A stretch of 52,332 bases of DNA from Bacilli bacterium (GCA_016296285.1 JAEDJP010000001.1:1-52332), one strand, 5' to 3'. Positions 1 to 52,332 are shown, counted from the first letter of the stretch. A program made the numbers and translations. Notes: generated from the letters alone by a model not told the origin.

Positions 1-17
1 CGCCAAGACAGGATAAC

Positions 18-476
18 TTGAAATGGGACGAATACTTCATGGGCCTCGCCAAATTGAGCGCCCTCCGTTCCAAAGATCCCTCGACGCAAGTCGGCGCATG
101 CATCGTCGACCCTGATCACAAAGTCGTTTCCATCGGCTATAACGGCATGCCCCGCGGCGTCGATGACGAGGCCATCCCCTGGGGACATGGCGAAGGTCTC
201 GATTCGAAATACCTTTACGTTTGCCACGCGGAATTCAACGCGATTCTCAATAACCGCGATGGTTCCGCCCTCCAAGGCTGCACCATCTACGTCACCTTGT
301 TCCCTTGCAACGAATGCGCGAAAGCGATCGTCCAAGTCGGCATTAAGGAAGTGATTTTCGCGGACGACAAATACCACGATTCCGTGGAGAGCACGGCCTC
401 AAGGCGCATCCTTGAGCTCGCCGGAGTCTGTTATCGCCGCTACAAAGGCCGCGATGTGGAGATTTCTGTGAAGTGA
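18..476 (+). CDS. comEB: dCMP (deoxycytidylate) deaminase, ComEB-type
   Basis: 152-aa ORF with the deaminase zinc motifs C-H-A-E (YVCHAEFNAI) and P-C-x-x-C (LFPCNECAKAI). The start at 18 is TTG. The frame stays open to the left window edge, so the true start may lie upstream. Confidence 0.85.
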   Translation: MKWDEYFMGLAKLSALRSKDPSTQVGACIVDPDHKVVSIGYNGMPRGVDDEAIPWGHGEGLDSKYLYVCHAEFNAILNNRDGSALQGCTIYVTLFPCNECAKAIVQVGIKEVIFADDKYHDSVESTASRRILELAGVCYRRYKGRDVEISVK

Positions 477-748
477 GATACTCCCCGTTCTATCGCATCA
501 TCGTCGTTGTCTTTTGCTTTGCGATTCTCGGGATTTTCGTCGTCCTTCCCTTTTTGAACGACCCATCCCCTAATTGGGTCGCCCTTTTCGTCTTGCTTGG
601 CATTTGGCTTGCCGCCCTCATTGGGACGATCATCGCGATGGAAATCGCATGGCATAAACGTTACAAAAAAGAAGACCAAGCCAAAGCCCTTGAAACGGTC
701 GAGAATTCCGCCGAGGAGACCGACGCCACGGAGGACGCCCATGAGTGA
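473..748 (+). CDS. small membrane protein, two predicted TM helices and an acidic C-terminal tail (function unknown)
   Basis: 91-aa ORF. Its GTG start overlaps the comEB stop (GTGA) and its stop overlaps the ecfA1 start (ATGAGTGA). It has two hydrophobic stretches (IIVVVFCFAILGIFVVLPFL and WVALFVLLGIWLAALIGTIIAM). I recognise no homology. Confidence 0.5.
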   Translation: MRYSPFYRIIVVVFCFAILGIFVVLPFLNDPSPNWVALFVLLGIWLAALIGTIIAMEIAWHKRYKKEDQAKALETVENSAEETDATEDAHE

Positions 749-1565
749 TCCCATCCTCTCGGTCGAGCACCTTTCTTTTGCTTATGAGCAAGGCAAAGAC
801 GTCCTGAAAGATCTTTCGTTCGCCGTCGAGAAAGGCAGCTATGTCTGCGTCATCGGCCATAACGGCTCCGGGAAATCGACCCTTGCCAAGTGCATCATGG
901 GTTTGAACGGGGCATTCGAAGGGAAAATCCTGTTGTTTGGAGAACCCCTTTCCAGAAAGAACGTCTACGCCCTCCGCTCTCGCATCGGCATCGTCTTCCA
1001 GAACCCGGATAACCAATTCGTGGGCTCCACGGTTTCTGACGATATCGCCTTCGGCTTGGAAAACCGCCAAGTCCCAACCGCGGACATGCCGCGCATCATC
1101 GAGGAATTCGCTCACGAAGTCGGGATGGAGAACTTCCTCGACCACGAACCCCAGATGCTAAGCGGCGGCCAGAAGCAGCGCGTCGCCATCTCCGGCGTTC
1201 TCGCGATGCATCCGGACCTCATTCTTTTCGATGAAGCCACCGCGATGCTCGATCCCAAAGGCAAGCGTGAGATTTCCGCCCTCGTGGACAAGATGCGGCT
1301 CGAGAACCCCTCCCTGACCCTCCTTTCGATCACCCATGATGTCGAGGAAGCCGCGAAGGCCAATCAGGTCATCGTCATCGACAAGGGCAGCATCGTTTTC
1401 GCCGGCACTCCCGCGGAAGTGTTCGCGCACGAAAAAGAACTGGAAGCCATCCACTTAAGCGTTCCCTTTGGGTATGCCCTCGCATCGAGACTTCGCGAAA
1501 AAGGCATCGACGTCCCCCATGAATTGCATGATATAGACGCCTTGGAGGATTTCCTATGCCGATAA
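741..1565 (+). CDS. ecfA1: ECF transporter ATPase subunit EcfA1
   Basis: Walker A GHNGSGKST, signature LSGGQKQR, Walker B LILFDEAT. The ATG at 741 gives the N-terminus MSDPILSVEHLSF. The longer track ORF from 597 is an Arg/Pro-rich read-through of the upstream gene. Gene order is ecfA1-ecfA2-ecfT-truA. Confidence 0.9.
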   Translation: MSDPILSVEHLSFAYEQGKDVLKDLSFAVEKGSYVCVIGHNGSGKSTLAKCIMGLNGAFEGKILLFGEPLSRKNVYALRSRIGIVFQNPDNQFVGSTVSDDIAFGLENRQVPTADMPRIIEEFAHEVGMENFLDHEPQMLSGGQKQRVAISGVLAMHPDLILFDEATAMLDPKGKREISALVDKMRLENPSLTLLSITHDVEEAAKANQVIVIDKGSIVFAGTPAEVFAHEKELEAIHLSVPFGYALASRLREKGIDVPHELHDIDALEDFLCR

Positions 1566-2413
1566 TCTTCCGCGATGTCTGCTTCTCCTATGCCGAGAAG
1601 AATCCGATGGATCATCTCGCTTTGTCCCACCTTTCCTTTTCGATTGAGACGGGCAGTTTCACCGCCCTTGTCGGGAGGACGGGCTGCGGCAAATCCACCC
1701 TCGTCCAGCAAATCAACGCTTTGTTCCACCCCCTTTCCGGCGAGGTGGAGGTCGACGGCTATCTCAATTCGAGCGACAAGAAAAAGAGAACGAAGAAGAA
1801 CAAGGAACTTCGCAAGAAAGTCGGCCTTGTCTTCCAGTTCCCGGAATACCAGCTTTTCGAAGAATCCGTCTTGAAGGATGTCGTTTTCGGCCCCAAGAAT
1901 TTCGGGGCGAGCAAAGAAGAAGCTTTGGCCGCCGCCAAAGAGGCCCTTGCCCTCGTCGGGCTTGATGAATCGTTCTATGAGCGCTCCCCTTTTGAACTCT
2001 CCGGCGGGGAAAAGCGGCGCGTCGCGATCGCGGGCATCCTCGCTTGCCATCCCGAATATTTAATCGTGGATGAACCGACCGCGGGCCTTGACCCCAAAGG
2101 CGCCCAAGAGATGATGGATCTCTTCGAGGATATCCACCGGAAGGGCACGACGATCATCTTGGTCACTCACGACATGAATCTCGTCTTGCGTTACTGCGAC
2201 CGCGTCCTCGTCCTTGAAAACGGCAAACTCGTCGCGGACGATAGGCCAAGCGCCTTCTTCCAGCAAGACATGGACCGTTATTCGCTTGAGACACCTGCCC
2301 TTTATCGCTTCATGCAAGGCCTGAATGCCAAAGGCCTGAAACTGGATCAAGACGGCATTAGCGACGTGGATTCCCTCGCGGAAGCCATCGTGAAAGCGAG
2401 GAAACCGCGATGA
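1556..2413 (+). CDS. ecfA2: ECF transporter ATPase subunit EcfA2
   Basis: Walker A GRTGCGKST, signature LSGGEKRR, Walker B YLIVDEPT. GGAGGA lies 6 nt upstream of the ATG. The gene overlaps the end of ecfA1. Confidence 0.9.
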   Translation: MPIIFRDVCFSYAEKNPMDHLALSHLSFSIETGSFTALVGRTGCGKSTLVQQINALFHPLSGEVEVDGYLNSSDKKKRTKKNKELRKKVGLVFQFPEYQLFEESVLKDVVFGPKNFGASKEEALAAAKEALALVGLDESFYERSPFELSGGEKRRVAIAGILACHPEYLIVDEPTAGLDPKGAQEMMDLFEDIHRKGTTIILVTHDMNLVLRYCDRVLVLENGKLVADDRPSAFFQQDMDRYSLETPALYRFMQGLNAKGLKLDQDGISDVDSLAEAIVKARKPR

Positions 2414-3270
2414 AAGCCTTCGCGCTTGGACGGTATGTCCCCGGCAATTCCTGGCTCCATCGCCTGGACCCCCGATTGAAGATCCTCTCCACCATCCTGC
2501 TCATGGTGTGCGTTTTCCTAAATTACAGTTCCTGGACCATGAGATACGCGATGATGGGGATCATGTTTTTGGTCATTTCGGTGCTTTTGTGGATGACCCG
2601 GATGAGTTTCCGAAGCGTCCTATCGAGCCTTCGCCATCTCTGGTTCATGGTCGTCTTCGTCCTCGTCATTTACATCTTCATGCCCAATAGCGTCCATGTC
2701 CTTCCCGTTGCTTGGGAACTCAATGGCTGGGTCGTCTATTGGGACGCCTTCGCGGAAGCCGGCCGCATCCTTCTGCGCCTCGTCATGATGGTCGAGCTCA
2801 CCTTGATCCTGACCGCCTCCACGAAGCCCCTCGATCTCACCTATGCCCTCGAATGGTATCTCACGCCTCTCAAGGTGTTCCATTTCCCTTCCGCGGAAGT
2901 CGCCATGACGATCTCGATCGCGCTTCGCTTCATCCCGACCCTTCTGGAAGATACCAACCGCGTCATGAAAGCCCAATCTTCCCGCGGCGTCGATTTCGAG
3001 CACGGCAGCCTTTGGAAACGCCTCATGGGCGTCACCTCCTTGGTCATCCCCCTCTTCGTCTCGAGCTTCATGCGTTCGGAAGAACTCGCCAACGCGATGG
3101 AATGCCGCGGCTACGATCCCCGCGCCAAAAGAACGCGCTACCACATCCTCAAATTCCATTGGCGCGACCTCCTTGGCTTCTTCCTCGTCGCCGCCTTGTT
3201 CGCTTTCTGCGTCACCACGGTCGCGATGGGCCTTGATTATTTCGCCCTCGCCGGCTTGGAGGTTCTATGA
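2410..3270 (+). CDS. ecfT: ECF transporter transmembrane (T) component EcfT
   Basis: 286-aa polytopic protein with two x-R-G coupling motifs (KAQSSRGVDF and AMECRGYD). ATGA overlaps with both neighbours. Confidence 0.85.
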   Translation: MKAFALGRYVPGNSWLHRLDPRLKILSTILLMVCVFLNYSSWTMRYAMMGIMFLVISVLLWMTRMSFRSVLSSLRHLWFMVVFVLVIYIFMPNSVHVLPVAWELNGWVVYWDAFAEAGRILLRLVMMVELTLILTASTKPLDLTYALEWYLTPLKVFHFPSAEVAMTISIALRFIPTLLEDTNRVMKAQSSRGVDFEHGSLWKRLMGVTSLVIPLFVSSFMRSEELANAMECRGYDPRAKRTRYHILKFHWRDLLGFFLVAALFAFCVTTVAMGLDYFALAGLEVL

Positions 3271-4022
3271 AATACCTCGGCGTCGTTTCCTATTGCGGGA
3301 ACGCCTATTCGGGATTCGAACGCCAAAAAGATAAAACCACGATTCAGGGGACTCTTGAAAAAGAGCTCTCGTTTTTGCTTGGGACTCCCACGGGAATCAA
3401 GGGAGCCGGCAGGACGGATGGCAAGGTGAACGCGGAAGGTCAAACCTTCTCTTTTGAAGCAAAACCAATCGAGAACGTGGGTCGATTTCTCGATGCGCTG
3501 AACCGCCTTCTTCCTCGCGACATCGAAATGCTTGGCCTCTACCCCGTCCCCGATTCTTTCGATGCGCGTCACTCCTGCTGCGGCAAGCGGTACCGCTATC
3601 GCTTTTCCTATGGCTCGAAGATGCCTTTCGAAACGGCCACGGTCGCCTATATCGGGAATCGGACCGATTTCGATGAGAACGCGTTCCTCGAGGCAATTCG
3701 TCTTTTCGAAGGTGAGCATCGTTTCCACAACTTCACGACCAAGAAGGAAGACAAGGACGATTTCGTTCGTTTCGTGCATATCGAATCCGCTTCCGTTGAT
3801 GCCGAAAGAAGACAAGGAGAAGTGACCTTCGTCGCGAACGGATTCATGACCTACATGGTCCGCTTCCTCGTCGGCGCGGCTTTCAAAGCAGCATTCCATA
3901 CCGTAACGATTCCCTTCCTTAAAGAAAGGCTTGATTCGCCGGAAAGGCGTATCATTTCATTCAAAGCCCCGCCTGAGGGACTCACATTGCTTGAGGTTCT
4001 TTATCATGAAAGTTACCGCTAA
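3267..4022 (+). CDS. truA: tRNA pseudouridine(38-40) synthase TruA
   Basis: TruA-like N-terminus (YCGNAYSGFERQ) and the catalytic-Asp motif GAGRTDGKV. It sits directly after ecfT, as in Bacillus-type operons. Confidence 0.85.
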   Translation: MKYLGVVSYCGNAYSGFERQKDKTTIQGTLEKELSFLLGTPTGIKGAGRTDGKVNAEGQTFSFEAKPIENVGRFLDALNRLLPRDIEMLGLYPVPDSFDARHSCCGKRYRYRFSYGSKMPFETATVAYIGNRTDFDENAFLEAIRLFEGEHRFHNFTTKKEDKDDFVRFVHIESASVDAERRQGEVTFVANGFMTYMVRFLVGAAFKAAFHTVTIPFLKERLDSPERRIISFKAPPEGLTLLEVLYHESYR

Positions 4023-4812
4023 TTATCACGGACACACATTTCGCTGCGGCCATGCTTTTGGCAAGGACGAGGAATACGTCCAAGCTGCCATCGAAATGGG
4101 ATTTGAGGTCATGGGGTTTGCCGACCACGTGATCCTTCCTCACTTCACGCAGCCGCACATGCGCGGGGATTACGACTTGCTCCCGGACTATCTTGCAAGC
4201 ATCGATCAGCTCAAGAAGAAATACGCGGGGCAAATCGAGATTTACAAAGGCTTTGAAGCCGAATGGCTTGGCCCCCTGTACGAGGATTATTACCGTGACC
4301 TCCTTCAAAGCGGCAAGATCGATTACTTGATTCTCGGCCAGCACGGGGAAATGCCGCGTCCGGATACCTTCGTATTTTTCCCGGGCTCCCAAACCCCGAA
4401 ACAAACGATTCTCCATTATGCAGACAAGATTGTCGAAGGGGCCAAGACGGGGCTATTCTCCTATATCGCCCACCCAGACGTCTTCGTGAACTGGTTCCAT
4501 TATTATGGAGAAGAAGGCGCGATTGCCGCCCGCAAGATCGCGGAAGTCGCTAAGGAAATGAACATCCCCCTTGAAGTGAATATTTCCTGCAGCAGGATGC
4601 AAGGGTTCGCTCTCGAAGCCGAGAACCTCCCCTTTTATCCGTTCCCGAGCTTTTGGGATATCGTCGCGGAAGTCGGGTGCGACGTCATCATCGGGGTCGA
4701 TGCCCATGCCCCGGACCACTACCGCTCTAAGTACTTCGATGAGTTCGTCGCTTTTTGCGAACGCCATCATCTCCACCGCCTTGACCGCCTGACCTTCCGC
4801 AAAGGGAAATAA
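4006..4812 (+). CDS. PHP-family phosphoesterase (HisJ/histidinol-phosphatase-like)
   Basis: N-terminal His cluster NYHGHTFRCGHA and a C-terminal DAHAP motif, both typical of PHP/HisJ proteins. The ATG at 4006 (MKVTANYHGH) overlaps the truA end. The track ORF start at 3931 is an upstream extension. Confidence 0.7.
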   Translation: MKVTANYHGHTFRCGHAFGKDEEYVQAAIEMGFEVMGFADHVILPHFTQPHMRGDYDLLPDYLASIDQLKKKYAGQIEIYKGFEAEWLGPLYEDYYRDLLQSGKIDYLILGQHGEMPRPDTFVFFPGSQTPKQTILHYADKIVEGAKTGLFSYIAHPDVFVNWFHYYGEEGAIAARKIAEVAKEMNIPLEVNISCSRMQGFALEAENLPFYPFPSFWDIVAEVGCDVIIGVDAHAPDHYRSKYFDEFVAFCERHHLHRLDRLTFRKGK

Positions 4813-4849
4813 GGTCTTTAAATTGGCTATTTTTCTCACTTTTAGTGAG

Positions 4850-4858
4850 TGGTATAGT
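4850..4858 (+). promoter_or_regulatory. candidate extended -10 promoter (TGgTATAGT) for yebC
   Basis: TGGTATAGT lies 27 nt upstream of the ATG at 4885, with AAGGAG at 4874-4879. A perfect 6-bp palindrome, CTCACT-ttt-AGTGAG (4835-4849), occupies the -35 region and may be an operator or a weak terminator. No good -35 hexamer is present. Confidence 0.35.
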
Positions 4859-4884
4859 TATTCCGCATAAAACAAGGAGTTTTT

Positions 4885-5589
4885 ATGGGAAGACACTTTG
4901 AAGTCCGTGCGGCGGCTATGGCGGCCTCCGCGAAAGCGAAGTCTGCGATTTACATGCGCGCTTCGAAAGAAATCTACGCGGCAGCGAAATCCGGCGAACC
5001 GGATCCCAACAGCAACCTCGCTCTCCGCAGCGCCATCGAAAAATACCGCAAATCCTGCCCGAAAGACGTCATTGAGCGCGCCATTGAGAAGGCGAAAGGG
5101 GGCGATGCCGTCGCTTACATCCCCGGCCGTTATGAATTCATGGGCCCGGCGGGAAGCTACCTCATCATCGACACCCTCACCGATAACGTGAACCGCGCCC
5201 TCGTGAGCGTCCGCACCATCGTCACCCGCAAGGGCGGCAAGATGGCTGCCGTCGCCTACAACTTCGAGCAGCTCGGCGTCTTGAACTTCAAGGGCGCGAG
5301 CCGCGACGCCGTCGAGGAAGCCCTCATCATGGGCGATGTCGACGTTCGCGAAGTCACCGATGAAAACGGGGATATCCAAGTCCTCGTCGCTCCGGGCGAT
5401 CTCGAGAAAGCCAAGGAATGCCTCAAGGATCTTGGCGTCGCCGATTACGATCGCGCGGAAACCACCATGTACCCGAACGAATGGATCGAGGCCGAGGGCG
5501 AAGACCTGAAGCGTCTCCAGGACATCATGGCCCAGCTCGACGAATGCGAAGACGTCCAAGCCGTCTATACCAACGTCGACAACATCTAA
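4885..5589 (+). CDS. yebC: YebC/PmpR-family DNA-binding transcriptional regulator
   Basis: 234-aa ORF with the characteristic N-terminus MGRHFEVRAAAMAASAKAKS...IYAAAKSGEPDPNSNLALRSAIEK. Confidence 0.9.
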   Translation: MGRHFEVRAAAMAASAKAKSAIYMRASKEIYAAAKSGEPDPNSNLALRSAIEKYRKSCPKDVIERAIEKAKGGDAVAYIPGRYEFMGPAGSYLIIDTLTDNVNRALVSVRTIVTRKGGKMAAVAYNFEQLGVLNFKGASRDAVEEALIMGDVDVREVTDENGDIQVLVAPGDLEKAKECLKDLGVADYDRAETTMYPNEWIEAEGEDLKRLQDIMAQLDECEDVQAVYTNVDNI

Positions 5590-5611
5590 TCGCATCACCA
5601 TCGCAATGCAG

Positions 5612-5645
5612 AACCGACCTCGACCTGAGGCCGGTTTTTTTCTTT
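5612..5645 (+). terminator. rho-independent terminator after yebC
   Basis: Stem AACCGACCTC (5612-5621) / GAGGCCGGTT (5627-5636) with one mismatch, a 5-nt loop, then a T-run (5637-5645). Confidence 0.75.
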
Positions 5646-5741
5646 TCATATACTTTTTTCCGAATTTTCTTCTCAGGTCAAAAAGAAGCGGTCATTTTGA
5701 CGAAAAAGCACCACTGGGTAGCGTATTTCATGCTCCGCGAT

Positions 5742-5756
5742 TCAAAAAAGTATATA
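5742..5756 (+). promoter_or_regulatory. 15-nt element TCAAAAAAGTATATA (copy 1), upstream of the orphan ATPase gene
   Basis: Exact 15-mer also present at 9833-9847. An inverted 12-nt core (AAAAAAGTATAT) lies at 5648-5659. Confidence 0.5.
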
Positions 5757-5778
5757 GATTTGTAAATTTTTGATTCCT

Positions 5779-5794
5779 AGTAAAGCGCTTACAT
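5779..5794. promoter_or_regulatory. cre/LacI-type operator-like imperfect palindrome
   Basis: AGTAAAGCGCTTACAT reads on the other strand as TGTAAGCGCTTTAC. This is close to the cre consensus TGTAAGCGCTTACA but has one extra base. It lies 38 nt upstream of the 5832 start. Confidence 0.35.
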
Positions 5795-5831
5795 TCCCTC
5801 TAAACTGGGGGTGAACGCTGGGAGAATCTTT

Positions 5832-7550
5832 ATGGAGACCAAGAATCGTCAAGACGCTTTGAGCCAAATCAAACACAAGAAAAAAGAAGACCGCATTCGC
5901 CAAAAGGCAATCGCGGAACAGCGCGAGCGCGTCTATAACGATATGGTCGCCTACGAGAAGAAACATCGCCGGGAACGCAAGATCGCCCCGAAGGATTCTT
6001 TCATCTCCTTGCAACACATCAACAAGATCTACGATAACCGCGTCCAGGCCGTCTTCGATTTCAACCTCGAGATCAAGCAGCACGAATTCATCGTCTTCGT
6101 CGGCCCTTCCGGCTGCGGCAAGTCGACCACCCTCCGCATGATCGCCGGCCTTGAAAACATCACCGCCGGCGACCTCTACATCGATCGCGTCTATGCTAAC
6201 GACCTCGAGCCAAAGAACCGCGACATCGCGATGGTCTTCCAGTCTTACGCCCTCTATCCCCATAAAAGTGTCGCGGGCAATATGTCCTTCGGCCTCAAGA
6301 TTCGGAAATTCCCGACCAAGGTTCTCGATAAAGAAGGCAAGCCCGTCCTCGCGATCAACAAAGGCTTGATCCGCGACTTGACCAAGGAACGCAAAAACCT
6401 GGCCCTCTTCCGGGAAGACTGCCTCGCGACGAACCCCGAACGGATCCCGCAAATCGACAAGGACCTCGCGGAACTCGACGAGAAGATCGCCTATCTTCAG
6501 GTCACTCCCGTCCAGAAATACGCGATGAAGCATCTCCCGAAAGAAGAGATCGCCTCCCGCGTTCTTTCCGCCGCCGAAATTCTTCAGATCACGGAATACC
6601 TCGACCGCAAGCCCAAAGCCCTCTCGGGTGGCCAATGCCAACGCGTCGCTCTTGGCCGCGCCATCGTCCGCAACGCGAAAGTCTTCCTCATGGACGAGCC
6701 GCTTTCGAACCTTGACGCCAAACTCCGCGTCCAGATGCGCTCGGAGATCATCAAACTCCACAATCGCCTCAACGCCACGACGATCTATGTCACCCATGAC
6801 CAGACGGAAGCCATGACGATGGCCACCCGCATCGTCGTCATGAACAAGGGCTACATTCAACAAATCGGCACCCCTGTCGAGATTTACAATCACCCCGCGA
6901 ACCTCTTTGTCGCGACCTTCATCGGCTCCCCGGCGATGAACCTTTTCCCCTCCACCTTCAAAAACGGGTCCGCCGTGTTCGAGGATGGTCTCGCCATGAA
7001 ACTCGAGGAAGGGTCCGAGGCCAAGGTGCAGGCATTCTATGAAAACGAGCTCGCCTCGTATCAAAAGGAAAAAGAGACGCTTCTTGCAGAGTTCAAGGAG
7101 CGGAACCTCCTCCTCGAGAAGCTGGAGCATCTCCGTTCGCTCCCCGCTTCCTCGAAGACGGATCACGAAATCAAGGAAACCGAATTCGAAATCGAGCAGG
7201 TCACCCGCTCCAACGAACGTCTTTCTTTCCTTGAGGACGCCATCGTCAAATACCAGGAATTCCTCGCGAAGAAAGAATTCGACATCGTCTTCGGCATCCG
7301 GCCGGAGGATATCTACGAAGAAGGAAAGGCCTATACGGATGGAATGTTGAGCGACCCGATCGCCGGCGTCGTGACCGTCCCCGAACTCCTTGGCCACGAA
7401 TATTTTGTCCACATCAATTTCGAGAACCGCGATTTGGTTGCAAAAATCGCGGCGAAACGTTTAATTAATGCGGAGGAAAACATCAACGTCGTGCTCGACC
7501 TCACGCGGGCCCATCTCTTCGATGCCGTCTCCTCCAAGATCATCGAATAA
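5832..7550 (+). CDS. MsmX/MalK/UgpC-type sugar ABC transporter ATPase, enlarged (N-terminal extension plus two insertions)
   Basis: Walker [11 protein letters not shown]-loop [10 protein letters not shown], signature LSGGQCQR, Walker [14 protein letters not shown]-loop YVTHDQ, then the MalK-type C-terminal domain ([10 protein letters not shown] ... FGIRPEDI). GGGAGA lies 6 nt before the ATG at 5832. An alternative GTG start is at 5811. Confidence 0.9.
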
Positions 7551-7553
7551 TTC

Positions 7554-8933
7554 ATGGACAAACTGGGCAATCAATACGTATCGTCCTACCGCAACGAAGG
7601 ATACCTTCCCGTTTCCAAGCGCCTGACCGCCGGATTCGTGGATGTCATGCTTCTCATCATCCTTTCGTTTGGCCTCATGATCGCTTCCTCAGAAATCGCG
7701 ATGGCGGTTCCTTCCTATTCCGAGAAGATCGAGACGATCAATGCTTCCCGCGTTGCCCTTTACGAGTTGCAAGAAGAGACGCTCCTCTATGAGTATCCCG
7801 TCGACCAAGAAGGGAACAAGGATTATTCGACCCCCATTTCCCAAAACAAGGTCTTCGAGAAATATTGCTACGAAAACATCCTATACACCTATTCGCTTTG
7901 CAAAGACGAATGGGATCTCGCCTATACCCTTGGGAACGATGACCCAACCGCCGAAGCGAAACTCGCCGCTTATTCCCCGACGAGTTACGACACGGACCGC
8001 CTTGCCTATTTCTACGTGACTTACGCGAGTGCCCATAACGAAAACGGGAACCTTTTCGCCTTGCAGCAAGGAGAAACCTACATCTCCCATTTCAAGACGA
8101 TTTTGCGCAACGCCTCCGCCGGGGCGGAATGGGATTATTTTGACGGGGATGACCGTTTGCCCGCGCTTTCGATGGCGTTTGCCCATCGCCTTTATCGTTA
8201 TCTCGTCTTCTCCGAAGGCGGCCAGGACGGGCTGAACGCCTACAACTTCCTGATCACCCAATACCAAACCCTTTTCGATGACGCGGGCCAGATTCTTTAT
8301 CGAAGCGACGCCTATCAAGCCCTTTACCAAACCTATTTCTCCGCTTATGGGGAATGTTCGCGCGTCGTTTCCCTTTTCTCGTTCCTTTCCTATGTCGCTT
8401 CGTTCTTGCTTTTGATTCTCTTGCCCTCCCTCCTGTTCAAAAACGGGGAGACCCTTGGCCTGTTCCTTCGCAAGGGCACCCTCTTGCACCAAGATCGTCT
8501 CGAGGTTTCCAAAGGTCAGGTCCTCTTGCGTGACCTTGCCTCGTTTTTCACGTCGTTCCCGACGCTCCTTGTTTCCTGCTATTTCGCCGGCGGCTTCAAT
8601 TCCGGGTGGATGTATCCCCTCTTTTCGATCGGCGGGGCAGGCGTTTCCCTTTTCAACCTCACCCTCATCAGCTTGATTTTCCCCATCGTGAATCTCGCGA
8701 TGGCTTTGATCCGCAAGGACAAGCGCGGCTTCACCGAACTCTTGAGCAACACGATTCTCATCGACCGTTCCTATTACGTCGATCATCGCCTTGAAGCAGA
8801 AGATGAGAAAGAAAAAGAAGAAGAAGCGAAAACCCCGACCCCCGTCTCCGCGGAAGTCCCGTATTTCGATTCATCTTGCTTTGAAAACACGGAACGGCCG
8901 AAGCCGTTCGACGATGATTCGGGCTCTCATTGA
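7554..8933 (+). CDS. RDD-family polytopic membrane protein with a large loop between TM1 and TM2
   Basis: RDD-like signature (KRLTAGFVDVML ... KNGETLGLFLRKGTLL ... D). About 230 aa separate the first TM from the TM cluster. Homologous along its whole length to the ORF at 50126-51388. It starts 4 nt after the ATPase stop. Confidence 0.6.
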   Translation: MDKLGNQYVSSYRNEGYLPVSKRLTAGFVDVMLLIILSFGLMIASSEIAMAVPSYSEKIETINASRVALYELQEETLLYEYPVDQEGNKDYSTPISQNKVFEKYCYENILYTYSLCKDEWDLAYTLGNDDPTAEAKLAAYSPTSYDTDRLAYFYVTYASAHNENGNLFALQQGETYISHFKTILRNASAGAEWDYFDGDDRLPALSMAFAHRLYRYLVFSEGGQDGLNAYNFLITQYQTLFDDAGQILYRSDAYQALYQTYFSAYGECSRVVSLFSFLSYVASFLLLILLPSLLFKNGETLGLFLRKGTLLHQDRLEVSKGQVLLRDLASFFTSFPTLLVSCYFAGGFNSGWMYPLFSIGGAGVSLFNLTLISLIFPIVNLAMALIRKDKRGFTELLSNTILIDRSYYVDHRLEAEDEKEKEEEAKTPTPVSAEVPYFDSSCFENTERPKPFDDDSGSH

Positions 8934-9787
8934 TCCAGGTCAACGAGATTCTTTTGCTTGTAAAGCGTCGGGGGCATCCCGAAGTACCGCTTGAAGCGGC
9001 GCGCGAAATAGAACTGATTGGAATATCCGATCGCCTCGGCGATCTGGTTGATGGTCAACGTCCGGTGATTGAGCAATTCAATCGCCTTTTTCATGCGGAC
9101 GTCATCGACGAATTGGATGGGGGTGATCCCGATTTGCTCCTTGAAAAGACGCGTGAGGTAGGAAGGGGAAAACCCGAATCGTTCCGCGACCGATTGGATC
9201 GATAAGGCGGGGTCGTTGTAATGGATCGTGAGATAACGGCTGATGATTTTGGTCGTTTCTTCTTTCTTGGACGAAATCTGCATCTGCTCCTTCGGGTGAT
9301 TTTGGAGCAAGAAGGCGAGAAGGCGATAAACGTATCCCGTCACAAGGAGGCCTTCCGCGCTTTCCGTCGCCGCGTTGTCCGCCTCGACCATTTCCTTCAA
9401 GAGCTTTTCGACGGGATGGCCCTCGGCGTCGGAAAAAATGAAATTGTCGGGGCGCATGGTCGTGCCATCCAAGACCGTCCGCATGGCCGTGCCGCTGATC
9501 TCAATCCAGATGTAGGACCACGGGTCGTGTTTCACGGGGCTATAGGTCGCGTTCGAATGGGGAGGCAGGATAAAAAAGTTATTAGCCGAGACATGGCAAG
9601 AATGGCCCTCAAGACGAATGGTTCCTTGCCCGGAAAGGACGTAATGGATGATATAACATGCCTTGTCGGATTGGATGGGCGCTTTGTTGGTTCGACAGCG
9701 TTCATACCCAACAACGAGAGGCGTAATCGCGGAATCGTTGCGCACTGAAATGTAGCTGTAGTATACATCACGGTCAAAGACGCCCAT
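8927..9787 (-). CDS. AraC-family transcriptional regulator (cupin sensor domain plus C-terminal HTH)
   Basis: C-terminal double HTH (YLTRLFKEQIGITPIQF ... INQIAEAIGYSNQFYFARRFKRYFGMPP). AGGAGG lies upstream of the start. The 3' end overlaps the convergent RDD gene by 7 nt. Confidence 0.85.
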   Translation of the reverse strand: MGVFDRDVYYSYISVRNDSAITPLVVGYERCRTNKAPIQSDKACYIIHYVLSGQGTIRLEGHSCHVSANNFFILPPHSNATYSPVKHDPWSYIWIEISGTAMRTVLDGTTMRPDNFIFSDAEGHPVEKLLKEMVEADNAATESAEGLLVTGYVYRLLAFLLQNHPKEQMQISSKKEETTKIISRYLTIHYNDPALSIQSVAERFGFSPSYLTRLFKEQIGITPIQFVDDVRMKKAIELLNHRTLTINQIAEAIGYSNQFYFARRFKRYFGMPPTLYKQKNLVDLDQ

Positions 9788-9832
9788 AAAAAACCTCCTG
9801 AATGGCTTCCGCTTTCATTTAAGCACTCAATA

Positions 9833-9847
9833 TCAAAAAAGTATATA
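9833..9847 (+). promoter_or_regulatory. 15-nt element TCAAAAAAGTATATA (copy 2), in the AraC/permease divergent intergenic region
   Basis: Exact repeat of 5742-5756, located 48 nt upstream of the permease start codon. Confidence 0.5.
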
Positions 9848-9894
9848 TCTACGGTGAAAATGTTTATTCTTTTGGAGGGAACCGCCTTTCTATA

Positions 9895-10887
9895 ATGAAA
9901 GCGCTTCCAATAAGTATGGCTAATATAAGCACAAAGTTGAGTGAACGCGATTTGATTCGCAAGCCCAAGGCGCGGAGCCTTTGGTCCAAATGGGGAATCA
10001 CGCTCTTTTTGATGGCCTTGCCGACAATCGTCTACGTCTTCATCTTCCATTACCTTCCTTTGGAAGGCCTCATCATTTCCTTCAAGGATTACAACTCGTT
10101 TCAGGGCATCTGGGGATCCCCTTGGACCGAGATGGGAGGTTTCAAGCATTTCCACACCTTCGTGACCGCCCCGAACTTCTGGACGCTCGTGAAGAACACC
10201 CTCGTCCTTTCGGTCCTTAGCATCGTTTTCAACTCCACGCTCCCCATTCTTTACGCTTTGTTCCTCAATGAAGTCCGTTTCAAATGGGCCAAGAAGACGG
10301 TGCAGATCATCATGTATGCCCCGTATTTCATCTCGACGGTCGTCATGGTCGGCATCCTCTTCGTCCTCTTCCGCGCGGATACCGGCTCGATCACCAAGAT
10401 CCTCGTGACCCTCGGCTTTGAGGGATCGTCCGCGATGAGCAATCCGAAAGCTTTCGTCGCCATCTACATCATCTCGGGCCTCTGGCAGGGCCTTGGCTGG
10501 TGGTCCATCGTCTACATGGGCTCCCTCGCGAACGTGGACCCGAACCTCCACGATGCCGCGAAAATCGATGGGGCGGGTCGCCTGCGTCGCATCTTCTCGG
10601 TCAATTTCCCCTCCATCCTTCCGCTTGCCATCATCATGCTCATCATGTCGATCGGCAATATCCTGAACGTCGGTTTCGAAAAGGTCTATTTGATGTATAC
10701 CCCGGGCAATTCCGTCGCCTCGGAGATCATCTCGACCTATGTCTATCGCATCTCGTTCCCGGATTACGGGTTGCCCCAATTCTCCTACGCGACCGCGATC
10801 GGCCTCTTCAACTCCGTCATCAACATCATCATCCTCGTGACGGCCAACTTCATCTCGAAAAAGGTTAGCGACAACTCGCTTTGGTAA
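9895..10887 (+). CDS. sugar ABC transporter permease, LplB/YtcP-like
   Basis: 330-aa polytopic protein with an LplB-type N-terminus (LFLMALPTIVYVFIFHYLPLEGLIISFKDY) and an EAA-loop region (DAAKIDGAGRLRRIFSVNFP). Confidence 0.85.
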   Translation: MKALPISMANISTKLSERDLIRKPKARSLWSKWGITLFLMALPTIVYVFIFHYLPLEGLIISFKDYNSFQGIWGSPWTEMGGFKHFHTFVTAPNFWTLVKNTLVLSVLSIVFNSTLPILYALFLNEVRFKWAKKTVQIIMYAPYFISTVVMVGILFVLFRADTGSITKILVTLGFEGSSAMSNPKAFVAIYIISGLWQGLGWWSIVYMGSLANVDPNLHDAAKIDGAGRLRRIFSVNFPSILPLAIIMLIMSIGNILNVGFEKVYLMYTPGNSVASEIISTYVYRISFPDYGLPQFSYATAIGLFNSVINIIILVTANFISKKVSDNSLW

Positions 10888-10892
10888 GGATT

Positions 10893-11750
10893 ATGAAACG
10901 CTGGAATCGTGAAAAAGTCTTTGATGTCGTCATCACCGTCATCATGCTCCTCGTCGCCTTGGCTTTCCTTTTGCCGCTTTTGAATGTCCTCGCCTGCTCG
11001 TTCTCGAGCCCCGAGAAGGTCGTCGCGGGCGAAGTCGGCCTTTTCCCCGTCGAATTCACCGTGCGTGGATATCAAGAGGTATTCGCGAACGACTCCTTGA
11101 TGCGCGGGTTCCTGAACACCCTGTTCTACACCTTCCTCGGTACCGTCATCCAGGTGACCCTCCAGATGCTTTGCGCCTACCCCCTCAGCCGCCCCGATTT
11201 CAAAGGCCGGAAATTCCTCAACATCTTCCTGACCCTCACGATGTTCATCAGCGGCGGCATGATCCCGACCTACCTCCTCATCTCGAACCTCGGGATGCTC
11301 GACACGATTTGGGCGATCATCATCCCGGGCTGCGTCTCCGTCTTCAACATCATCGTCATCCGCACCTACATGCAGAACTCGATTCCCGCGGAACTCCAAG
11401 AGGCGGCGCGCATCGACGGGTGCGGGGATTTCCAGATTTTCCTGCGCGTGGTCTTGCCCCTTTGCAGGCCGATCCTCTTCGTCATGGTCCTCTATGCCAT
11501 CGTTGGGTATTGGAACAACTACTTCAACGCCTTGCTTTACATCCAATCCACGGACCTTTACCCCTTGCAGAGGGTTCTCCAAGACATGCTCGTTACCAAC
11601 AGCGGTTCTCTTGGCGCCGGGGACCCGAACCTGCAGGAACAACTCAAATACGTCACCATTATCGTCAGCTCATTGCCGCTTCTTGTCATATACCCGTTCT
11701 TCCAGAAGTACTTCGAGAAGGGCGTCGTCATGGGCGGCGTGAAAGGATAG
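10893..11750 (+). CDS. sugar ABC transporter permease, LplC-like
   Basis: Polytopic protein with the EAA loop EAARIDGCGDFQIFLRVVLP. The ATG at 10893 follows the upstream stop. An alternative TTG at 10881 overlaps that stop. Confidence 0.85.
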   Translation: MKRWNREKVFDVVITVIMLLVALAFLLPLLNVLACSFSSPEKVVAGEVGLFPVEFTVRGYQEVFANDSLMRGFLNTLFYTFLGTVIQVTLQMLCAYPLSRPDFKGRKFLNIFLTLTMFISGGMIPTYLLISNLGMLDTIWAIIIPGCVSVFNIIVIRTYMQNSIPAELQEAARIDGCGDFQIFLRVVLPLCRPILFVMVLYAIVGYWNNYFNALLYIQSTDLYPLQRVLQDMLVTNSGSLGAGDPNLQEQLKYVTIIVSSLPLLVIYPFFQKYFEKGVVMGGVKG

Positions 11751-11762
11751 GAGGTTTCGAGA

Positions 11763-13511
11763 ATGAAAAAACCAATCAACAAGGGATTCGCATTCCTAGG
11801 CATGGCCATTGCCCTCGCAGCTTGCGGTGGTGGCGGAGCCGGTTCCTACGACCCCGATAATTTTCTGCCAGAAGGCACGGCGGAAAATCCCTATCAAATC
11901 GTGAAGGAACCCATCACGATCAAGATTTTCGCGCCCCATAGCAGCGGCAATCCGGAATACAAAGACCTCAAGATGTTCAAGCATCTTTCGAAGGTCACGA
12001 ATCTCAAATTCGAATTCACGACCCCCGACACGAGCGCTTACGCGAATCGCCGTTCCGCCGTGTGGGAAGACCGCAATTACAAACCCGACCTGTTCTTGTT
12101 CAACAACCCGATCGCCGAGCAAATCCAGTACGCGGAGAACAAATTCAACGCCCTGACCCCCTTCAACGATCCCGAGTATTCCGATGGCACGGGGAATGTC
12201 GGTTCCCTCATCGACAACTACATGCCGAATTACAAGGCCCTTTTGGAGAACAACTTCGGCATCGATTCGGAAAAGGAAAGCGCGCGGGAAACCGCGACCA
12301 TCAGCGATGGCAAGATGTATTGCTCCATCTCCGCGAAAGACGTCGCCCGCGACCTCACGTACAAGATGTTTATCAACAACGTCTGGATCAAAAACGTGTA
12401 TACGTCCTACCCGAATTCCTACTGCGCGACCCACGGCATCGACGATGCGTCCAAGATCCTCTTGATCGATGATTACGTCGGCGTCCTCACGGATTTCAAC
12501 GCGTTTGACGCGAACAACAACGGCAAGACGGGCGATGAAATCGCCGTCTCCTCGAAAGCCTTCGAGTACCTTCGCAATTTCATCCTCCAGGCCTATGGGT
12601 ACGTCTCTTACTCCTGCGAGCTTGAAAACGACGGATCCCACTTTACCTATGTCCCGAAGACCAATGCCTACCGCAACTACCTCAAGACCGCCTCTGGCAT
12701 GTGGTCCGCGGGTCTCATGGACCGCAGCACCCCGGAAAACAAGACCGACTCCTTGATGGCGACCAACGGCAAGCGCCTTGGCTCGTTCGTCGCGGCCGCC
12801 CCCTATATCATTACCTCCCAGCAAAACGACCCGAACAACCTCAAAGAAGACGGGACGCCCTATCGTTATGATGAGGAATACGTCACGGTGGCCCCCTTGC
12901 TTTCCTCTTCCTATGACGGTCCGCGCATGCAGCTTGGCTTCGGCTTCTTCAAGCCAGACGGCGCTTGCATCCCCACCGCCTCGAACTACAAGAGGGAAGT
13001 CGCCCGCCTCATCGACATCATGTATGGCCCCCTCGGCACCCAGCTCATCTCCTATGGCGTCGAGAACGAGGACTGGACTTGGGACGATGAAGCCAAAACG
13101 AGCTGGACCTTCCACGTTCCCGATACCTGGACGGGCAACCAGGAGGAATACCGCGGCACGATCACCCCGAACGTCGGCAGTGCTTCCGCCCTCTATTGGT
13201 CCAACGAATTCGTCGGCAAGATGAACGACGAGGTCATCACGCGCCTCAACGCCCAATCCGAGACTTACATCCCCTATCTCAAGACCCCCGAGCCCGCGAA
13301 ATACAAATTCACGAGCAAGGAATACGAGACGATTTCCACGATCAAGGCATCCCTTGATAACCAGATCACCTATTACGAGGCTTCCTTCATCACCGGCCAG
13401 CTCGATCCGAATTCCGATTCCGATTGGAACGACTACCTGAACACGATCGAGCGCTTCCGCGCCGGTGAGCTCGAAGGCCTCTACAACACGATGCTCGCGA
13501 GGTATCGCTGA
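11763..13511 (+). CDS. large extracellular solute-binding lipoprotein (LplA/LipO-like) of the ABC transporter
   Basis: Signal peptide with lipobox A-L-A-A-C-GGGG. Its 582-aa size and position after the LplB/C-type permeases fit this family. GGAGG lies upstream of the start. Confidence 0.8.
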   Translation: MKKPINKGFAFLGMAIALAACGGGGAGSYDPDNFLPEGTAENPYQIVKEPITIKIFAPHSSGNPEYKDLKMFKHLSKVTNLKFEFTTPDTSAYANRRSAVWEDRNYKPDLFLFNNPIAEQIQYAENKFNALTPFNDPEYSDGTGNVGSLIDNYMPNYKALLENNFGIDSEKESARETATISDGKMYCSISAKDVARDLTYKMFINNVWIKNVYTSYPNSYCATHGIDDASKILLIDDYVGVLTDFNAFDANNNGKTGDEIAVSSKAFEYLRNFILQAYGYVSYSCELENDGSHFTYVPKTNAYRNYLKTASGMWSAGLMDRSTPENKTDSLMATNGKRLGSFVAAAPYIITSQQNDPNNLKEDGTPYRYDEEYVTVAPLLSSSYDGPRMQLGFGFFKPDGACIPTASNYKREVARLIDIMYGPLGTQLISYGVENEDWTWDDEAKTSWTFHVPDTWTGNQEEYRGTITPNVGSASALYWSNEFVGKMNDEVITRLNAQSETYIPYLKTPEPAKYKFTSKEYETISTIKASLDNQITYYEASFITGQLDPNSDSDWNDYLNTIERFRAGELEGLYNTMLARYR

Positions 13512-15745
13512 TGAAGAATAAAGGCCTGATGCTTCTCCTCCTTTCCGGCATGCTCCTTTCCGCATGCGGAGGCGGAGGGGAACCGCAAGTCTCCTCCTCG
13601 GAAGAAGCCACTTCCTCAAAGAGCAGCGAATCCTCAAAGGAAGCGATCCCGGTTTCCTCGGTCGAGCTCACCCTTGATCGATACGAGGTCACGGTCGGGG
13701 ATGAAATCGGCTTCACGGTCTCCGTCCTCCCCGAGAATGCGGACGACAAAAAAGTGACCCTTGGCGCTTCCGTGGACGGATTCGTGGAAATCAAGGAATC
13801 CACCATCCTCGCCCTGAAGGCGGGAAGCGTCGACATCATCGCGACGAGCGCGGACGGCCTGAAATCCTCCACCAAAACCCTCACCATTCAAGAAAGGAGA
13901 ACGTTTGTGAGCGATCAACAATTCCTCAACGATTTGCCCGCGAATCCTTTCGCGACCGGGACCTACCCGGAAGGGGATACCTGGGGCTTCTCGGACGCCG
14001 GCAAGGTCGGCATCGACAAGGAACGCTTCGAAACGGAATCCCTCTATCCCGTGCCTGCGGATGTCGTGGAATACGCCGCGAAAGATTACGGCATCGTTCC
14101 CGGGGAAGAGAACAACGCCGGCAAGCTCATCAATCTCCTGACGTCCCTCCGAGACGTTGAAGGAACAAAGGTCATCCGTTTCGAGGGCGTCACTTATGAA
14201 TTCGGGAACAGCATCACGGCTTCTTCCCTCAAAGACGTCTATCTCGTCGGCGAGAAAAACACCAAATTCGTGTATACGGGGTGGATGAGTTTCATCGTTC
14301 TCTCGGAATGCGAGAACTTCCACATCAACGGCATCACCTTCGATATCGATCCTTCCCCGACCATCAGCGGCGTCATCGACCACGTCGAGGAAGACGCCTC
14401 GAATGGCTATGTCTACGTCAAGGTCGACGAGGGATATGACCTCACGGACGCGACCTATTCCCGTTATGCCCTCAAGAAGACGGGCAGCTATGCCGAATAC
14501 TACTTTGACGAGAAATATCAGGCATACGTCCCCGATCGTTCGGCGAACCTTTATTACAATCCCGGCCTCAAGAATCTTGAATATAGCTCCGAGACCAAGT
14601 TGCTCAAATGCACCCTTTCGAAGAGCTTCGCCTATTGCAGTTACAAAACCCCGACCGTCGGCAAAGTCGTCGGCATCGCCTTCCAGGTCTACGAAAACCA
14701 CGGCTTCTACTTCAAGGACTGCGTGAACACCTACATGGAAGACGTCACGACCTACACCGTCGGCGGCATGGGCATGCGAACGGACAGCGGCAAGAACCTC
14801 TATCTCAACCGCGTCCGTTTCATCCGCGAACCCGGGACGAGGCGTTTGCTCACCGCGACCGCGGACATCCTCCATACCTGCAACCTCTCGGGCGAGGCGA
14901 TCTTCACCAACTGCGAGCTCGAGGGCAGCCATGACGACGCGATCAACGTCAAATCCTTCTATACGAAAATCAGCGCGATCAGGAACAACGTCGTCTCGGT
15001 CGCCCAAACCCAAAACGAAGTCACGATCAGCTTCGATGTCGGGGACGAAGTCGACGTTTATGACCCCACGGGTCTCAAATACAAGGACACCTTCGTCGTC
15101 CAAAAGGTCGAGCAAATCGGTACCTCGTTCGATCTCACCCTCGACAAGGCCATGCCTTCCCGCGGCTCGAACTCGTACCTCGGGTTCAGCCTTGGCAACG
15201 CCACCAAGGCGGTGCGCTTGACCCTCGACAACACCTTGATCAAGAACAAGCGCAACCGCGGCATCCTTCTCCAAGGCCGTGACTCAGTCATCAAGAACTG
15301 CACCTTCCAAAACGTCAACATGGGCGCCGTCCAGATCCTGGGCGTCGATGACGTCTTCAAGGAAGCCATCGTCCCGAAGAACATCCGGGTCGAGAACACG
15401 AAATTCCTGCAATGCTGGGACGATTTGTCCGCGTTCACCTGGGACGCTTCCGGGAATAGCACCCCCGGCACCCTCCAGAAGGTCGCGATCGAGAATAACT
15501 ATTTCTATCGCGGCACCGGGAATAGCATCTATCTCAAAGGCGTCGGCGACGTGAGCGTCAAGAACAATTTCTTCCAAGAGCAGCGCTCGAAAGCCTACTC
15601 GGTCCGCGTCGATTACGCGGAAAACATCCGCCTCGAGGATAACGCCTATTACCTCGATGGCCAAGGGGGATACAACTTCGCCTCCATCACCTCGAATGCC
15701 ACGGGCGTCACCCAAAGCGGCAATGCCCAGAAAGGAACGTTATGA
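13511..15745 (+). CDS. surface lipoprotein: Big_2 Ig-like domain plus right-handed parallel beta-helix (putative glycan hydrolase/lyase, family not assignable)
   Basis: Lipobox L-L-S-A-C-GGGG and a Ser/Glu-rich linker. The Big_2-like segment is VTVGDEIGFTVSVLPENADDKKVTL...SVDIIATSADG. Repeated PbH1-like strands are present (NKRNRGILLQGRDSVIKNCTFQNV, IENNYFYRGTGNSIYLKG, VKNNFF). Paralogous to 15742-18747. Confidence 0.6.
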   Translation: MKNKGLMLLLLSGMLLSACGGGGEPQVSSSEEATSSKSSESSKEAIPVSSVELTLDRYEVTVGDEIGFTVSVLPENADDKKVTLGASVDGFVEIKESTILALKAGSVDIIATSADGLKSSTKTLTIQERRTFVSDQQFLNDLPANPFATGTYPEGDTWGFSDAGKVGIDKERFETESLYPVPADVVEYAAKDYGIVPGEENNAGKLINLLTSLRDVEGTKVIRFEGVTYEFGNSITASSLKDVYLVGEKNTKFVYTGWMSFIVLSECENFHINGITFDIDPSPTISGVIDHVEEDASNGYVYVKVDEGYDLTDATYSRYALKKTGSYAEYYFDEKYQAYVPDRSANLYYNPGLKNLEYSSETKLLKCTLSKSFAYCSYKTPTVGKVVGIAFQVYENHGFYFKDCVNTYMEDVTTYTVGGMGMRTDSGKNLYLNRVRFIREPGTRRLLTATADILHTCNLSGEAIFTNCELEGSHDDAINVKSFYTKISAIRNNVVSVAQTQNEVTISFDVGDEVDVYDPTGLKYKDTFVVQKVEQIGTSFDLTLDKAMPSRGSNSYLGFSLGNATKAVRLTLDNTLIKNKRNRGILLQGRDSVIKNCTFQNVNMGAVQILGVDDVFKEAIVPKNIRVENTKFLQCWDDLSAFTWDASGNSTPGTLQKVAIENNYFYRGTGNSIYLKGVGDVSVKNNFFQEQRSKAYSVRVDYAENIRLEDNAYYLDGQGGYNFASITSNATGVTQSGNAQKGTL

Positions 15746-18700
15746 AAAAGAACAGCCTTTTCCTCCTCAGCGCCACGCTTCTGGCCGGCATCGCGATCGG
15801 CACCCTTTCTTCCTGCGGGAACGATAACCCGTCCGAGGAATCATCGTCGAGCGCTTCCTACGTCGCCGTCGAATCCGTGGTCCTTTCAGCGACGTCCACG
15901 ACCCTCACGGTTGGGCAGACGATGCAGCTTACCGCCCGCATTTCCCCAAGCGACGCCACGAACCAGAACGTTACGTATTCCTCCAGCGACGATTCCGTCG
16001 CGACGGTCTCCGCAACCGGCCTTGTGACCGCGGTCGCGGAAGGGACCGTCTCCATCACCGTAACGACTGCCGACCAGAACAAGACGAGCTCCGTGGCCTT
16101 GACCATCGGGAAAGCCGGCTATGACTACCTCGGGGTGAACGAGCTGAGCGATCGGCTCGCGGAAACCCCCTATCAGCAAAACGTCCTCGGTCTCGATAAG
16201 TTCGGCCTTTCCGCCCCGGACCAGGTCGGCGTATCCGAATCCAAGCGCGAAGAGAAGAAGTATTCCGCGAAGGCCGAAAGCGAATACGACGTGGTCATCG
16301 ACGTCGCATCTTTGGCTCTTGGCGACATTACGCCAGTCCTTCCAAGCGCGACCGAGCTCACGAACCTGAACAAGATCCAAGGCGCGATCAACCTCGCGAA
16401 GAAGAATTCCGAGGCCGGGAAATCGAGCCTCATCAAATTGCCCAAAGGCGTCCTCGATGTCGATGCTTCCGTCGCGTCGGGCAGGCACGCCTTCGCCCTC
16501 GATGGCCTCAAGAACGTCGCGATCGTCGGGGACGAAACCACGATTCTCGTCAAGATCGCGGGCCTTTCCTACAAGGGCTACATGGACATCGCGAACTGCG
16601 AGAACCTCACGATCGACGGCGTTCAGTTTGCCCAAGAAGTCGGCGCGAACGTGACGGGTTCGGTCGAGAGCTATGACCTCGACGCCTACAAAGCCGTCGT
16701 CCGCATCGACCCCGCCTACAACGAAACGGTCCGTCGCGCGATCGAATCCGGGAAATCCCTTCGGAGCTACCTCGAATTCCATAAAGGCACCAAGGCCCCG
16801 ATTCAAAACGGCAATTTCTTCGTCGATGGCTTCAAGTCGGTGAATTTCTCCCAAGATGGGGACCATTACGTCGCGACGATCACCTTCCGTTCCGCGATCA
16901 ACCAATCCCCGATCGGAACCCTCGTTTCGATGCAATTCGCCCAATATGACGTCACGGGCATTTCCGTCTCGAATTCCGCGGACATCTACCTCGAATCCAT
17001 CGGCATGCGCAAAGCCTATGGCATGGGCCTCGTCGCGAGTTCCGCGAAGAACCTGCTCGTGAACCGGTTCGAGCTGACCGTCGAAGAAGGCTCGAAAGAC
17101 CTCATGACCTCCTGCGCGGATGCCATGCATTTCTCCCTCATGTCGGGCGACGTCAAGGTCACGAATTCCATCATCGAGTATTCCCATGACGACGCCCTCA
17201 ACATCAAGCACGGCTACTGGTATCGCCTCGAATCCGCTTCGTCGAGGGACCGCAAGTTCACCCTCGCCAAGATCACGAGCGCCATGCCGCTTCCCGCGGT
17301 CGGCGACAAGATCGCGGTCTACAACCAAACGACCTTCGAAGGCCATGGGACCTACACGGTCGCCGCGGCGGAAGAAGCCGACGGCAAGATGATCTTGACC
17401 GTCTCGGAACGCATCTCGGGCTTCTCCACCTGGGGCGAATGCCGCGTCACGTTCCTCTCGAACACCCCGTCCTTCGAATATTCGAACAACATCGTGCGCA
17501 ACAAGCGCAACCGCGGCATCCTCGTCCAAGTCCCGGGCGCCCTCATCGAGAACAACTCGTTCATCAATGTCGGCCACGGCTCCATCCAGGCCGCGAGCGC
17601 CATGGACATCTTCAACGAGGCCACCTTGCCGCAGAACCTCACGATCCGCAACAACAAGTTCATCGGCAACAACTACCTAAAAGAGGGGACTTTGTATGGC
17701 GACGTTTCTGTTTTCGCCATCTCGAACAACGCCTCGGTCGGCCCGGCCGGGACCTTGTCCAACGTCACCATCTCGAACAATTTCTTCACCGACAATGGCA
17801 ACTCCTGCGTCTCCATGCGCGGCGTCGGCTCCTCCTTGGTTGAGGACTGCCTCTTCTACAACGCCTCGAGCAGCCAGCCCACGGGAGATGCCTTCAAATG
17901 CCTCTTTAACCTCTATAACGTCGATGGCCTCACGATCAAGGGTTCCTACAACCAGGACAACCTCGCAAACGGCCTCAGCGGCATCATCCCTCAGGGGTCC
18001 ACAAGCAATGAGACCGTGTCTCTCGAGGACAACAAGGGCATTGCCTTCCAGGTAATCGATGACATCGGCCCCGAAGTCGACATCCACAAGGCGACGGGTT
18101 CCATCAACCTCGACGGCACCCTCTCGGAATGGGATGCCATCGGCGCGACCGACATCGAGCTTCGCGGCTACACGGACGCCCTCGGCGCCGAATGGACCAC
18201 GAACCAGCTCGACCCGACCTTCAAGATCAACGCCCTCAAGATGACGTGGGATAACGAAGGCATCTATATCGGATTCGACGTTTTCGATGACCTCATCGAA
18301 TGCAAGACGATCAACGACTTCTGGCTTGGCGACTCCGTCGAGATCCTCGCTTCCGCGATTCTCAACAAGCCGAACGCCGACTTGAGCGTCTACAAAGAAG
18401 AAGGCGGCGTCATCCAAGCCGCGTTCGCCCCGACGTGGGTCGATACGAATTACTCGACCGTCGCCCTCGTCCGTTCCAACAGCGCCTATGTCGAACGGAA
18501 GGACATGCTTCAGACGAAGTTCGTCCAATCCGCATCCGGATACACGGGTGAGATCTTCTTCCCCTTCGCGATGGTTCCCGAATTCAAGGAGACCATCGAC
18601 GCGGGCAAGCGCATCGACATGGCCATCATCATCGCGGATTGCGAGCGTTCGTCCCGCAAACGCATCCAGGCAAGCAACGTGCCGCACAACGTGGAAAACA

Positions 18701-18747
18701 ACAAGACCATGACCGCGCGCATGCCGCAGTACCTGTTTATCGATTGA
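15742..18747 (+). CDS. surface lipoprotein: Big_2 plus right-handed beta-helix plus C-terminal CBM9/DOMON-like module
   Basis: Lipobox T-L-S-S-C. Big_2 segment: LTVGQTMQLTARISPSDATNQNVTYSSSDDSVATV. Beta-helix motifs shared with 13511-15745: SHDDALNIKHG versus SHDDAINVKS, and NKRNRGILVQ versus NKRNRGILLQ. The C-terminal roughly 230 aa resemble CBM9 (DGTLSEWDAIGATDIEL...MTWDNEGIYIGFDVFDD). Confidence 0.6.
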   Translation: MKKNSLFLLSATLLAGIAIGTLSSCGNDNPSEESSSSASYVAVESVVLSATSTTLTVGQTMQLTARISPSDATNQNVTYSSSDDSVATVSATGLVTAVAEGTVSITVTTADQNKTSSVALTIGKAGYDYLGVNELSDRLAETPYQQNVLGLDKFGLSAPDQVGVSESKREEKKYSAKAESEYDVVIDVASLALGDITPVLPSATELTNLNKIQGAINLAKKNSEAGKSSLIKLPKGVLDVDASVASGRHAFALDGLKNVAIVGDETTILVKIAGLSYKGYMDIANCENLTIDGVQFAQEVGANVTGSVESYDLDAYKAVVRIDPAYNETVRRAIESGKSLRSYLEFHKGTKAPIQNGNFFVDGFKSVNFSQDGDHYVATITFRSAINQSPIGTLVSMQFAQYDVTGISVSNSADIYLESIGMRKAYGMGLVASSAKNLLVNRFELTVEEGSKDLMTSCADAMHFSLMSGDVKVTNSIIEYSHDDALNIKHGYWYRLESASSRDRKFTLAKITSAMPLPAVGDKIAVYNQTTFEGHGTYTVAAAEEADGKMILTVSERISGFSTWGECRVTFLSNTPSFEYSNNIVRNKRNRGILVQVPGALIENNSFINVGHGSIQAASAMDIFNEATLPQNLTIRNNKFIGNNYLKEGTLYGDVSVFAISNNASVGPAGTLSNVTISNNFFTDNGNSCVSMRGVGSSLVEDCLFYNASSSQPTGDAFKCLFNLYNVDGLTIKGSYNQDNLANGLSGIIPQGSTSNETVSLEDNKGIAFQVIDDIGPEVDIHKATGSINLDGTLSEWDAIGATDIELRGYTDALGAEWTTNQLDPTFKINALKMTWDNEGIYIGFDVFDDLIECKTINDFWLGDSVEILASAILNKPNADLSVYKEEGGVIQAAFAPTWVDTNYSTVALVRSNSAYVERKDMLQTKFVQSASGYTGEIFFPFAMVPEFKETIDAGKRIDMAIIIADCERSSRKRIQASNVPHNVENNKTMTARMPQYLFID

Positions 18748-18782
18748 TTTCTTTGGGAAATAAATTTTATAGGAGGTAAACC

Positions 18783-21044
18783 ATGAAAAAGAAATTTATC
18801 CCAATTGTCGCGATCGCCGCTCTCATGAGCCTAGGCGGCCTCGCGACGGCGTGCTCTTCCGGCGGAACTGATGTCAGCAGCTCCATTCCGGAAGAGAGCA
18901 CGAGTGTCGAGGACCCCACGCCCTCGTCAACGACTCCGAGTGAAGATACGAGCAGCGAACCCACTCCGGAAGTCATCCACGTCGAAAGCGTGAACATCGT
19001 CCTTTCCCCGACGACCATCAAGGTTGGGGAAACCTCGAGCGCGACGGTCGAGGTCTTGCCCGCCAACGCGGACGATAAGACCTACGTCATCACCTCGCTC
19101 AACGAAGCGGTCGCCACGGTCAATGGTACCACGATTACCGGCGTTGCCAAAGGCACGGCCGAAATCCAGGTCACCACGAACGACGGCGCCAAAGTCGCCA
19201 AAGCGACCATCACTGTCGAGGAAGTCGAGCTTCCGGCCCCGACCATCACGAACCCCGGCCAAACCTCTTACACGGTCGCCGCGGGCGTCGATCTCGCCCT
19301 TCCGAATGTCACCGCGACCTCGGGCGATGGCAAGACCGATCTCACCGGCGCGATGGAAGCCGAAGACTTCAATGACGCCCATTCCTTGAGCGCTGACCTC
19401 AAGACCTTCAATTCCAAGGTCGCCGGCGTCCACGTCGTTTCCTATTACGTCGAGGAAGGCGAGGCCGATGCCCTCAAATCCGCGACCCTCGAAATCGAGA
19501 TCACCGTCACCCCGGCCACTGAGAACACCTTCGTCACCACGGGCGAGAACGACCCGGCCGCGATCACGGAATACGGCACCTTCAAGGACGGCTTCGAAGA
19601 CGGCTATGATTCCCGCCTCTACAAGTCCCTTGGCGACGCCAATGGCGCGGCAAGCCTGAGCGCCACGAGCGACGCGATCATGGGCAACTCCCTCATCGTT
19701 GACTTCAACAAGACTTCCGGCAGCGCCCTCAACTCCCTCTTCGTCAACACCTTCACGAGCGTCTTGCGTCGCGGCGAATCCGTCACCTATTCGGTCGAAT
19801 TCGACTACAAGCCCCTCACGGAAAGCAGCTTTGGCGATGTTTACTTCGGCATGCGCTGGGACAACTTCGACGGCATCAACTCGCAATTCATCTCGAACAA
19901 GACCGTCGGCACCACGAGCCACTATAAGGTTTCCTTCCCCGAGACCACGGTCCCGGAGGGCGGCAATGCCGGTTTCTTCTTCTTCAAACTTTCCGGTGAT
20001 CAGACGCCTTGCAAAGTCGCGATCGACAACTTCGTCGTGACGGCCAAGAAGACCCCGACGGTCACCATCGTCACCCCGACGAGCGAGCAGCTCACGGCCG
20101 AAGGCGGCTTCACCTTCGACTGGAAGGATCGCGCCTCCACCTTCGGCAAAGGCGAGACCACCTTGGTCGAGAACATCGAGAACGAAACCATCCGCACCGG
20201 CATCTCCGGCAAGGAAGGGTTCGGCGAGAACGTCATGCACCTCACGGGCAACGATTCCCACATCTTCGCGGGTCTCAATGCTACGAACCTCGTCGCCGGC
20301 AAGAAGCTTTCCATCTCCTTCAAGTACTACAAAGTCAATGATGGCGGCTTCAACATGATCCTCATGGTTGGTGGGGCGGGCGTCACGATGAATGACAACC
20401 TCTCCATGACCGATGTCGATGGCAACATCAAGCAGTTCTACTGGGAAGGCGTCGTCCCTGCCGGCACCGGCTCGGTCAACTTCTACCCGACCAACGGCAA
20501 CTTCGACATCTACATGGGCGCGATGACCGTCAAGCTCGTCGATGCCGATCCGATCCCCGAAGGCGAGACTGCTCTCGGCCACAAAGTCGGCAAAACCTGG
20601 ACCAACACCTCCCGTCAATGGGGCGGTGGATCCGTCGCTGGCGGTCAAGCGACCCTCGAAGTCGTCGATACCCCTGCCGCCGTCACGGGCGAGGGCATCG
20701 GTGCGAAGATCTCCAAGATCACTTGGGGTGCTTCCGCGAACAACACCAACATCGAATGGTATCAGCCGGGCGGAAAGCAGATTGAAAACGGCCACGAATA
20801 CAAGATCACGATGATCTACTACGTCGAGACTTGGAATGGTGGCGCGCGTCTCATGCTTAACTTCGACAACCAGGTCTTCGAACCGGGCGCTGGCATGGAT
20901 ACTTCTGCTGGTTACCACAAGTACGAATTCACCTGGACCGCGACCAAGGCCGTCGATTTCTTCTCGGTCTACGTCCCGGAAGCAAACGGCGATTCCGTCA
21001 TCTACCTCGCGTCGAGCACCGTTGAGCTCGTCGCGATCCACTAA
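18783..21044 (+). CDS. surface lipoprotein with Big_2, an Ig-like (DUF5011-like) domain and several CBM-like beta-sandwich domains; no catalytic motif recognised
   Basis: Lipobox L-A-T-A-C-SSGG and a Ser/Thr/Pro/Glu linker. Big_2 segment: IKVGETSSATVEVLPANADDKTYVITS. This is followed by an Ig-like segment and at least two lectin-like regions. AGGAGG lies upstream of the start. Confidence 0.55.
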   Translation: MKKKFIPIVAIAALMSLGGLATACSSGGTDVSSSIPEESTSVEDPTPSSTTPSEDTSSEPTPEVIHVESVNIVLSPTTIKVGETSSATVEVLPANADDKTYVITSLNEAVATVNGTTITGVAKGTAEIQVTTNDGAKVAKATITVEEVELPAPTITNPGQTSYTVAAGVDLALPNVTATSGDGKTDLTGAMEAEDFNDAHSLSADLKTFNSKVAGVHVVSYYVEEGEADALKSATLEIEITVTPATENTFVTTGENDPAAITEYGTFKDGFEDGYDSRLYKSLGDANGAASLSATSDAIMGNSLIVDFNKTSGSALNSLFVNTFTSVLRRGESVTYSVEFDYKPLTESSFGDVYFGMRWDNFDGINSQFISNKTVGTTSHYKVSFPETTVPEGGNAGFFFFKLSGDQTPCKVAIDNFVVTAKKTPTVTIVTPTSEQLTAEGGFTFDWKDRASTFGKGETTLVENIENETIRTGISGKEGFGENVMHLTGNDSHIFAGLNATNLVAGKKLSISFKYYKVNDGGFNMILMVGGAGVTMNDNLSMTDVDGNIKQFYWEGVVPAGTGSVNFYPTNGNFDIYMGAMTVKLVDADPIPEGETALGHKVGKTWTNTSRQWGGGSVAGGQATLEVVDTPAAVTGEGIGAKISKITWGASANNTNIEWYQPGGKQIENGHEYKITMIYYVETWNGGARLMLNFDNQVFEPGAGMDTSAGYHKYEFTWTATKAVDFFSVYVPEANGDSVIYLASSTVELVAIH

Positions 21045-21068
21045 TCGTCGCGCTGTTTCTTCTTCGGC

Positions 21069-21096
21069 GTGCCCCGCGTCTTTTTTCGCGGGGCAC
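21069..21096 (+). other. perfect 10-bp hairpin between the lipoprotein block and the cytoplasmic GH block
   Basis: GTGCCCCGCG - tctttttt - CGCGGGGCAC. The T-run is in the loop rather than 3' of the stem, so this is not a canonical terminator on either strand. Confidence 0.5.
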
Positions 21097-21122
21097 GTCA
21101 CTCTCGGCTTAGGGGTCCCTAT

Positions 21123-22646
21123 ATGAATCATATTGCTCGCGGCGACCTTTATCGTCGCATCAAACTGAACCGTCGCAGACTGCGCGCGAAGATGTATCGC
21201 GCTCCCTTCGTTTTCCTCCAAGATTCGACTTGGCCCGGCGATTGGGTCGGTCGTTGCATCCTCGGCCTGGCGAGCCTCTATCGGGCGCTTGAAGGCCATG
21301 CGTCTTTGCAGGATGACGTTTTGGCGCAGCTTCGCGAAATCATCGAAGCTCTCCCGCAACACGTGAACGCGGAAGGGTATTTTGGCGATTTGGTCGATCC
21401 CGCGGCGATTAACGAGCAACAGGTTTCCGGGAATTCTTGGTTCCTTCGCGGCCTCATGGAGTATTACTTCATCACGGGCGACGAAAAGATTCTCGCCGAG
21501 ATTCGTTCGATCCTCACCCACTTCGTCTCCGCGATCGTCCCGGCTTACGCGCATTATCCCCTTGGGAGACGCGACATGGGCGGCGTCGGAGGACATATCG
21601 AAGGAAAACTCGTCGATGGGTGGCTTACTTCAAGCGACATCGGATGCGCTTTCATCATGATGGACGCCATGGGCCAAGCTTATGCCCATTTCGGGGGAGA
21701 AGAACTCAAGGCCCAAATCGAATCCGTGATCGACGTTTTCTCGTCCATCGATTTTGTTTCCTTGCAATGCCAAACCCACGCGGCCTTGTCCTGCGCTCGG
21801 GGGATCCTGACTTTCTATCAAGCAACCGGCGAAGAACGGTACCTTGATTTGGCGGAGCGGGTTTTTGCCCGTTACCGGGAAGACGGCATGACCAAGGATT
21901 TCGCGAATTTCAACTGGTTCGGAAGAGAAGAGACCTGGACCGAGCCTTGCTGCATCGTCGATTCGTTCCTTTTGTCGAGCTCCCTTTTCGATTTGACGGG
22001 GGACGCCCGTTATTTGAGTCTCATGAACCGCATTTACCTCAATGCGTTCCGCGGGGCCCAAAGAAGCAATGGCGGGGCGGGTTGCAACACCTGCCTTTCC
22101 CAGAAAAAGACGTCGATGAAAGCCTATCTATACGAAGCGTTTTTCTGCTGCACGATGCGCTTCGCGGAAGGGCTGCGCTTCGTTAGTGAGCGCTCCGCCT
22201 TCGAAAAAGACGGACGCTTGTTCGTGACCATTTTGCAGCCTGCCTCCTTTGCGCTCGATAGCGGCGTAACCGTCGAGATCAAGGGAGACATCTATCAAAG
22301 GGGAAAGGCGAAACTTTTCTTCTCTGGCGTCAAGGAACCGCTTCTGGTCTCCCTGTATGTTCCTTCCTCGCTTCCCTTCACAATCGAAGGGGCCGCGCGT
22401 TACCTCTACGAAGACGAGGTTTTGACCTTCGAGGTCGAGGATGGAAACCCGATCGAGCTCTATTTCGCCTTGGCCCCCCATAAAGAAGGCGACATCAATT
22501 TCGTGGGGGACATGATTCTCGTCCGCCGCGTCGCCGCAGGCCAAGAAGAAGCCTTTTACGTCGAGAACGCCACCTATCATTATCTGCTTGACTATTCTTC
22601 ACTGTCGGACAAAACTCTTGTGATGAACCTAGTGCAATCCTTATGA
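21123..22646 (+). CDS. putative (alpha/alpha)6-barrel glycoside hydrolase, GH127/DUF1680-like (tentative)
   Basis: 507-aa cytoplasmic protein. It has helical-repeat character and Cys-containing motifs (WTEPCCIVDS, NGGAGCNTC) reminiscent of the Cys/Glu zinc site of GH127 beta-L-arabinofuranosidases. AGGGG lies 7 nt before the ATG at 21123. The assignment is from memory of family motifs, not from an alignment. Confidence 0.4.
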   Translation: MNHIARGDLYRRIKLNRRRLRAKMYRAPFVFLQDSTWPGDWVGRCILGLASLYRALEGHASLQDDVLAQLREIIEALPQHVNAEGYFGDLVDPAAINEQQVSGNSWFLRGLMEYYFITGDEKILAEIRSILTHFVSAIVPAYAHYPLGRRDMGGVGGHIEGKLVDGWLTSSDIGCAFIMMDAMGQAYAHFGGEELKAQIESVIDVFSSIDFVSLQCQTHAALSCARGILTFYQATGEERYLDLAERVFARYREDGMTKDFANFNWFGREETWTEPCCIVDSFLLSSSLFDLTGDARYLSLMNRIYLNAFRGAQRSNGGAGCNTCLSQKKTSMKAYLYEAFFCCTMRFAEGLRFVSERSAFEKDGRLFVTILQPASFALDSGVTVEIKGDIYQRGKAKLFFSGVKEPLLVSLYVPSSLPFTIEGAARYLYEDEVLTFEVEDGNPIELYFALAPHKEGDINFVGDMILVRRVAAGQEEAFYVENATYHYLLDYSSLSDKTLVMNLVQSL

Positions 22647-24907
22647 CCGACGTTTTCGTGAATGCCCGTCCGGTTTGGAGCGAGTCGGACCTTTGCTCTC
22701 TCAACGTTTCGCTCTTTTTCGTCGTTCCTTTATCGGGAAGGGAATCCGAGATCCGGATCACCGCTTCTTCCTTCTACCGCATTTTCCACGCCGGGAAATT
22801 CATCGCCTATGGCCCAAGCCGCGATGCCCACGGCTTTTTCCGCGTCGATCGCATTCCCTTGCAAGGGCAAGGTCCTTTGATCATCGAGGTGGCCGGGTAC
22901 CACTGCAATTCGTTCTACGCCCTGAACCAAACGCCGTTTTGCCTTTTCGAGACCTTCGACGCGGAAGGGCATTCCATCGAGGCGTCATCCAAAGAAACCA
23001 AGGGCTATCGGAACGAGACGAGACTTCAGAAAGTCACGCGCTTTTCCTATCAGCGCGCCTTCTCGGAATCTTACGAATTCGACCCCCGTTATCCCCTCTT
23101 TTTGAAAACGGGGGACTGCCCGTATCAAAAAGTCGGCCTCTGCGAACTGCCGCTTCCGAACCTTGACCGAAGGATCGTGCATGACCTTTCCTTCCCTCGC
23201 GCCACCTTCCGGAAAATCGAAGAAGGAGTGGCTTCGCTCGACGCGTATTTGCCCATTTACCAAGATCGTTATCAAACGACGGAATACCTCAAAATCTTCC
23301 CGAAAGACGAATGGGAAATCGATGCCAACGCGGTTGCCTCGCAGCTTGCGTACCGCTTGGCGAAAGTCGGAGACACTCTTCGTCCTGGCACATTCTTCAC
23401 CTATGCTCTCCCTGCTTCCCTCACGGGTTTCTTCGAATTGGTCTTGGATGTCCAAGAGGACGCCCTCCTTTATCTTCTTTTCGACGAAGTGAACGTCCCT
23501 TCTCCTGCTCAACCCGGGATGGTTGGCATTTCGTTCTATCGCAACACCACGCATAACTGTATCACCTATTCCTTGAAGAAAGGGCACTATCGCCTCCTAT
23601 CTTTTGAGCCCTACACCGCCCATTTTGCCCGTCTTGTTTGCCTTGGAGGTGCGATCAAGGTCTCGTCCTTCCGTCTTGTCCGTTACGAGAATCCAGACGC
23701 CTATCGAATCCGTTATTCCTTCGAGAACAAGAAAATCGAACGCGTGTTTGCTTCCGCGGTTTCCACCTTCGCGCAGAATGCCGTGGACCTGCTCACGGAT
23801 TGCCCAAGCAGGGAACGTGCCGGCTGGCTCTGCGATTCCTTCTTCTCGGGGCAAGTCGAGCCTTTGCTCACGGGTTTCAACCTCGAGGAAGAAGCGTTCC
23901 TCGACGCGTATGCGAAATGCAAGAAAGACGATTTGCCTGAAGGGATGATCCCGATGTGCTATCCCGCGGATTTCCCGAGCAAGGAATACATCCCGAACTG
24001 GAGCCTTTGGTACATCTTGGAATTGGAACGGTTCAAAAAGAGAAACGGGGATGTCCCATTGATCGCGAAAAGCCGTAAAAACATCGAGGGCATCCTATCG
24101 TATTTCAAGAAACTCGAGAACAATGACGGGATGCTTGAGAACCTCCAAGGATGGGTTTTCGTCGAATGGAGCAAGGCCAACGATCCCGAATTCATTGCCG
24201 GGGTGAATACCCCGAGCAACATGCTTTATGCCGCCGCGCTCATCGCCGCTTCCTCGTTGCTTGGTGACCCGAATCTCAAAGCGAAAGGGGAGGCTTTGAA
24301 AGCCGCCATCAAGAAGATGTTCTTCCGCGGCGATTTCTTCGTCGATAACGCCATTCGCGATGAAGCCGGGCACCTCCATCTCACGGATAACATGTCCGAG
24401 ACCTGCCAGTATTACGCTTTGTATTTCGGGATTGCTTCGTTGGAAGATGACCCCGCCTTCGCCAAGCGCATGATCGAAGTCTTCGGCGAGTTCCGCGACG
24501 ACAAAAACGTTTACCCAACGGTTTATAAATCCAACCTTCTCATGGGAATCATGATGCGGCTCGAATGGCTGAATCGCCTTGGCATGCATCAGAAGGTTTT
24601 CGCCGAGACCATTGATTACTTTGACAAGATGGCCACCCTTACCGGGACCTTATGGGAACACGACGACGTGAACGCATCCCTCAACCATTGCTTCGCTTCC
24701 TATGTCGTCCATTTCCTTTTGGAAGCCAACTTCGGCCTCCTTTATATCGATGAAGCGAACAAGGAAATCCACCTGAAGGGATCTTCCCTCTGCGAAATGG
24801 GATCCGTGTCCATTCCATTGCGATCCGGGGGCAGGCTTTGCCTCCAAGGGAAAGACGGCAAGCGAATCATCCGCAAGCCAAAGGATTACTCCCTCGTGCT
24901 TGAATAA
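22643..24907 (+). CDS. GH78-related (alpha-L-rhamnosidase-like) six-hairpin glycosidase
   Basis: N-terminus like rhamnosidase N-domains (ARPVW..., RITASSFYRIFHAGKFIAYGP). The motif DCPSRERAGWLCD matches the GH78 DCPxR(D/N)ERxGWTGD region. ATGA overlap with the upstream gene. Confidence 0.6.
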   Translation: MTDVFVNARPVWSESDLCSLNVSLFFVVPLSGRESEIRITASSFYRIFHAGKFIAYGPSRDAHGFFRVDRIPLQGQGPLIIEVAGYHCNSFYALNQTPFCLFETFDAEGHSIEASSKETKGYRNETRLQKVTRFSYQRAFSESYEFDPRYPLFLKTGDCPYQKVGLCELPLPNLDRRIVHDLSFPRATFRKIEEGVASLDAYLPIYQDRYQTTEYLKIFPKDEWEIDANAVASQLAYRLAKVGDTLRPGTFFTYALPASLTGFFELVLDVQEDALLYLLFDEVNVPSPAQPGMVGISFYRNTTHNCITYSLKKGHYRLLSFEPYTAHFARLVCLGGAIKVSSFRLVRYENPDAYRIRYSFENKKIERVFASAVSTFAQNAVDLLTDCPSRERAGWLCDSFFSGQVEPLLTGFNLEEEAFLDAYAKCKKDDLPEGMIPMCYPADFPSKEYIPNWSLWYILELERFKKRNGDVPLIAKSRKNIEGILSYFKKLENNDGMLENLQGWVFVEWSKANDPEFIAGVNTPSNMLYAAALIAASSLLGDPNLKAKGEALKAAIKKMFFRGDFFVDNAIRDEAGHLHLTDNMSETCQYYALYFGIASLEDDPAFAKRMIEVFGEFRDDKNVYPTVYKSNLLMGIMMRLEWLNRLGMHQKVFAETIDYFDKMATLTGTLWEHDDVNASLNHCFASYVVHFLLEANFGLLYIDEANKEIHLKGSSLCEMGSVSIPLRSGGRLCLQGKDGKRIIRKPKDYSLVLE

Positions 24908-24909
24908 AC

Positions 24910-25494
24910 TTAGATCCTGCCTTTCGTCGCCGCGTCGACGAGGTCGAATTTGCCTAGCGTTCTCGCGTATGTGAAGAGCTTTTCCTTATCGATGTTTTTG
25001 GTTTTCGCCTCATCGAGGATGCTCGCGTATTCCTCGTCGAGGAAGCGGTCGCGATAAAGGATGAGGTCAACGATCGTCATCTCGATGTCATAGACGGGGA
25101 CAAGAGGGCCGTGCGGGGAGACCGCGAGGGATTGGCCAAGCAAATAACGGTCGGCGCCTTTCCGAAGGGCGTCCGCCCCTTCGATGCCCGCGGTCATGTA
25201 GTTTCGCGGCAAGGCGACCTCGAGAACCGGCTCGACGTGGAAGCCATGGAGATAGAGGGCGCTGCGAAGACAGAAGACCGCCTTTCGATAACGGAAGTGC
25301 AGGATGAAAAACGGGTCGATGGGGTACCCTTTTTTGATGTAGAGGCCTTTCGCCGCCTTCTGAAAAATGCCGGCTTCCTCCCCTTCGGAAAGATAGGTTT
25401 GGGCAATTCCCATACCCTTGGCCTCGGCCACTGAGACATACCCGTCATTCCAGTCCGCTAGGTCGAGCAATTTTTCAATGGATTTCTTTTTCAC
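24910..25494 (-). CDS. AbiEi/AbiGi-family antitoxin-like wHTH protein (orphan; no AbiEii partner)
   Basis: The roughly 194-aa C-terminal part of track ORF 24910-26031, starting at the GTG at 25494. The pattern is typical of AbiEi_4 proteins (DGYVSVAEAKGMGIAQTYLS..., KGLYIKKG, FILHFRYRKAVFCLRSALYLHGF, VYDIEMTIVDLI). The upstream part of the track ORF is antisense to rplM. Confidence 0.65.
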   Translation of the reverse strand: MKKKSIEKLLDLADWNDGYVSVAEAKGMGIAQTYLSEGEEAGIFQKAAKGLYIKKGYPIDPFFILHFRYRKAVFCLRSALYLHGFHVEPVLEVALPRNYMTAGIEGADALRKGADRYLLGQSLAVSPHGPLVPVYDIEMTIVDLILYRDRFLDEEYASILDEAKTKNIDKEKLFTYARTLGKFDLVDAATKGRI

Positions 25495-25548
25495 GCAACA
25501 ATAATAACAAAACGTTGTTTCAATGAAAACAAAAGAAGGAAAAATGCT

Positions 25549-25577
25549 TTGACAACGTAAGTTCCTCTTTCCATAAT
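25549..25577 (+). promoter_or_regulatory. sigma-70-type promoter of rplM-rpsI
   Basis: TTGACA (25549-25554), a 17-nt spacer, then CATAAT (25572-25577). The roughly 50-nt leader contains a short hairpin (CGTTTC-caaaa-GAAAC) and AAAGGA before the ATG. It could correspond to a ribosomal-protein L13 leader, but this was not verified. Confidence 0.7.
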
Positions 25578-25632
25578 ACCCCCGGCGTTTCCAAAAGAAA
25601 CACGTCAAAAATCGAAAAGAAAGGACAATCCT

Positions 25633-26076
25633 ATGCAGCGTCAAACCACGTTGGCCACCAACGAAAATGCCGTCCACAATTGGTACGTCGTTGATGCCAC
25701 CAACATCCCCCTTGGCCGCCTTGCTTCCAAGATCGCGGTCATCCTCATGGGCAAAGACAAGCCCACCTACACCCCGAACATCGATTGCGGTGACAATGTC
25801 GTCGTCATCAATGCCTCGAAGGTGAAGCTCACCGGCAACCACCCCGAGACCAAGAAGAACTACTACAACGTCTCTGGCTACAACGGTGGCCTCCGCACCC
25901 GTTCCTCCGGCGTCATGCTCAACGAATTCCCCGTCGAGATGATCGAGCGTGCCGTTTGGGGCATGCTTCCCAAGGGACGTCTCGGCCGCAAGATCGCGAG
26001 CAAGCTCCACGTCTATAGCGGCGCCGAGCACGAACAGGCGGCCCAGAAGCCGGTCGTCCTCGATCTCAGCAAATAA
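25633..26076 (+). CDS. rplM: 50S ribosomal protein L13
   Basis: 147 aa. NWYVVDATNIPLGRLASKIAVILMGKDKPTYTP is classic L13. Confidence 0.97.
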   Translation: MQRQTTLATNENAVHNWYVVDATNIPLGRLASKIAVILMGKDKPTYTPNIDCGDNVVVINASKVKLTGNHPETKKNYYNVSGYNGGLRTRSSGVMLNEFPVEMIERAVWGMLPKGRLGRKIASKLHVYSGAEHEQAAQKPVVLDLSK

Positions 26077-26090
26077 GGAGTAAATGATTC

Positions 26091-26480
26091 ATGGCTAACG
26101 AAAAATACTACGGCACCGGCCGTCGCAAATCCTCCGTCGCCCGCGTCTACGTCCAAGCTGGCAGCGGCAAGATCACCGTCAATGGCCGCGACGTCAAGGA
26201 ATACTTCCCGTACGAGACCTTGATCCTCGACCTCAAGCAGCCTCTCGCCCTCATCGCGGGTGAAGACAAGTATGACGTCATCGCCTTTGCCCAAGGCGGT
26301 GGATTCACCGGCCAGGCCGAAGCGATTCGCCTTGGCATCGCTCGCGCGCTTCTCGAAGCCCACGAAGATCGCAGCACCCTCAAGAAGGCTGGCATGCTCA
26401 CCCGCAATGCCCGCTCCAAAGAGCGTAAGAAATACGGTCTCAAGGCCGCTCGTCGCGCTCCGCAGTTCTCCAAGCGTTAA
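26091..26480 (+). CDS. rpsI: 30S ribosomal protein S9
   Basis: 129 aa. [15 protein letters not shown] at the N-terminus and the canonical C-terminal RRAPQFSKR. Confidence 0.97.
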
Positions 26481-26508
26481 TTCGCTTTCCGGAGAAAGCA
26501 ACGCAAAG

Positions 26509-26542
26509 AAAAACTCCCAAGTCGATTGGCTTGGGAGTTTTT
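26509..26542. terminator. bidirectional rho-independent terminator between rpsI and the convergent GH78 gene
   Basis: AAAAACTCCCAAG - tcgattgg - CTTGGGAGTTTTT. The A-run and T-run flank a 13-bp stem, so the hairpin can serve both strands. Confidence 0.85.
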
Positions 26543-26546
26543 GCTA

Positions 26547-28700
26547 TCAACGGCTTCGTCTGATTTCGTGATGCCCAGGCTGAAGGGGCGTGGGGCTTTC
26601 GCCGGGCAATTGAAGCATGGCCTTGACTCCATCTGGGACGAGGAATGCATAGACGATTTGGGTATCCTCGATTCGATATCCCGAGACGATCTTCCCAGAA
26701 GGGCTATCGAACTCCGCGCGGATGTCTTTGATCTCTTCATAAGGATGCGGAGCGAGCAAGACCTGGCGATATCCAGGTTCCGCGGCTTTGATGCCGCAGA
26801 GGCTCTCGACGATGAATTCCATGCACGTCCCGAAGAAGGGGTGGTTGAAACTATCCATGCCATAGACGTTCAAGGAACCGTCTTCCTTGATGCTGTTCCA
26901 GTTCTCCCACATGGTCGTCGCCCCGTGGTTGACTTCATAAAGCCAGCCAGGGCACTTTTCGTTCAAAAGGATTTTGCAAGCCGTATCGAAATAGCCATAA
27001 TCCGTCAAAACGTTCAGCAGGTATTTCGTCCCGATGATGCCGGTCACGCATTTGAAGTCGTGGCCGATCGCGCGGTCGTTCAAGGCCTTCGCCAAAGCGG
27101 GCTCCGCTTCTTTTGGAACGAGATGGAAACGCAACGCCAACGCTTCGGCGGTCAGGGTATCTAGGGCAAGGCGGCCGCTTGGGGTAACGTATTCTTGGCG
27201 AATGGCGTTTAGGACCTCAGCACGTCGATTTTCATGTGTTTTAGCCTCTTTTAAAAGACCTTTCTTTTGCGCGGAAATCGACGCAATTCGCAGGCATTCT
27301 GCGTAGAAAACGGTCGCGAGGAAATAGACATCGGTTCTGCCGGAACAAGAGAATTTCTCTTCCTTTTCTTGGTCGAGGGCAAGCCAATCGCCATAATGCT
27401 GGCCTTCCGCGACGACACCGTTTTTCGTGGTACGCTCGACCGCTTCGAGATATTTGGCCATCGCCTCGTAATTCTCGGTGAGGAAGGACTCGTCCCCATA
27501 GGTTTCGTAAAGGGTCCAAGGAATCATGCAGACCGCGTCGCACCAGATGGTCGCGGTATTCTTCCAGCCGAGGATGTCCGGGACGATTTGGGAGACTTCC
27601 CCGGTGTCGGCTTGATCGAAGCGGAGGTCTCTTAGCCATTTGCGATAGAAGGATCGGACGTCGAATTGGAAAGAAGCGGTCTTCAAGAAGATATTCGCAT
27701 CCCCTGTCCAACCCATCCTTTCGTTTCGCTGCGGGCAATCGCTCGGTATGTCCAAGGAATTGTCCTTCTGAGACCAAACGATGTTCTCAATGAGCTTTTG
27801 GAGCTTGGGATGAGACGTCGTTACGACGCCCGTGCGGCGGAAGTCCGTGTGGCGGACGATCGCGTGCACGTTTTCCTTTGGAAGGACGATTCCCTCGATT
27901 CCCATGTAACGGAATCCATGGAACGTGAATTCGGGGACGAGAACCCTTTCTCCCCTGACCACGAAAACGTCCGTGCATTTGGCGCTCCGATAACCTTCGG
28001 AATAAAGCCTGCCTTCGTGTAGGATCTCCGAGAAATGCAAGGTGATGGTGCCTTCGAAGCCGGGCGGAGTGATGATCTCGGGCACGCCCGTGAGGTTTTG
28101 GCCAAAGTCATAGATCGTTTGGCCGCTTGGGGATTGCAGGACGGCTGCGACGGGCAGGCGCTCGATGTCGCGGACCGGCTCGCTCGTCTGCGGGACGAGG
28201 ACGGAAGGATCAAAATCCCTTTTCTCGACATGAAGCGCGGCACGCGGGGAAACGAAATCCTGATATTCCCCATCATAAATGCCGGAGGAACGGATAAAAC
28301 TCTCCCTGGCCTCCCAAGAAAGGTCCGTCGAGATCGTCAAGTTGCCGACAAGGAGTTCCGCGAGGGCGGCGGGTTTATCCCCATAACGGATGTTGTGACC
28401 ATCTTTGGAGAATCCTAAGCCGCTCGAATACCAACCCCCGCTGACGGTAATCGAGATGGTGTTCTCGCCATCCTTGAGCAATGAAGAAACATCGTATTCT
28501 TGGAATTGGAGAACGTGGTTATAGGAAGTCCAGCCGGGAGTCATTCTTGCGTCGCCGACCCTCTTCCCGTTGATTTCCGCGACGTAAAGGCCAAGCGCGG
28601 TGATGTGAAGCGTCCCAGCCTCGGGATTCTTTAGAAAGAAGGTTTTTTCCAAGCAAAACGTGTCGTTGGCTTCTTGAATTCCTAACATCATTCCGTTCAT
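26547..28700 (-). CDS. alpha-L-rhamnosidase, glycoside hydrolase family 78
   Basis: DIPSDCPQRNERMGWTGDANIF catalytic-domain motif, plus N-terminal rhamnosidase-domain features (LHITALGLYVAEINGKRVGD). The ATG at 28700 has AAGGAA 6 nt upstream. The track start at 28739 is a TTG extension. Confidence 0.85.
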   Translation of the reverse strand: MNGMMLGIQEANDTFCLEKTFFLKNPEAGTLHITALGLYVAEINGKRVGDARMTPGWTSYNHVLQFQEYDVSSLLKDGENTISITVSGGWYSSGLGFSKDGHNIRYGDKPAALAELLVGNLTISTDLSWEARESFIRSSGIYDGEYQDFVSPRAALHVEKRDFDPSVLVPQTSEPVRDIERLPVAAVLQSPSGQTIYDFGQNLTGVPEIITPPGFEGTITLHFSEILHEGRLYSEGYRSAKCTDVFVVRGERVLVPEFTFHGFRYMGIEGIVLPKENVHAIVRHTDFRRTGVVTTSHPKLQKLIENIVWSQKDNSLDIPSDCPQRNERMGWTGDANIFLKTASFQFDVRSFYRKWLRDLRFDQADTGEVSQIVPDILGWKNTATIWCDAVCMIPWTLYETYGDESFLTENYEAMAKYLEAVERTTKNGVVAEGQHYGDWLALDQEKEEKFSCSGRTDVYFLATVFYAECLRIASISAQKKGLLKEAKTHENRRAEVLNAIRQEYVTPSGRLALDTLTAEALALRFHLVPKEAEPALAKALNDRAIGHDFKCVTGIIGTKYLLNVLTDYGYFDTACKILLNEKCPGWLYEVNHGATTMWENWNSIKEDGSLNVYGMDSFNHPFFGTCMEFIVESLCGIKAAEPGYRQVLLAPHPYEEIKDIRAEFDSPSGKIVSGYRIEDTQIVYAFLVPDGVKAMLQLPGESPTPLQPGHHEIRRSR

Positions 28701-28905
28701 GGGCGATTCCTTGTGTGGTTTGCTGCGCCAAAGGCGCAACGATAACTGTCCTTATGGTAGCACGAGGCACGGGAAGGGGGTTTTGTTTTCGAAGGAGGTT
28801 TGTTCGCAATGAAAGGCAAAAGAGCCGAAAACTCGGATGAAACGCGGTTTCTCGCAAAGGAAAAACGGACGGATGAGGAACTCGTTTCAAAGACTCAAAA
28901 AAGTC

Positions 28906-28934
28906 TTGCAGGCCATGAGGCTTTCGTCTATATT
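28906..28934 (+). promoter_or_regulatory. sigma-70-type promoter of the tRNA cluster
   Basis: TTGCAG (28906-28911), a 17-nt spacer, then TATATT (28929-28934), about 25 nt upstream of tRNA-Ile. An A-tract (TCAAAAAAGT, 28895-28904) lies at the UP-element position. Confidence 0.6.
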
Positions 28935-28958
28935 ATTAAAGCGCTTTCGGGCGTGTTT

Positions 28959-29035
28959 GGGCCTTTAGCTCAGTTGGTTAGAGCGTGCGCTTGATAAGCG
29001 CAAGGTCGATGGTTCAAGCCCATTAAGGCCCACCA
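28959..29035 (+). tRNA. tRNA-Ile (anticodon GAT)
   Basis: Manual cloverleaf. Acceptor GGGCCTT/AAGGCCC, D-arm GCTC..GAGC, anticodon stem TGCGC/GCGCA with loop TTGATAA, T-loop TTCAAGC, encoded CCA. Confidence 0.9.
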
Positions 29036-29046
29036 AATTTGGTAGA

Positions 29047-29082
29047 AAGCCCCGAAGACTTCTTTCGGGGCTTATTTGTTTC
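29047..29082 (+). terminator. terminator-like hairpin between tRNA-Ile and tRNA-Val
   Basis: AAGCCCCGAA - gacttct - TTCGGGGCTT, followed by ATTTGTTTCTT. tRNA-Val begins 3 nt after this T-rich tract. Confidence 0.5.
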
Positions 29083-29084
29083 TT

Positions 29085-29159
29085 GGGTGTTTAGCTCAGC
29101 GGGAGAGCGCTTCCTTCACACGGAAGAGGTCACTGGTTCGAAACCAGTAACACCCACCA
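29085..29159 (+). tRNA. tRNA-Val (anticodon CAC)
   Basis: Acceptor GGGTGTT/AACACCC, anticodon stem CTTCC/GGAAG with loop TTCACAC, T-arm ACTGG-TTCGAAA-CCAGT, encoded CCA. Confidence 0.85.
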
Positions 29160-29173
29160 TCATTACCTCGCGT

Positions 29174-29249
29174 GCCGCGATAGCTCAATTGGCAGAGCAA
29201 CTGATTTGTAATCAGTAGGTTGCTGGTTCGATTCCGGTTCGCGGCACCA
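29174..29249 (+). tRNA. tRNA-Thr (anticodon TGT)
   Basis: Acceptor GCCGCGA/TCGCGGC, anticodon stem ACTGA/TCAGT with loop TTTGTAA, T-loop TTCGATT, encoded CCA. Confidence 0.85.
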
Positions 29250-29263
29250 AACCTTGATTGATT

Positions 29264-29288
29264 CGCGCCTTCTTGGGCGCGTTTTTTT
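29264..29288 (+). terminator. rho-independent terminator after the tRNA cluster
   Basis: CGCGCC - ttcttg - GGCGCG followed by TTTTTTT. Confidence 0.75.
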
Positions 29289-29308
29289 GTGACTGAGAAA
29301 ACGGAAAC

Positions 29309-29689
29309 TCACTTCCATTTTCGCCTGTTGGAACGATAGGAAAATCCCCAGTTCATCATCTCGTAAAAACAAGGCTGGAGATCCATTCCCTTTTGAGTCA
29401 ATGAGTAACTTGCATAGCGTTCCCCTTTGGCTTGCTTTTTCTCCACGATCCCGGATTGGATAAGCTCTTTCAAAACGGCATTCAAGGATGCTGGAGTGAT
29501 AGGGTCGCAGAAGCGGAGAACCGAATTAAAATGGGTGTCGCCTAGGCAAAACAAGGAGTAGATGACATGCATCTTCCATTTGCCTTCAAAGAGAGAAAAT
29601 ACAGGAGTTATCGGACTTTTCCCGTATTCATCCGTGATAGGTTCTCCAATTCGGTAGGTAAATTCCTCGTATGACATCCATTTTTCCAT
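29309..29689 (-). CDS. HxlR-family (DUF24) winged-helix transcriptional regulator
   Basis: 126 aa. FEGKWKMHVIYSLF...FNSVLRFCDPITPASLNAVLKELIQSGIVEKK is the HxlR-type HTH pattern. AAAGGAG lies upstream of the start. G+C is visibly lower than in flanking genes. Confidence 0.8.
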   Translation of the reverse strand: MEKWMSYEEFTYRIGEPITDEYGKSPITPVFSLFEGKWKMHVIYSLFCLGDTHFNSVLRFCDPITPASLNAVLKELIQSGIVEKKQAKGERYASYSLTQKGMDLQPCFYEMMNWGFSYRSNRRKWK

Positions 29690-30435
29690 GTATATCTCCT
29701 TTCTATCGGAATTTTTCAGACGTTCTATATTTTCTTATATATCAATCTTTGTGAGGCCACTCTCATCAGCGTCTCACAGCTCAGCGTTTGAGCATAGGCA
29801 TGAATCGAGGTGCTACTTCACTGGGTTTCAGATCAGCACGGAAATCTTCCTGCATTGAACGAGTTTCCAAATTTTAGACCTTCAGGAAGCGGACAGGAGA
29901 GGAAGGAATCCTGCCTTTGATCGGTCTTGGCTTGGCTGCCTTCATCTTTTGACGATCTTTTTAGCTCAATGGTTTTCCGAGTTTCCACGCCTTAGATTTC
30001 TCGGCTAAAAGGCGACCTGAAACACTTAATATTATATCGATGATTTCAAAATATAAAAAGTATATTTAATACAATTACTGCTCGGGCTTAATTCCATAGT
30101 AAAAACAAAAAGAAAATAAGATAAATACTTTATAAACTTCGGAGTAAACATTTTCCTATTCAATCGGCTATAATTTGCTTTCCTCGCCAAGTAATAAGAT
30201 ATAAAAAGAATAGTTAAGCATTTTATAACTATAAATAGTATAGCTTTTGATTTTCTTTCTTCTGTTTCTGGTTTCTTGGTTTAGTTCCTTGACCTTTGGG
30301 AAATGGTCCTTTTGAACGATTTCGGATTTCCGTCTTCGAGGGCCGGCTTTTGAACCTCGCCCAAATTTCATTGGAAAAACAATGCTAGAGTTTCCGTTTT
30401 GATCCTTGTGGAGTTTTCTTGTGCGCGTGCGACTT

Positions 30436-30444
30436 TGGTATAAT
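30436..30444 (+). promoter_or_regulatory. candidate extended -10 promoter (TGgTATAAT) immediately upstream of rarA
   Basis: TATAAT at 30439-30444 is preceded by TGn. The rarA ATG (30455) is only 10 nt downstream and has no Shine-Dalgarno sequence, which implies a leaderless or near-leaderless mRNA if this promoter is used. Confidence 0.35.
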
Positions 30445-30454
30445 GCGTGACGAT

Positions 30455-31732
30455 ATGAAACAACCCTTAGCTTTCCGTGTCCGACCCAAGACTTTGGACG
30501 ATGTCGTTGGCCAAACGCATTTGGTTGGTCCTTCTTCCTTTCTTCGGAAATCCGTGGAGGAAAAACTCCCTTTCTCGTTCATCTTTTTCGGCCCTCCTGG
30601 AACGGGGAAAACGACGATCGCCGAGGCCTATGCTTCTTCCCTGGGCGCCCACTTCATCAAGCTTAACGCCGTGACGTGTTCCAAGAAGGATATGGAGGCC
30701 GCCGTCGAAGAGGCGAAACTTTGGAAACCGACCCTCCTTCTCATGGATGAAGTCCACCGTCTTGATAAAGGGAAACAAGACTATCTCTTGCCCTTTGTCG
30801 AGGATGGTACTTTCGTCCTGCTTGGCATGACCACCGCGAATCCCTACATCGCCCTTAGTCCCGCGATCCGAAGCAGGACGAGGCTCCTTGAAGTTAAACC
30901 CCTGACGAAAGAAGAAGTGGTCGAAGGACTGCAACGGGCGATCGATCGCCCGGATGGCCTTGGGGGCAAGGTTGCTTTCGAGAAGGACGCCCTTTTTGCC
31001 ATCGCGAAGCTCTCTGGGGGCGATATGCGTTATTCCCTCAATATCCTTGAGGAGGCCGCGCTCCAATTCGGCGGGAACGGACCCATCACGAAAGAGCAGG
31101 TCTTCGAAATCGAGAAGGTCCCGAATTACGCGATGGACAAAGACGCCGAAGAGCATTACGACTCCGTCTCCGCGTTGCAGAAATCCATCCGGGGATGCGA
31201 CGTGAATGCTGCCCTCTATTATCTTGCGAGGCTTTGCTCCGCCGGGGACCTCGATTCCATCAAACGCCGGTTGCTCGTGACCGCCTACGAAGATATCGGA
31301 CTCGCGAATCCCCAAGCCGTCATGCGGGCGCAGCTCGCCATCCAGGCCGCCGAGCAAGTCGGCTTCCCGGAAGCGGTCATTCCCCTTGGGGACGCCGTGG
31401 TCGATCTTTGCCTTTCGCCCCATTCCCGGACGGGAGACGAATCGATCGGCAAGGCCATGGCCTTCGCGAAGGATGCCCCCTTTTATGTGCAGGATTACCT
31501 CAAGCTCACGCCGGTGAACGTGAAAGAGGAGGACAAATATCCTTATGACCGTCCGGATGTCTGGCCGCGCCTTCAGTATTTGCCGGACGAATACGCGAAC
31601 GAGGAATTCTTCGTGAAAGACGAAACGACCACGTCCACCTATGTCCGCGCCCTCAACGCCCGTTATGAGGAACTCAAAAAAGCCGGACGTTCTTCCGATT
31701 TGAGGGCCCTCAAGAAGCGGAAGAAGGTGTAA
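30455..31732 (+). CDS. rarA: replication-associated recombination protein A (RarA/MgsA AAA+ ATPase)
   Basis: Walker A GPPGTGKTT, Walker B LLLMDEVHR, and the MgsA C-terminal motif HYDSVSALQKSIRGCDVNAALYYLARL. Start taken at MKQPLAFRVRPKTLDDVVGQ. Confidence 0.9.
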   Translation: MKQPLAFRVRPKTLDDVVGQTHLVGPSSFLRKSVEEKLPFSFIFFGPPGTGKTTIAEAYASSLGAHFIKLNAVTCSKKDMEAAVEEAKLWKPTLLLMDEVHRLDKGKQDYLLPFVEDGTFVLLGMTTANPYIALSPAIRSRTRLLEVKPLTKEEVVEGLQRAIDRPDGLGGKVAFEKDALFAIAKLSGGDMRYSLNILEEAALQFGGNGPITKEQVFEIEKVPNYAMDKDAEEHYDSVSALQKSIRGCDVNAALYYLARLCSAGDLDSIKRRLLVTAYEDIGLANPQAVMRAQLAIQAAEQVGFPEAVIPLGDAVVDLCLSPHSRTGDESIGKAMAFAKDAPFYVQDYLKLTPVNVKEEDKYPYDRPDVWPRLQYLPDEYANEEFFVKDETTTSTYVRALNARYEELKKAGRSSDLRALKKRKKV

Positions 31733-31852
31733 CCGCTTTCAAAGCCCATTTTCCTTGTCAAACCTCCAAACGCGTCTATAGTAGAGGACCCCGAAAAACC
31801 GGGGAGCGGCAATCGCCGTACCAGTAAAACGCGAAAAGGAGGTAAAGAGGCT

Positions 31853-32005
31853 ATGGTAGAAATGTTTAAGCGCCTATTCACGGGCAAGCGCTCCGTGACC
31901 AAGAAGGAAAAGAAAAACCATCATCCGATCCAGTCGTTCATGGATTCCGTCGCCGAAGGCTATGGAATCAACTTGGTGGACGACATCTCGAGCGGAAACC
32001 TTTGA
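31853..32005 (+). CDS. unannotated small ORF (50 aa; basic N-terminal half, acidic C-terminal half)
   Basis: It falls below the ORF-track length cutoff. AAAGGAGG (31836-31842) lies upstream of the ATG. Third-codon positions are about 70% G/C, as in host genes. A terminator follows directly. Peptide: MVEMFKRLFTGKRSVTKKEKKNHHPIQSFMDSVAEGYGINLVDDISSGNL. Confidence 0.5.
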   Translation: MVEMFKRLFTGKRSVTKKEKKNHHPIQSFMDSVAEGYGINLVDDISSGNL

Positions 32006-32009
32006 GAAA

Positions 32010-32038
32010 CGGGGGCCTAACGGCCCTCGCTTTTCGTT
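32010..32038 (+). terminator. rho-independent terminator after the small ORF
   Basis: Stem CGGGGGCC / GGCCCTCG (includes one G-U pair), loop TAAC, then C-TTTTCGTT. Confidence 0.6.
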
Positions 32039-32089
32039 GAAACGTCCCTTCGTCGCGGTGTAAACTAAGGCGCTTTCCAAAAGAAGCGC

Positions 32090-32172
32090 GCGGGCGTGGC
32101 GAAATTGGCAGACGCGTTAGACTTAGGATCTAATGGACTTCCGTGCAGGTTCAAGTCCTGTCGCCCGCACCA
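32090..32172 (+). tRNA. tRNA-Leu (anticodon TAG), class II with long variable arm
   Basis: Acceptor GCGGGCG/CGCCCGC, D-arm GCG-AAATTGGCAGA-CGC, anticodon stem TTAGA/TCTAA with loop CTTAGGA, long variable arm, T-loop TTCAAGT, encoded CCA. Confidence 0.9.
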
Positions 32173-32182
32173 TCGTATTTCA

Positions 32183-32226
32183 ACGGCCTCCCGCTTCCGG
32201 AAAGGAAGTGCGGAGGCCGTTTTTCT
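32183..32226 (+). terminator. rho-independent terminator after tRNA-Leu
   Basis: ACGGCCTCCCGCTTCC - gga - AAGGAAGTGCGGAGGCCGT followed by TTTTT (imperfect long stem). Confidence 0.75.
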
Positions 32227-32655
32227 TCTTCGCCAAGGTGAAATAGGGGTCCGAATTCTAGGCCTTATTAGACGGAATGCGCGCAGTGATGGAAGAATAT
32301 CCATGCGGATGCACGCTAAAATTTGTAGGAAGTAAGTTTGATAACCTTCCGAATCTTGTCGAGTTCGGGAGGTAGAGCAATTGCTTCAAATGAGGCATTT
32401 TAGACTCCTAGAAAGTTGATGATTAACTTTAGTTAACCTCTTCTTTCTTCGCTATGCATGTCTCCCTGATGTGACATCGCTTCTCACCCCTTTTTTCCAA
32501 AATTTTCCTTTTCGGTTTGAATGCATTGCCAAGCTACAAAAAAGGATAAAGAAAGTGTCATAATGGCCCAATTTTTCCAAAAAGTGCGAAAAAATTCGGC
32601 AAAAGGTAACCCCATTAGTCGACCATTTGCGCGTTGGATTTATCGCCCTACGGTT

Positions 32656-33987
32656 TCAGAAAAGCGGGGCGTCAAGAAGTGTCTCGTTCTTCAAGAAATC
32701 GAACAGACCTATGCGGACCACGCCATCCTCGTCGCTGGAAATTCCATCGGTGAATTTGCTGACGATGATTTTCGTGAATCCATCGCCGATTCTCCGGAAA
32801 GCTGCCTTTTCTTGGGAGAGCTTGGCCGCATCCGGAATCCAGTAAGCGGATTGGATGTAAAAGCGTCTCCCGTGGGTCTCCACCACGAAGTCCACTTCCC
32901 GATTCACGCGTGTTTGTCTGCCGTTCACCATTTCGTTGGTGCTGATGACCCCTACGTTGACCTGATAGCCCCTAGCTTGCAACTCGTTGTAGATTGCGTT
33001 CTCCATGAAGTGCGGTTCCTGGTCCATGCCTTTGAATCCGGCGGCCGCGCTCCTGAGCCCAAGGTCCTGAAAATAGTATTTCGCCGTTCCACCGATCGTC
33101 TCTTTTCCCTTCAAGTCGTAGCGCTGCGCTTTGGACACGAGGAAGGCATCCTCAAGATAATCGAAATATTTGCGGACCGTGTCGGGCGAAATGTGCGAAT
33201 TCTCTTTTGAGCGGAAAGTATTTGCAAGCTTGTTTGCGCTGATTAGGGAGCCCACCGATGTGGAAAGGAAAGAAGTGACTTCCTCCAGAGAATGCTCATT
33301 CCTTAAAGCGTGTCGGTCCGCGACGTCACGGATGTAGGTGGTGAGGAAGACATCTTTAAGATATGCCCTTTTCTCTTTCTCGGTGGCGAGCAAAGCACAT
33401 CCTGGCAGCCCTCCCCATCGGTAAAAAGAGTTCCAAAGGTTAAAATCGTTCACTGAAGTCGGCGTCGCTTCTCTTAGCTCACCGAAGCTGAGCGGATGCA
33501 TGTGGATTTGCCATCCCCTCCCTCGGAATTCGGTCGCAATGTCACTGGAGAGCATGTGAGAGTTGCTGCCGGTCACGTAGACGTCAACATTCCTGTATGA
33601 GGAAAGAAGCCCGTTCAAGACGCTGTAGAAGGTGATCGTAGGCTTTTTGCCGCTCACCGTTTGGACGCCTTCAAAATAGGGACTCTCAATGCTCTCGCAG
33701 AGCTGTATCTCGTCAATGAAAAGGAAGGCCTGCCCTTCTCTCGGAAGGATGGAGCGGACTTTCTTCCCCAGGGAAATGGGATTATGTAGTTCCTCATTCC
33801 TATCATCCGAAAGGTCAAGCATGAATATCCTGTCTTTCGGAATTCCGTGAGCCAATAGGTATTCGGTAAATATCGGGTTGAGGAGATAGGATTTCCCGGA
33901 TCTCCTTGGCCCGGTGATAACCTTAATCATCCCATTACCGATGGACGAAACGAGTTTCTGCAGGTATTTTGGCCTTTCGAATTGCAT
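32656..33987 (-). CDS. AAA+ ATPase of the AAA_14/DUF4143 family (islet 1)
   Basis: Walker A GPRRSGKSYLL, Walker B FLFIDEIQ, family-typical C-terminus (REVDFVVETHGRRFYIQSAYWI...QEKAAFRRIGDGFTKIIVS). GGAGG lies 6 nt upstream of the ATG. Paralog of 34649-35968. Confidence 0.8.
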   Translation of the reverse strand: MQFERPKYLQKLVSSIGNGMIKVITGPRRSGKSYLLNPIFTEYLLAHGIPKDRIFMLDLSDDRNEELHNPISLGKKVRSILPREGQAFLFIDEIQLCESIESPYFEGVQTVSGKKPTITFYSVLNGLLSSYRNVDVYVTGSNSHMLSSDIATEFRGRGWQIHMHPLSFGELREATPTSVNDFNLWNSFYRWGGLPGCALLATEKEKRAYLKDVFLTTYIRDVADRHALRNEHSLEEVTSFLSTSVGSLISANKLANTFRSKENSHISPDTVRKYFDYLEDAFLVSKAQRYDLKGKETIGGTAKYYFQDLGLRSAAAGFKGMDQEPHFMENAIYNELQARGYQVNVGVISTNEMVNGRQTRVNREVDFVVETHGRRFYIQSAYWIPDAAKLSQEKAAFRRIGDGFTKIIVSKFTDGISSDEDGVVRIGLFDFLKNETLLDAPLF

Positions 33988-34387
33988 CTTGCGCCTCCAA
34001 CTTGCTAAAGTCGTAGAAATCTACAACTTTGACTAGTAGATAGTTTAGCGCAACCGCCTTTAAACAAGAAGAGAAAGGCGATCTCTACCAAATTCAATGT
34101 GACTTTCTATGATCTTCTCGACCAGTTCCTAGACTTAGGAACTTGAAAACTCCAAGAATCCGGCAAGCCGAAAACGCCATGGCTGTCGGAAGAATGAGGT
34201 AAGGTGCGGACAAAAGAAGATGCGGACAAACCTTCCGGCCGGAGAAAATCCGGAAATTCTCCTGAAAAGTTGTCCGCAGGGTAGTAAAATCGGGGAAGCC
34301 GTTCCTCTTCTTGCTGAGAGAGGGTCAGCAGACGGCAAAGACGACATGTGGATGAATCCGTCCGCAGAAAGCAGCACACACGCACTA

Positions 34388-34465
34388 GTGGCGGAATAGG
34401 TATACGCGGCGGATTTAGGATCTATTGGATAATTTCATGCAGGTTCAAGTCCTGTCGCCCGCACC
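34388..34465 (+). pseudogene. decayed tRNA-Leu copy (non-functional acceptor stem)
   Basis: The 3' 32 nt (34437-34468) are identical to 32144-32175. The D-arm and anticodon-loop region (TTTAGGA) are recognisable. The 5' acceptor GCACTAG cannot pair with CGCCCGC, and the anticodon stem has mismatches. Confidence 0.75.
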
Positions 34466-34475
34466 ATCGGAAACA

Positions 34476-34516
34476 GACGGTCTCTCCTTCCTGGAAAGGA
34501 AGTGCGGAGACCGTTT
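34476..34516 (+). terminator. terminator hairpin homologous to the one after the intact tRNA-Leu
   Basis: ACGGTCTCTCCTTCC - tgga - AAGGAAGTGCGGAGACCGT followed by TTTT. It shares GGAAAGGAAGTGCGGAG(G/A)CCGTTTT with 32198-32224. Confidence 0.55.
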
Positions 34517-34648
34517 TCGTTTATCCACCAAGCGGAAAAGGATTTTATTTTCCAATTCAATCAAACGGAGATACTCTGGGGCGAAGGGCAAAGATATAAT
34601 ATATTTACAAATATTTCAAAAATTGAATTTTTTGTCACGAGGCATGCT

Positions 34649-35968
34649 ATGGAAATCAAGAGAGATTATTATCTGGAGCGGCTCATCCGTTCCCGCAACA
34701 ACGGGGCCATCAAGGTCATCGCCGGCATAAGGCGGTGTGGAAAGAGCTATCTTCTTGACCCGCTTTTCCGCTTTTGGCTCCTCAATCAGGGTATCCCTTC
34801 GGAAAGAATCATCAAAATCGACCTTTCCGAAGGGAGGAATCAGGCGCTGGCCAACCCTCTAAGTCTCTCGAATTACCTGGAGGGAATTCTTCCCAAAGAC
34901 GGTCCCTGCTACCTCTTCCTTGACGAGATTCAGCACTGCGAGGCCATCGAAAGCCCCTATTTTGATGACGTCAAAACCGCCAGCGGAAAAAAGCCCCTGA
35001 TCACCTTCTACACTGTACTGAACGGGATTCTGTCTTCCCACAAGAACGTCGACTGCTATGTGACGGGAAGCAATTCGAGGATGCTTTCCAGCGACATCCT
35101 TACGGATTTCCGCGGCCGGGGCTTTGAAATCCGGATGAGCCCTCTCTCATTCTCCGAGTACCTATCGGCGAGGAATGGGGCGGATCGGGGACAAGTCTTC
35201 CGGGATTACCTCCGCTACGGAGGGATGCCTTTCTCCCTGACCTACGATGACCCCGGTGACAGGGAGGAGTACCTCCGTTCCCTGTTCGGCACCGTCTACT
35301 ACAAGGACATCGTCGAGAGGTACAGGCTGCAGGAAAACTCTTCCCTAAACGAGCTCACGAAGGTAATGGCCTCATCCGTCGGGTCATTGATCAACACCAG
35401 CCGCATCGCGGACACGTTCCGTTCCACCGAGGGCAAAGGAATCGCCAGGAACACGATCGAAGGTTACCTCGGTTATCTCAAAGACGCTTTTCTCTTAGAA
35501 GAAGCGGAGAGGTACGACATACGAGGACGGAAAATTATCGGAAGCGGAAAGAAGTACTATTTTGCAGATACAGGGCTCCGAAACGCACTTCTCAATTTCC
35601 GCCAGCCCGACCGCGGCCATTTGATGGAGAACGCAATCTACAACGAGCTCATACGGCTCGGTTATGGAGTCGATGTCGGAGTTATCCGCTCCTATGACCC
35701 CACCGCACCCAAATCCAACGCCTCCCCACAGCTCGAGGTCGACTTCGTCGCGGAGAAGGGGGATGCCCGCTACTACATCCAGTCCGCCTTCTCGGTTGAT
35801 GACGAATCAAAGATGGCTCAAGAGAAACGTCCGCTTTTGGCCGTGAGGGACTCCTTCCGCAAGATCCTGATCGAAGGTGACGACTTCGAGCCGTATCAGG
35901 ACGACGACGGAGTGGTTCATGTCGGAGCCATCGATTTCCTCCTGAATGCTCCTTCTGTTCTGAGATGA
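34649..35968 (+). CDS. AAA+ ATPase of the AAA_14/DUF4143 family (islet 2)
   Basis: Walker A GIRRCGKSYLL, Walker B YLFLDEIQ, C-terminus LEVDFVAEKGDARYYIQSAFSV...QEKRPLLAVRDSFRKILIE. GAGG lies 6 nt upstream of the ATG at 34649. The track ORF from 34502 is an upstream extension. Confidence 0.8.
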   Translation: MEIKRDYYLERLIRSRNNGAIKVIAGIRRCGKSYLLDPLFRFWLLNQGIPSERIIKIDLSEGRNQALANPLSLSNYLEGILPKDGPCYLFLDEIQHCEAIESPYFDDVKTASGKKPLITFYTVLNGILSSHKNVDCYVTGSNSRMLSSDILTDFRGRGFEIRMSPLSFSEYLSARNGADRGQVFRDYLRYGGMPFSLTYDDPGDREEYLRSLFGTVYYKDIVERYRLQENSSLNELTKVMASSVGSLINTSRIADTFRSTEGKGIARNTIEGYLGYLKDAFLLEEAERYDIRGRKIIGSGKKYYFADTGLRNALLNFRQPDRGHLMENAIYNELIRLGYGVDVGVIRSYDPTAPKSNASPQLEVDFVAEKGDARYYIQSAFSVDDESKMAQEKRPLLAVRDSFRKILIEGDDFEPYQDDDGVVHVGAIDFLLNAPSVLR

Positions 35969-35999
35969 ATAAACTGGTTACTATTTTTTAAATTTATAA

Positions 36000-36161
36000 T
36001 TTCTTGTCACAACCACACGCGGCCATATCACGCTTCAGAAGATAGCCGAGTCGCTCAAGGTGTCCAAGAGGACGGCTTCAAGGATTGTCATCTCGCTCAA
36101 ATCAAAGGGGGTGCTCAGCAGGAACGGATCGGAAAGATCCGCAAAACGGATACTCCAATGA
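36000..36161 (+). pseudogene. 3' remnant of a gene encoding a C-terminal HTH domain
   Basis: Open frame with no start codon. It encodes ...ITLQKIAESLKVSKRTASRIVISLKSKGVLSRNGSERSAKRILQ*, a typical wHTH C-terminal tail, and is bounded upstream by TAA at 35997. Confidence 0.5.
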
Positions 36162-36424
36162 AGTGGTCGAGAATCAGAACAACAGGAATCCCATCTTCTT
36201 CTAGAATTTCTCCAGCAACCCGTCAGCTACTCAGTTTCAGACCGGCCCGCCGCTCCCATGCGTGCCTTCGATTTTCCCGAAAATTCGTCCGCAATCCGTC
36301 CGCATCAGGCGTTCAATTCGGTTCTAGAAGAATAATCCTAACTCTTAACGGCACTTAAGATTTCCCGATAGAATAATAAGCACTTTCTTCCAAAATGCTC
36401 CATCTCAAACCATCGGGGCATGCT

Positions 36425-36477
36425 GACTTAGGATCTGATGGACTTCCGTGCAGGTTCAAGTCCTGTCGCCCGCACCA
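36425..36477 (+). repeat. 3' fragment of tRNA-Leu (anticodon loop to CCA), att-like direct repeat
   Basis: 52 of 53 positions are identical to 32120-32172. Homology begins exactly at GACTTAGGA in the anticodon loop and ends at CCA. Confidence 0.85.
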
Positions 36478-36487
36478 ATAGAAAGGG

Positions 36488-36526
36488 AAGCCTCCGGCCC
36501 CAAAAGGGAACGGAGGCTTTTATTTT
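36488..36526. terminator. hairpin/terminator after the tRNA-Leu fragment
   Basis: AAGCCTCCG - 14-nt loop - CGGAGGCTT followed by TTATTTT. Confidence 0.6.
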
Positions 36527-36668
36527 CTTCGGCTCGGAACATCTATGGACGTAAACATTAAGCCCTATAAGACAGGAATGGTTACCGTGAAATAGAAGTA
36601 CCCTTTCGGTTACGGGAGATACCCATTTTGAAGATGTCGAAGCTACCGTAGTAGCTGGTATGGAAGTT

Positions 36669-37237
36669 CTACCAGAACTCATCGGTATCAACGAAGGAGT
36701 CATCGGCGAATAAGGCAAGACCTTCTTCGGGAAGATCCTTCTGGGTGAAGGTTGTTTCACGTCTATTGACCTTATTGTAGAAGTAATTGTTGTTATCGGC
36801 ATTGGAGCAGACGTTGACATAGAACTTGGCAAAGAAGTGCTCGGAGCTGGCAATGATTCTGGCGGAACCAACTTCATCACCATAGACATAACCGTTTTCG
36901 ATATGACCGATGGAAGTATTGGTGATGATATAGGTCATCTCTTAGGCAGCGTCAGGATTGGAGAAATGCAACTTGATCTTGTTGTAGCATCCCTTCATGA
37001 CAGGGCAGGCAGTAACTTCCAAAGTACCGTAATCAATCGGTCCGGAAAAAAGATTCCTCTTTGGAGGAAACTTCCTCAGGAGCCTGACTTTCGGAAGCCT
37101 CGGACTGGGTGGATTCAGACTTTTTGGGATGTCTTTCCTTCGCTGCTGATCGGCTTGGAGGTTTCACCGCCCTCCTTACCGCAGCCGGCCAACGCAAATA
37201 AAGCGGTAGAGGCCAATAATCAAAATTCACGTTTCAT
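36669..37237 (-). pseudogene. decayed lipoprotein gene (nonsense codons plus frameshifts)
   Basis: The ATG at 37237 gives MKREF-TGA-LLASTALFALAGCGKEGG, an in-frame TGA at 37220-37222 inside a lipoprotein signal peptide. The Ser/Glu linker (KKSESTQSEASESQAPEEVSSKEES) lies in another frame. A further frame change occurs near a T6 run, and an in-frame TAA lies at 36942-36944 before the last 89-codon ORF (36669-36938). Confidence 0.6.
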
Positions 37238-37251
37238 AAATGTTCTATAAC

Positions 37252-37280
37252 AAAAGAAACCCGGGATTGCTCCCGGGGTT
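37252..37280 (-). terminator. rho-independent terminator ending the locus-B operon (minus strand)
   Basis: On the minus strand: AACCCCGGGA - gcaa - TCCCGGGTT followed by TCTTTTG, 6 nt after the GH43 stop codon. Confidence 0.75.
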
Positions 37281-37285
37281 ATAGG

Positions 37286-38467
37286 TTAGATGAGATTTCC
37301 TTTGACGATATCGCTGATGGCGATGTCGTCGAAGTTGTTGATGTGAAGCTTACATTGATAGACGATGCGCATCTGGTCCATGGATTCACGTCCGTGGAAG
37401 ACATAATGAAGTTCGCCATCTTTCTCGACAACACATCCATGTCCTGTCGAATAGAGTGAGATTTCCGGAATCTGATGGATGATCGGATTCTTACCATATT
37501 TGTGATAGGGACCAAGTGGCCGATCGGCAACGGCTGCACCGATGCCATATAAGGCGTTTTCATAGCTGTTGCAGGAGTAGAAGATCAGATATTTCTTAAC
37601 GCCGTCAATGACATAGGGGATCGTCATGGAGCCTTCGGCCCAACGACGGTTATGCTTTTGGCCATGAGAAAATTCATAGTCGGAGATATGGCCGTTTTCC
37701 CATTCCTGAGGCTCATGGTAATAGGAGATGATCTGGACCCATTTATCCTTACGGATTTCAGGATGTTCAGCATCGTAGGCGACAAAGGAAGGATGAATGG
37801 TCGGCATCATCTTTGCTTCCTTGTCGTACCAGAAGGCAGGATCCAATTCTACGGCGAGAATATTGCTTTCCTCCACGAACTTGTCGAATCTCTGATCCGG
37901 TAAATTGTTCTCGTAGCAACAACGGGAATAGAAGAGATAGAAATGCCCGTCTTCCATCAGCAGATCGGCATCGATCGCAGGAATATAGGTTCCTTTTTTG
38001 GCTTTGCTTAAGTCTATTTCGGAGACTTTGACGGCGAAGGCGTCTTGGCAAAGCGCATCGACATCACGATATTCATAATCAAAGGGATAGTAATCAATCG
38101 GGTGATTGGCAAGGTTGCGGAAGGGGCCTTCAGGCGTCGCGGAAACGGCAACACCGATTTTGGAATTCTCTAAAAAGTCGGGTCTTCCGAAATACTTCGT
38201 CGTCAATTCCGGTTTCACTCTCGCAGAGTAGAAGAGATAGTAATGCTCGTTGTGCGGATTATAGTAGCATTCCGGAGCCCAGAACCAATCCGTTCCCCAG
38301 CACATTTCATCCTCATAATAGGCAAATCCGACCTTCTCCCAATTGCAAAGGTCTTTGGATTTATAGATGATGAAGTGTTTGGTTTCTTCATCACCGGTGG
38401 CATATGCGTAATACGTTCCTGTTTTAGGGTCCTTCATGACAAAAGGATCTGCACCGATGACATTCAT
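37286..38467 (-). CDS. glycoside hydrolase family 43 protein (cytoplasmic)
   Basis: Five-bladed-propeller motifs: GADPFVMKD (general-base Asp), WFWAPECYY, PAIDADLLMEDGHFYLFYS, and WAEGSMTIPY (acid Glu). No signal peptide. Confidence 0.75.
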   Translation of the reverse strand: MNVIGADPFVMKDPKTGTYYAYATGDEETKHFIIYKSKDLCNWEKVGFAYYEDEMCWGTDWFWAPECYYNPHNEHYYLFYSARVKPELTTKYFGRPDFLENSKIGVAVSATPEGPFRNLANHPIDYYPFDYEYRDVDALCQDAFAVKVSEIDLSKAKKGTYIPAIDADLLMEDGHFYLFYSRCCYENNLPDQRFDKFVEESNILAVELDPAFWYDKEAKMMPTIHPSFVAYDAEHPEIRKDKWVQIISYYHEPQEWENGHISDYEFSHGQKHNRRWAEGSMTIPYVIDGVKKYLIFYSCNSYENALYGIGAAVADRPLGPYHKYGKNPIIHQIPEISLYSTGHGCVVEKDGELHYVFHGRESMDQMRIVYQCKLHINNFDDIAISDIVKGNLI

Positions 38468-38509
38468 TGTTTCACCTCGACTTCCTGTTTGAAAATCACT
38501 TTTATTCCT

Positions 38510-40342
38510 TTAGATGAGGTCTGCGACGGAAACGTAAGAGGCATCCTTGTCGATGGCGATGGAAGAACCACCAAGATAGTAGTTGGCGTTGGTCTTCTTG
38601 CTGCCATCGCTCGTAACATCGTTATAGGCGACGACAACCTTCAAATCGCTCACATCCAAGCCCAACTCATCCAAGTTGACTCTACCTTCCATAACCATGC
38701 CCCTATCGTCTTCAGCACCACCGACGACATTGACTTCACCGGTCGTTCTCACATGGTGAGAAACATCGGTGATGGCCTTGGCATAAATCATGTTGCCTTT
38801 CGGGGAGTAGGAGCTTTCCGGGGAACCAGCAGCATAGATTCTCATCAAGTTGGCAGAGGAGAGAAGAACCGGAATGGCTTCCTTGGAACCGCCATTGGTC
38901 AGATAGAGACGCAAATCATCGTTGCCACCCTTCTGGCCCATATCGCCGGCATGCCAGGCTTCGGCATCGGTCCAGATATCGCCATCGGTAATATTGGCGG
39001 CAAAGTACAAATCGCCATTGGCTTCATCGACCTTGAAAGAGATCGTTCCCTTGCCATCGATATCGTTGGTCTTGGCATCTGCCCAATCATCGATCTTGCC
39101 GTCAACCATTGGGAATTCGCTGACATGGACCGGAAGTTTGCCGTCATAGACACCCCAATTGGTCGTAGCCTTGAAGGAAACTTCCTGATCGCCTTCGGTA
39201 AGCTGATAACCACCGTCATAGCTGACCTTGACCGTGCCGGTCGTACCGTTTTCGAACTCCGCTTCCAAATATTCAGGAAGCTTGCTATGAGCCTTGACGG
39301 AGACATTGACCGGATCGGCTTCGATCTTGGTAATCTTTCTGTTATCGTTGAGAGCAATCAATTCGGCCGCGGCTCTATGGCCTAAGACAAAGTTATCCTG
39401 AGCGCCGAAATGCCAAGGCTCGAAGGTGTTGGTATATAAGTCTTCGGTATGGACGAAATGGGTGTTGGCATCTTCGGAAGCAACCTTCTTCTGGATTTTA
39501 CGAAGCTTGTTGCAGTATCGACCGGAATTGGTGACGGCTTCGGTAACGACGACAGGAAGGTCTGCATCACCGACATATTCGCGGAAGTCATGGATGAAAT
39601 CGCCTAAGGCTTTTTCATAGATCTCCATGTTCTTTTCATACTTGGTATCCTGTTCGCCATGGACCCAGATAAGGCCATCGATGACCGCTTCAAAGCCTTC
39701 TTCCTTGACCTGAGCGATGGCTTTGTCGACCAACTGATACAGGTTATTGGTAAGAGGGCCGGTATAATCACCGTTCTTGTCTTCTCTGATCTGGACCGGG
39801 TTGAGGGCATCTTCCATATCAGGATCATCCATCATGGATTTGGAGAACCAGTGATCGGTGAAGGTAGAACCGCAGGCGGTGTATTTGACGATCATGGACT
39901 TACGGGATTTGCCGTTCTTCTGATAACGGGTGGCCATGGTCTCAGCAATGCCGAGTTCCGGACCGAATTCCGATGCACTATCGCCCAAACCAGGTTTGAC
40001 CGGAGAGATGCTCTTGAAAGTAGGATGTTCGGGGATATTACCCAGATTTTCCATTCTCATGCCATCTTCGAGGATATCCACTTCCTCATTGGCAACGTTC
40101 TGTGCTTCGGTCAAATCGCTGACCAATGCCTTGCCACGTCCACCGGACTGACCGGAGAGGACAACGATGTGTACCTTGTCATCCTCGACAGGGGCGACAA
40201 AGGAAGATTCGGAGGAAGTCTGAGATTCCACGCTTTCCTGTTCGGAAGTGGGATGCTCGCTGGTCTTGTCTGCTTCCTTGCCACAGCTAACCAAGCCCAT
40301 CATCATCAAACCCACTGTCAACAAAGTAACACTCTTTTTCAT
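38510..40342 (-). CDS. lipoprotein: SASA/DUF303-type carbohydrate O-acetylesterase domain plus C-terminal CBM9-like module
   Basis: Lipobox G-L-V-S-C and a Ser/Glu linker. SASA-like motifs: VLSGQSGG (GQS), WVHGEQD, and PWHFG. The C-terminal DGKIDDWADAKTNDIDG...DLYFAANITDGD resembles CBM9. Confidence 0.55.
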   Translation of the reverse strand: MKKSVTLLTVGLMMMGLVSCGKEADKTSEHPTSEQESVESQTSSESSFVAPVEDDKVHIVVLSGQSGGRGKALVSDLTEAQNVANEEVDILEDGMRMENLGNIPEHPTFKSISPVKPGLGDSASEFGPELGIAETMATRYQKNGKSRKSMIVKYTACGSTFTDHWFSKSMMDDPDMEDALNPVQIREDKNGDYTGPLTNNLYQLVDKAIAQVKEEGFEAVIDGLIWVHGEQDTKYEKNMEIYEKALGDFIHDFREYVGDADLPVVVTEAVTNSGRYCNKLRKIQKKVASEDANTHFVHTEDLYTNTFEPWHFGAQDNFVLGHRAAAELIALNDNRKITKIEADPVNVSVKAHSKLPEYLEAEFENGTTGTVKVSYDGGYQLTEGDQEVSFKATTNWGVYDGKLPVHVSEFPMVDGKIDDWADAKTNDIDGKGTISFKVDEANGDLYFAANITDGDIWTDAEAWHAGDMGQKGGNDDLRLYLTNGGSKEAIPVLLSSANLMRIYAAGSPESSYSPKGNMIYAKAITDVSHHVRTTGEVNVVGGAEDDRGMVMEGRVNLDELGLDVSDLKVVVAYNDVTSDGSKKTNANYYLGGSSIAIDKDASYVSVADLI

Positions 40343-40443
40343 TGGAATTCCTGCTATGAAATGTTTTTGAAATTGAATCGAATCGATGCCTTTTTTCTCC
40401 TCTTCATTTTAGTGTGAGAAAGCCCTTTCTTTTATCATTAATA

Positions 40444-42702
40444 TTAATGCTGGGAATGGACGGAAAAGGACGTGAAACAAGCCTTGCAGTTTTGTGCATA
40501 TAGACCGACTTTGCCATTCAGATTTCCGTTTTGGAAGACGCCTTTAATCACTTCCACATCATTGACGCAAAGCCGTAATTCATTGTTTTCCTGATAGGCG
40601 GCAAGATGGTATGACTTACCAGGAACAATCGGATATTCTTCGCTCGCAATCGTCTCCAGGAAGTTGTAATCGACTTTCTTGATGCAGATTCTTCCCATAT
40701 CGAATCCGATGAAGAAACCTCGGAAGGAGGTAGCATGTTCGCTGCCATCGGCATCTTCCTTGAACGGAATGCAGTCATCCGTGACGGAGAGAAGGAGGCC
40801 GGCACCACCGGTTTCCTTGGCATGAACAAAGACCATATCCGTCTCAACCTTCACGTCGGTGTAAACCTGTTTGGTCAATAAGGAGACGACTTTCTCTTCA
40901 TGACTGACGAGTCCCGTGTCCTCCAAGGATTCGACATTGCGGCAATGGAACGGATCAAGGTCCGCATGTTCATCCAAACTCACAGAAAGATCCGTTCCGT
41001 TTTGATGTTTCCTATGTTCGAAGGCAGAGAAGGAGAAGTCCCCTTTGAAATGAATGGCATGAACGCCTTTCTTCATCGGCAGTGTCAGGACTTTGGTCCT
41101 GACTTCCTTATCGGTTTGGAAAGAAGGAAGGGTGAATGGATGGAATTCATTTTCGTCAATCCTCATGCCGACTTCGCGATGGAAGGAGGAAGCAGGAATG
41201 GTCAGGATGATATCTTCTTCCTGGTCATCCGGAACGAAGATGTTGTAGATGACATCATCCATCGGGCTCACATGGAGGAAACCGGTTCCCGCTTTTTCGC
41301 AAAGAGAACTCTCTTCTTCATAATCCTTAGCGTAATGGATGGTATCGGCAGGATAGAGACGATCCGAAGAGCCTAAGGCAACCGCGGAGATGGAGGAGGA
41401 GAGAATCTCATGGAAGGTATGATCCTTTCGATATCCGACAGCACCTTCCCCAAGTTCCACCTGTCCTAAACCAAGTTCTCTATGATCAAAGCACAAGGCG
41501 AATCTTCCTTGACGGAATTGGAAGAGGAAACTGTGGACGACATCCTTTCGATACAAGTGATCCAAAGGGTATTCCTGAATGGTCTGGTAGTCTTTGCCGC
41601 ATTGCATCACCAAGGAGATGCTGTCTCCCTTGAAGTTGAGAACCAAGGTCTTTTCAGAGTTACGAGAGAGAATCATCTCACCATAACCGATATTGTTGAA
41701 TTCCACGGAATAGGTATCGCCATGTTCGGCAAGAAGATACATATCGTCCTTGTCTAACATCTGTTCCAAACCATTGGTGGTATGAGCGCGTCCGACAAAG
41801 GGAATGCCATGTCTTCTCATGCCGTTGAGAGCCATTCGATCGTCATCGAAGCTGATGCGGGCAAGGTTGTAGTAACGCGGCCCCTCCTCCATGTTGTGAT
41901 AAACCATGAAGTAGGAATCTAGGTCCGGTCCTAAGACCGTGCAGGAATGACCTAAGCCATAGTAATCATCGTTGGTGGAAACCAAAATGGTAGCCTTTCT
42001 TTCCAAATAGGCAGGGTCAAAGGTATCGCATCGTTCCGTTGCATAATCGACTCTATAATCACGGCTGAGGAAATGTGCTCCGCAATAGGTCAGATAGTAT
42101 CTGCCATAACGCTTGAGCATATACGGTCCTTCATTCCAACCGGAAAGACGACAGGTCAACAAGGACGTCTTGCCGCCTTCTGTTCCTTTCCCTCCTTTGC
42201 AGGAAGTGAAGTCATCGTTGATTTCATAAACGCGGATGGACTCTTCGCCGGAGGTAAAGAGATATTTCTTTCCGTCGCTGTCGATGAAGAAGGAACCATC
42301 GATCCTTCTTTCGAGATTCTCACTGATGCAGGTAAAGGGTCCTTCCGGCTTCTCGGCCCTGAAGAAATAGTGACCGTTACCGTCAGGAGAGGCAACCATA
42401 TAGAAGGATCCGTCGTGATAGATGACTTCCGGAGCATAGGGGCAATCACCGGTTTTCGGATGATTGGGATCTGATCGGTAATCGTAGCAATATCCGACGT
42501 CCGTCACTTTGTTGCTGCAGGGTTCAAAGTGAAGCATGTCATCGGAGACATAACAGGAGATACGGCTATCCGGCGTGGTAAAGTAAAGGTAGTATTTGCC
42601 ATTGAAACGATAGAGGAAGGGATCGGGTGCTTCCAAATCAAAAGGCATTTTCATGCCATTGTCATAAAGGGTCAGTAAACCATCTTTCTTTGTCAATTTC
42701 AT
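40444..42702 (-). CDS. GH43 glycoside hydrolase with a large C-terminal beta-sandwich (LamG/CBM-like) extension, cytoplasmic
   Basis: GH43 motifs: EAPDPFLYRFNGKYYLYF, CPYAPEVIYHDG, RIDGSFFIDSDGKKYLF, and GWNEGPYMLKRYG. About 450 further residues end in a concanavalin-like segment. No signal peptide. Confidence 0.75.
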   Translation of the reverse strand: MKLTKKDGLLTLYDNGMKMPFDLEAPDPFLYRFNGKYYLYFTTPDSRISCYVSDDMLHFEPCSNKVTDVGYCYDYRSDPNHPKTGDCPYAPEVIYHDGSFYMVASPDGNGHYFFRAEKPEGPFTCISENLERRIDGSFFIDSDGKKYLFTSGEESIRVYEINDDFTSCKGGKGTEGGKTSLLTCRLSGWNEGPYMLKRYGRYYLTYCGAHFLSRDYRVDYATERCDTFDPAYLERKATILVSTNDDYYGLGHSCTVLGPDLDSYFMVYHNMEEGPRYYNLARISFDDDRMALNGMRRHGIPFVGRAHTTNGLEQMLDKDDMYLLAEHGDTYSVEFNNIGYGEMILSRNSEKTLVLNFKGDSISLVMQCGKDYQTIQEYPLDHLYRKDVVHSFLFQFRQGRFALCFDHRELGLGQVELGEGAVGYRKDHTFHEILSSSISAVALGSSDRLYPADTIHYAKDYEEESSLCEKAGTGFLHVSPMDDVIYNIFVPDDQEEDIILTIPASSFHREVGMRIDENEFHPFTLPSFQTDKEVRTKVLTLPMKKGVHAIHFKGDFSFSAFEHRKHQNGTDLSVSLDEHADLDPFHCRNVESLEDTGLVSHEEKVVSLLTKQVYTDVKVETDMVFVHAKETGGAGLLLSVTDDCIPFKEDADGSEHATSFRGFFIGFDMGRICIKKVDYNFLETIASEEYPIVPGKSYHLAAYQENNELRLCVNDVEVIKGVFQNGNLNGKVGLYAQNCKACFTSFSVHSQH

Positions 42703-42738
42703 GAGAATGCCTCCATTTTGCCTTGCAACAATTCCTAA

Positions 42739-43899
42739 TTAGAGGAATCTAGGGCCCTTTTGGGGCTCATCCATATGCGGATCATAGGAAGGCTTCTTCG
42801 TATTTACATAGGGGAATCCCTTGTCGTCCCAAAGAATCTTATCCATCATTAAGTGACGGGTTGCAAAATTGTCCTTGCGGGTATAGGCGTGATAGTAGAT
42901 CCAATAATCACCCGCATCATCCTTGATGATGGAGTTGTGACCAGGACCATAGACATCGCTGTCATCGAGAGGACCTCCCCAAACAACGACGTTACCATAG
43001 GTCGTGCCACTACGAGACATGGTGAGCTTCATGCCTTTGCTATCGATGAAAGGACCGTTGACGCTGTTGGAGATGCCAGCCATGACGCGGTAAGTGGAAT
43101 CGGTGCCGGCACAACAGGTACCGGTGGAACCGAAAAAGACATACTTGCCATTGTGCTCGAGGACATAGCTACCTTCGTACTGGGAACCATCCCAGTCAGT
43201 AGGAGCGCCTGCCACAAGAATCTTATTTTCCTTCCAATAGTCGATGTCGTCGCCCTTAAGGCCGATGCCATCATCATTGAGCTGAACCTGATAGAGACCC
43301 TGGAAAGAACCGAATGTCATCCAAACTTCACCATCGGAAGTCTGAATGACCTGAGGGTCAATGGCGTTTTCAACATCGATTTCCTTATAGGAGAAGAGTT
43401 TGCCTTGATCGACATAGGGACCGCCGATGTTGTCGGCGATACCATAACCGATACCGACGCAATCTCCCCAGCCGGAAAGGGAATAGTAGTAAATCCACTT
43501 GTTACCGATCTTGACGACATCCGGAGCCCACATATAGATCTGACTCGGATTGATGGCCATGCCAGGTTCTTTGTGCCAGGTCGGGAAGTTGATGATTTCA
43601 CCGCCAACCTGAGTCCAGGTGCAGCCGTCATCACTCTTCAAAGTGATTCGATTGGTGGCAAAGCACCAGAGTTCACCGGATTCGGGGTCTCTCACGACCG
43701 TTGGGTCAGCAACTTCACCGCTGAAGGGAGAACCGGTAGTCGTCATTGCCATGAGCGGGTTGGAGAACTCGCCATAGTAATATCCCGGTTCATCGGAAGA
43801 TTCTTCGGAAGCATTGGGTGTTTGATTCGAAGGAGGAGTCGTGTTACCGCAGGAAATCAACAAGGCGACGAACGCGAATCCTAATAATGATTTCTTCAT
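42739..43899 (-). CDS. GH43 glycoside hydrolase lipoprotein (extracellular)
   Basis: Start at MKKSLLGFAFVALLISCGN (lipobox L-I-S-C), with AGGAGC 5 nt upstream. GH43 motifs: VADPTVVRD, MWAPDVVKIG, IDPQVIQTSDGEVW, and YEGSYVLEHNG. The track start at 43944 overlaps the upstream gene. Confidence 0.8.
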   Translation of the reverse strand: MKKSLLGFAFVALLISCGNTTPPSNQTPNASEESSDEPGYYYGEFSNPLMAMTTTGSPFSGEVADPTVVRDPESGELWCFATNRITLKSDDGCTWTQVGGEIINFPTWHKEPGMAINPSQIYMWAPDVVKIGNKWIYYYSLSGWGDCVGIGYGIADNIGGPYVDQGKLFSYKEIDVENAIDPQVIQTSDGEVWMTFGSFQGLYQVQLNDDGIGLKGDDIDYWKENKILVAGAPTDWDGSQYEGSYVLEHNGKYVFFGSTGTCCAGTDSTYRVMAGISNSVNGPFIDSKGMKLTMSRSGTTYGNVVVWGGPLDDSDVYGPGHNSIIKDDAGDYWIYYHAYTRKDNFATRHLMMDKILWDDKGFPYVNTKKPSYDPHMDEPQKGPRFL

Positions 43900-43909
43900 G
43901 AACGGCTCC

Positions 43910-46186
43910 TTACTTGGCCAAAGACCAAGAGGCGATGGTATCACCGGAGTTTACGTCAAAGGCTAGAACCTTATCCAACTCACAACTAAGCTCAATATCT
44001 TCGTGAGCCTTGACCAACGTTCCGGTGGAGATCTTGGCAATCATATCAACGTTGTTGTAATTGGCATGGACGAGAAGTTCGCTGCCAAGCAATTCAACGA
44101 CATCACTGTTGACCGTGAAACCACTGGACTTCTTATCGGAATTGAATTCACGGGCAAGGTGGATGTGCTCCGGACGGATGCCGATGCGGACATCGTGTTT
44201 GCCCTGCAAGGCAGCCTCATACTTTCTTTCTAGTTCGGTCAAGACCAACCAAAGGTTGTTGGTGAGAACGACATTGGAATCCTTGACGTGGATGGAAGAC
44301 TTATAGCCTTTGACGGCAGCTTTGGCCTTGCCATGTCTCTTGGTGTAGAAGAGAACCGTTTCCTTTTCGGACTTCTTGCCCTTGGAGAAGGCCGTGGTGT
44401 TGTGAAGGATGGACAGTTCCTTGGTCGTGATATCCATGATGTTGAGAAGGAGCGGTTTGGCAGCCTTGAGTCTTTCTTCCAAGGAACGTTCTTTCTGTCC
44501 ATCCGTAGCAGGAGCAAAGCAGGCAACCAAGGCATCGCGATCCTTGTCATCGATGGTTTCGATGACCGCTTTGAGTTCTTCGACCTTGGCGTTGATTTGT
44601 TCTTCCATCATGGCCTTGATTTCGCCATGGATTTCATCCAAAGACTTGGAGCCTTCCTCCTTGACGAGAGCATGAACCTTCTTTTCGCCCTCCGTAAGCG
44701 GAACGAGCTTTTCTTCGCCTTGGCCTTTGCTAAGAGCCGCCCGGAGACGATCGGAATAGTGGAGGAGATTTCTTTCCTCGGCCAGGAGGCGAAGAATCTC
44801 GTCGTGGAGGAACAAGCCATGCATCTTCTTGACCGGATTCTTGGCTAAGAAGCCTCGGGTCTCTTCCAATTTCTGGTTGTAGAAGGCATCGTGAGTCGTC
44901 TTGAATTCTGCCCCCATATCCATGACGAAACCATCGTCTAAGGTCAACTTGCCGTCTTCATAAGTGCCTTCGAAGATATTCATGGCAGGAGAGCCAATGA
45001 AGGTAGCGACGAAGATGTTGTTCGGACGGGAGTAGATGACTTCCGGTTCCCCAATCTGCTGGCACCAGCCCTTGGACATGACGGCAATACGGGTTGCCAT
45101 GGTCATCGCTTCGGTCTGGTCGTGCGTGACGTAAATGGTGGTCGCCCCGATTCGCTCGTGCAATCGGACGATTTCGGAACGCATCTGAACTCTCAACTTG
45201 GCGTCGAGGTTGGACAAAGGCTCATCCATTAAGAAGACCTTGGCGTTTCTGACAATGGCTCTTCCTAAGGCGACACGCTGCATCTGACCACCGGAGAGTT
45301 CTTTCGGGCGTCTGTCGAGGTAAGGGCCAAGGTCCAAAATCTTGGCCGCTTCGAAGACCTTCTGACGGATCTCTTCCTTGGTGAGTTTGACCTTCTGATG
45401 AAGGGGTTTTTCGCCCTGATAGACAACGCCATCTTTCTTGATGGTGAAGCCCTTGGATTCATAGTTCTGCTTTTCCGCAGCAATCATGCTGTCCAAAGTA
45501 GCGTCGATCTCCTCTTTCTTGGAATCGAACAATGTCTTGAATTCAAGCTGATACTGGGCAAGATTATCCGAATCACCGAAAGCTTTTCTGGCTAAGGCAA
45601 GCAAATCTTTGTATGACAAGATGAGCTTGGCAGTGATTTCCTGGATCTTGAGCTTGGTGGAAACATAGACGGCCAAAGAAGCGTAATTGAGTTTCTTGTC
45701 CAAGGATTCGATCATGCCTTCCAGCAACCGCTCAGGCTGTTCCTTGACCGCATCGAATTCCATTTTGGCCTGCATGGAGAGGACTTTGACGATCTTATCG
45801 TACTTGCGGGCTTTGAGCGGGAACGCGATGTTATCGTAGACCGTCATCTGCGGATACAAAGCGTAGGACTGGAAAACCATGGAAATATCACGGTCCTTGG
45901 GAGGAATGTAGTTGGAGAGGACTTTATCGATGTGGAGATAACCGGAGGAAATATCTTCCAAACCGGCGATCATTCTAAGGGTCGTGGACTTGCCGCAGCC
46001 AGAAGGACCGACCAAGACGATGAACTCATGCTGCTTGATATCGATGTTGAAATCGTAGACGGCCTGAATGCCGTTGGGATAAATCTTATTGACGTCTTTG
46101 AGACAGACGAAGGATTGAATGGATTCGTTGCGGATAATACCGCCATTCTTCTTCAGTTCTTCTTTGAGATTCACATTTTCTTCCAT
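43910..46186 (-). CDS. MsmX/MalK/UgpC-type sugar ABC transporter ATPase, greatly enlarged (758 aa)
   Basis: Walker [11 protein letters not shown]-loop [10 protein letters not shown], signature LSGGQMQR, Walker [14 protein letters not shown]-loop YVTHDQ, and MalK C-domain ends ([10 protein letters not shown] ... IGIRPEHIHL). It has K/E-rich insertions of about 140 aa and about 240 aa. AGGAGG lies upstream of the start. Confidence 0.9.
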   Translation of the reverse strand: MEENVNLKEELKKNGGIIRNESIQSFVCLKDVNKIYPNGIQAVYDFNIDIKQHEFIVLVGPSGCGKSTTLRMIAGLEDISSGYLHIDKVLSNYIPPKDRDISMVFQSYALYPQMTVYDNIAFPLKARKYDKIVKVLSMQAKMEFDAVKEQPERLLEGMIESLDKKLNYASLAVYVSTKLKIQEITAKLILSYKDLLALARKAFGDSDNLAQYQLEFKTLFDSKKEEIDATLDSMIAAEKQNYESKGFTIKKDGVVYQGEKPLHQKVKLTKEEIRQKVFEAAKILDLGPYLDRRPKELSGGQMQRVALGRAIVRNAKVFLMDEPLSNLDAKLRVQMRSEIVRLHERIGATTIYVTHDQTEAMTMATRIAVMSKGWCQQIGEPEVIYSRPNNIFVATFIGSPAMNIFEGTYEDGKLTLDDGFVMDMGAEFKTTHDAFYNQKLEETRGFLAKNPVKKMHGLFLHDEILRLLAEERNLLHYSDRLRAALSKGQGEEKLVPLTEGEKKVHALVKEEGSKSLDEIHGEIKAMMEEQINAKVEELKAVIETIDDKDRDALVACFAPATDGQKERSLEERLKAAKPLLLNIMDITTKELSILHNTTAFSKGKKSEKETVLFYTKRHGKAKAAVKGYKSSIHVKDSNVVLTNNLWLVLTELERKYEAALQGKHDVRIGIRPEHIHLAREFNSDKKSSGFTVNSDVVELLGSELLVHANYNNVDMIAKISTGTLVKAHEDIELSCELDKVLAFDVNSGDTIASWSLAK

Positions 46187-46235
46187 TTTGGAAAGCCTCC
46201 TGATTGATGTTTTTCAGCAAAGAATTGCTGAGGAA

Positions 46236-47186
46236 TCATCTCTTGATACCGGCAGAAGCCATACCTTCGATGATCTTGTTGGAAGCGAGGATGTAAGCGA
46301 CAAGGACCGGAGCTAAGCAGATGACACCACCGGCAAGAGCGGTACCGATCAAGTCCGATGTTCTGGAGTTGTTGATGACGTAAGCCATGCCGACCTGCAG
46401 AGTCCAAAGCTTGTTGTCTTTGACGCCGAATAACATCTGCGGCCAGACCAAGTCGTTCCATCCGCCCATGAAGCCGAATAAGCCCTGAACGAAGAGAACG
46501 GTCTTACCTAACGGAAGGACGATGCGGAAGAAGATCTCAAGGTTGGAGTAGCCATCCATTTTGGCAGATTCCACCAAGTCTTTCGGAATCGACATGAAGA
46601 AGGTCTTGATGAGGTACATGCCATAGACGCCACCTAAGCCAGGGAGAATGAGTGCCAATAGTGACTTATTAAGACCCCAGGAGAAGATGTTCATCTGGTT
46701 ACCGACAGCGGTAGCCGTTCCAGGAATAACCATGGAAGCGACCAAGATACCGAATAAGACCTTGGATCCACGGACCGGCATGAAGGTGAAGCAGTAAGCG
46801 GCAAGAGAGGCGACAAGGAGGTAAAGAAGGGTGCCGCCGATGGCAGAGATGCAGGAGTTCATGAACCAATAGCCCATGTGGTATTCCTGAGTCGAGTTAT
46901 GGGAGCCCATCATATCTTCCGGATATTGCTGCAAGAGAAGAATCTTATAGTTTTCGAGGGTATAACCGGAATGCGGATAGAAGATCTCCTTCGGATAGTT
47001 CATGTTGTCCAAATGGCCTCTTAAGGAGCCCAAGAACATGATGAAGAAGGGGAGAACCCAGATGATGCAGAAGATCGTGAGGAAGATGAAGGTGATGATT
47101 TTGCCATACTGAATCTTGGTGTGACGATTCTGGTTTGCCTTACGGTAACCGACATAACGTTCAAGCGTTAATTGATTCTTGCCCAT
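46236..47186 (-). CDS. carbohydrate ABC transporter permease (MalG-like)
   Basis: 316-aa polytopic protein with the EAA loop ESAKMDGYSNLEIFFRIVLP. Confidence 0.85.
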   Translation of the reverse strand: MGKNQLTLERYVGYRKANQNRHTKIQYGKIITFIFLTIFCIIWVLPFFIMFLGSLRGHLDNMNYPKEIFYPHSGYTLENYKILLLQQYPEDMMGSHNSTQEYHMGYWFMNSCISAIGGTLLYLLVASLAAYCFTFMPVRGSKVLFGILVASMVIPGTATAVGNQMNIFSWGLNKSLLALILPGLGGVYGMYLIKTFFMSIPKDLVESAKMDGYSNLEIFFRIVLPLGKTVLFVQGLFGFMGGWNDLVWPQMLFGVKDNKLWTLQVGMAYVINNSRTSDLIGTALAGGVICLAPVLVAYILASNKIIEGMASAGIKR

Positions 47187-48259
47187 TTTGCGTATGCCTC
47201 CGAATTTCTGTTACCGGGTTTTCGATCTCTAGTAGCCCACATCTGGATACCGGAGATGATACCGACAAGGATTGCATAGACGATACTGGCAGCAGCGCCT
47301 AAGCCGTACAAGGTATCCTTGAAGGTAGGCCTGTTGGCGACAATATCCTGAATGAAGTACATGATGGTAGAAGTCTTGCCGCCACCAGGCATGGAAGAGA
47401 GGGCCGGAATGACCGGGCCGCCATTGGACAAAACGTAGTTCTGACCATACAAGCCTAAGTAACCGATGATGGTGGTGAACAAACATAAGACGAGCTGTCC
47501 TTTGATACCAGGGATGGTGACAGCCATGACTCTCTTCATCGGAGAGGCGCCATCGATATCGCTGGCTTCATATAAGGACTTGGGAATGTTCTGGAGACCG
47601 GCGGAGAGAATGATGAAGTTTCCACCCCAACCACCCCAGAAGCACATGAGGAAGATCGGAATCCAAGCCAGGGCGACATCGCCGTTGAAATTTCCGATTG
47701 TGAATTTGAACCAAGAGTCTACGAACCATTTGATGTCCGTACCGAGTATTTCGTTGAGCAGACCGTGTTGAGACCGATCCAAGAAGAGCATGGAGAAGAT
47801 CGTGCCGGCAGCGGTAAGCGGAACGATGGACGGCATGTAAATCAAGGCGCGGAAGATCTTATATCCCGGCGGCTTGATGTTAACTAAAATGGCTAATCCA
47901 AGAGGAACCAAAACGGCAAGAGGGACCATGATGAGAGCGAAGATAAAAGAGTGCATGAAAGATCGCCAAAATGCGGCACTGGCATTGGTTGCCGCTTTGG
48001 AAAGCTTGTCACCAACGCTCTGCGGGGCAAAGATGAACTTATACCACTGAGCGCCATTGTAGGAGGCAGTACCCGGAGAGGAGAACTTGAAGTTCATGAA
48101 GGAAATCCGAACGCCGTAAATCAAAGGTACGATGAAGAAAAGGATAAAACTAAGAATAAACGGCGCTAAAAAAAGCAGCGCCGTTCCGTATCTTTTGAAT
48201 TCGGTTTTTGTCCTGGAGCTCCGGAGTGCATATTTTTCCAAGGTATTCATTTTATCCAT
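47168..48259 (-). CDS. carbohydrate ABC transporter permease (MalF-like)
   Basis: Polytopic protein with the EAA loop EASDIDGASPMKRVMAVTIP. The ATG at 48259 has AAGGAG 9 nt upstream. The track TTG at 48265 is 2 codons longer. The gene overlaps the downstream permease by 19 nt. Confidence 0.85.
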   Translation of the reverse strand: MDKMNTLEKYALRSSRTKTEFKRYGTALLFLAPFILSFILFFIVPLIYGVRISFMNFKFSSPGTASYNGAQWYKFIFAPQSVGDKLSKAATNASAAFWRSFMHSFIFALIMVPLAVLVPLGLAILVNIKPPGYKIFRALIYMPSIVPLTAAGTIFSMLFLDRSQHGLLNEILGTDIKWFVDSWFKFTIGNFNGDVALAWIPIFLMCFWGGWGGNFIILSAGLQNIPKSLYEASDIDGASPMKRVMAVTIPGIKGQLVLCLFTTIIGYLGLYGQNYVLSNGGPVIPALSSMPGGGKTSTIMYFIQDIVANRPTFKDTLYGLGAAASIVYAILVGIISGIQMWATRDRKPGNRNSEAYAKWARIN

Positions 48260-48306
48260 CGGCAAACACTCCTTTTGTTAAGAATCAAACGTAAACCCAA
48301 GTCCGA

Positions 48307-49941
48307 TTAATCGAAGATGTGAGCCATATCGATGGCTTCCTGGGCAGACTGAGCGGTCTCAGCAATGATCCGGAGAGCACGTTCCTTGCTGCAGCCTTCG
48401 GAAGACTTCAAAGCTTCGTGAGTGGCGAAGACGGCAGTAGAGAGAGCGTTGAAGATCAAGGTTTCGTCCCTAAGGCTTTCCATAGCCATGATGTCAGCGG
48501 GATCGCCTAAAGCCTTAAGGGTGACGTTCTTTTCGCAATATCTCTTATATTCTTCGGATTCATAGACATTCTTCCAAGCCGGGATATGGCCGGAATTGTT
48601 CCACTCGGCGAGGTTGTATTCGCCAGTGCTCGCGTCCTTGCCCTGAACGAACCAGTTGGTGAAGGAGAGAATGGCGGCGACCTTCTGCATGGAATCAACG
48701 TGTCTCGTGATGGAGACGGCGTGACCGTTACCATACCACTTTCTTCGGGTGGCTTCCGGAGCATCGTCCAAAGACCACCAACCATCCGCGTGAGCAGCGG
48801 CGAACGGCTTGGAGATGACCGGATCAGCGGCATCTTCGGCAGAGACGTTCAACTCCGCGTTGGCAGCAGTGAGTTCCGGTAAGTTCCAAGCCAAGGAATA
48901 CTGAGAGGAAGCCCACCACGGACCTTCATTGAACATGACGCAGGAACCATTGCCGAAACCTTCGGTGTTGGTACCGCACTTATCGCCCATCAAACCGTTG
49001 TTGTATCTCTCGACCTGATCGGTGACATAGGTCCTAAAACCTTCGTTGTCCTGGAAGGTAACCTTGATGTCGCCGTTTTCATCCTTGACGGCCATGGAAC
49101 CGCCGTTGGCGTATAAGGAAGAAAGGCCGTCCGGATCGGTAGACTGCATGAATTCAGGAACGAAGGTAGAAACATCGGCCGGTTTCCAGGAGTGGTCTTC
49201 CGCCTTGTTGATGTTACGGACCATAAGAGTGCCGGCTTTGGCCTTTTCAAGAAGTTTTTCAAGCAAGGTCTGATATTCGGCTCTGGAGTTCGGGATGAAA
49301 CGGGTATTGTCATCGAAGCCGAGTCCATTCTTTTTGATGATATCCTGACGGAAGTAGGTCAAGAAGCCATGAGCATCCATCGGGATGGCGAACTGATGGC
49401 CAGCGTACTGGGAGGCTCTGTTGATGTTGTCATAAGCCTGGGAGAAGTCCATGCTGACACCGGTAGGATCACCTAAGAGCTTATCGATCGGATAGAGCAT
49501 ACCCTGGTCGGCATACTGAGCAGTCTTTTCGTTATGCATGACAAGGAAGTCCGGCATGCCTTCCTTCTCGTTCTGCCAAGTCGTATCCAAGTTACCGTAG
49601 AAGTCATAGTGACCGACATAGGTAACATCGATGTGAATCTGGCCTAAGAATTCATCATTGAACTTCTGGATGAGTTTGACGTAGGTCTGCTTATCGGGGT
49701 CACCGATAACGCACCAAGCCTTCAAATTGATTTGTTCATTGAATTCGGGGGCGCCGTTTTCGTCCTTGACGACATCGTCAGCCAAAGTGGAGATATCAAG
49801 AATCGGATCGGAATCATCAACGATCTGAGTGCCGGAATTACCACCGGAAGCGTCTTCGTTACCGCCACCGCAGCTTACTAACGAAAGCAAAGCGGTGAAG
49901 ACAAGGCTGGATCGAATGATCAGCTTTTTTCTAGTTAACAT
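48307..49941 (-). CDS. extracellular solute-binding lipoprotein of the locus-B ABC transporter
   Basis: Lipobox S-L-V-S-C-GGGN. A 544-aa family-1-like SBP positioned upstream of the permeases. GGGAGG lies upstream of the start. Confidence 0.8.
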   Translation of the reverse strand: MLTRKKLIIRSSLVFTALLSLVSCGGGNEDASGGNSGTQIVDDSDPILDISTLADDVVKDENGAPEFNEQINLKAWCVIGDPDKQTYVKLIQKFNDEFLGQIHIDVTYVGHYDFYGNLDTTWQNEKEGMPDFLVMHNEKTAQYADQGMLYPIDKLLGDPTGVSMDFSQAYDNINRASQYAGHQFAIPMDAHGFLTYFRQDIIKKNGLGFDDNTRFIPNSRAEYQTLLEKLLEKAKAGTLMVRNINKAEDHSWKPADVSTFVPEFMQSTDPDGLSSLYANGGSMAVKDENGDIKVTFQDNEGFRTYVTDQVERYNNGLMGDKCGTNTEGFGNGSCVMFNEGPWWASSQYSLAWNLPELTAANAELNVSAEDAADPVISKPFAAAHADGWWSLDDAPEATRRKWYGNGHAVSITRHVDSMQKVAAILSFTNWFVQGKDASTGEYNLAEWNNSGHIPAWKNVYESEEYKRYCEKNVTLKALGDPADIMAMESLRDETLIFNALSTAVFATHEALKSSEGCSKERALRIIAETAQSAQEAIDMAHIFD

Positions 49942-49969
49942 AAATAAAGTTTCCTCCCTTGCAATACGG

Positions 49970-49985
49970 TTGTAAGTGCTTACAA
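49970..49985. promoter_or_regulatory. 16-bp perfect palindrome, cre/LacI-type operator candidate
   Basis: TTGTAAG-TG-CTTACAA. It matches the cre consensus TGTAAGCGCTTACA except that the central CG is TG. It lies 29 nt upstream of the SBP start codon. Confidence 0.5.
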
Positions 49986-50052
49986 ATAAAATATCTAAGT
50001 TACTTTGTAGATGGAATCATTAAAATTAATGCCTTCCCATTGCGGATAATGG

Positions 50053-50124
50053 AAAAAGGGGCTGTTTATTGGTTGATTAACGTGTCCTTGACACGGGGTC
50101 CACATTATTCAACAGCCCCTTTTT
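50053..50124 (-). terminator. nested inverted repeat between the RDD gene and the SBP gene (terminator/attenuator candidate)
   Basis: A perfect 14-bp inverted repeat, AAAAAGGGGCTGTT (50053-50066) / AACAGCCCCTTTTT (50111-50124), encloses a 44-nt loop. The loop contains a second perfect hairpin, CGTGTC-ctt-GACACG (50081-50095). The outer arm starts 1 nt after the RDD stop codon, and T-runs are present on both strands. Confidence 0.5.
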
Positions 50125-50125
50125 G

Positions 50126-51388
50126 TTACTTTTTGGACTGCTCCGTATCCGGGATGAGACCAATCGATTTTTCATCCATCACCTTTGTTTTAAAAGACAT
50201 TTCAAGCAAGGTCTGCGCTTGAGCGGTAAATAGGGTGGAAATGGAGTTGATGACAGTCAGGATGAATGCGCCGATCAAGATGACGGCAAGGGAGACGTTT
50301 CCGATAAAGGGAAGCATCATTCCATCGAACACCCCATTGAAAGGAGGCATCATGTAGGCAACCGTGATTCCGGCAAGATAGGGGATGAACAGAAGGAGAG
50401 AATGGACGAAGGTAAGATACCATTTTGGCTCTTCGTCTTCGGTGGTGATGACGCCAAGTCCGAGGATGAGCTTACCGAGAGTTCTTTCATTGCGGAAGAG
50501 GAACTTCGGAAGAAGATTCAGAAATAGATAGGAGAGGAAAAAGGAAAGAATCAAGGCGATGTTAAGACATTTGGCTTGAGCCCCGATAGCCTCACGATAC
50601 GCAAGATAATGGGTGGAGTAGTAGGGTTCGTTCTGGATCAGGGAGTTTTCGGCATCGGTCAGCATCGTGGAATAGGCGTTGTAGAAATTGTTGAAGTAAG
50701 CCTTGCCGGTTTCATAGATAGCGTTCATCTCTTCGGCCGTGTTATCGGTCATATAGCAGAAGAGTGCTCTAGAAACATCGGTATGAAGGGCAGGGAGCTC
50801 GGTGGGATGACCGTTTTCGTCCATCAAAACCGCATCGAAGCGGAACATACCCGCGGGGAAGGAAGACTGGTAGAGAGAATTGACATAAGCGAGGGGCGTC
50901 GAGGTAAAACTGAGAATGGGAGTGCCGGAAACTTCGGCTTCCTGAGGAACGTAGACGGTGTAGAAGTGAGCGATCGAGTCGTTTTCCGGAGAAGCCTTTC
51001 CATATCTTGTCGTTTCACTGCCGTCTTCGATGACAAAGTCAGGATACTGGGCGTTACCGAACTTCTCATAGGACCATAGGATGGCTCTGTTGATGTTTTC
51101 GATAACGATGATTTCATCGGACTTTCTGGTGGTTTTCTCTTCATCGACGAAGGAAACCAATCCGGAAGCTTCCGCATAATGGTTGTAATAGACAATCTCC
51201 TCTTCCACTTTGGCCGTTGCCTGCTGATAGGAGGCAGTCCCCCTGGCTATCGGAGCAGCCCCAAGGAAGAGAAGACTCGCACCAACTAAGACAATGGAAA
51301 AATCGATGAAGAAAGACGCAAAACGCTTCCCCGGCTTTACCGGGAAAGCGTTGCTGAGATCATAGGTATGTTCTTTGAATAATCCCAT
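50126..51388 (-). CDS. RDD-family polytopic membrane protein with a large loop (paralog of 7554-8933)
   Basis: KRFASFFIDFSIVLV ... RNERTLGKLILGLGVIT RDD-type pattern, with a loop of about 250 aa after TM1. Colinear similarity to 7554-8933: AHFYTVYVP versus AYFYVTYAS, LPALHTDVSRALFCYM versus LPALSMAFAHRLYRYL, and a conserved TM2 region. Confidence 0.6.
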   Translation of the reverse strand: MGLFKEHTYDLSNAFPVKPGKRFASFFIDFSIVLVGASLLFLGAAPIARGTASYQQATAKVEEEIVYYNHYAEASGLVSFVDEEKTTRKSDEIIVIENINRAILWSYEKFGNAQYPDFVIEDGSETTRYGKASPENDSIAHFYTVYVPQEAEVSGTPILSFTSTPLAYVNSLYQSSFPAGMFRFDAVLMDENGHPTELPALHTDVSRALFCYMTDNTAEEMNAIYETGKAYFNNFYNAYSTMLTDAENSLIQNEPYYSTHYLAYREAIGAQAKCLNIALILSFFLSYLFLNLLPKFLFRNERTLGKLILGLGVITTEDEEPKWYLTFVHSLLLFIPYLAGITVAYMMPPFNGVFDGMMLPFIGNVSLAVILIGAFILTVINSISTLFTAQAQTLLEMSFKTKVMDEKSIGLIPDTEQSKK

Positions 51389-51414
51389 TGAATAGCGTTC
51401 GTGTTTTTGTGGTT

Positions 51415-52332
51415 TTAGGCCGCGTCCTCAGTCCAGGTGGAGATGTAGACAGGTTCCGTGATGGCGGCGATTTCGGCATCAATAGCAGCAGCATCGGTAT
51501 TGACCTTGTAGGCGGAGAAGGTGACATCGGAGTTGAATTCGAAGAAACCGACCTGAGAAGGGACAGCCGTGTAATGATCACCATCGAGGACACCAAAGAG
51601 GTCTTCAAGGGTCGTCATGGAAGCAGCATACTGGCCATTGACGAAGAAGTGGAAGTCGAAGCCCTTACGAATCATCTTAAGGGTGATGGAATCTTCAATC
51701 TGAATGGCAGGATCAACATTGTAGAGAGCATCCTGATGTCTGGCAGTGGTATCTGGGACACCGGGGTTCCAGGCCCAATTGGCGCCGTTTTGAACTTCGC
51801 AGACACCAATCTTATCCCATTCGAGACTTTCGTGGCAGTTTTCAATGTTCAAGAAGTAATAGAGACTGTTGGACGGAGAATCCGGAGTGTGCTCAGCGGT
51901 GGAAGCGAACATACCGATCTTCGGCCAGATTTCGTGAGAAAGGGTGGAATGATAGGTCATGGTCGTTTCGACAGAGAACTCAACGGCATCAACGCCCTTG
52001 ATGAATAAATTAGCAGTCAAGGAACCAGAGGTTCTGACATAGTAATCTTCATTTTCAGGAAGTTCCTTGGTGAAGTCATCCTGAGAAGAGATGCCGGAAA
52101 GAGTGTGATCGAAGAAGGTATCCTTGACGGTGACGTGGAAGGAGCAGCTCTTGGTGGAGTCAACCTTGGAAGTAACGGTGACGGTAGCGCTGCCAACACC
52201 GACAGCCTTCATGGTCTTGTTGATAATTTGGACGACTTCCGGATGATCGGAATCATACGTGCACTGCTTATCCTTGGTCGTCAAGGAACCATTGCCTTCG
52301 ATCGTGTAGTAGTTCTGAAGCAACTGAACATC
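51415..52332 (-). CDS. 5'-truncated CDS: Big_2 Ig-like domain plus concanavalin/LamG-like domain protein
   Basis: The frame is open to the right window edge; the track M at 52323 is an internal TTG. Big_2-like segment: KAVGVGSATVTVTSKVDSTKSCSFHVTV. Lectin-like C-terminal part: KGFDFHFFVNGQYAASM, SQVGFFEFNSDVTFSAYKV. Confidence 0.5.
   Translation of the reverse strand, partial: DVQLLQNYYTIEGNGSLTTKDKQCTYDSDHPEVVQIINKTMKAVGVGSATVTVTSKVDSTKSCSFHVTVKDTFFDHTLSGISSQDDFTKELPENEDYYVRTSGSLTANLFIKGVDAVEFSVETTMTYHSTLSHEIWPKIGMFASTAEHTPDSPSNSLYYFLNIENCHESLEWDKIGVCEVQNGANWAWNPGVPDTTARHQDALYNVDPAIQIEDSITLKMIRKGFDFHFFVNGQYAASMTTLEDLFGVLDGDHYTAVPSQVGFFEFNSDVTFSAYKVNTDAAAIDAEIAAITEPVYISTWTEDAA

Follow-up and report, generated by a model that had tools for sequence, protein, structure and literature searches.

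MalK/MsmX-type ATPases are the textbook model of how ABC importers are powered and regulated. The 758-aa member of this group analyzed here comes from a Bacilli bacterium and is encoded in a stretch of 52,332 nucleotides (GCA_016296285.1, JAEDJP010000001.1:1-52332), which at its full length we call the window. Its familiar core is interrupted by two large segments, and the locus therefore raises the question of whether these inserts are real and, if so, what they might contribute to an ATPase of this kind.

The ATPase gene and its operon

The initial annotation called the protein a MalK/MsmX-type ATPase whose core is intact, and this description holds. The reading frame is uninterrupted, and AGGAGG, a good ribosome-binding site, lies 9 nt 5' of the ATG. 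Walker A (GPSGCGKS, aa 60-67), Q-loop (VFQ, aa 104-106), LSGGQ signature (aa 297-301), Walker B with the catalytic Glu (VFLMDEP, aa 317-323), D-loop (SNLD, aa 325-328), and H-loop (THD, aa 354-356) are complete and follow one another in that order. The gene and its parts are as follows:

43910..46186, minus strand: ATPase gene of an MsmX/MalK/UgpC-type ABC importer, 758 aa, stop codon at 43910-43912 (Pfam ABC_tran and OB_MalK; NCBIfam UgpC/MalK; PDB 6yir)
46115..46186, minus strand: N-terminal extension, aa 1-24, absent from MalK and MsmX, present family-wide (MsmX alignment starts at aa 27-30)
45797..46114, minus strand: nucleotide-binding domain part 1, aa 25-130, with Walker A, Q-loop, and the first helix of the helical subdomain (MsmX alignment, motifs)
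45389..45796, minus strand: insert 1, aa 131-266, ~135 aa, in the helical subdomain; a predicted helical module with a base of one beta-strand and a hairpin (MsmX alignment, AlphaFold)
44972..45388, minus strand: nucleotide-binding domain part 2, aa 267-405, with LSGGQ, Walker B, D-loop, and H-loop (MsmX alignment, motifs)
44915..44971, minus strand: first strands of the regulatory (OB/TOBE) domain, aa 406-424 (Pfam OB_MalK; MsmX alignment up to residue 256)
44204..44914, minus strand: insert 2, aa 425-661 (start ~419/425), ~237 aa, in the regulatory domain, with a conserved helical base (conservation, AlphaFold, MsmX alignment)
44480-44791, minus strand: variable helical arm of insert 2, aa 466-569 (conservation, AlphaFold)
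44264-44386, minus strand: lysine-rich disordered loop of insert 2, aa 601-641 (conservation, AlphaFold)
43913..44203, minus strand: remainder of the regulatory domain, aa 662-758, beginning VRIGIRPEH (aligned with MsmX 276-357)

Pfam ABC_tran matches the protein with 101 bits, and OB_MalK matches aa 398-426 with 34.3 bits against a cut-off of 27, marking a C-terminal OB/TOBE regulatory domain that insert 2 interrupts. The best PDB match is Bacillus subtilis MsmX (6yir, E 1.5e-102), to which the protein aligns in separate stretches: aa 30-131 to MsmX 7-108, aa 267-418 to MsmX 105-256, and the C-terminal 83 aa (aa 662-744) to MsmX 276-357. Strongly similar in these segments, and sharing all catalytic motifs and the C-terminal OB/TOBE domain with MsmX, MalK, SugC, and UgpC, the protein nonetheless differs from them in being about twice as long, with both inserts and the N-terminal extension. 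UgpC/MalK is also the best NCBIfam match, with scores below the curated thresholds (413.2 versus 432 for UgpC NF008653 and 331 versus 568 for MalK NF008233), the UgpC shortfall arising because the inserts break the match into three stretches. By sequence, we place the protein in the broader MalK/MsmX/UgpC family and do not claim UgpC or MalK identity itself.

The neighborhood is that of a transport operon, read on the same strand from its head to the genes downstream of the ATPase gene:

50126..51388, minus strand: RDD-family membrane protein gene, 420 aa, operon head (Pfam RDD)
48307..49941, minus strand: substrate-binding protein gene, 544 aa (weak SBP_bac_1 match; position conserved, with 44-55% identity across homologous loci)
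47168-48265 and 46236-47186, minus strand: two ABC permease genes (Pfam BPD_transp_1; synteny conserved in loci L001-L022)
37286..43899, minus strand: GH43, GH43, SASA-type esterase, and further GH43 genes, downstream of the ATPase gene (Pfam)

The two permeases and the binding protein stand beside the 758-type gene in conserved synteny in at least 17 loci, and the RDD gene heads the operon, 5' of the substrate-binding-protein gene, in 17 of the 18 758-type loci with upstream DNA. In many homologous loci, a GH43 gene comes next after the ATPase gene; in the window, the first of these most likely starts at the ATG at 43899 and encodes an LLISC lipobox. Judged from motifs and gene order, the ATPase is the predicted energizing subunit of a binding-protein-dependent CUT1-type importer. 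The set of ATPase, binding protein, two permeases, and GH43 enzymes resembles the B. subtilis AraNPQ-MsmX system for arabino-oligosaccharides. Because the operon joins a binding protein and permeases to GH43 arabinan-type hydrolases, arabino-oligosaccharides are the likely cargo.

The nearest named relative is Candidatus Enteromonas, a genus placed in RFN20/CAG-826, and the host is most likely an uncultured gut bacterium of the order RFN20, family CAG-826, predicted to be wall-less. This group is predicted to be without peptidoglycan and branches with, as sister to, the Mycoplasmatales; evolutionary rates in RFN20 and its relatives exceed those of other Bacilli. The earlier suggestion that enlarged ATPases of this kind exist in Mollicutes was right in spirit, as the wall-less prediction and the position of RFN20/CAG-826 with the Mycoplasmatales show, but the classical Mollicutes-type relatives that were sampled, from Acholeplasma, Anaeroplasma, and Haloplasma, are canonical proteins of 365-405 aa.

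Boundaries, conservation, and predicted folds of the inserts

The MsmX alignment and the motif-to-motif distances agree on two large insertions at sites shared with a 572-aa paralog in the window, as had been proposed; the ranges proposed, aa 129-268 and 425-663 once translated, are correct within a few residues of the alignment boundaries. The description of the inserts as K/E rich also stands, with 14.7% K and 8.8% E in insert 1 and 12.3% K and 11.5% E in insert 2, compared to 7.1% K and 6.8% E in the ATPase core. The initial annotation did not mention the N-terminal extension, of ~24 aa here and ~55 aa in the paralog, in which N20 is nearly invariant across the 758-type family.

Both inserts combine conserved and variable parts. 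Insert 1 carries a conserved LNY..YVSTKL motif and a variable tip at ~aa 181-220, and its Y174, T177, E238, and G246 show conservation of 90% or more in the family. The base of insert 2 is marked by the motifs HDxFY, KKMHGL, LHNxxxFSK, LFYxKR, and NNLY. H432, Y436, L594, Y614, and H664 are invariant in the family, and K454, M455, H456, D462, H595, N596, F600, N643, N644, and Y646 are nearly so. The loop at aa 601-641 holds 11 K+R and 3 D+E in 41 aa. The central parts of both inserts are poorly conserved (identity 0.06-0.2, many gaps). Inserts evolve 3-4 times faster than the core, with dN/dS of 0.17 for insert 1 and 0.21 for insert 2 and 0.054 for the core, values that show, at the level of sequence, that purifying selection keeps both inserts across a large family.

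The enlarged ATPase is confirmed as real and conserved, and the inserts are no artefact. The same gene, at 762 aa, is present in two independent assemblies, and the best 120 homologs, which are metagenomic, measure 579-871 aa and in most cases cover 97-100% of the 758-aa query, with 98% of the protein covered by more than 100 of them. There is practically no chance that the extra segments are an assembly chimera, a frameshift read-through, an intein, or a mobile insertion, for which only the unusual length speaks, against the open frame with its ribosome-binding site, the recurrence of the architecture in independent assemblies and more than 100 cluster representatives, the selection on the inserts, and a GC and GC3 content equal to that of the core of the same gene. 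The intein candidate was rejected on further grounds, as the inserts are helical with no Hint beta fold, no Cys, Ser, or Thr at the N-boundary, no His-Asn at the C-boundary, and a typical composition. Recent foreign acquisition of the inserts was likewise rejected, on the independent assemblies, dN/dS, and GC and GC3.

AlphaFold predicts that both inserts are folded. In insert 1, where the block-mean pLDDT is 81-94 and mostly above 86, several short helices and one of 39 residues (aa 206-244) occupy aa 136-244, followed by a hairpin at aa 254-267. The folded parts of insert 2 reach block means of ~75-94 in the full-length model, and insert 2 modeled alone gives a pLDDT of 82.5 and a pTM of 0.76. 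In the full-length model, a monomer, the core is of lower confidence than the inserts, and the domain geometry is thus unreliable. The proposal of coiled-coil arms fits the variable central parts and their long predicted helices, but heptad analysis found weak amphipathic periodicity only, and coiled coils do not describe the conserved bases or the disordered lysine-rich loop.

Foldseek with insert 2 alone gave no significant fold in the PDB, with generic helical arms as the best matches (E 0.37, TM at most 0.25), and with the full-length model it gave only MalK/MsmX-type chains at high rmsd, uninformative on the inserts. PDB searches found no solved structure carrying these inserts or the N-terminal extension. 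At E up to 10, any one Pfam family matched at most 2 of the 17-19 insert sequences, the matches being scattered and single, and no known Pfam domain or fold could be assigned to the inserts. A profile of insert 2 had 11 matches among 1.84 billion representative proteins, all to this ATPase family; a profile of insert 1 had three in a 5.8-billion-protein set, all ABC ATPase fragments, in a search that missed known family members. Neither Pfam and the PDB nor the papers searched describe a function for the inserts, in agreement with the initial annotation. The inserts are, then, confidently modeled as orphan folded helical modules with conserved bases, variable-length arms, and a lysine-rich loop. 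Because the conserved base bears invariant or nearly invariant polar and aromatic residues and is joined by a disordered lysine-rich loop, the models present them as folded modules with candidate binding sites, and more than spacers.

The paralog and the wider family

A second enlarged ATPase lies near the other end of the window, with its own neighbors:

5832..7550, plus strand: 572-aa paralog, interrupted at the two corresponding sites by shorter inserts (nt 6315-6539 and 7017-7274 as initially annotated, or aa 162-236 and 396-481 when translated); member of its own conserved family of 513-581 aa
7554..8933, plus strand: RDD-family membrane protein gene, 459 aa, beginning 4 nt past the paralog stop codon (Pfam RDD)
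8927-9787: AraC-type regulator gene, adjoining the paralog locus

This gene lies outside any permease operon, as does that of the multitask MsmX, and its product passes the UgpC model that the 758-aa ATPase fails (NF008653, 442.8 versus 432). Its close homologs in loci L081-L083 measure 127-129 aa from Q-loop to LSGGQ, compared to 54 in canonical proteins, and 125-128 aa from FIGSP to GIRPE, compared to ~50; the ATPase-RDD pair recurs in L081 and L082. Core identity between the two ATPases, put at about 85% by eye, measures 61% overall, rising to 67-71% for the nucleotide-binding domain and falling to 34% for the C-terminal regulatory domain.

That the inserts of the two paralogs are unrelated, as first thought, holds for the most part. 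When the two families are compared by profile, insert 1 of one does not resemble insert 1 of the other (hhalign probability 0.6%), in keeping with that view. The start of insert 2, however, is common to both over 31 columns, comprising a native strand and the start of an FY-containing helix (hhalign probability 85%), and the 758-type insert-1 HMM weakly matches the 575-577-aa ATPases of L021 and L023 (E 3e-6). Given the shared insert-2 start and the weak insert-1 match, a common origin of the 758-type and 572-type inserts is possible by sequence.

The wider family was collected from genomes with the N-terminal motif NKIYPNGxQAVYDFN, which also finds canonical-length relatives, and insert status was therefore measured locus by locus. 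At site 1 the inserts span 54-375 aa and at site 2 they span 48-324 aa, with the variation at the tips, and in L008 insert 1 is tandemly repeated. Homologs P0042, P0046, and P0053 carry a transmembrane-like hairpin where insert 1 has its tip, marked by a strongly hydrophobic stretch (Kyte-Doolittle 2.7-2.9); in the alignment of P0042, a second, weaker hydrophobic stretch precedes it. There are also relatives with insert 1 only or insert 2 only. L024 encodes one of each, and the idea that these form a heterodimer found no support, as glycosidase genes lie between them and the locus has no permeases.

Candidate roles of the inserts

Both insertion sites fall on regions that we associate with control in E. 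coli MalK. In MalK numbering, insert 1 exits a loop matching G104-K106, just before E119/A124, and this loop is presumably a variable one of the helical subdomain, adjoining the cleft that receives the permease coupling helices. Insert 1 would thus lie close to the membrane, in line with the transmembrane-like hairpin that three homologs carry at its tip. Insert 2 replaces a regulatory-domain loop that we take to match MalK ~262-278, in which W267 presumably acts in MalT regulation and G278, at the loop end, is presumably a site of EIIAGlc resistance. For K106, W267, G278, E119, and A124, whose roles in MalK are presumed, the check covered residue identity in the MalK sequence, and a literature search on MalK mutant residues found nothing relevant. 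On this mapping, the insertion sites coincide with regulator-binding regions of MalK; the difference from the E. coli system of MalK with EIIAGlc and MalT is that the extra mass lies within the ATPase chain and not in a separate protein. Pfam scans and Foldseek revealed no sequence or fold similarity of the inserts to EIIAGlc or MalT.

In E. coli, EIIAGlc binds the nucleotide-binding and regulatory domains of opposite MalK monomers, hindering rotation and blocking transport; variability is greatest in the helical subdomain, the part that touches the EAA loops (PMC6906923). Transporters are commonly regulated through extra domains fused to them (PMC10710835). By analogy, we tentatively favor the view that the inserts are built-in regulatory or partner-docking modules, a plausible reading but one that falls short of probable. 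Sitting on two surfaces that MalK-type ATPases use for control, the inserts may contact each other across the dimer or bind a partner or ligand, and such contacts could modulate the domain rotation needed for ATPase closure. The result would be posttranslational control of sugar import in a genome where regulators are few. In favor of this reading we count the selection on both inserts, their predicted folds with candidate functional sites, and their modular behavior, seen in tips of varying length, the tandem repeat in L008, and the forms with a single insert. An obligatory contact between inserts 1 and 2 is unlikely, since each occurs independently in some relatives. We counted against the regulatory-module reading that the inserts evolve faster than the core and are poorly conserved in their central parts.

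What makes these modules worth pursuing is that a large uncharacterized family bears two of them, orphan and totaling ~370 residues, at surfaces where regulation acts in E. coli, and that its source is abundant uncultured gut bacteria with ~1 Mb genomes, in which one expects little sequence that could be dispensed with. Inserts that gate closure or recruit partners, if that is what these do, would represent a new, self-contained control of sugar uptake and a tractable target for structure prediction and cryo-EM.

A plainer account, somewhat unlikely in our estimation, is that the inserts are expansions particular to this fast-evolving, reduced-genome lineage, tolerated in two permissive surface loops and at most structural in role. 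Both sites fall in surface loops of known variability, the helical subdomain being the most variable part of such proteins (PMC6906923), and tolerance would accord with the wide range of insert lengths, the weakly conserved central parts, the largely dissimilar inserts of the two paralog families, and the rapid evolution of RFN20 and its relatives. Such expansions are harder to reconcile with a dN/dS well below 1 in both inserts, with the invariant polar His, Asn, and Tyr within them, with their confident predicted folds, and with their retention in genomes of ~1-1.3 Mb, where dispensable sequence is normally lost. Were the inserts dispensable after all, the family would still show that two loops of the ABC fold tolerate extra mass.

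Another possibility, and a doubtful one, is that the inserts are docking platforms for an accessory membrane subunit, the RDD-family protein encoded alongside every enlarged ATPase on this view, with insert 1, beside the coupling-helix cleft, holding a cytoplasmic loop or tail of the RDD protein in a five-component transporter. Gene linkage is one argument: besides heading nearly all 758-type operons with upstream DNA, an RDD gene lies directly 3' of the 572-type gene both in the window and in L081 and L082, despite differing upstream genes, and small RDD genes adjoin canonical MsmX-like genes in Acholeplasma and Anaeroplasma loci. RDD proteins beside enlarged ATPases are themselves enlarged, at 390-459 versus 156-213 aa, and the transmembrane-like hairpin at the insert-1 tip of some homologs would suit a membrane partner. 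However, simple hydropathy and a positive-inside reading place the extra RDD loop of ~220 aa outside the cell, so that only short RDD segments remain in the cytoplasm. Since canonical ATPases have RDD neighbors too, the inserts are not required for the linkage, and no RDD gene was found near L010, L021, L056, or the insert-2-only forms. Linkage of genes is, moreover, no demonstration of physical contact. A literature search on RDD proteins with ABC transporters found nothing relevant, and the recurrent linkage is in itself a first functional lead for this poorly understood membrane-protein family.

Returning to regulatory modules, we may combine them with the RDD linkage in a more specific and rather speculative proposal, which we think improbable as a whole though worth stating. 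On this view, wall-less gut Bacilli would have a new type of CUT1 importer, composed of the enlarged ATPases and their linked RDD proteins. Inserts 1 and 2 would be its built-in gate, functionally like EIIAGlc inducer exclusion but encoded in the ATPase. By sensing either a ligand in the cytoplasm or the RDD subunit, the gate would lock the dimer open.

That the ATPase moonlights in nucleic-acid binding or transcription regulation, through a helix-turn-helix-like part of insert 1 (YVSTKL-x3-helix) and the lysine-rich loop of insert 2, thereby coupling transport to expression, is highly improbable: a helix at aa 171-179, a three-residue turn, and a helix at aa 183-190 do surround the invariant Y174, the disordered loop has 11 K+R in 41 aa, and E. 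coli MalK offers an analogy in its control of MalT (PMC6906923), but even at E up to 10 none of 19 insert-1 sequences had a helix-turn-helix Pfam match, the candidate recognition helix is short, lacks basic character, and is weakly conserved, and an AraC-type regulator is already encoded beside the paralog locus.

Additions to ABC ATPases are known from other systems. MetN, with its C2 domain, and ModC have C-terminal domains that mediate trans-inhibition, the ligand-bound modules holding the nucleotide-binding domains apart (PMC10710835). The concept of extra cytoplasmic modules on the ATPase subunit is the same, but those modules are appended at the C-terminus, and their folds and ligands are known, whereas here an orphan fold is inserted inside the regulatory domain. 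As to position, helical arms between Q-loop and signature occur in the coiled coils of Rad50/SMC, the arm of EttA/ABC-F proteins, and the insertion domains of UvrA. Insert 1 likewise lies between Q-loop and LSGGQ and is largely helical, with its long helix at aa 206-244. It has, however, no hinge or zinc hook and forms a short arm of ~40 residues per helix, and the ATPase is a single nucleotide-binding domain encoded in a transporter operon. An SMC/Rad50-type identity was rejected, Pfam SMC_N scoring 19.5 bits against a cut-off of 40 and insert 1 being 135 aa of mostly short helices.

Closer in lineage are Mpn134 of Mycoplasma pneumoniae and MG187 of M. genitalium, enlarged MalK-like ATPases of ~585 aa from a wall-less lineage sister to RFN20. 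A literature search on enlarged MalK/MsmX proteins in Mollicutes found nothing relevant. Mpn134 itself has been modeled on MalK and is phosphorylated at S392 (PMC3293634).

A complete MsmX-type ATPase with two orphan modules

The 758-aa protein is a complete MsmX-type ATPase into which two selected, orphan modules, both predicted to fold, have been inserted. By motifs, domains, and operon context it belongs to the MalK/MsmX/UgpC class. Its start codon has AGGAGG 9 nt upstream, Pfam detects ABC_tran and the MalK OB-fold domain, and UgpC and MalK are the top NCBIfam models, with the UgpC cut-off narrowly missed because the inserts break up the match. Bacillus subtilis MsmX (PDB 6yir) is the closest solved relative (E 1.5e-102) and aligns in three blocks.

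43910..46186, minus strand: 758-aa ATPase gene, ORF of 758 codons
758-aa ATPase aa 30-131: MsmX 7-108 (block 1)
758-aa ATPase aa 267-418: MsmX 105-256 (block 2)
758-aa ATPase aa 662-744: MsmX 276-357 (block 3)

Relative to MsmX, the helical subdomain is ~135 residues longer (insert 1) and the C-terminal regulatory domain ~237 residues longer (insert 2). The initial annotation had described these two insertions in a gene with intact catalytic motifs, and this observation is confirmed: the reading frame holds the full set of motifs in the correct order, and the proposed ranges, equivalent to aa 129-268 and 425-663, agree with the MsmX alignment. The 572-aa paralog (5832..7550, plus strand) does have insertions at both of these sites, of ~75 and ~80 residues, and both proteins have an N-terminal extension. 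The interpretation was only partly supported. The two cores, judged ~85% identical by eye, measure 61%, with 67-71% for the nucleotide-binding domain and 34% for the regulatory one, and, of the charged, heptad-like character attributed to the inserts, enrichment in Lys and Glu over the core holds while heptad periodicity is weak.

Several observations bear on whether the gene is real. Two independent metagenome assemblies contain a 762-aa gene that is 94% identical and has the same neighbors; measured against it, dN/dS is 0.054 in the core but 0.17 in insert 1 and 0.21 in insert 2, so that the inserts are translated and under constraint, if less strongly than the core. The GC and GC3 of the inserts equal those of the core. 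The best 120 homologs in a 5.8-billion-protein set are 579-871 aa long, most aligning over 97-100% of its length with 46-60% identity; the paralog belongs to a separate family (513-581 aa, 59-94% identity). With the same gene in independent assemblies and its inserts under constraint, an assembly artefact or frameshift, which the initial annotation had named as grounds for refutation, or an intein, is scarcely credible.

Fold, relatives, and distribution of the inserts

Conservation is uneven: in each insert the base is conserved, the center variable and rich in indels. Insert 1 carries the motif LNY..YVSTKL, whose Y174 is invariant, and its C-terminal hairpin is conserved, while the tip (~aa 181-220) differs in length between homologs. 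In three metagenomic homologs of 870-871 aa (P0042, P0046, and P0053), and likewise at locus L004 (7881-10496), the tip bears a single segment of strong hydrophobicity that resembles a transmembrane stretch, such as ILLVAVLGIIYLIFVLFNL (Kyte-Doolittle 2.9), preceded by a weaker hydrophobic stretch; from its sequence, this suggests an insert-1 tip at the membrane. An 895-aa homolog (L008, 7899-10586) has the insert-1 module in tandem, as two full copies and a partial third by HMM, and in another of 901 aa (P0249) insert 1 is far longer and looks duplicated by eye. Insert 2 contains the motifs HDxFY, KKMHGL, LHNxxxFSK, LFYxKR, and NNLY; H432, Y436, L594, and Y614 never vary, nor does H664 immediately beyond its C-terminal boundary, and H456, D462, H595, N596, N643, N644, and Y646 are nearly invariant. 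Its middle (aa 466-569) is variable, and a loop predicted to be disordered has 11 Lys and Arg among its 41 residues.

AlphaFold2, run on the full-length protein with an alignment of 83 homologs, predicts chiefly helical inserts with high confidence; helices run to 29-39 residues, and block-mean pLDDT is 81-94 in insert 1 and, where insert 2 is folded, ~75-94. Modeled in isolation, insert 2 reaches pLDDT 82.5 and pTM 0.76. The core (aa 30-110 and 320-400) scores below the inserts (41-75), likely because the 83 sequences are nearly invariant there, and the domain geometry of the full-length model is untrustworthy.

Neither insert has a consistent Pfam family match, and no description of them was found in solved structures, Pfam, or the literature searched. 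Against the PDB, Foldseek gave insert 2 a best E value of only 0.37, its matches being generic helical arms (STAT coiled coil, HlyD, EnvC, and PcsB). An insert-2 HMM run against 1.84 billion representative proteins retrieved only 11 sequences, each of them a member of this ATPase family or a fragment of one. The paralog inserts had been called unrelated, which stands for insert 1 by profile comparison (hhalign) and for most of insert 2, where only the first ~31 aligned columns, including ~7 native-strand residues, match at 85% probability. Since the 758-type insert-1 HMM also weakly matches 575-577-aa proteins at L021 and L023 (E 3e-6), a common origin of the two types of inserts is possible on sequence grounds.

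A family-specific N-terminal motif, scanned against one genome per GTDB species, returned at least 528 loci. Both large inserts are present in the top-matching loci L001-L009, L011-L020, L022, and L056, which lie in gut or rumen metagenome-assembled genomes (MAGs; 26-48% GC) labeled Bacilli, Candidatus Onthovivens, and similar, whereas loci of Acholeplasma, Anaeroplasma, and Haloplasma encode canonical ATPases of 365-405 aa. Intermediate states, with insert 2 alone (470-514 aa), insert 1 alone (L024, 534 aa), or both inserts short (the 572 type and L010), indicate that both loops are recurrent insertion sites in the clade. L024, from a rumen MAG, encodes two ATPases (2895-4499 and 7866-9371) with glycosidase genes between them, one of 534 aa with insert 1 only and one of 501 aa with insert 2 only. 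The nearest named relative of the paralog (78% identity) is annotated as Candidatus Enteromonas, which is GTDB UBA733 in family CAG-826 of order RFN20 and whose type genome measures 1.2 Mb at 57% GC (PMC8035907); the window has 52% GC. RFN20/CAG-826 branches with Mycoplasmatales and is predicted to lack peptidoglycan (PMC10868615). Double-insert MsmX-type ATPases are a large, unstudied family in gut Bacilli predicted to be wall-less.

Operon context and linkage to RDD proteins

The 758-aa operon runs RDD-family membrane protein, 544-aa binding protein, permease, permease, ATPase, GH43, GH43, SASA esterase, GH43, and the order RDD-binding protein-permease-ATPase, usually followed by GH43, recurs in 17 of the 18 758-type loci with enough upstream DNA. 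Its context marks the system as an importer of arabinan or arabino-oligosaccharides, for which B. subtilis AraNPQ-MsmX is the textbook analogue.

50126-51388, minus strand: RDD protein of the 758-aa operon (PF06271)
42739-43944, minus strand: first GH43 downstream of the ATPase, ORF as listed, overlapping the ATPase gene by 35 nt
7554-8933, plus strand: RDD protein beside the 572-aa paralog (PF06271)
8927-9787, minus strand: divergent AraC-type regulator, beyond the paralog's RDD gene
9895-11750: permease pair
24910-26031, minus strand; 32656-33987, minus strand; 34502-35968, plus strand: AbiEi-like and AAA_14/DUF4143 ORFs

Read from the ATG at 43899, the GH43 gene no longer overlaps the ATPase gene and its product begins MKKSLLGFAFVALLISCGN, a lipoprotein signal with lipobox; the hydrolase is probably a surface lipoprotein. 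At L001, a GH2-family glycosidase gene (6121-7884, ~590 aa) separates the second permease from the ATPase, and gaps of the same size occur in L002, L004, L005, L008, L019, L020, and L022; in the window the GH2 gene is absent and the gap is 49 nt.

The paralog lies apart from permeases, with its RDD gene 4 nt downstream. The region at 8927-13511 contains the AraC regulator, two permeases, and a 582-aa ORF, without Pfam match and probably a binding lipoprotein, and has no ATPase of its own; the 572-aa ATPase may serve this permease set. L081 and L082 show the paralog arrangement too, though the genes upstream differ. The paralog is plausibly a shared, MsmX-like ATPase. Beyond this region, to ~28.7 kb, are beta-helix, Big_2, GH127-like, and rhamnosidase genes. 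The AbiEi-like regulator and two AAA_14/DUF4143 ATPase ORFs break up the carbohydrate-utilization genes and may be a mobile or defense-related patch.

RDD genes are linked to MsmX-like ATPase genes in L001-L022, L081, L082, L026-L028, L032, L036, L037, L043, and L059. Those beside enlarged ATPases encode 390-459 aa, with a ~220-aa loop between TM1 and TM2; those of Acholeplasma and Anaeroplasma loci, where the neighboring ATPase is canonical or has 514 aa, encode 156-331 aa. The link to double-insert ATPases is persistent and undescribed, as we found no paper describing RDD/MsmX-like ATPase linkage.

Possible roles of the inserts

The anatomy is solid; the mechanism that follows is a proposal. 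Insert 1 exits at the equivalents of Escherichia coli MalK G104-K106, the variable loop of the helical subdomain, and K106 itself is reported to cross-link to the permease EAA loops; E119 and A124 follow directly after the insert. Insert 2 takes the place of MalK residues ~262-278, which include W267, a MalT-related site, and end at G278, an EIIAGlc-resistance site; for these sites the check covered residue identities in the MalK sequence only. The helical subdomain contacts the EAA coupling helices (PMC6906923), a near-membrane position that the transmembrane-like tip hairpins of some homologs would fit. To inhibit MalFGK2, EIIAGlc links the nucleotide-binding domain of one MalK to the regulatory domain of the other and so blocks their rotation (PMC6906923), and transporters in general often carry fused regulatory domains (PMC10710835). 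Given these precedents and the insert positions, we tentatively favor built-in regulatory or partner-docking modules that would tune ATPase closure, a reading that may well prove wrong. Either insert occurs without the other, which argues against an obligatory contact between them.

Somewhat less probable is a lineage-specific expansion that is tolerated and at most structural in role, against which stand the low dN/dS and the invariant polar residues of the inserts. That the RDD protein docks on the inserts as an accessory subunit is unlikely, as the large extra RDD loop is probably extracellular and canonical ATPases have RDD neighbors too. It is very improbable that the inserts bind nucleic acids by way of a helix-turn-helix-like element and the lysine-rich loop.

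Insert 1 sits at the topological position of the Rad50/SMC coiled coils and the ABC-F arm, but shows none of the features that define membership of these families. Mycoplasma pneumoniae Mpn134 is an enlarged MalK-like ATPase. It has been modeled on MalK and is phosphorylated at S392 (PMC3293634).
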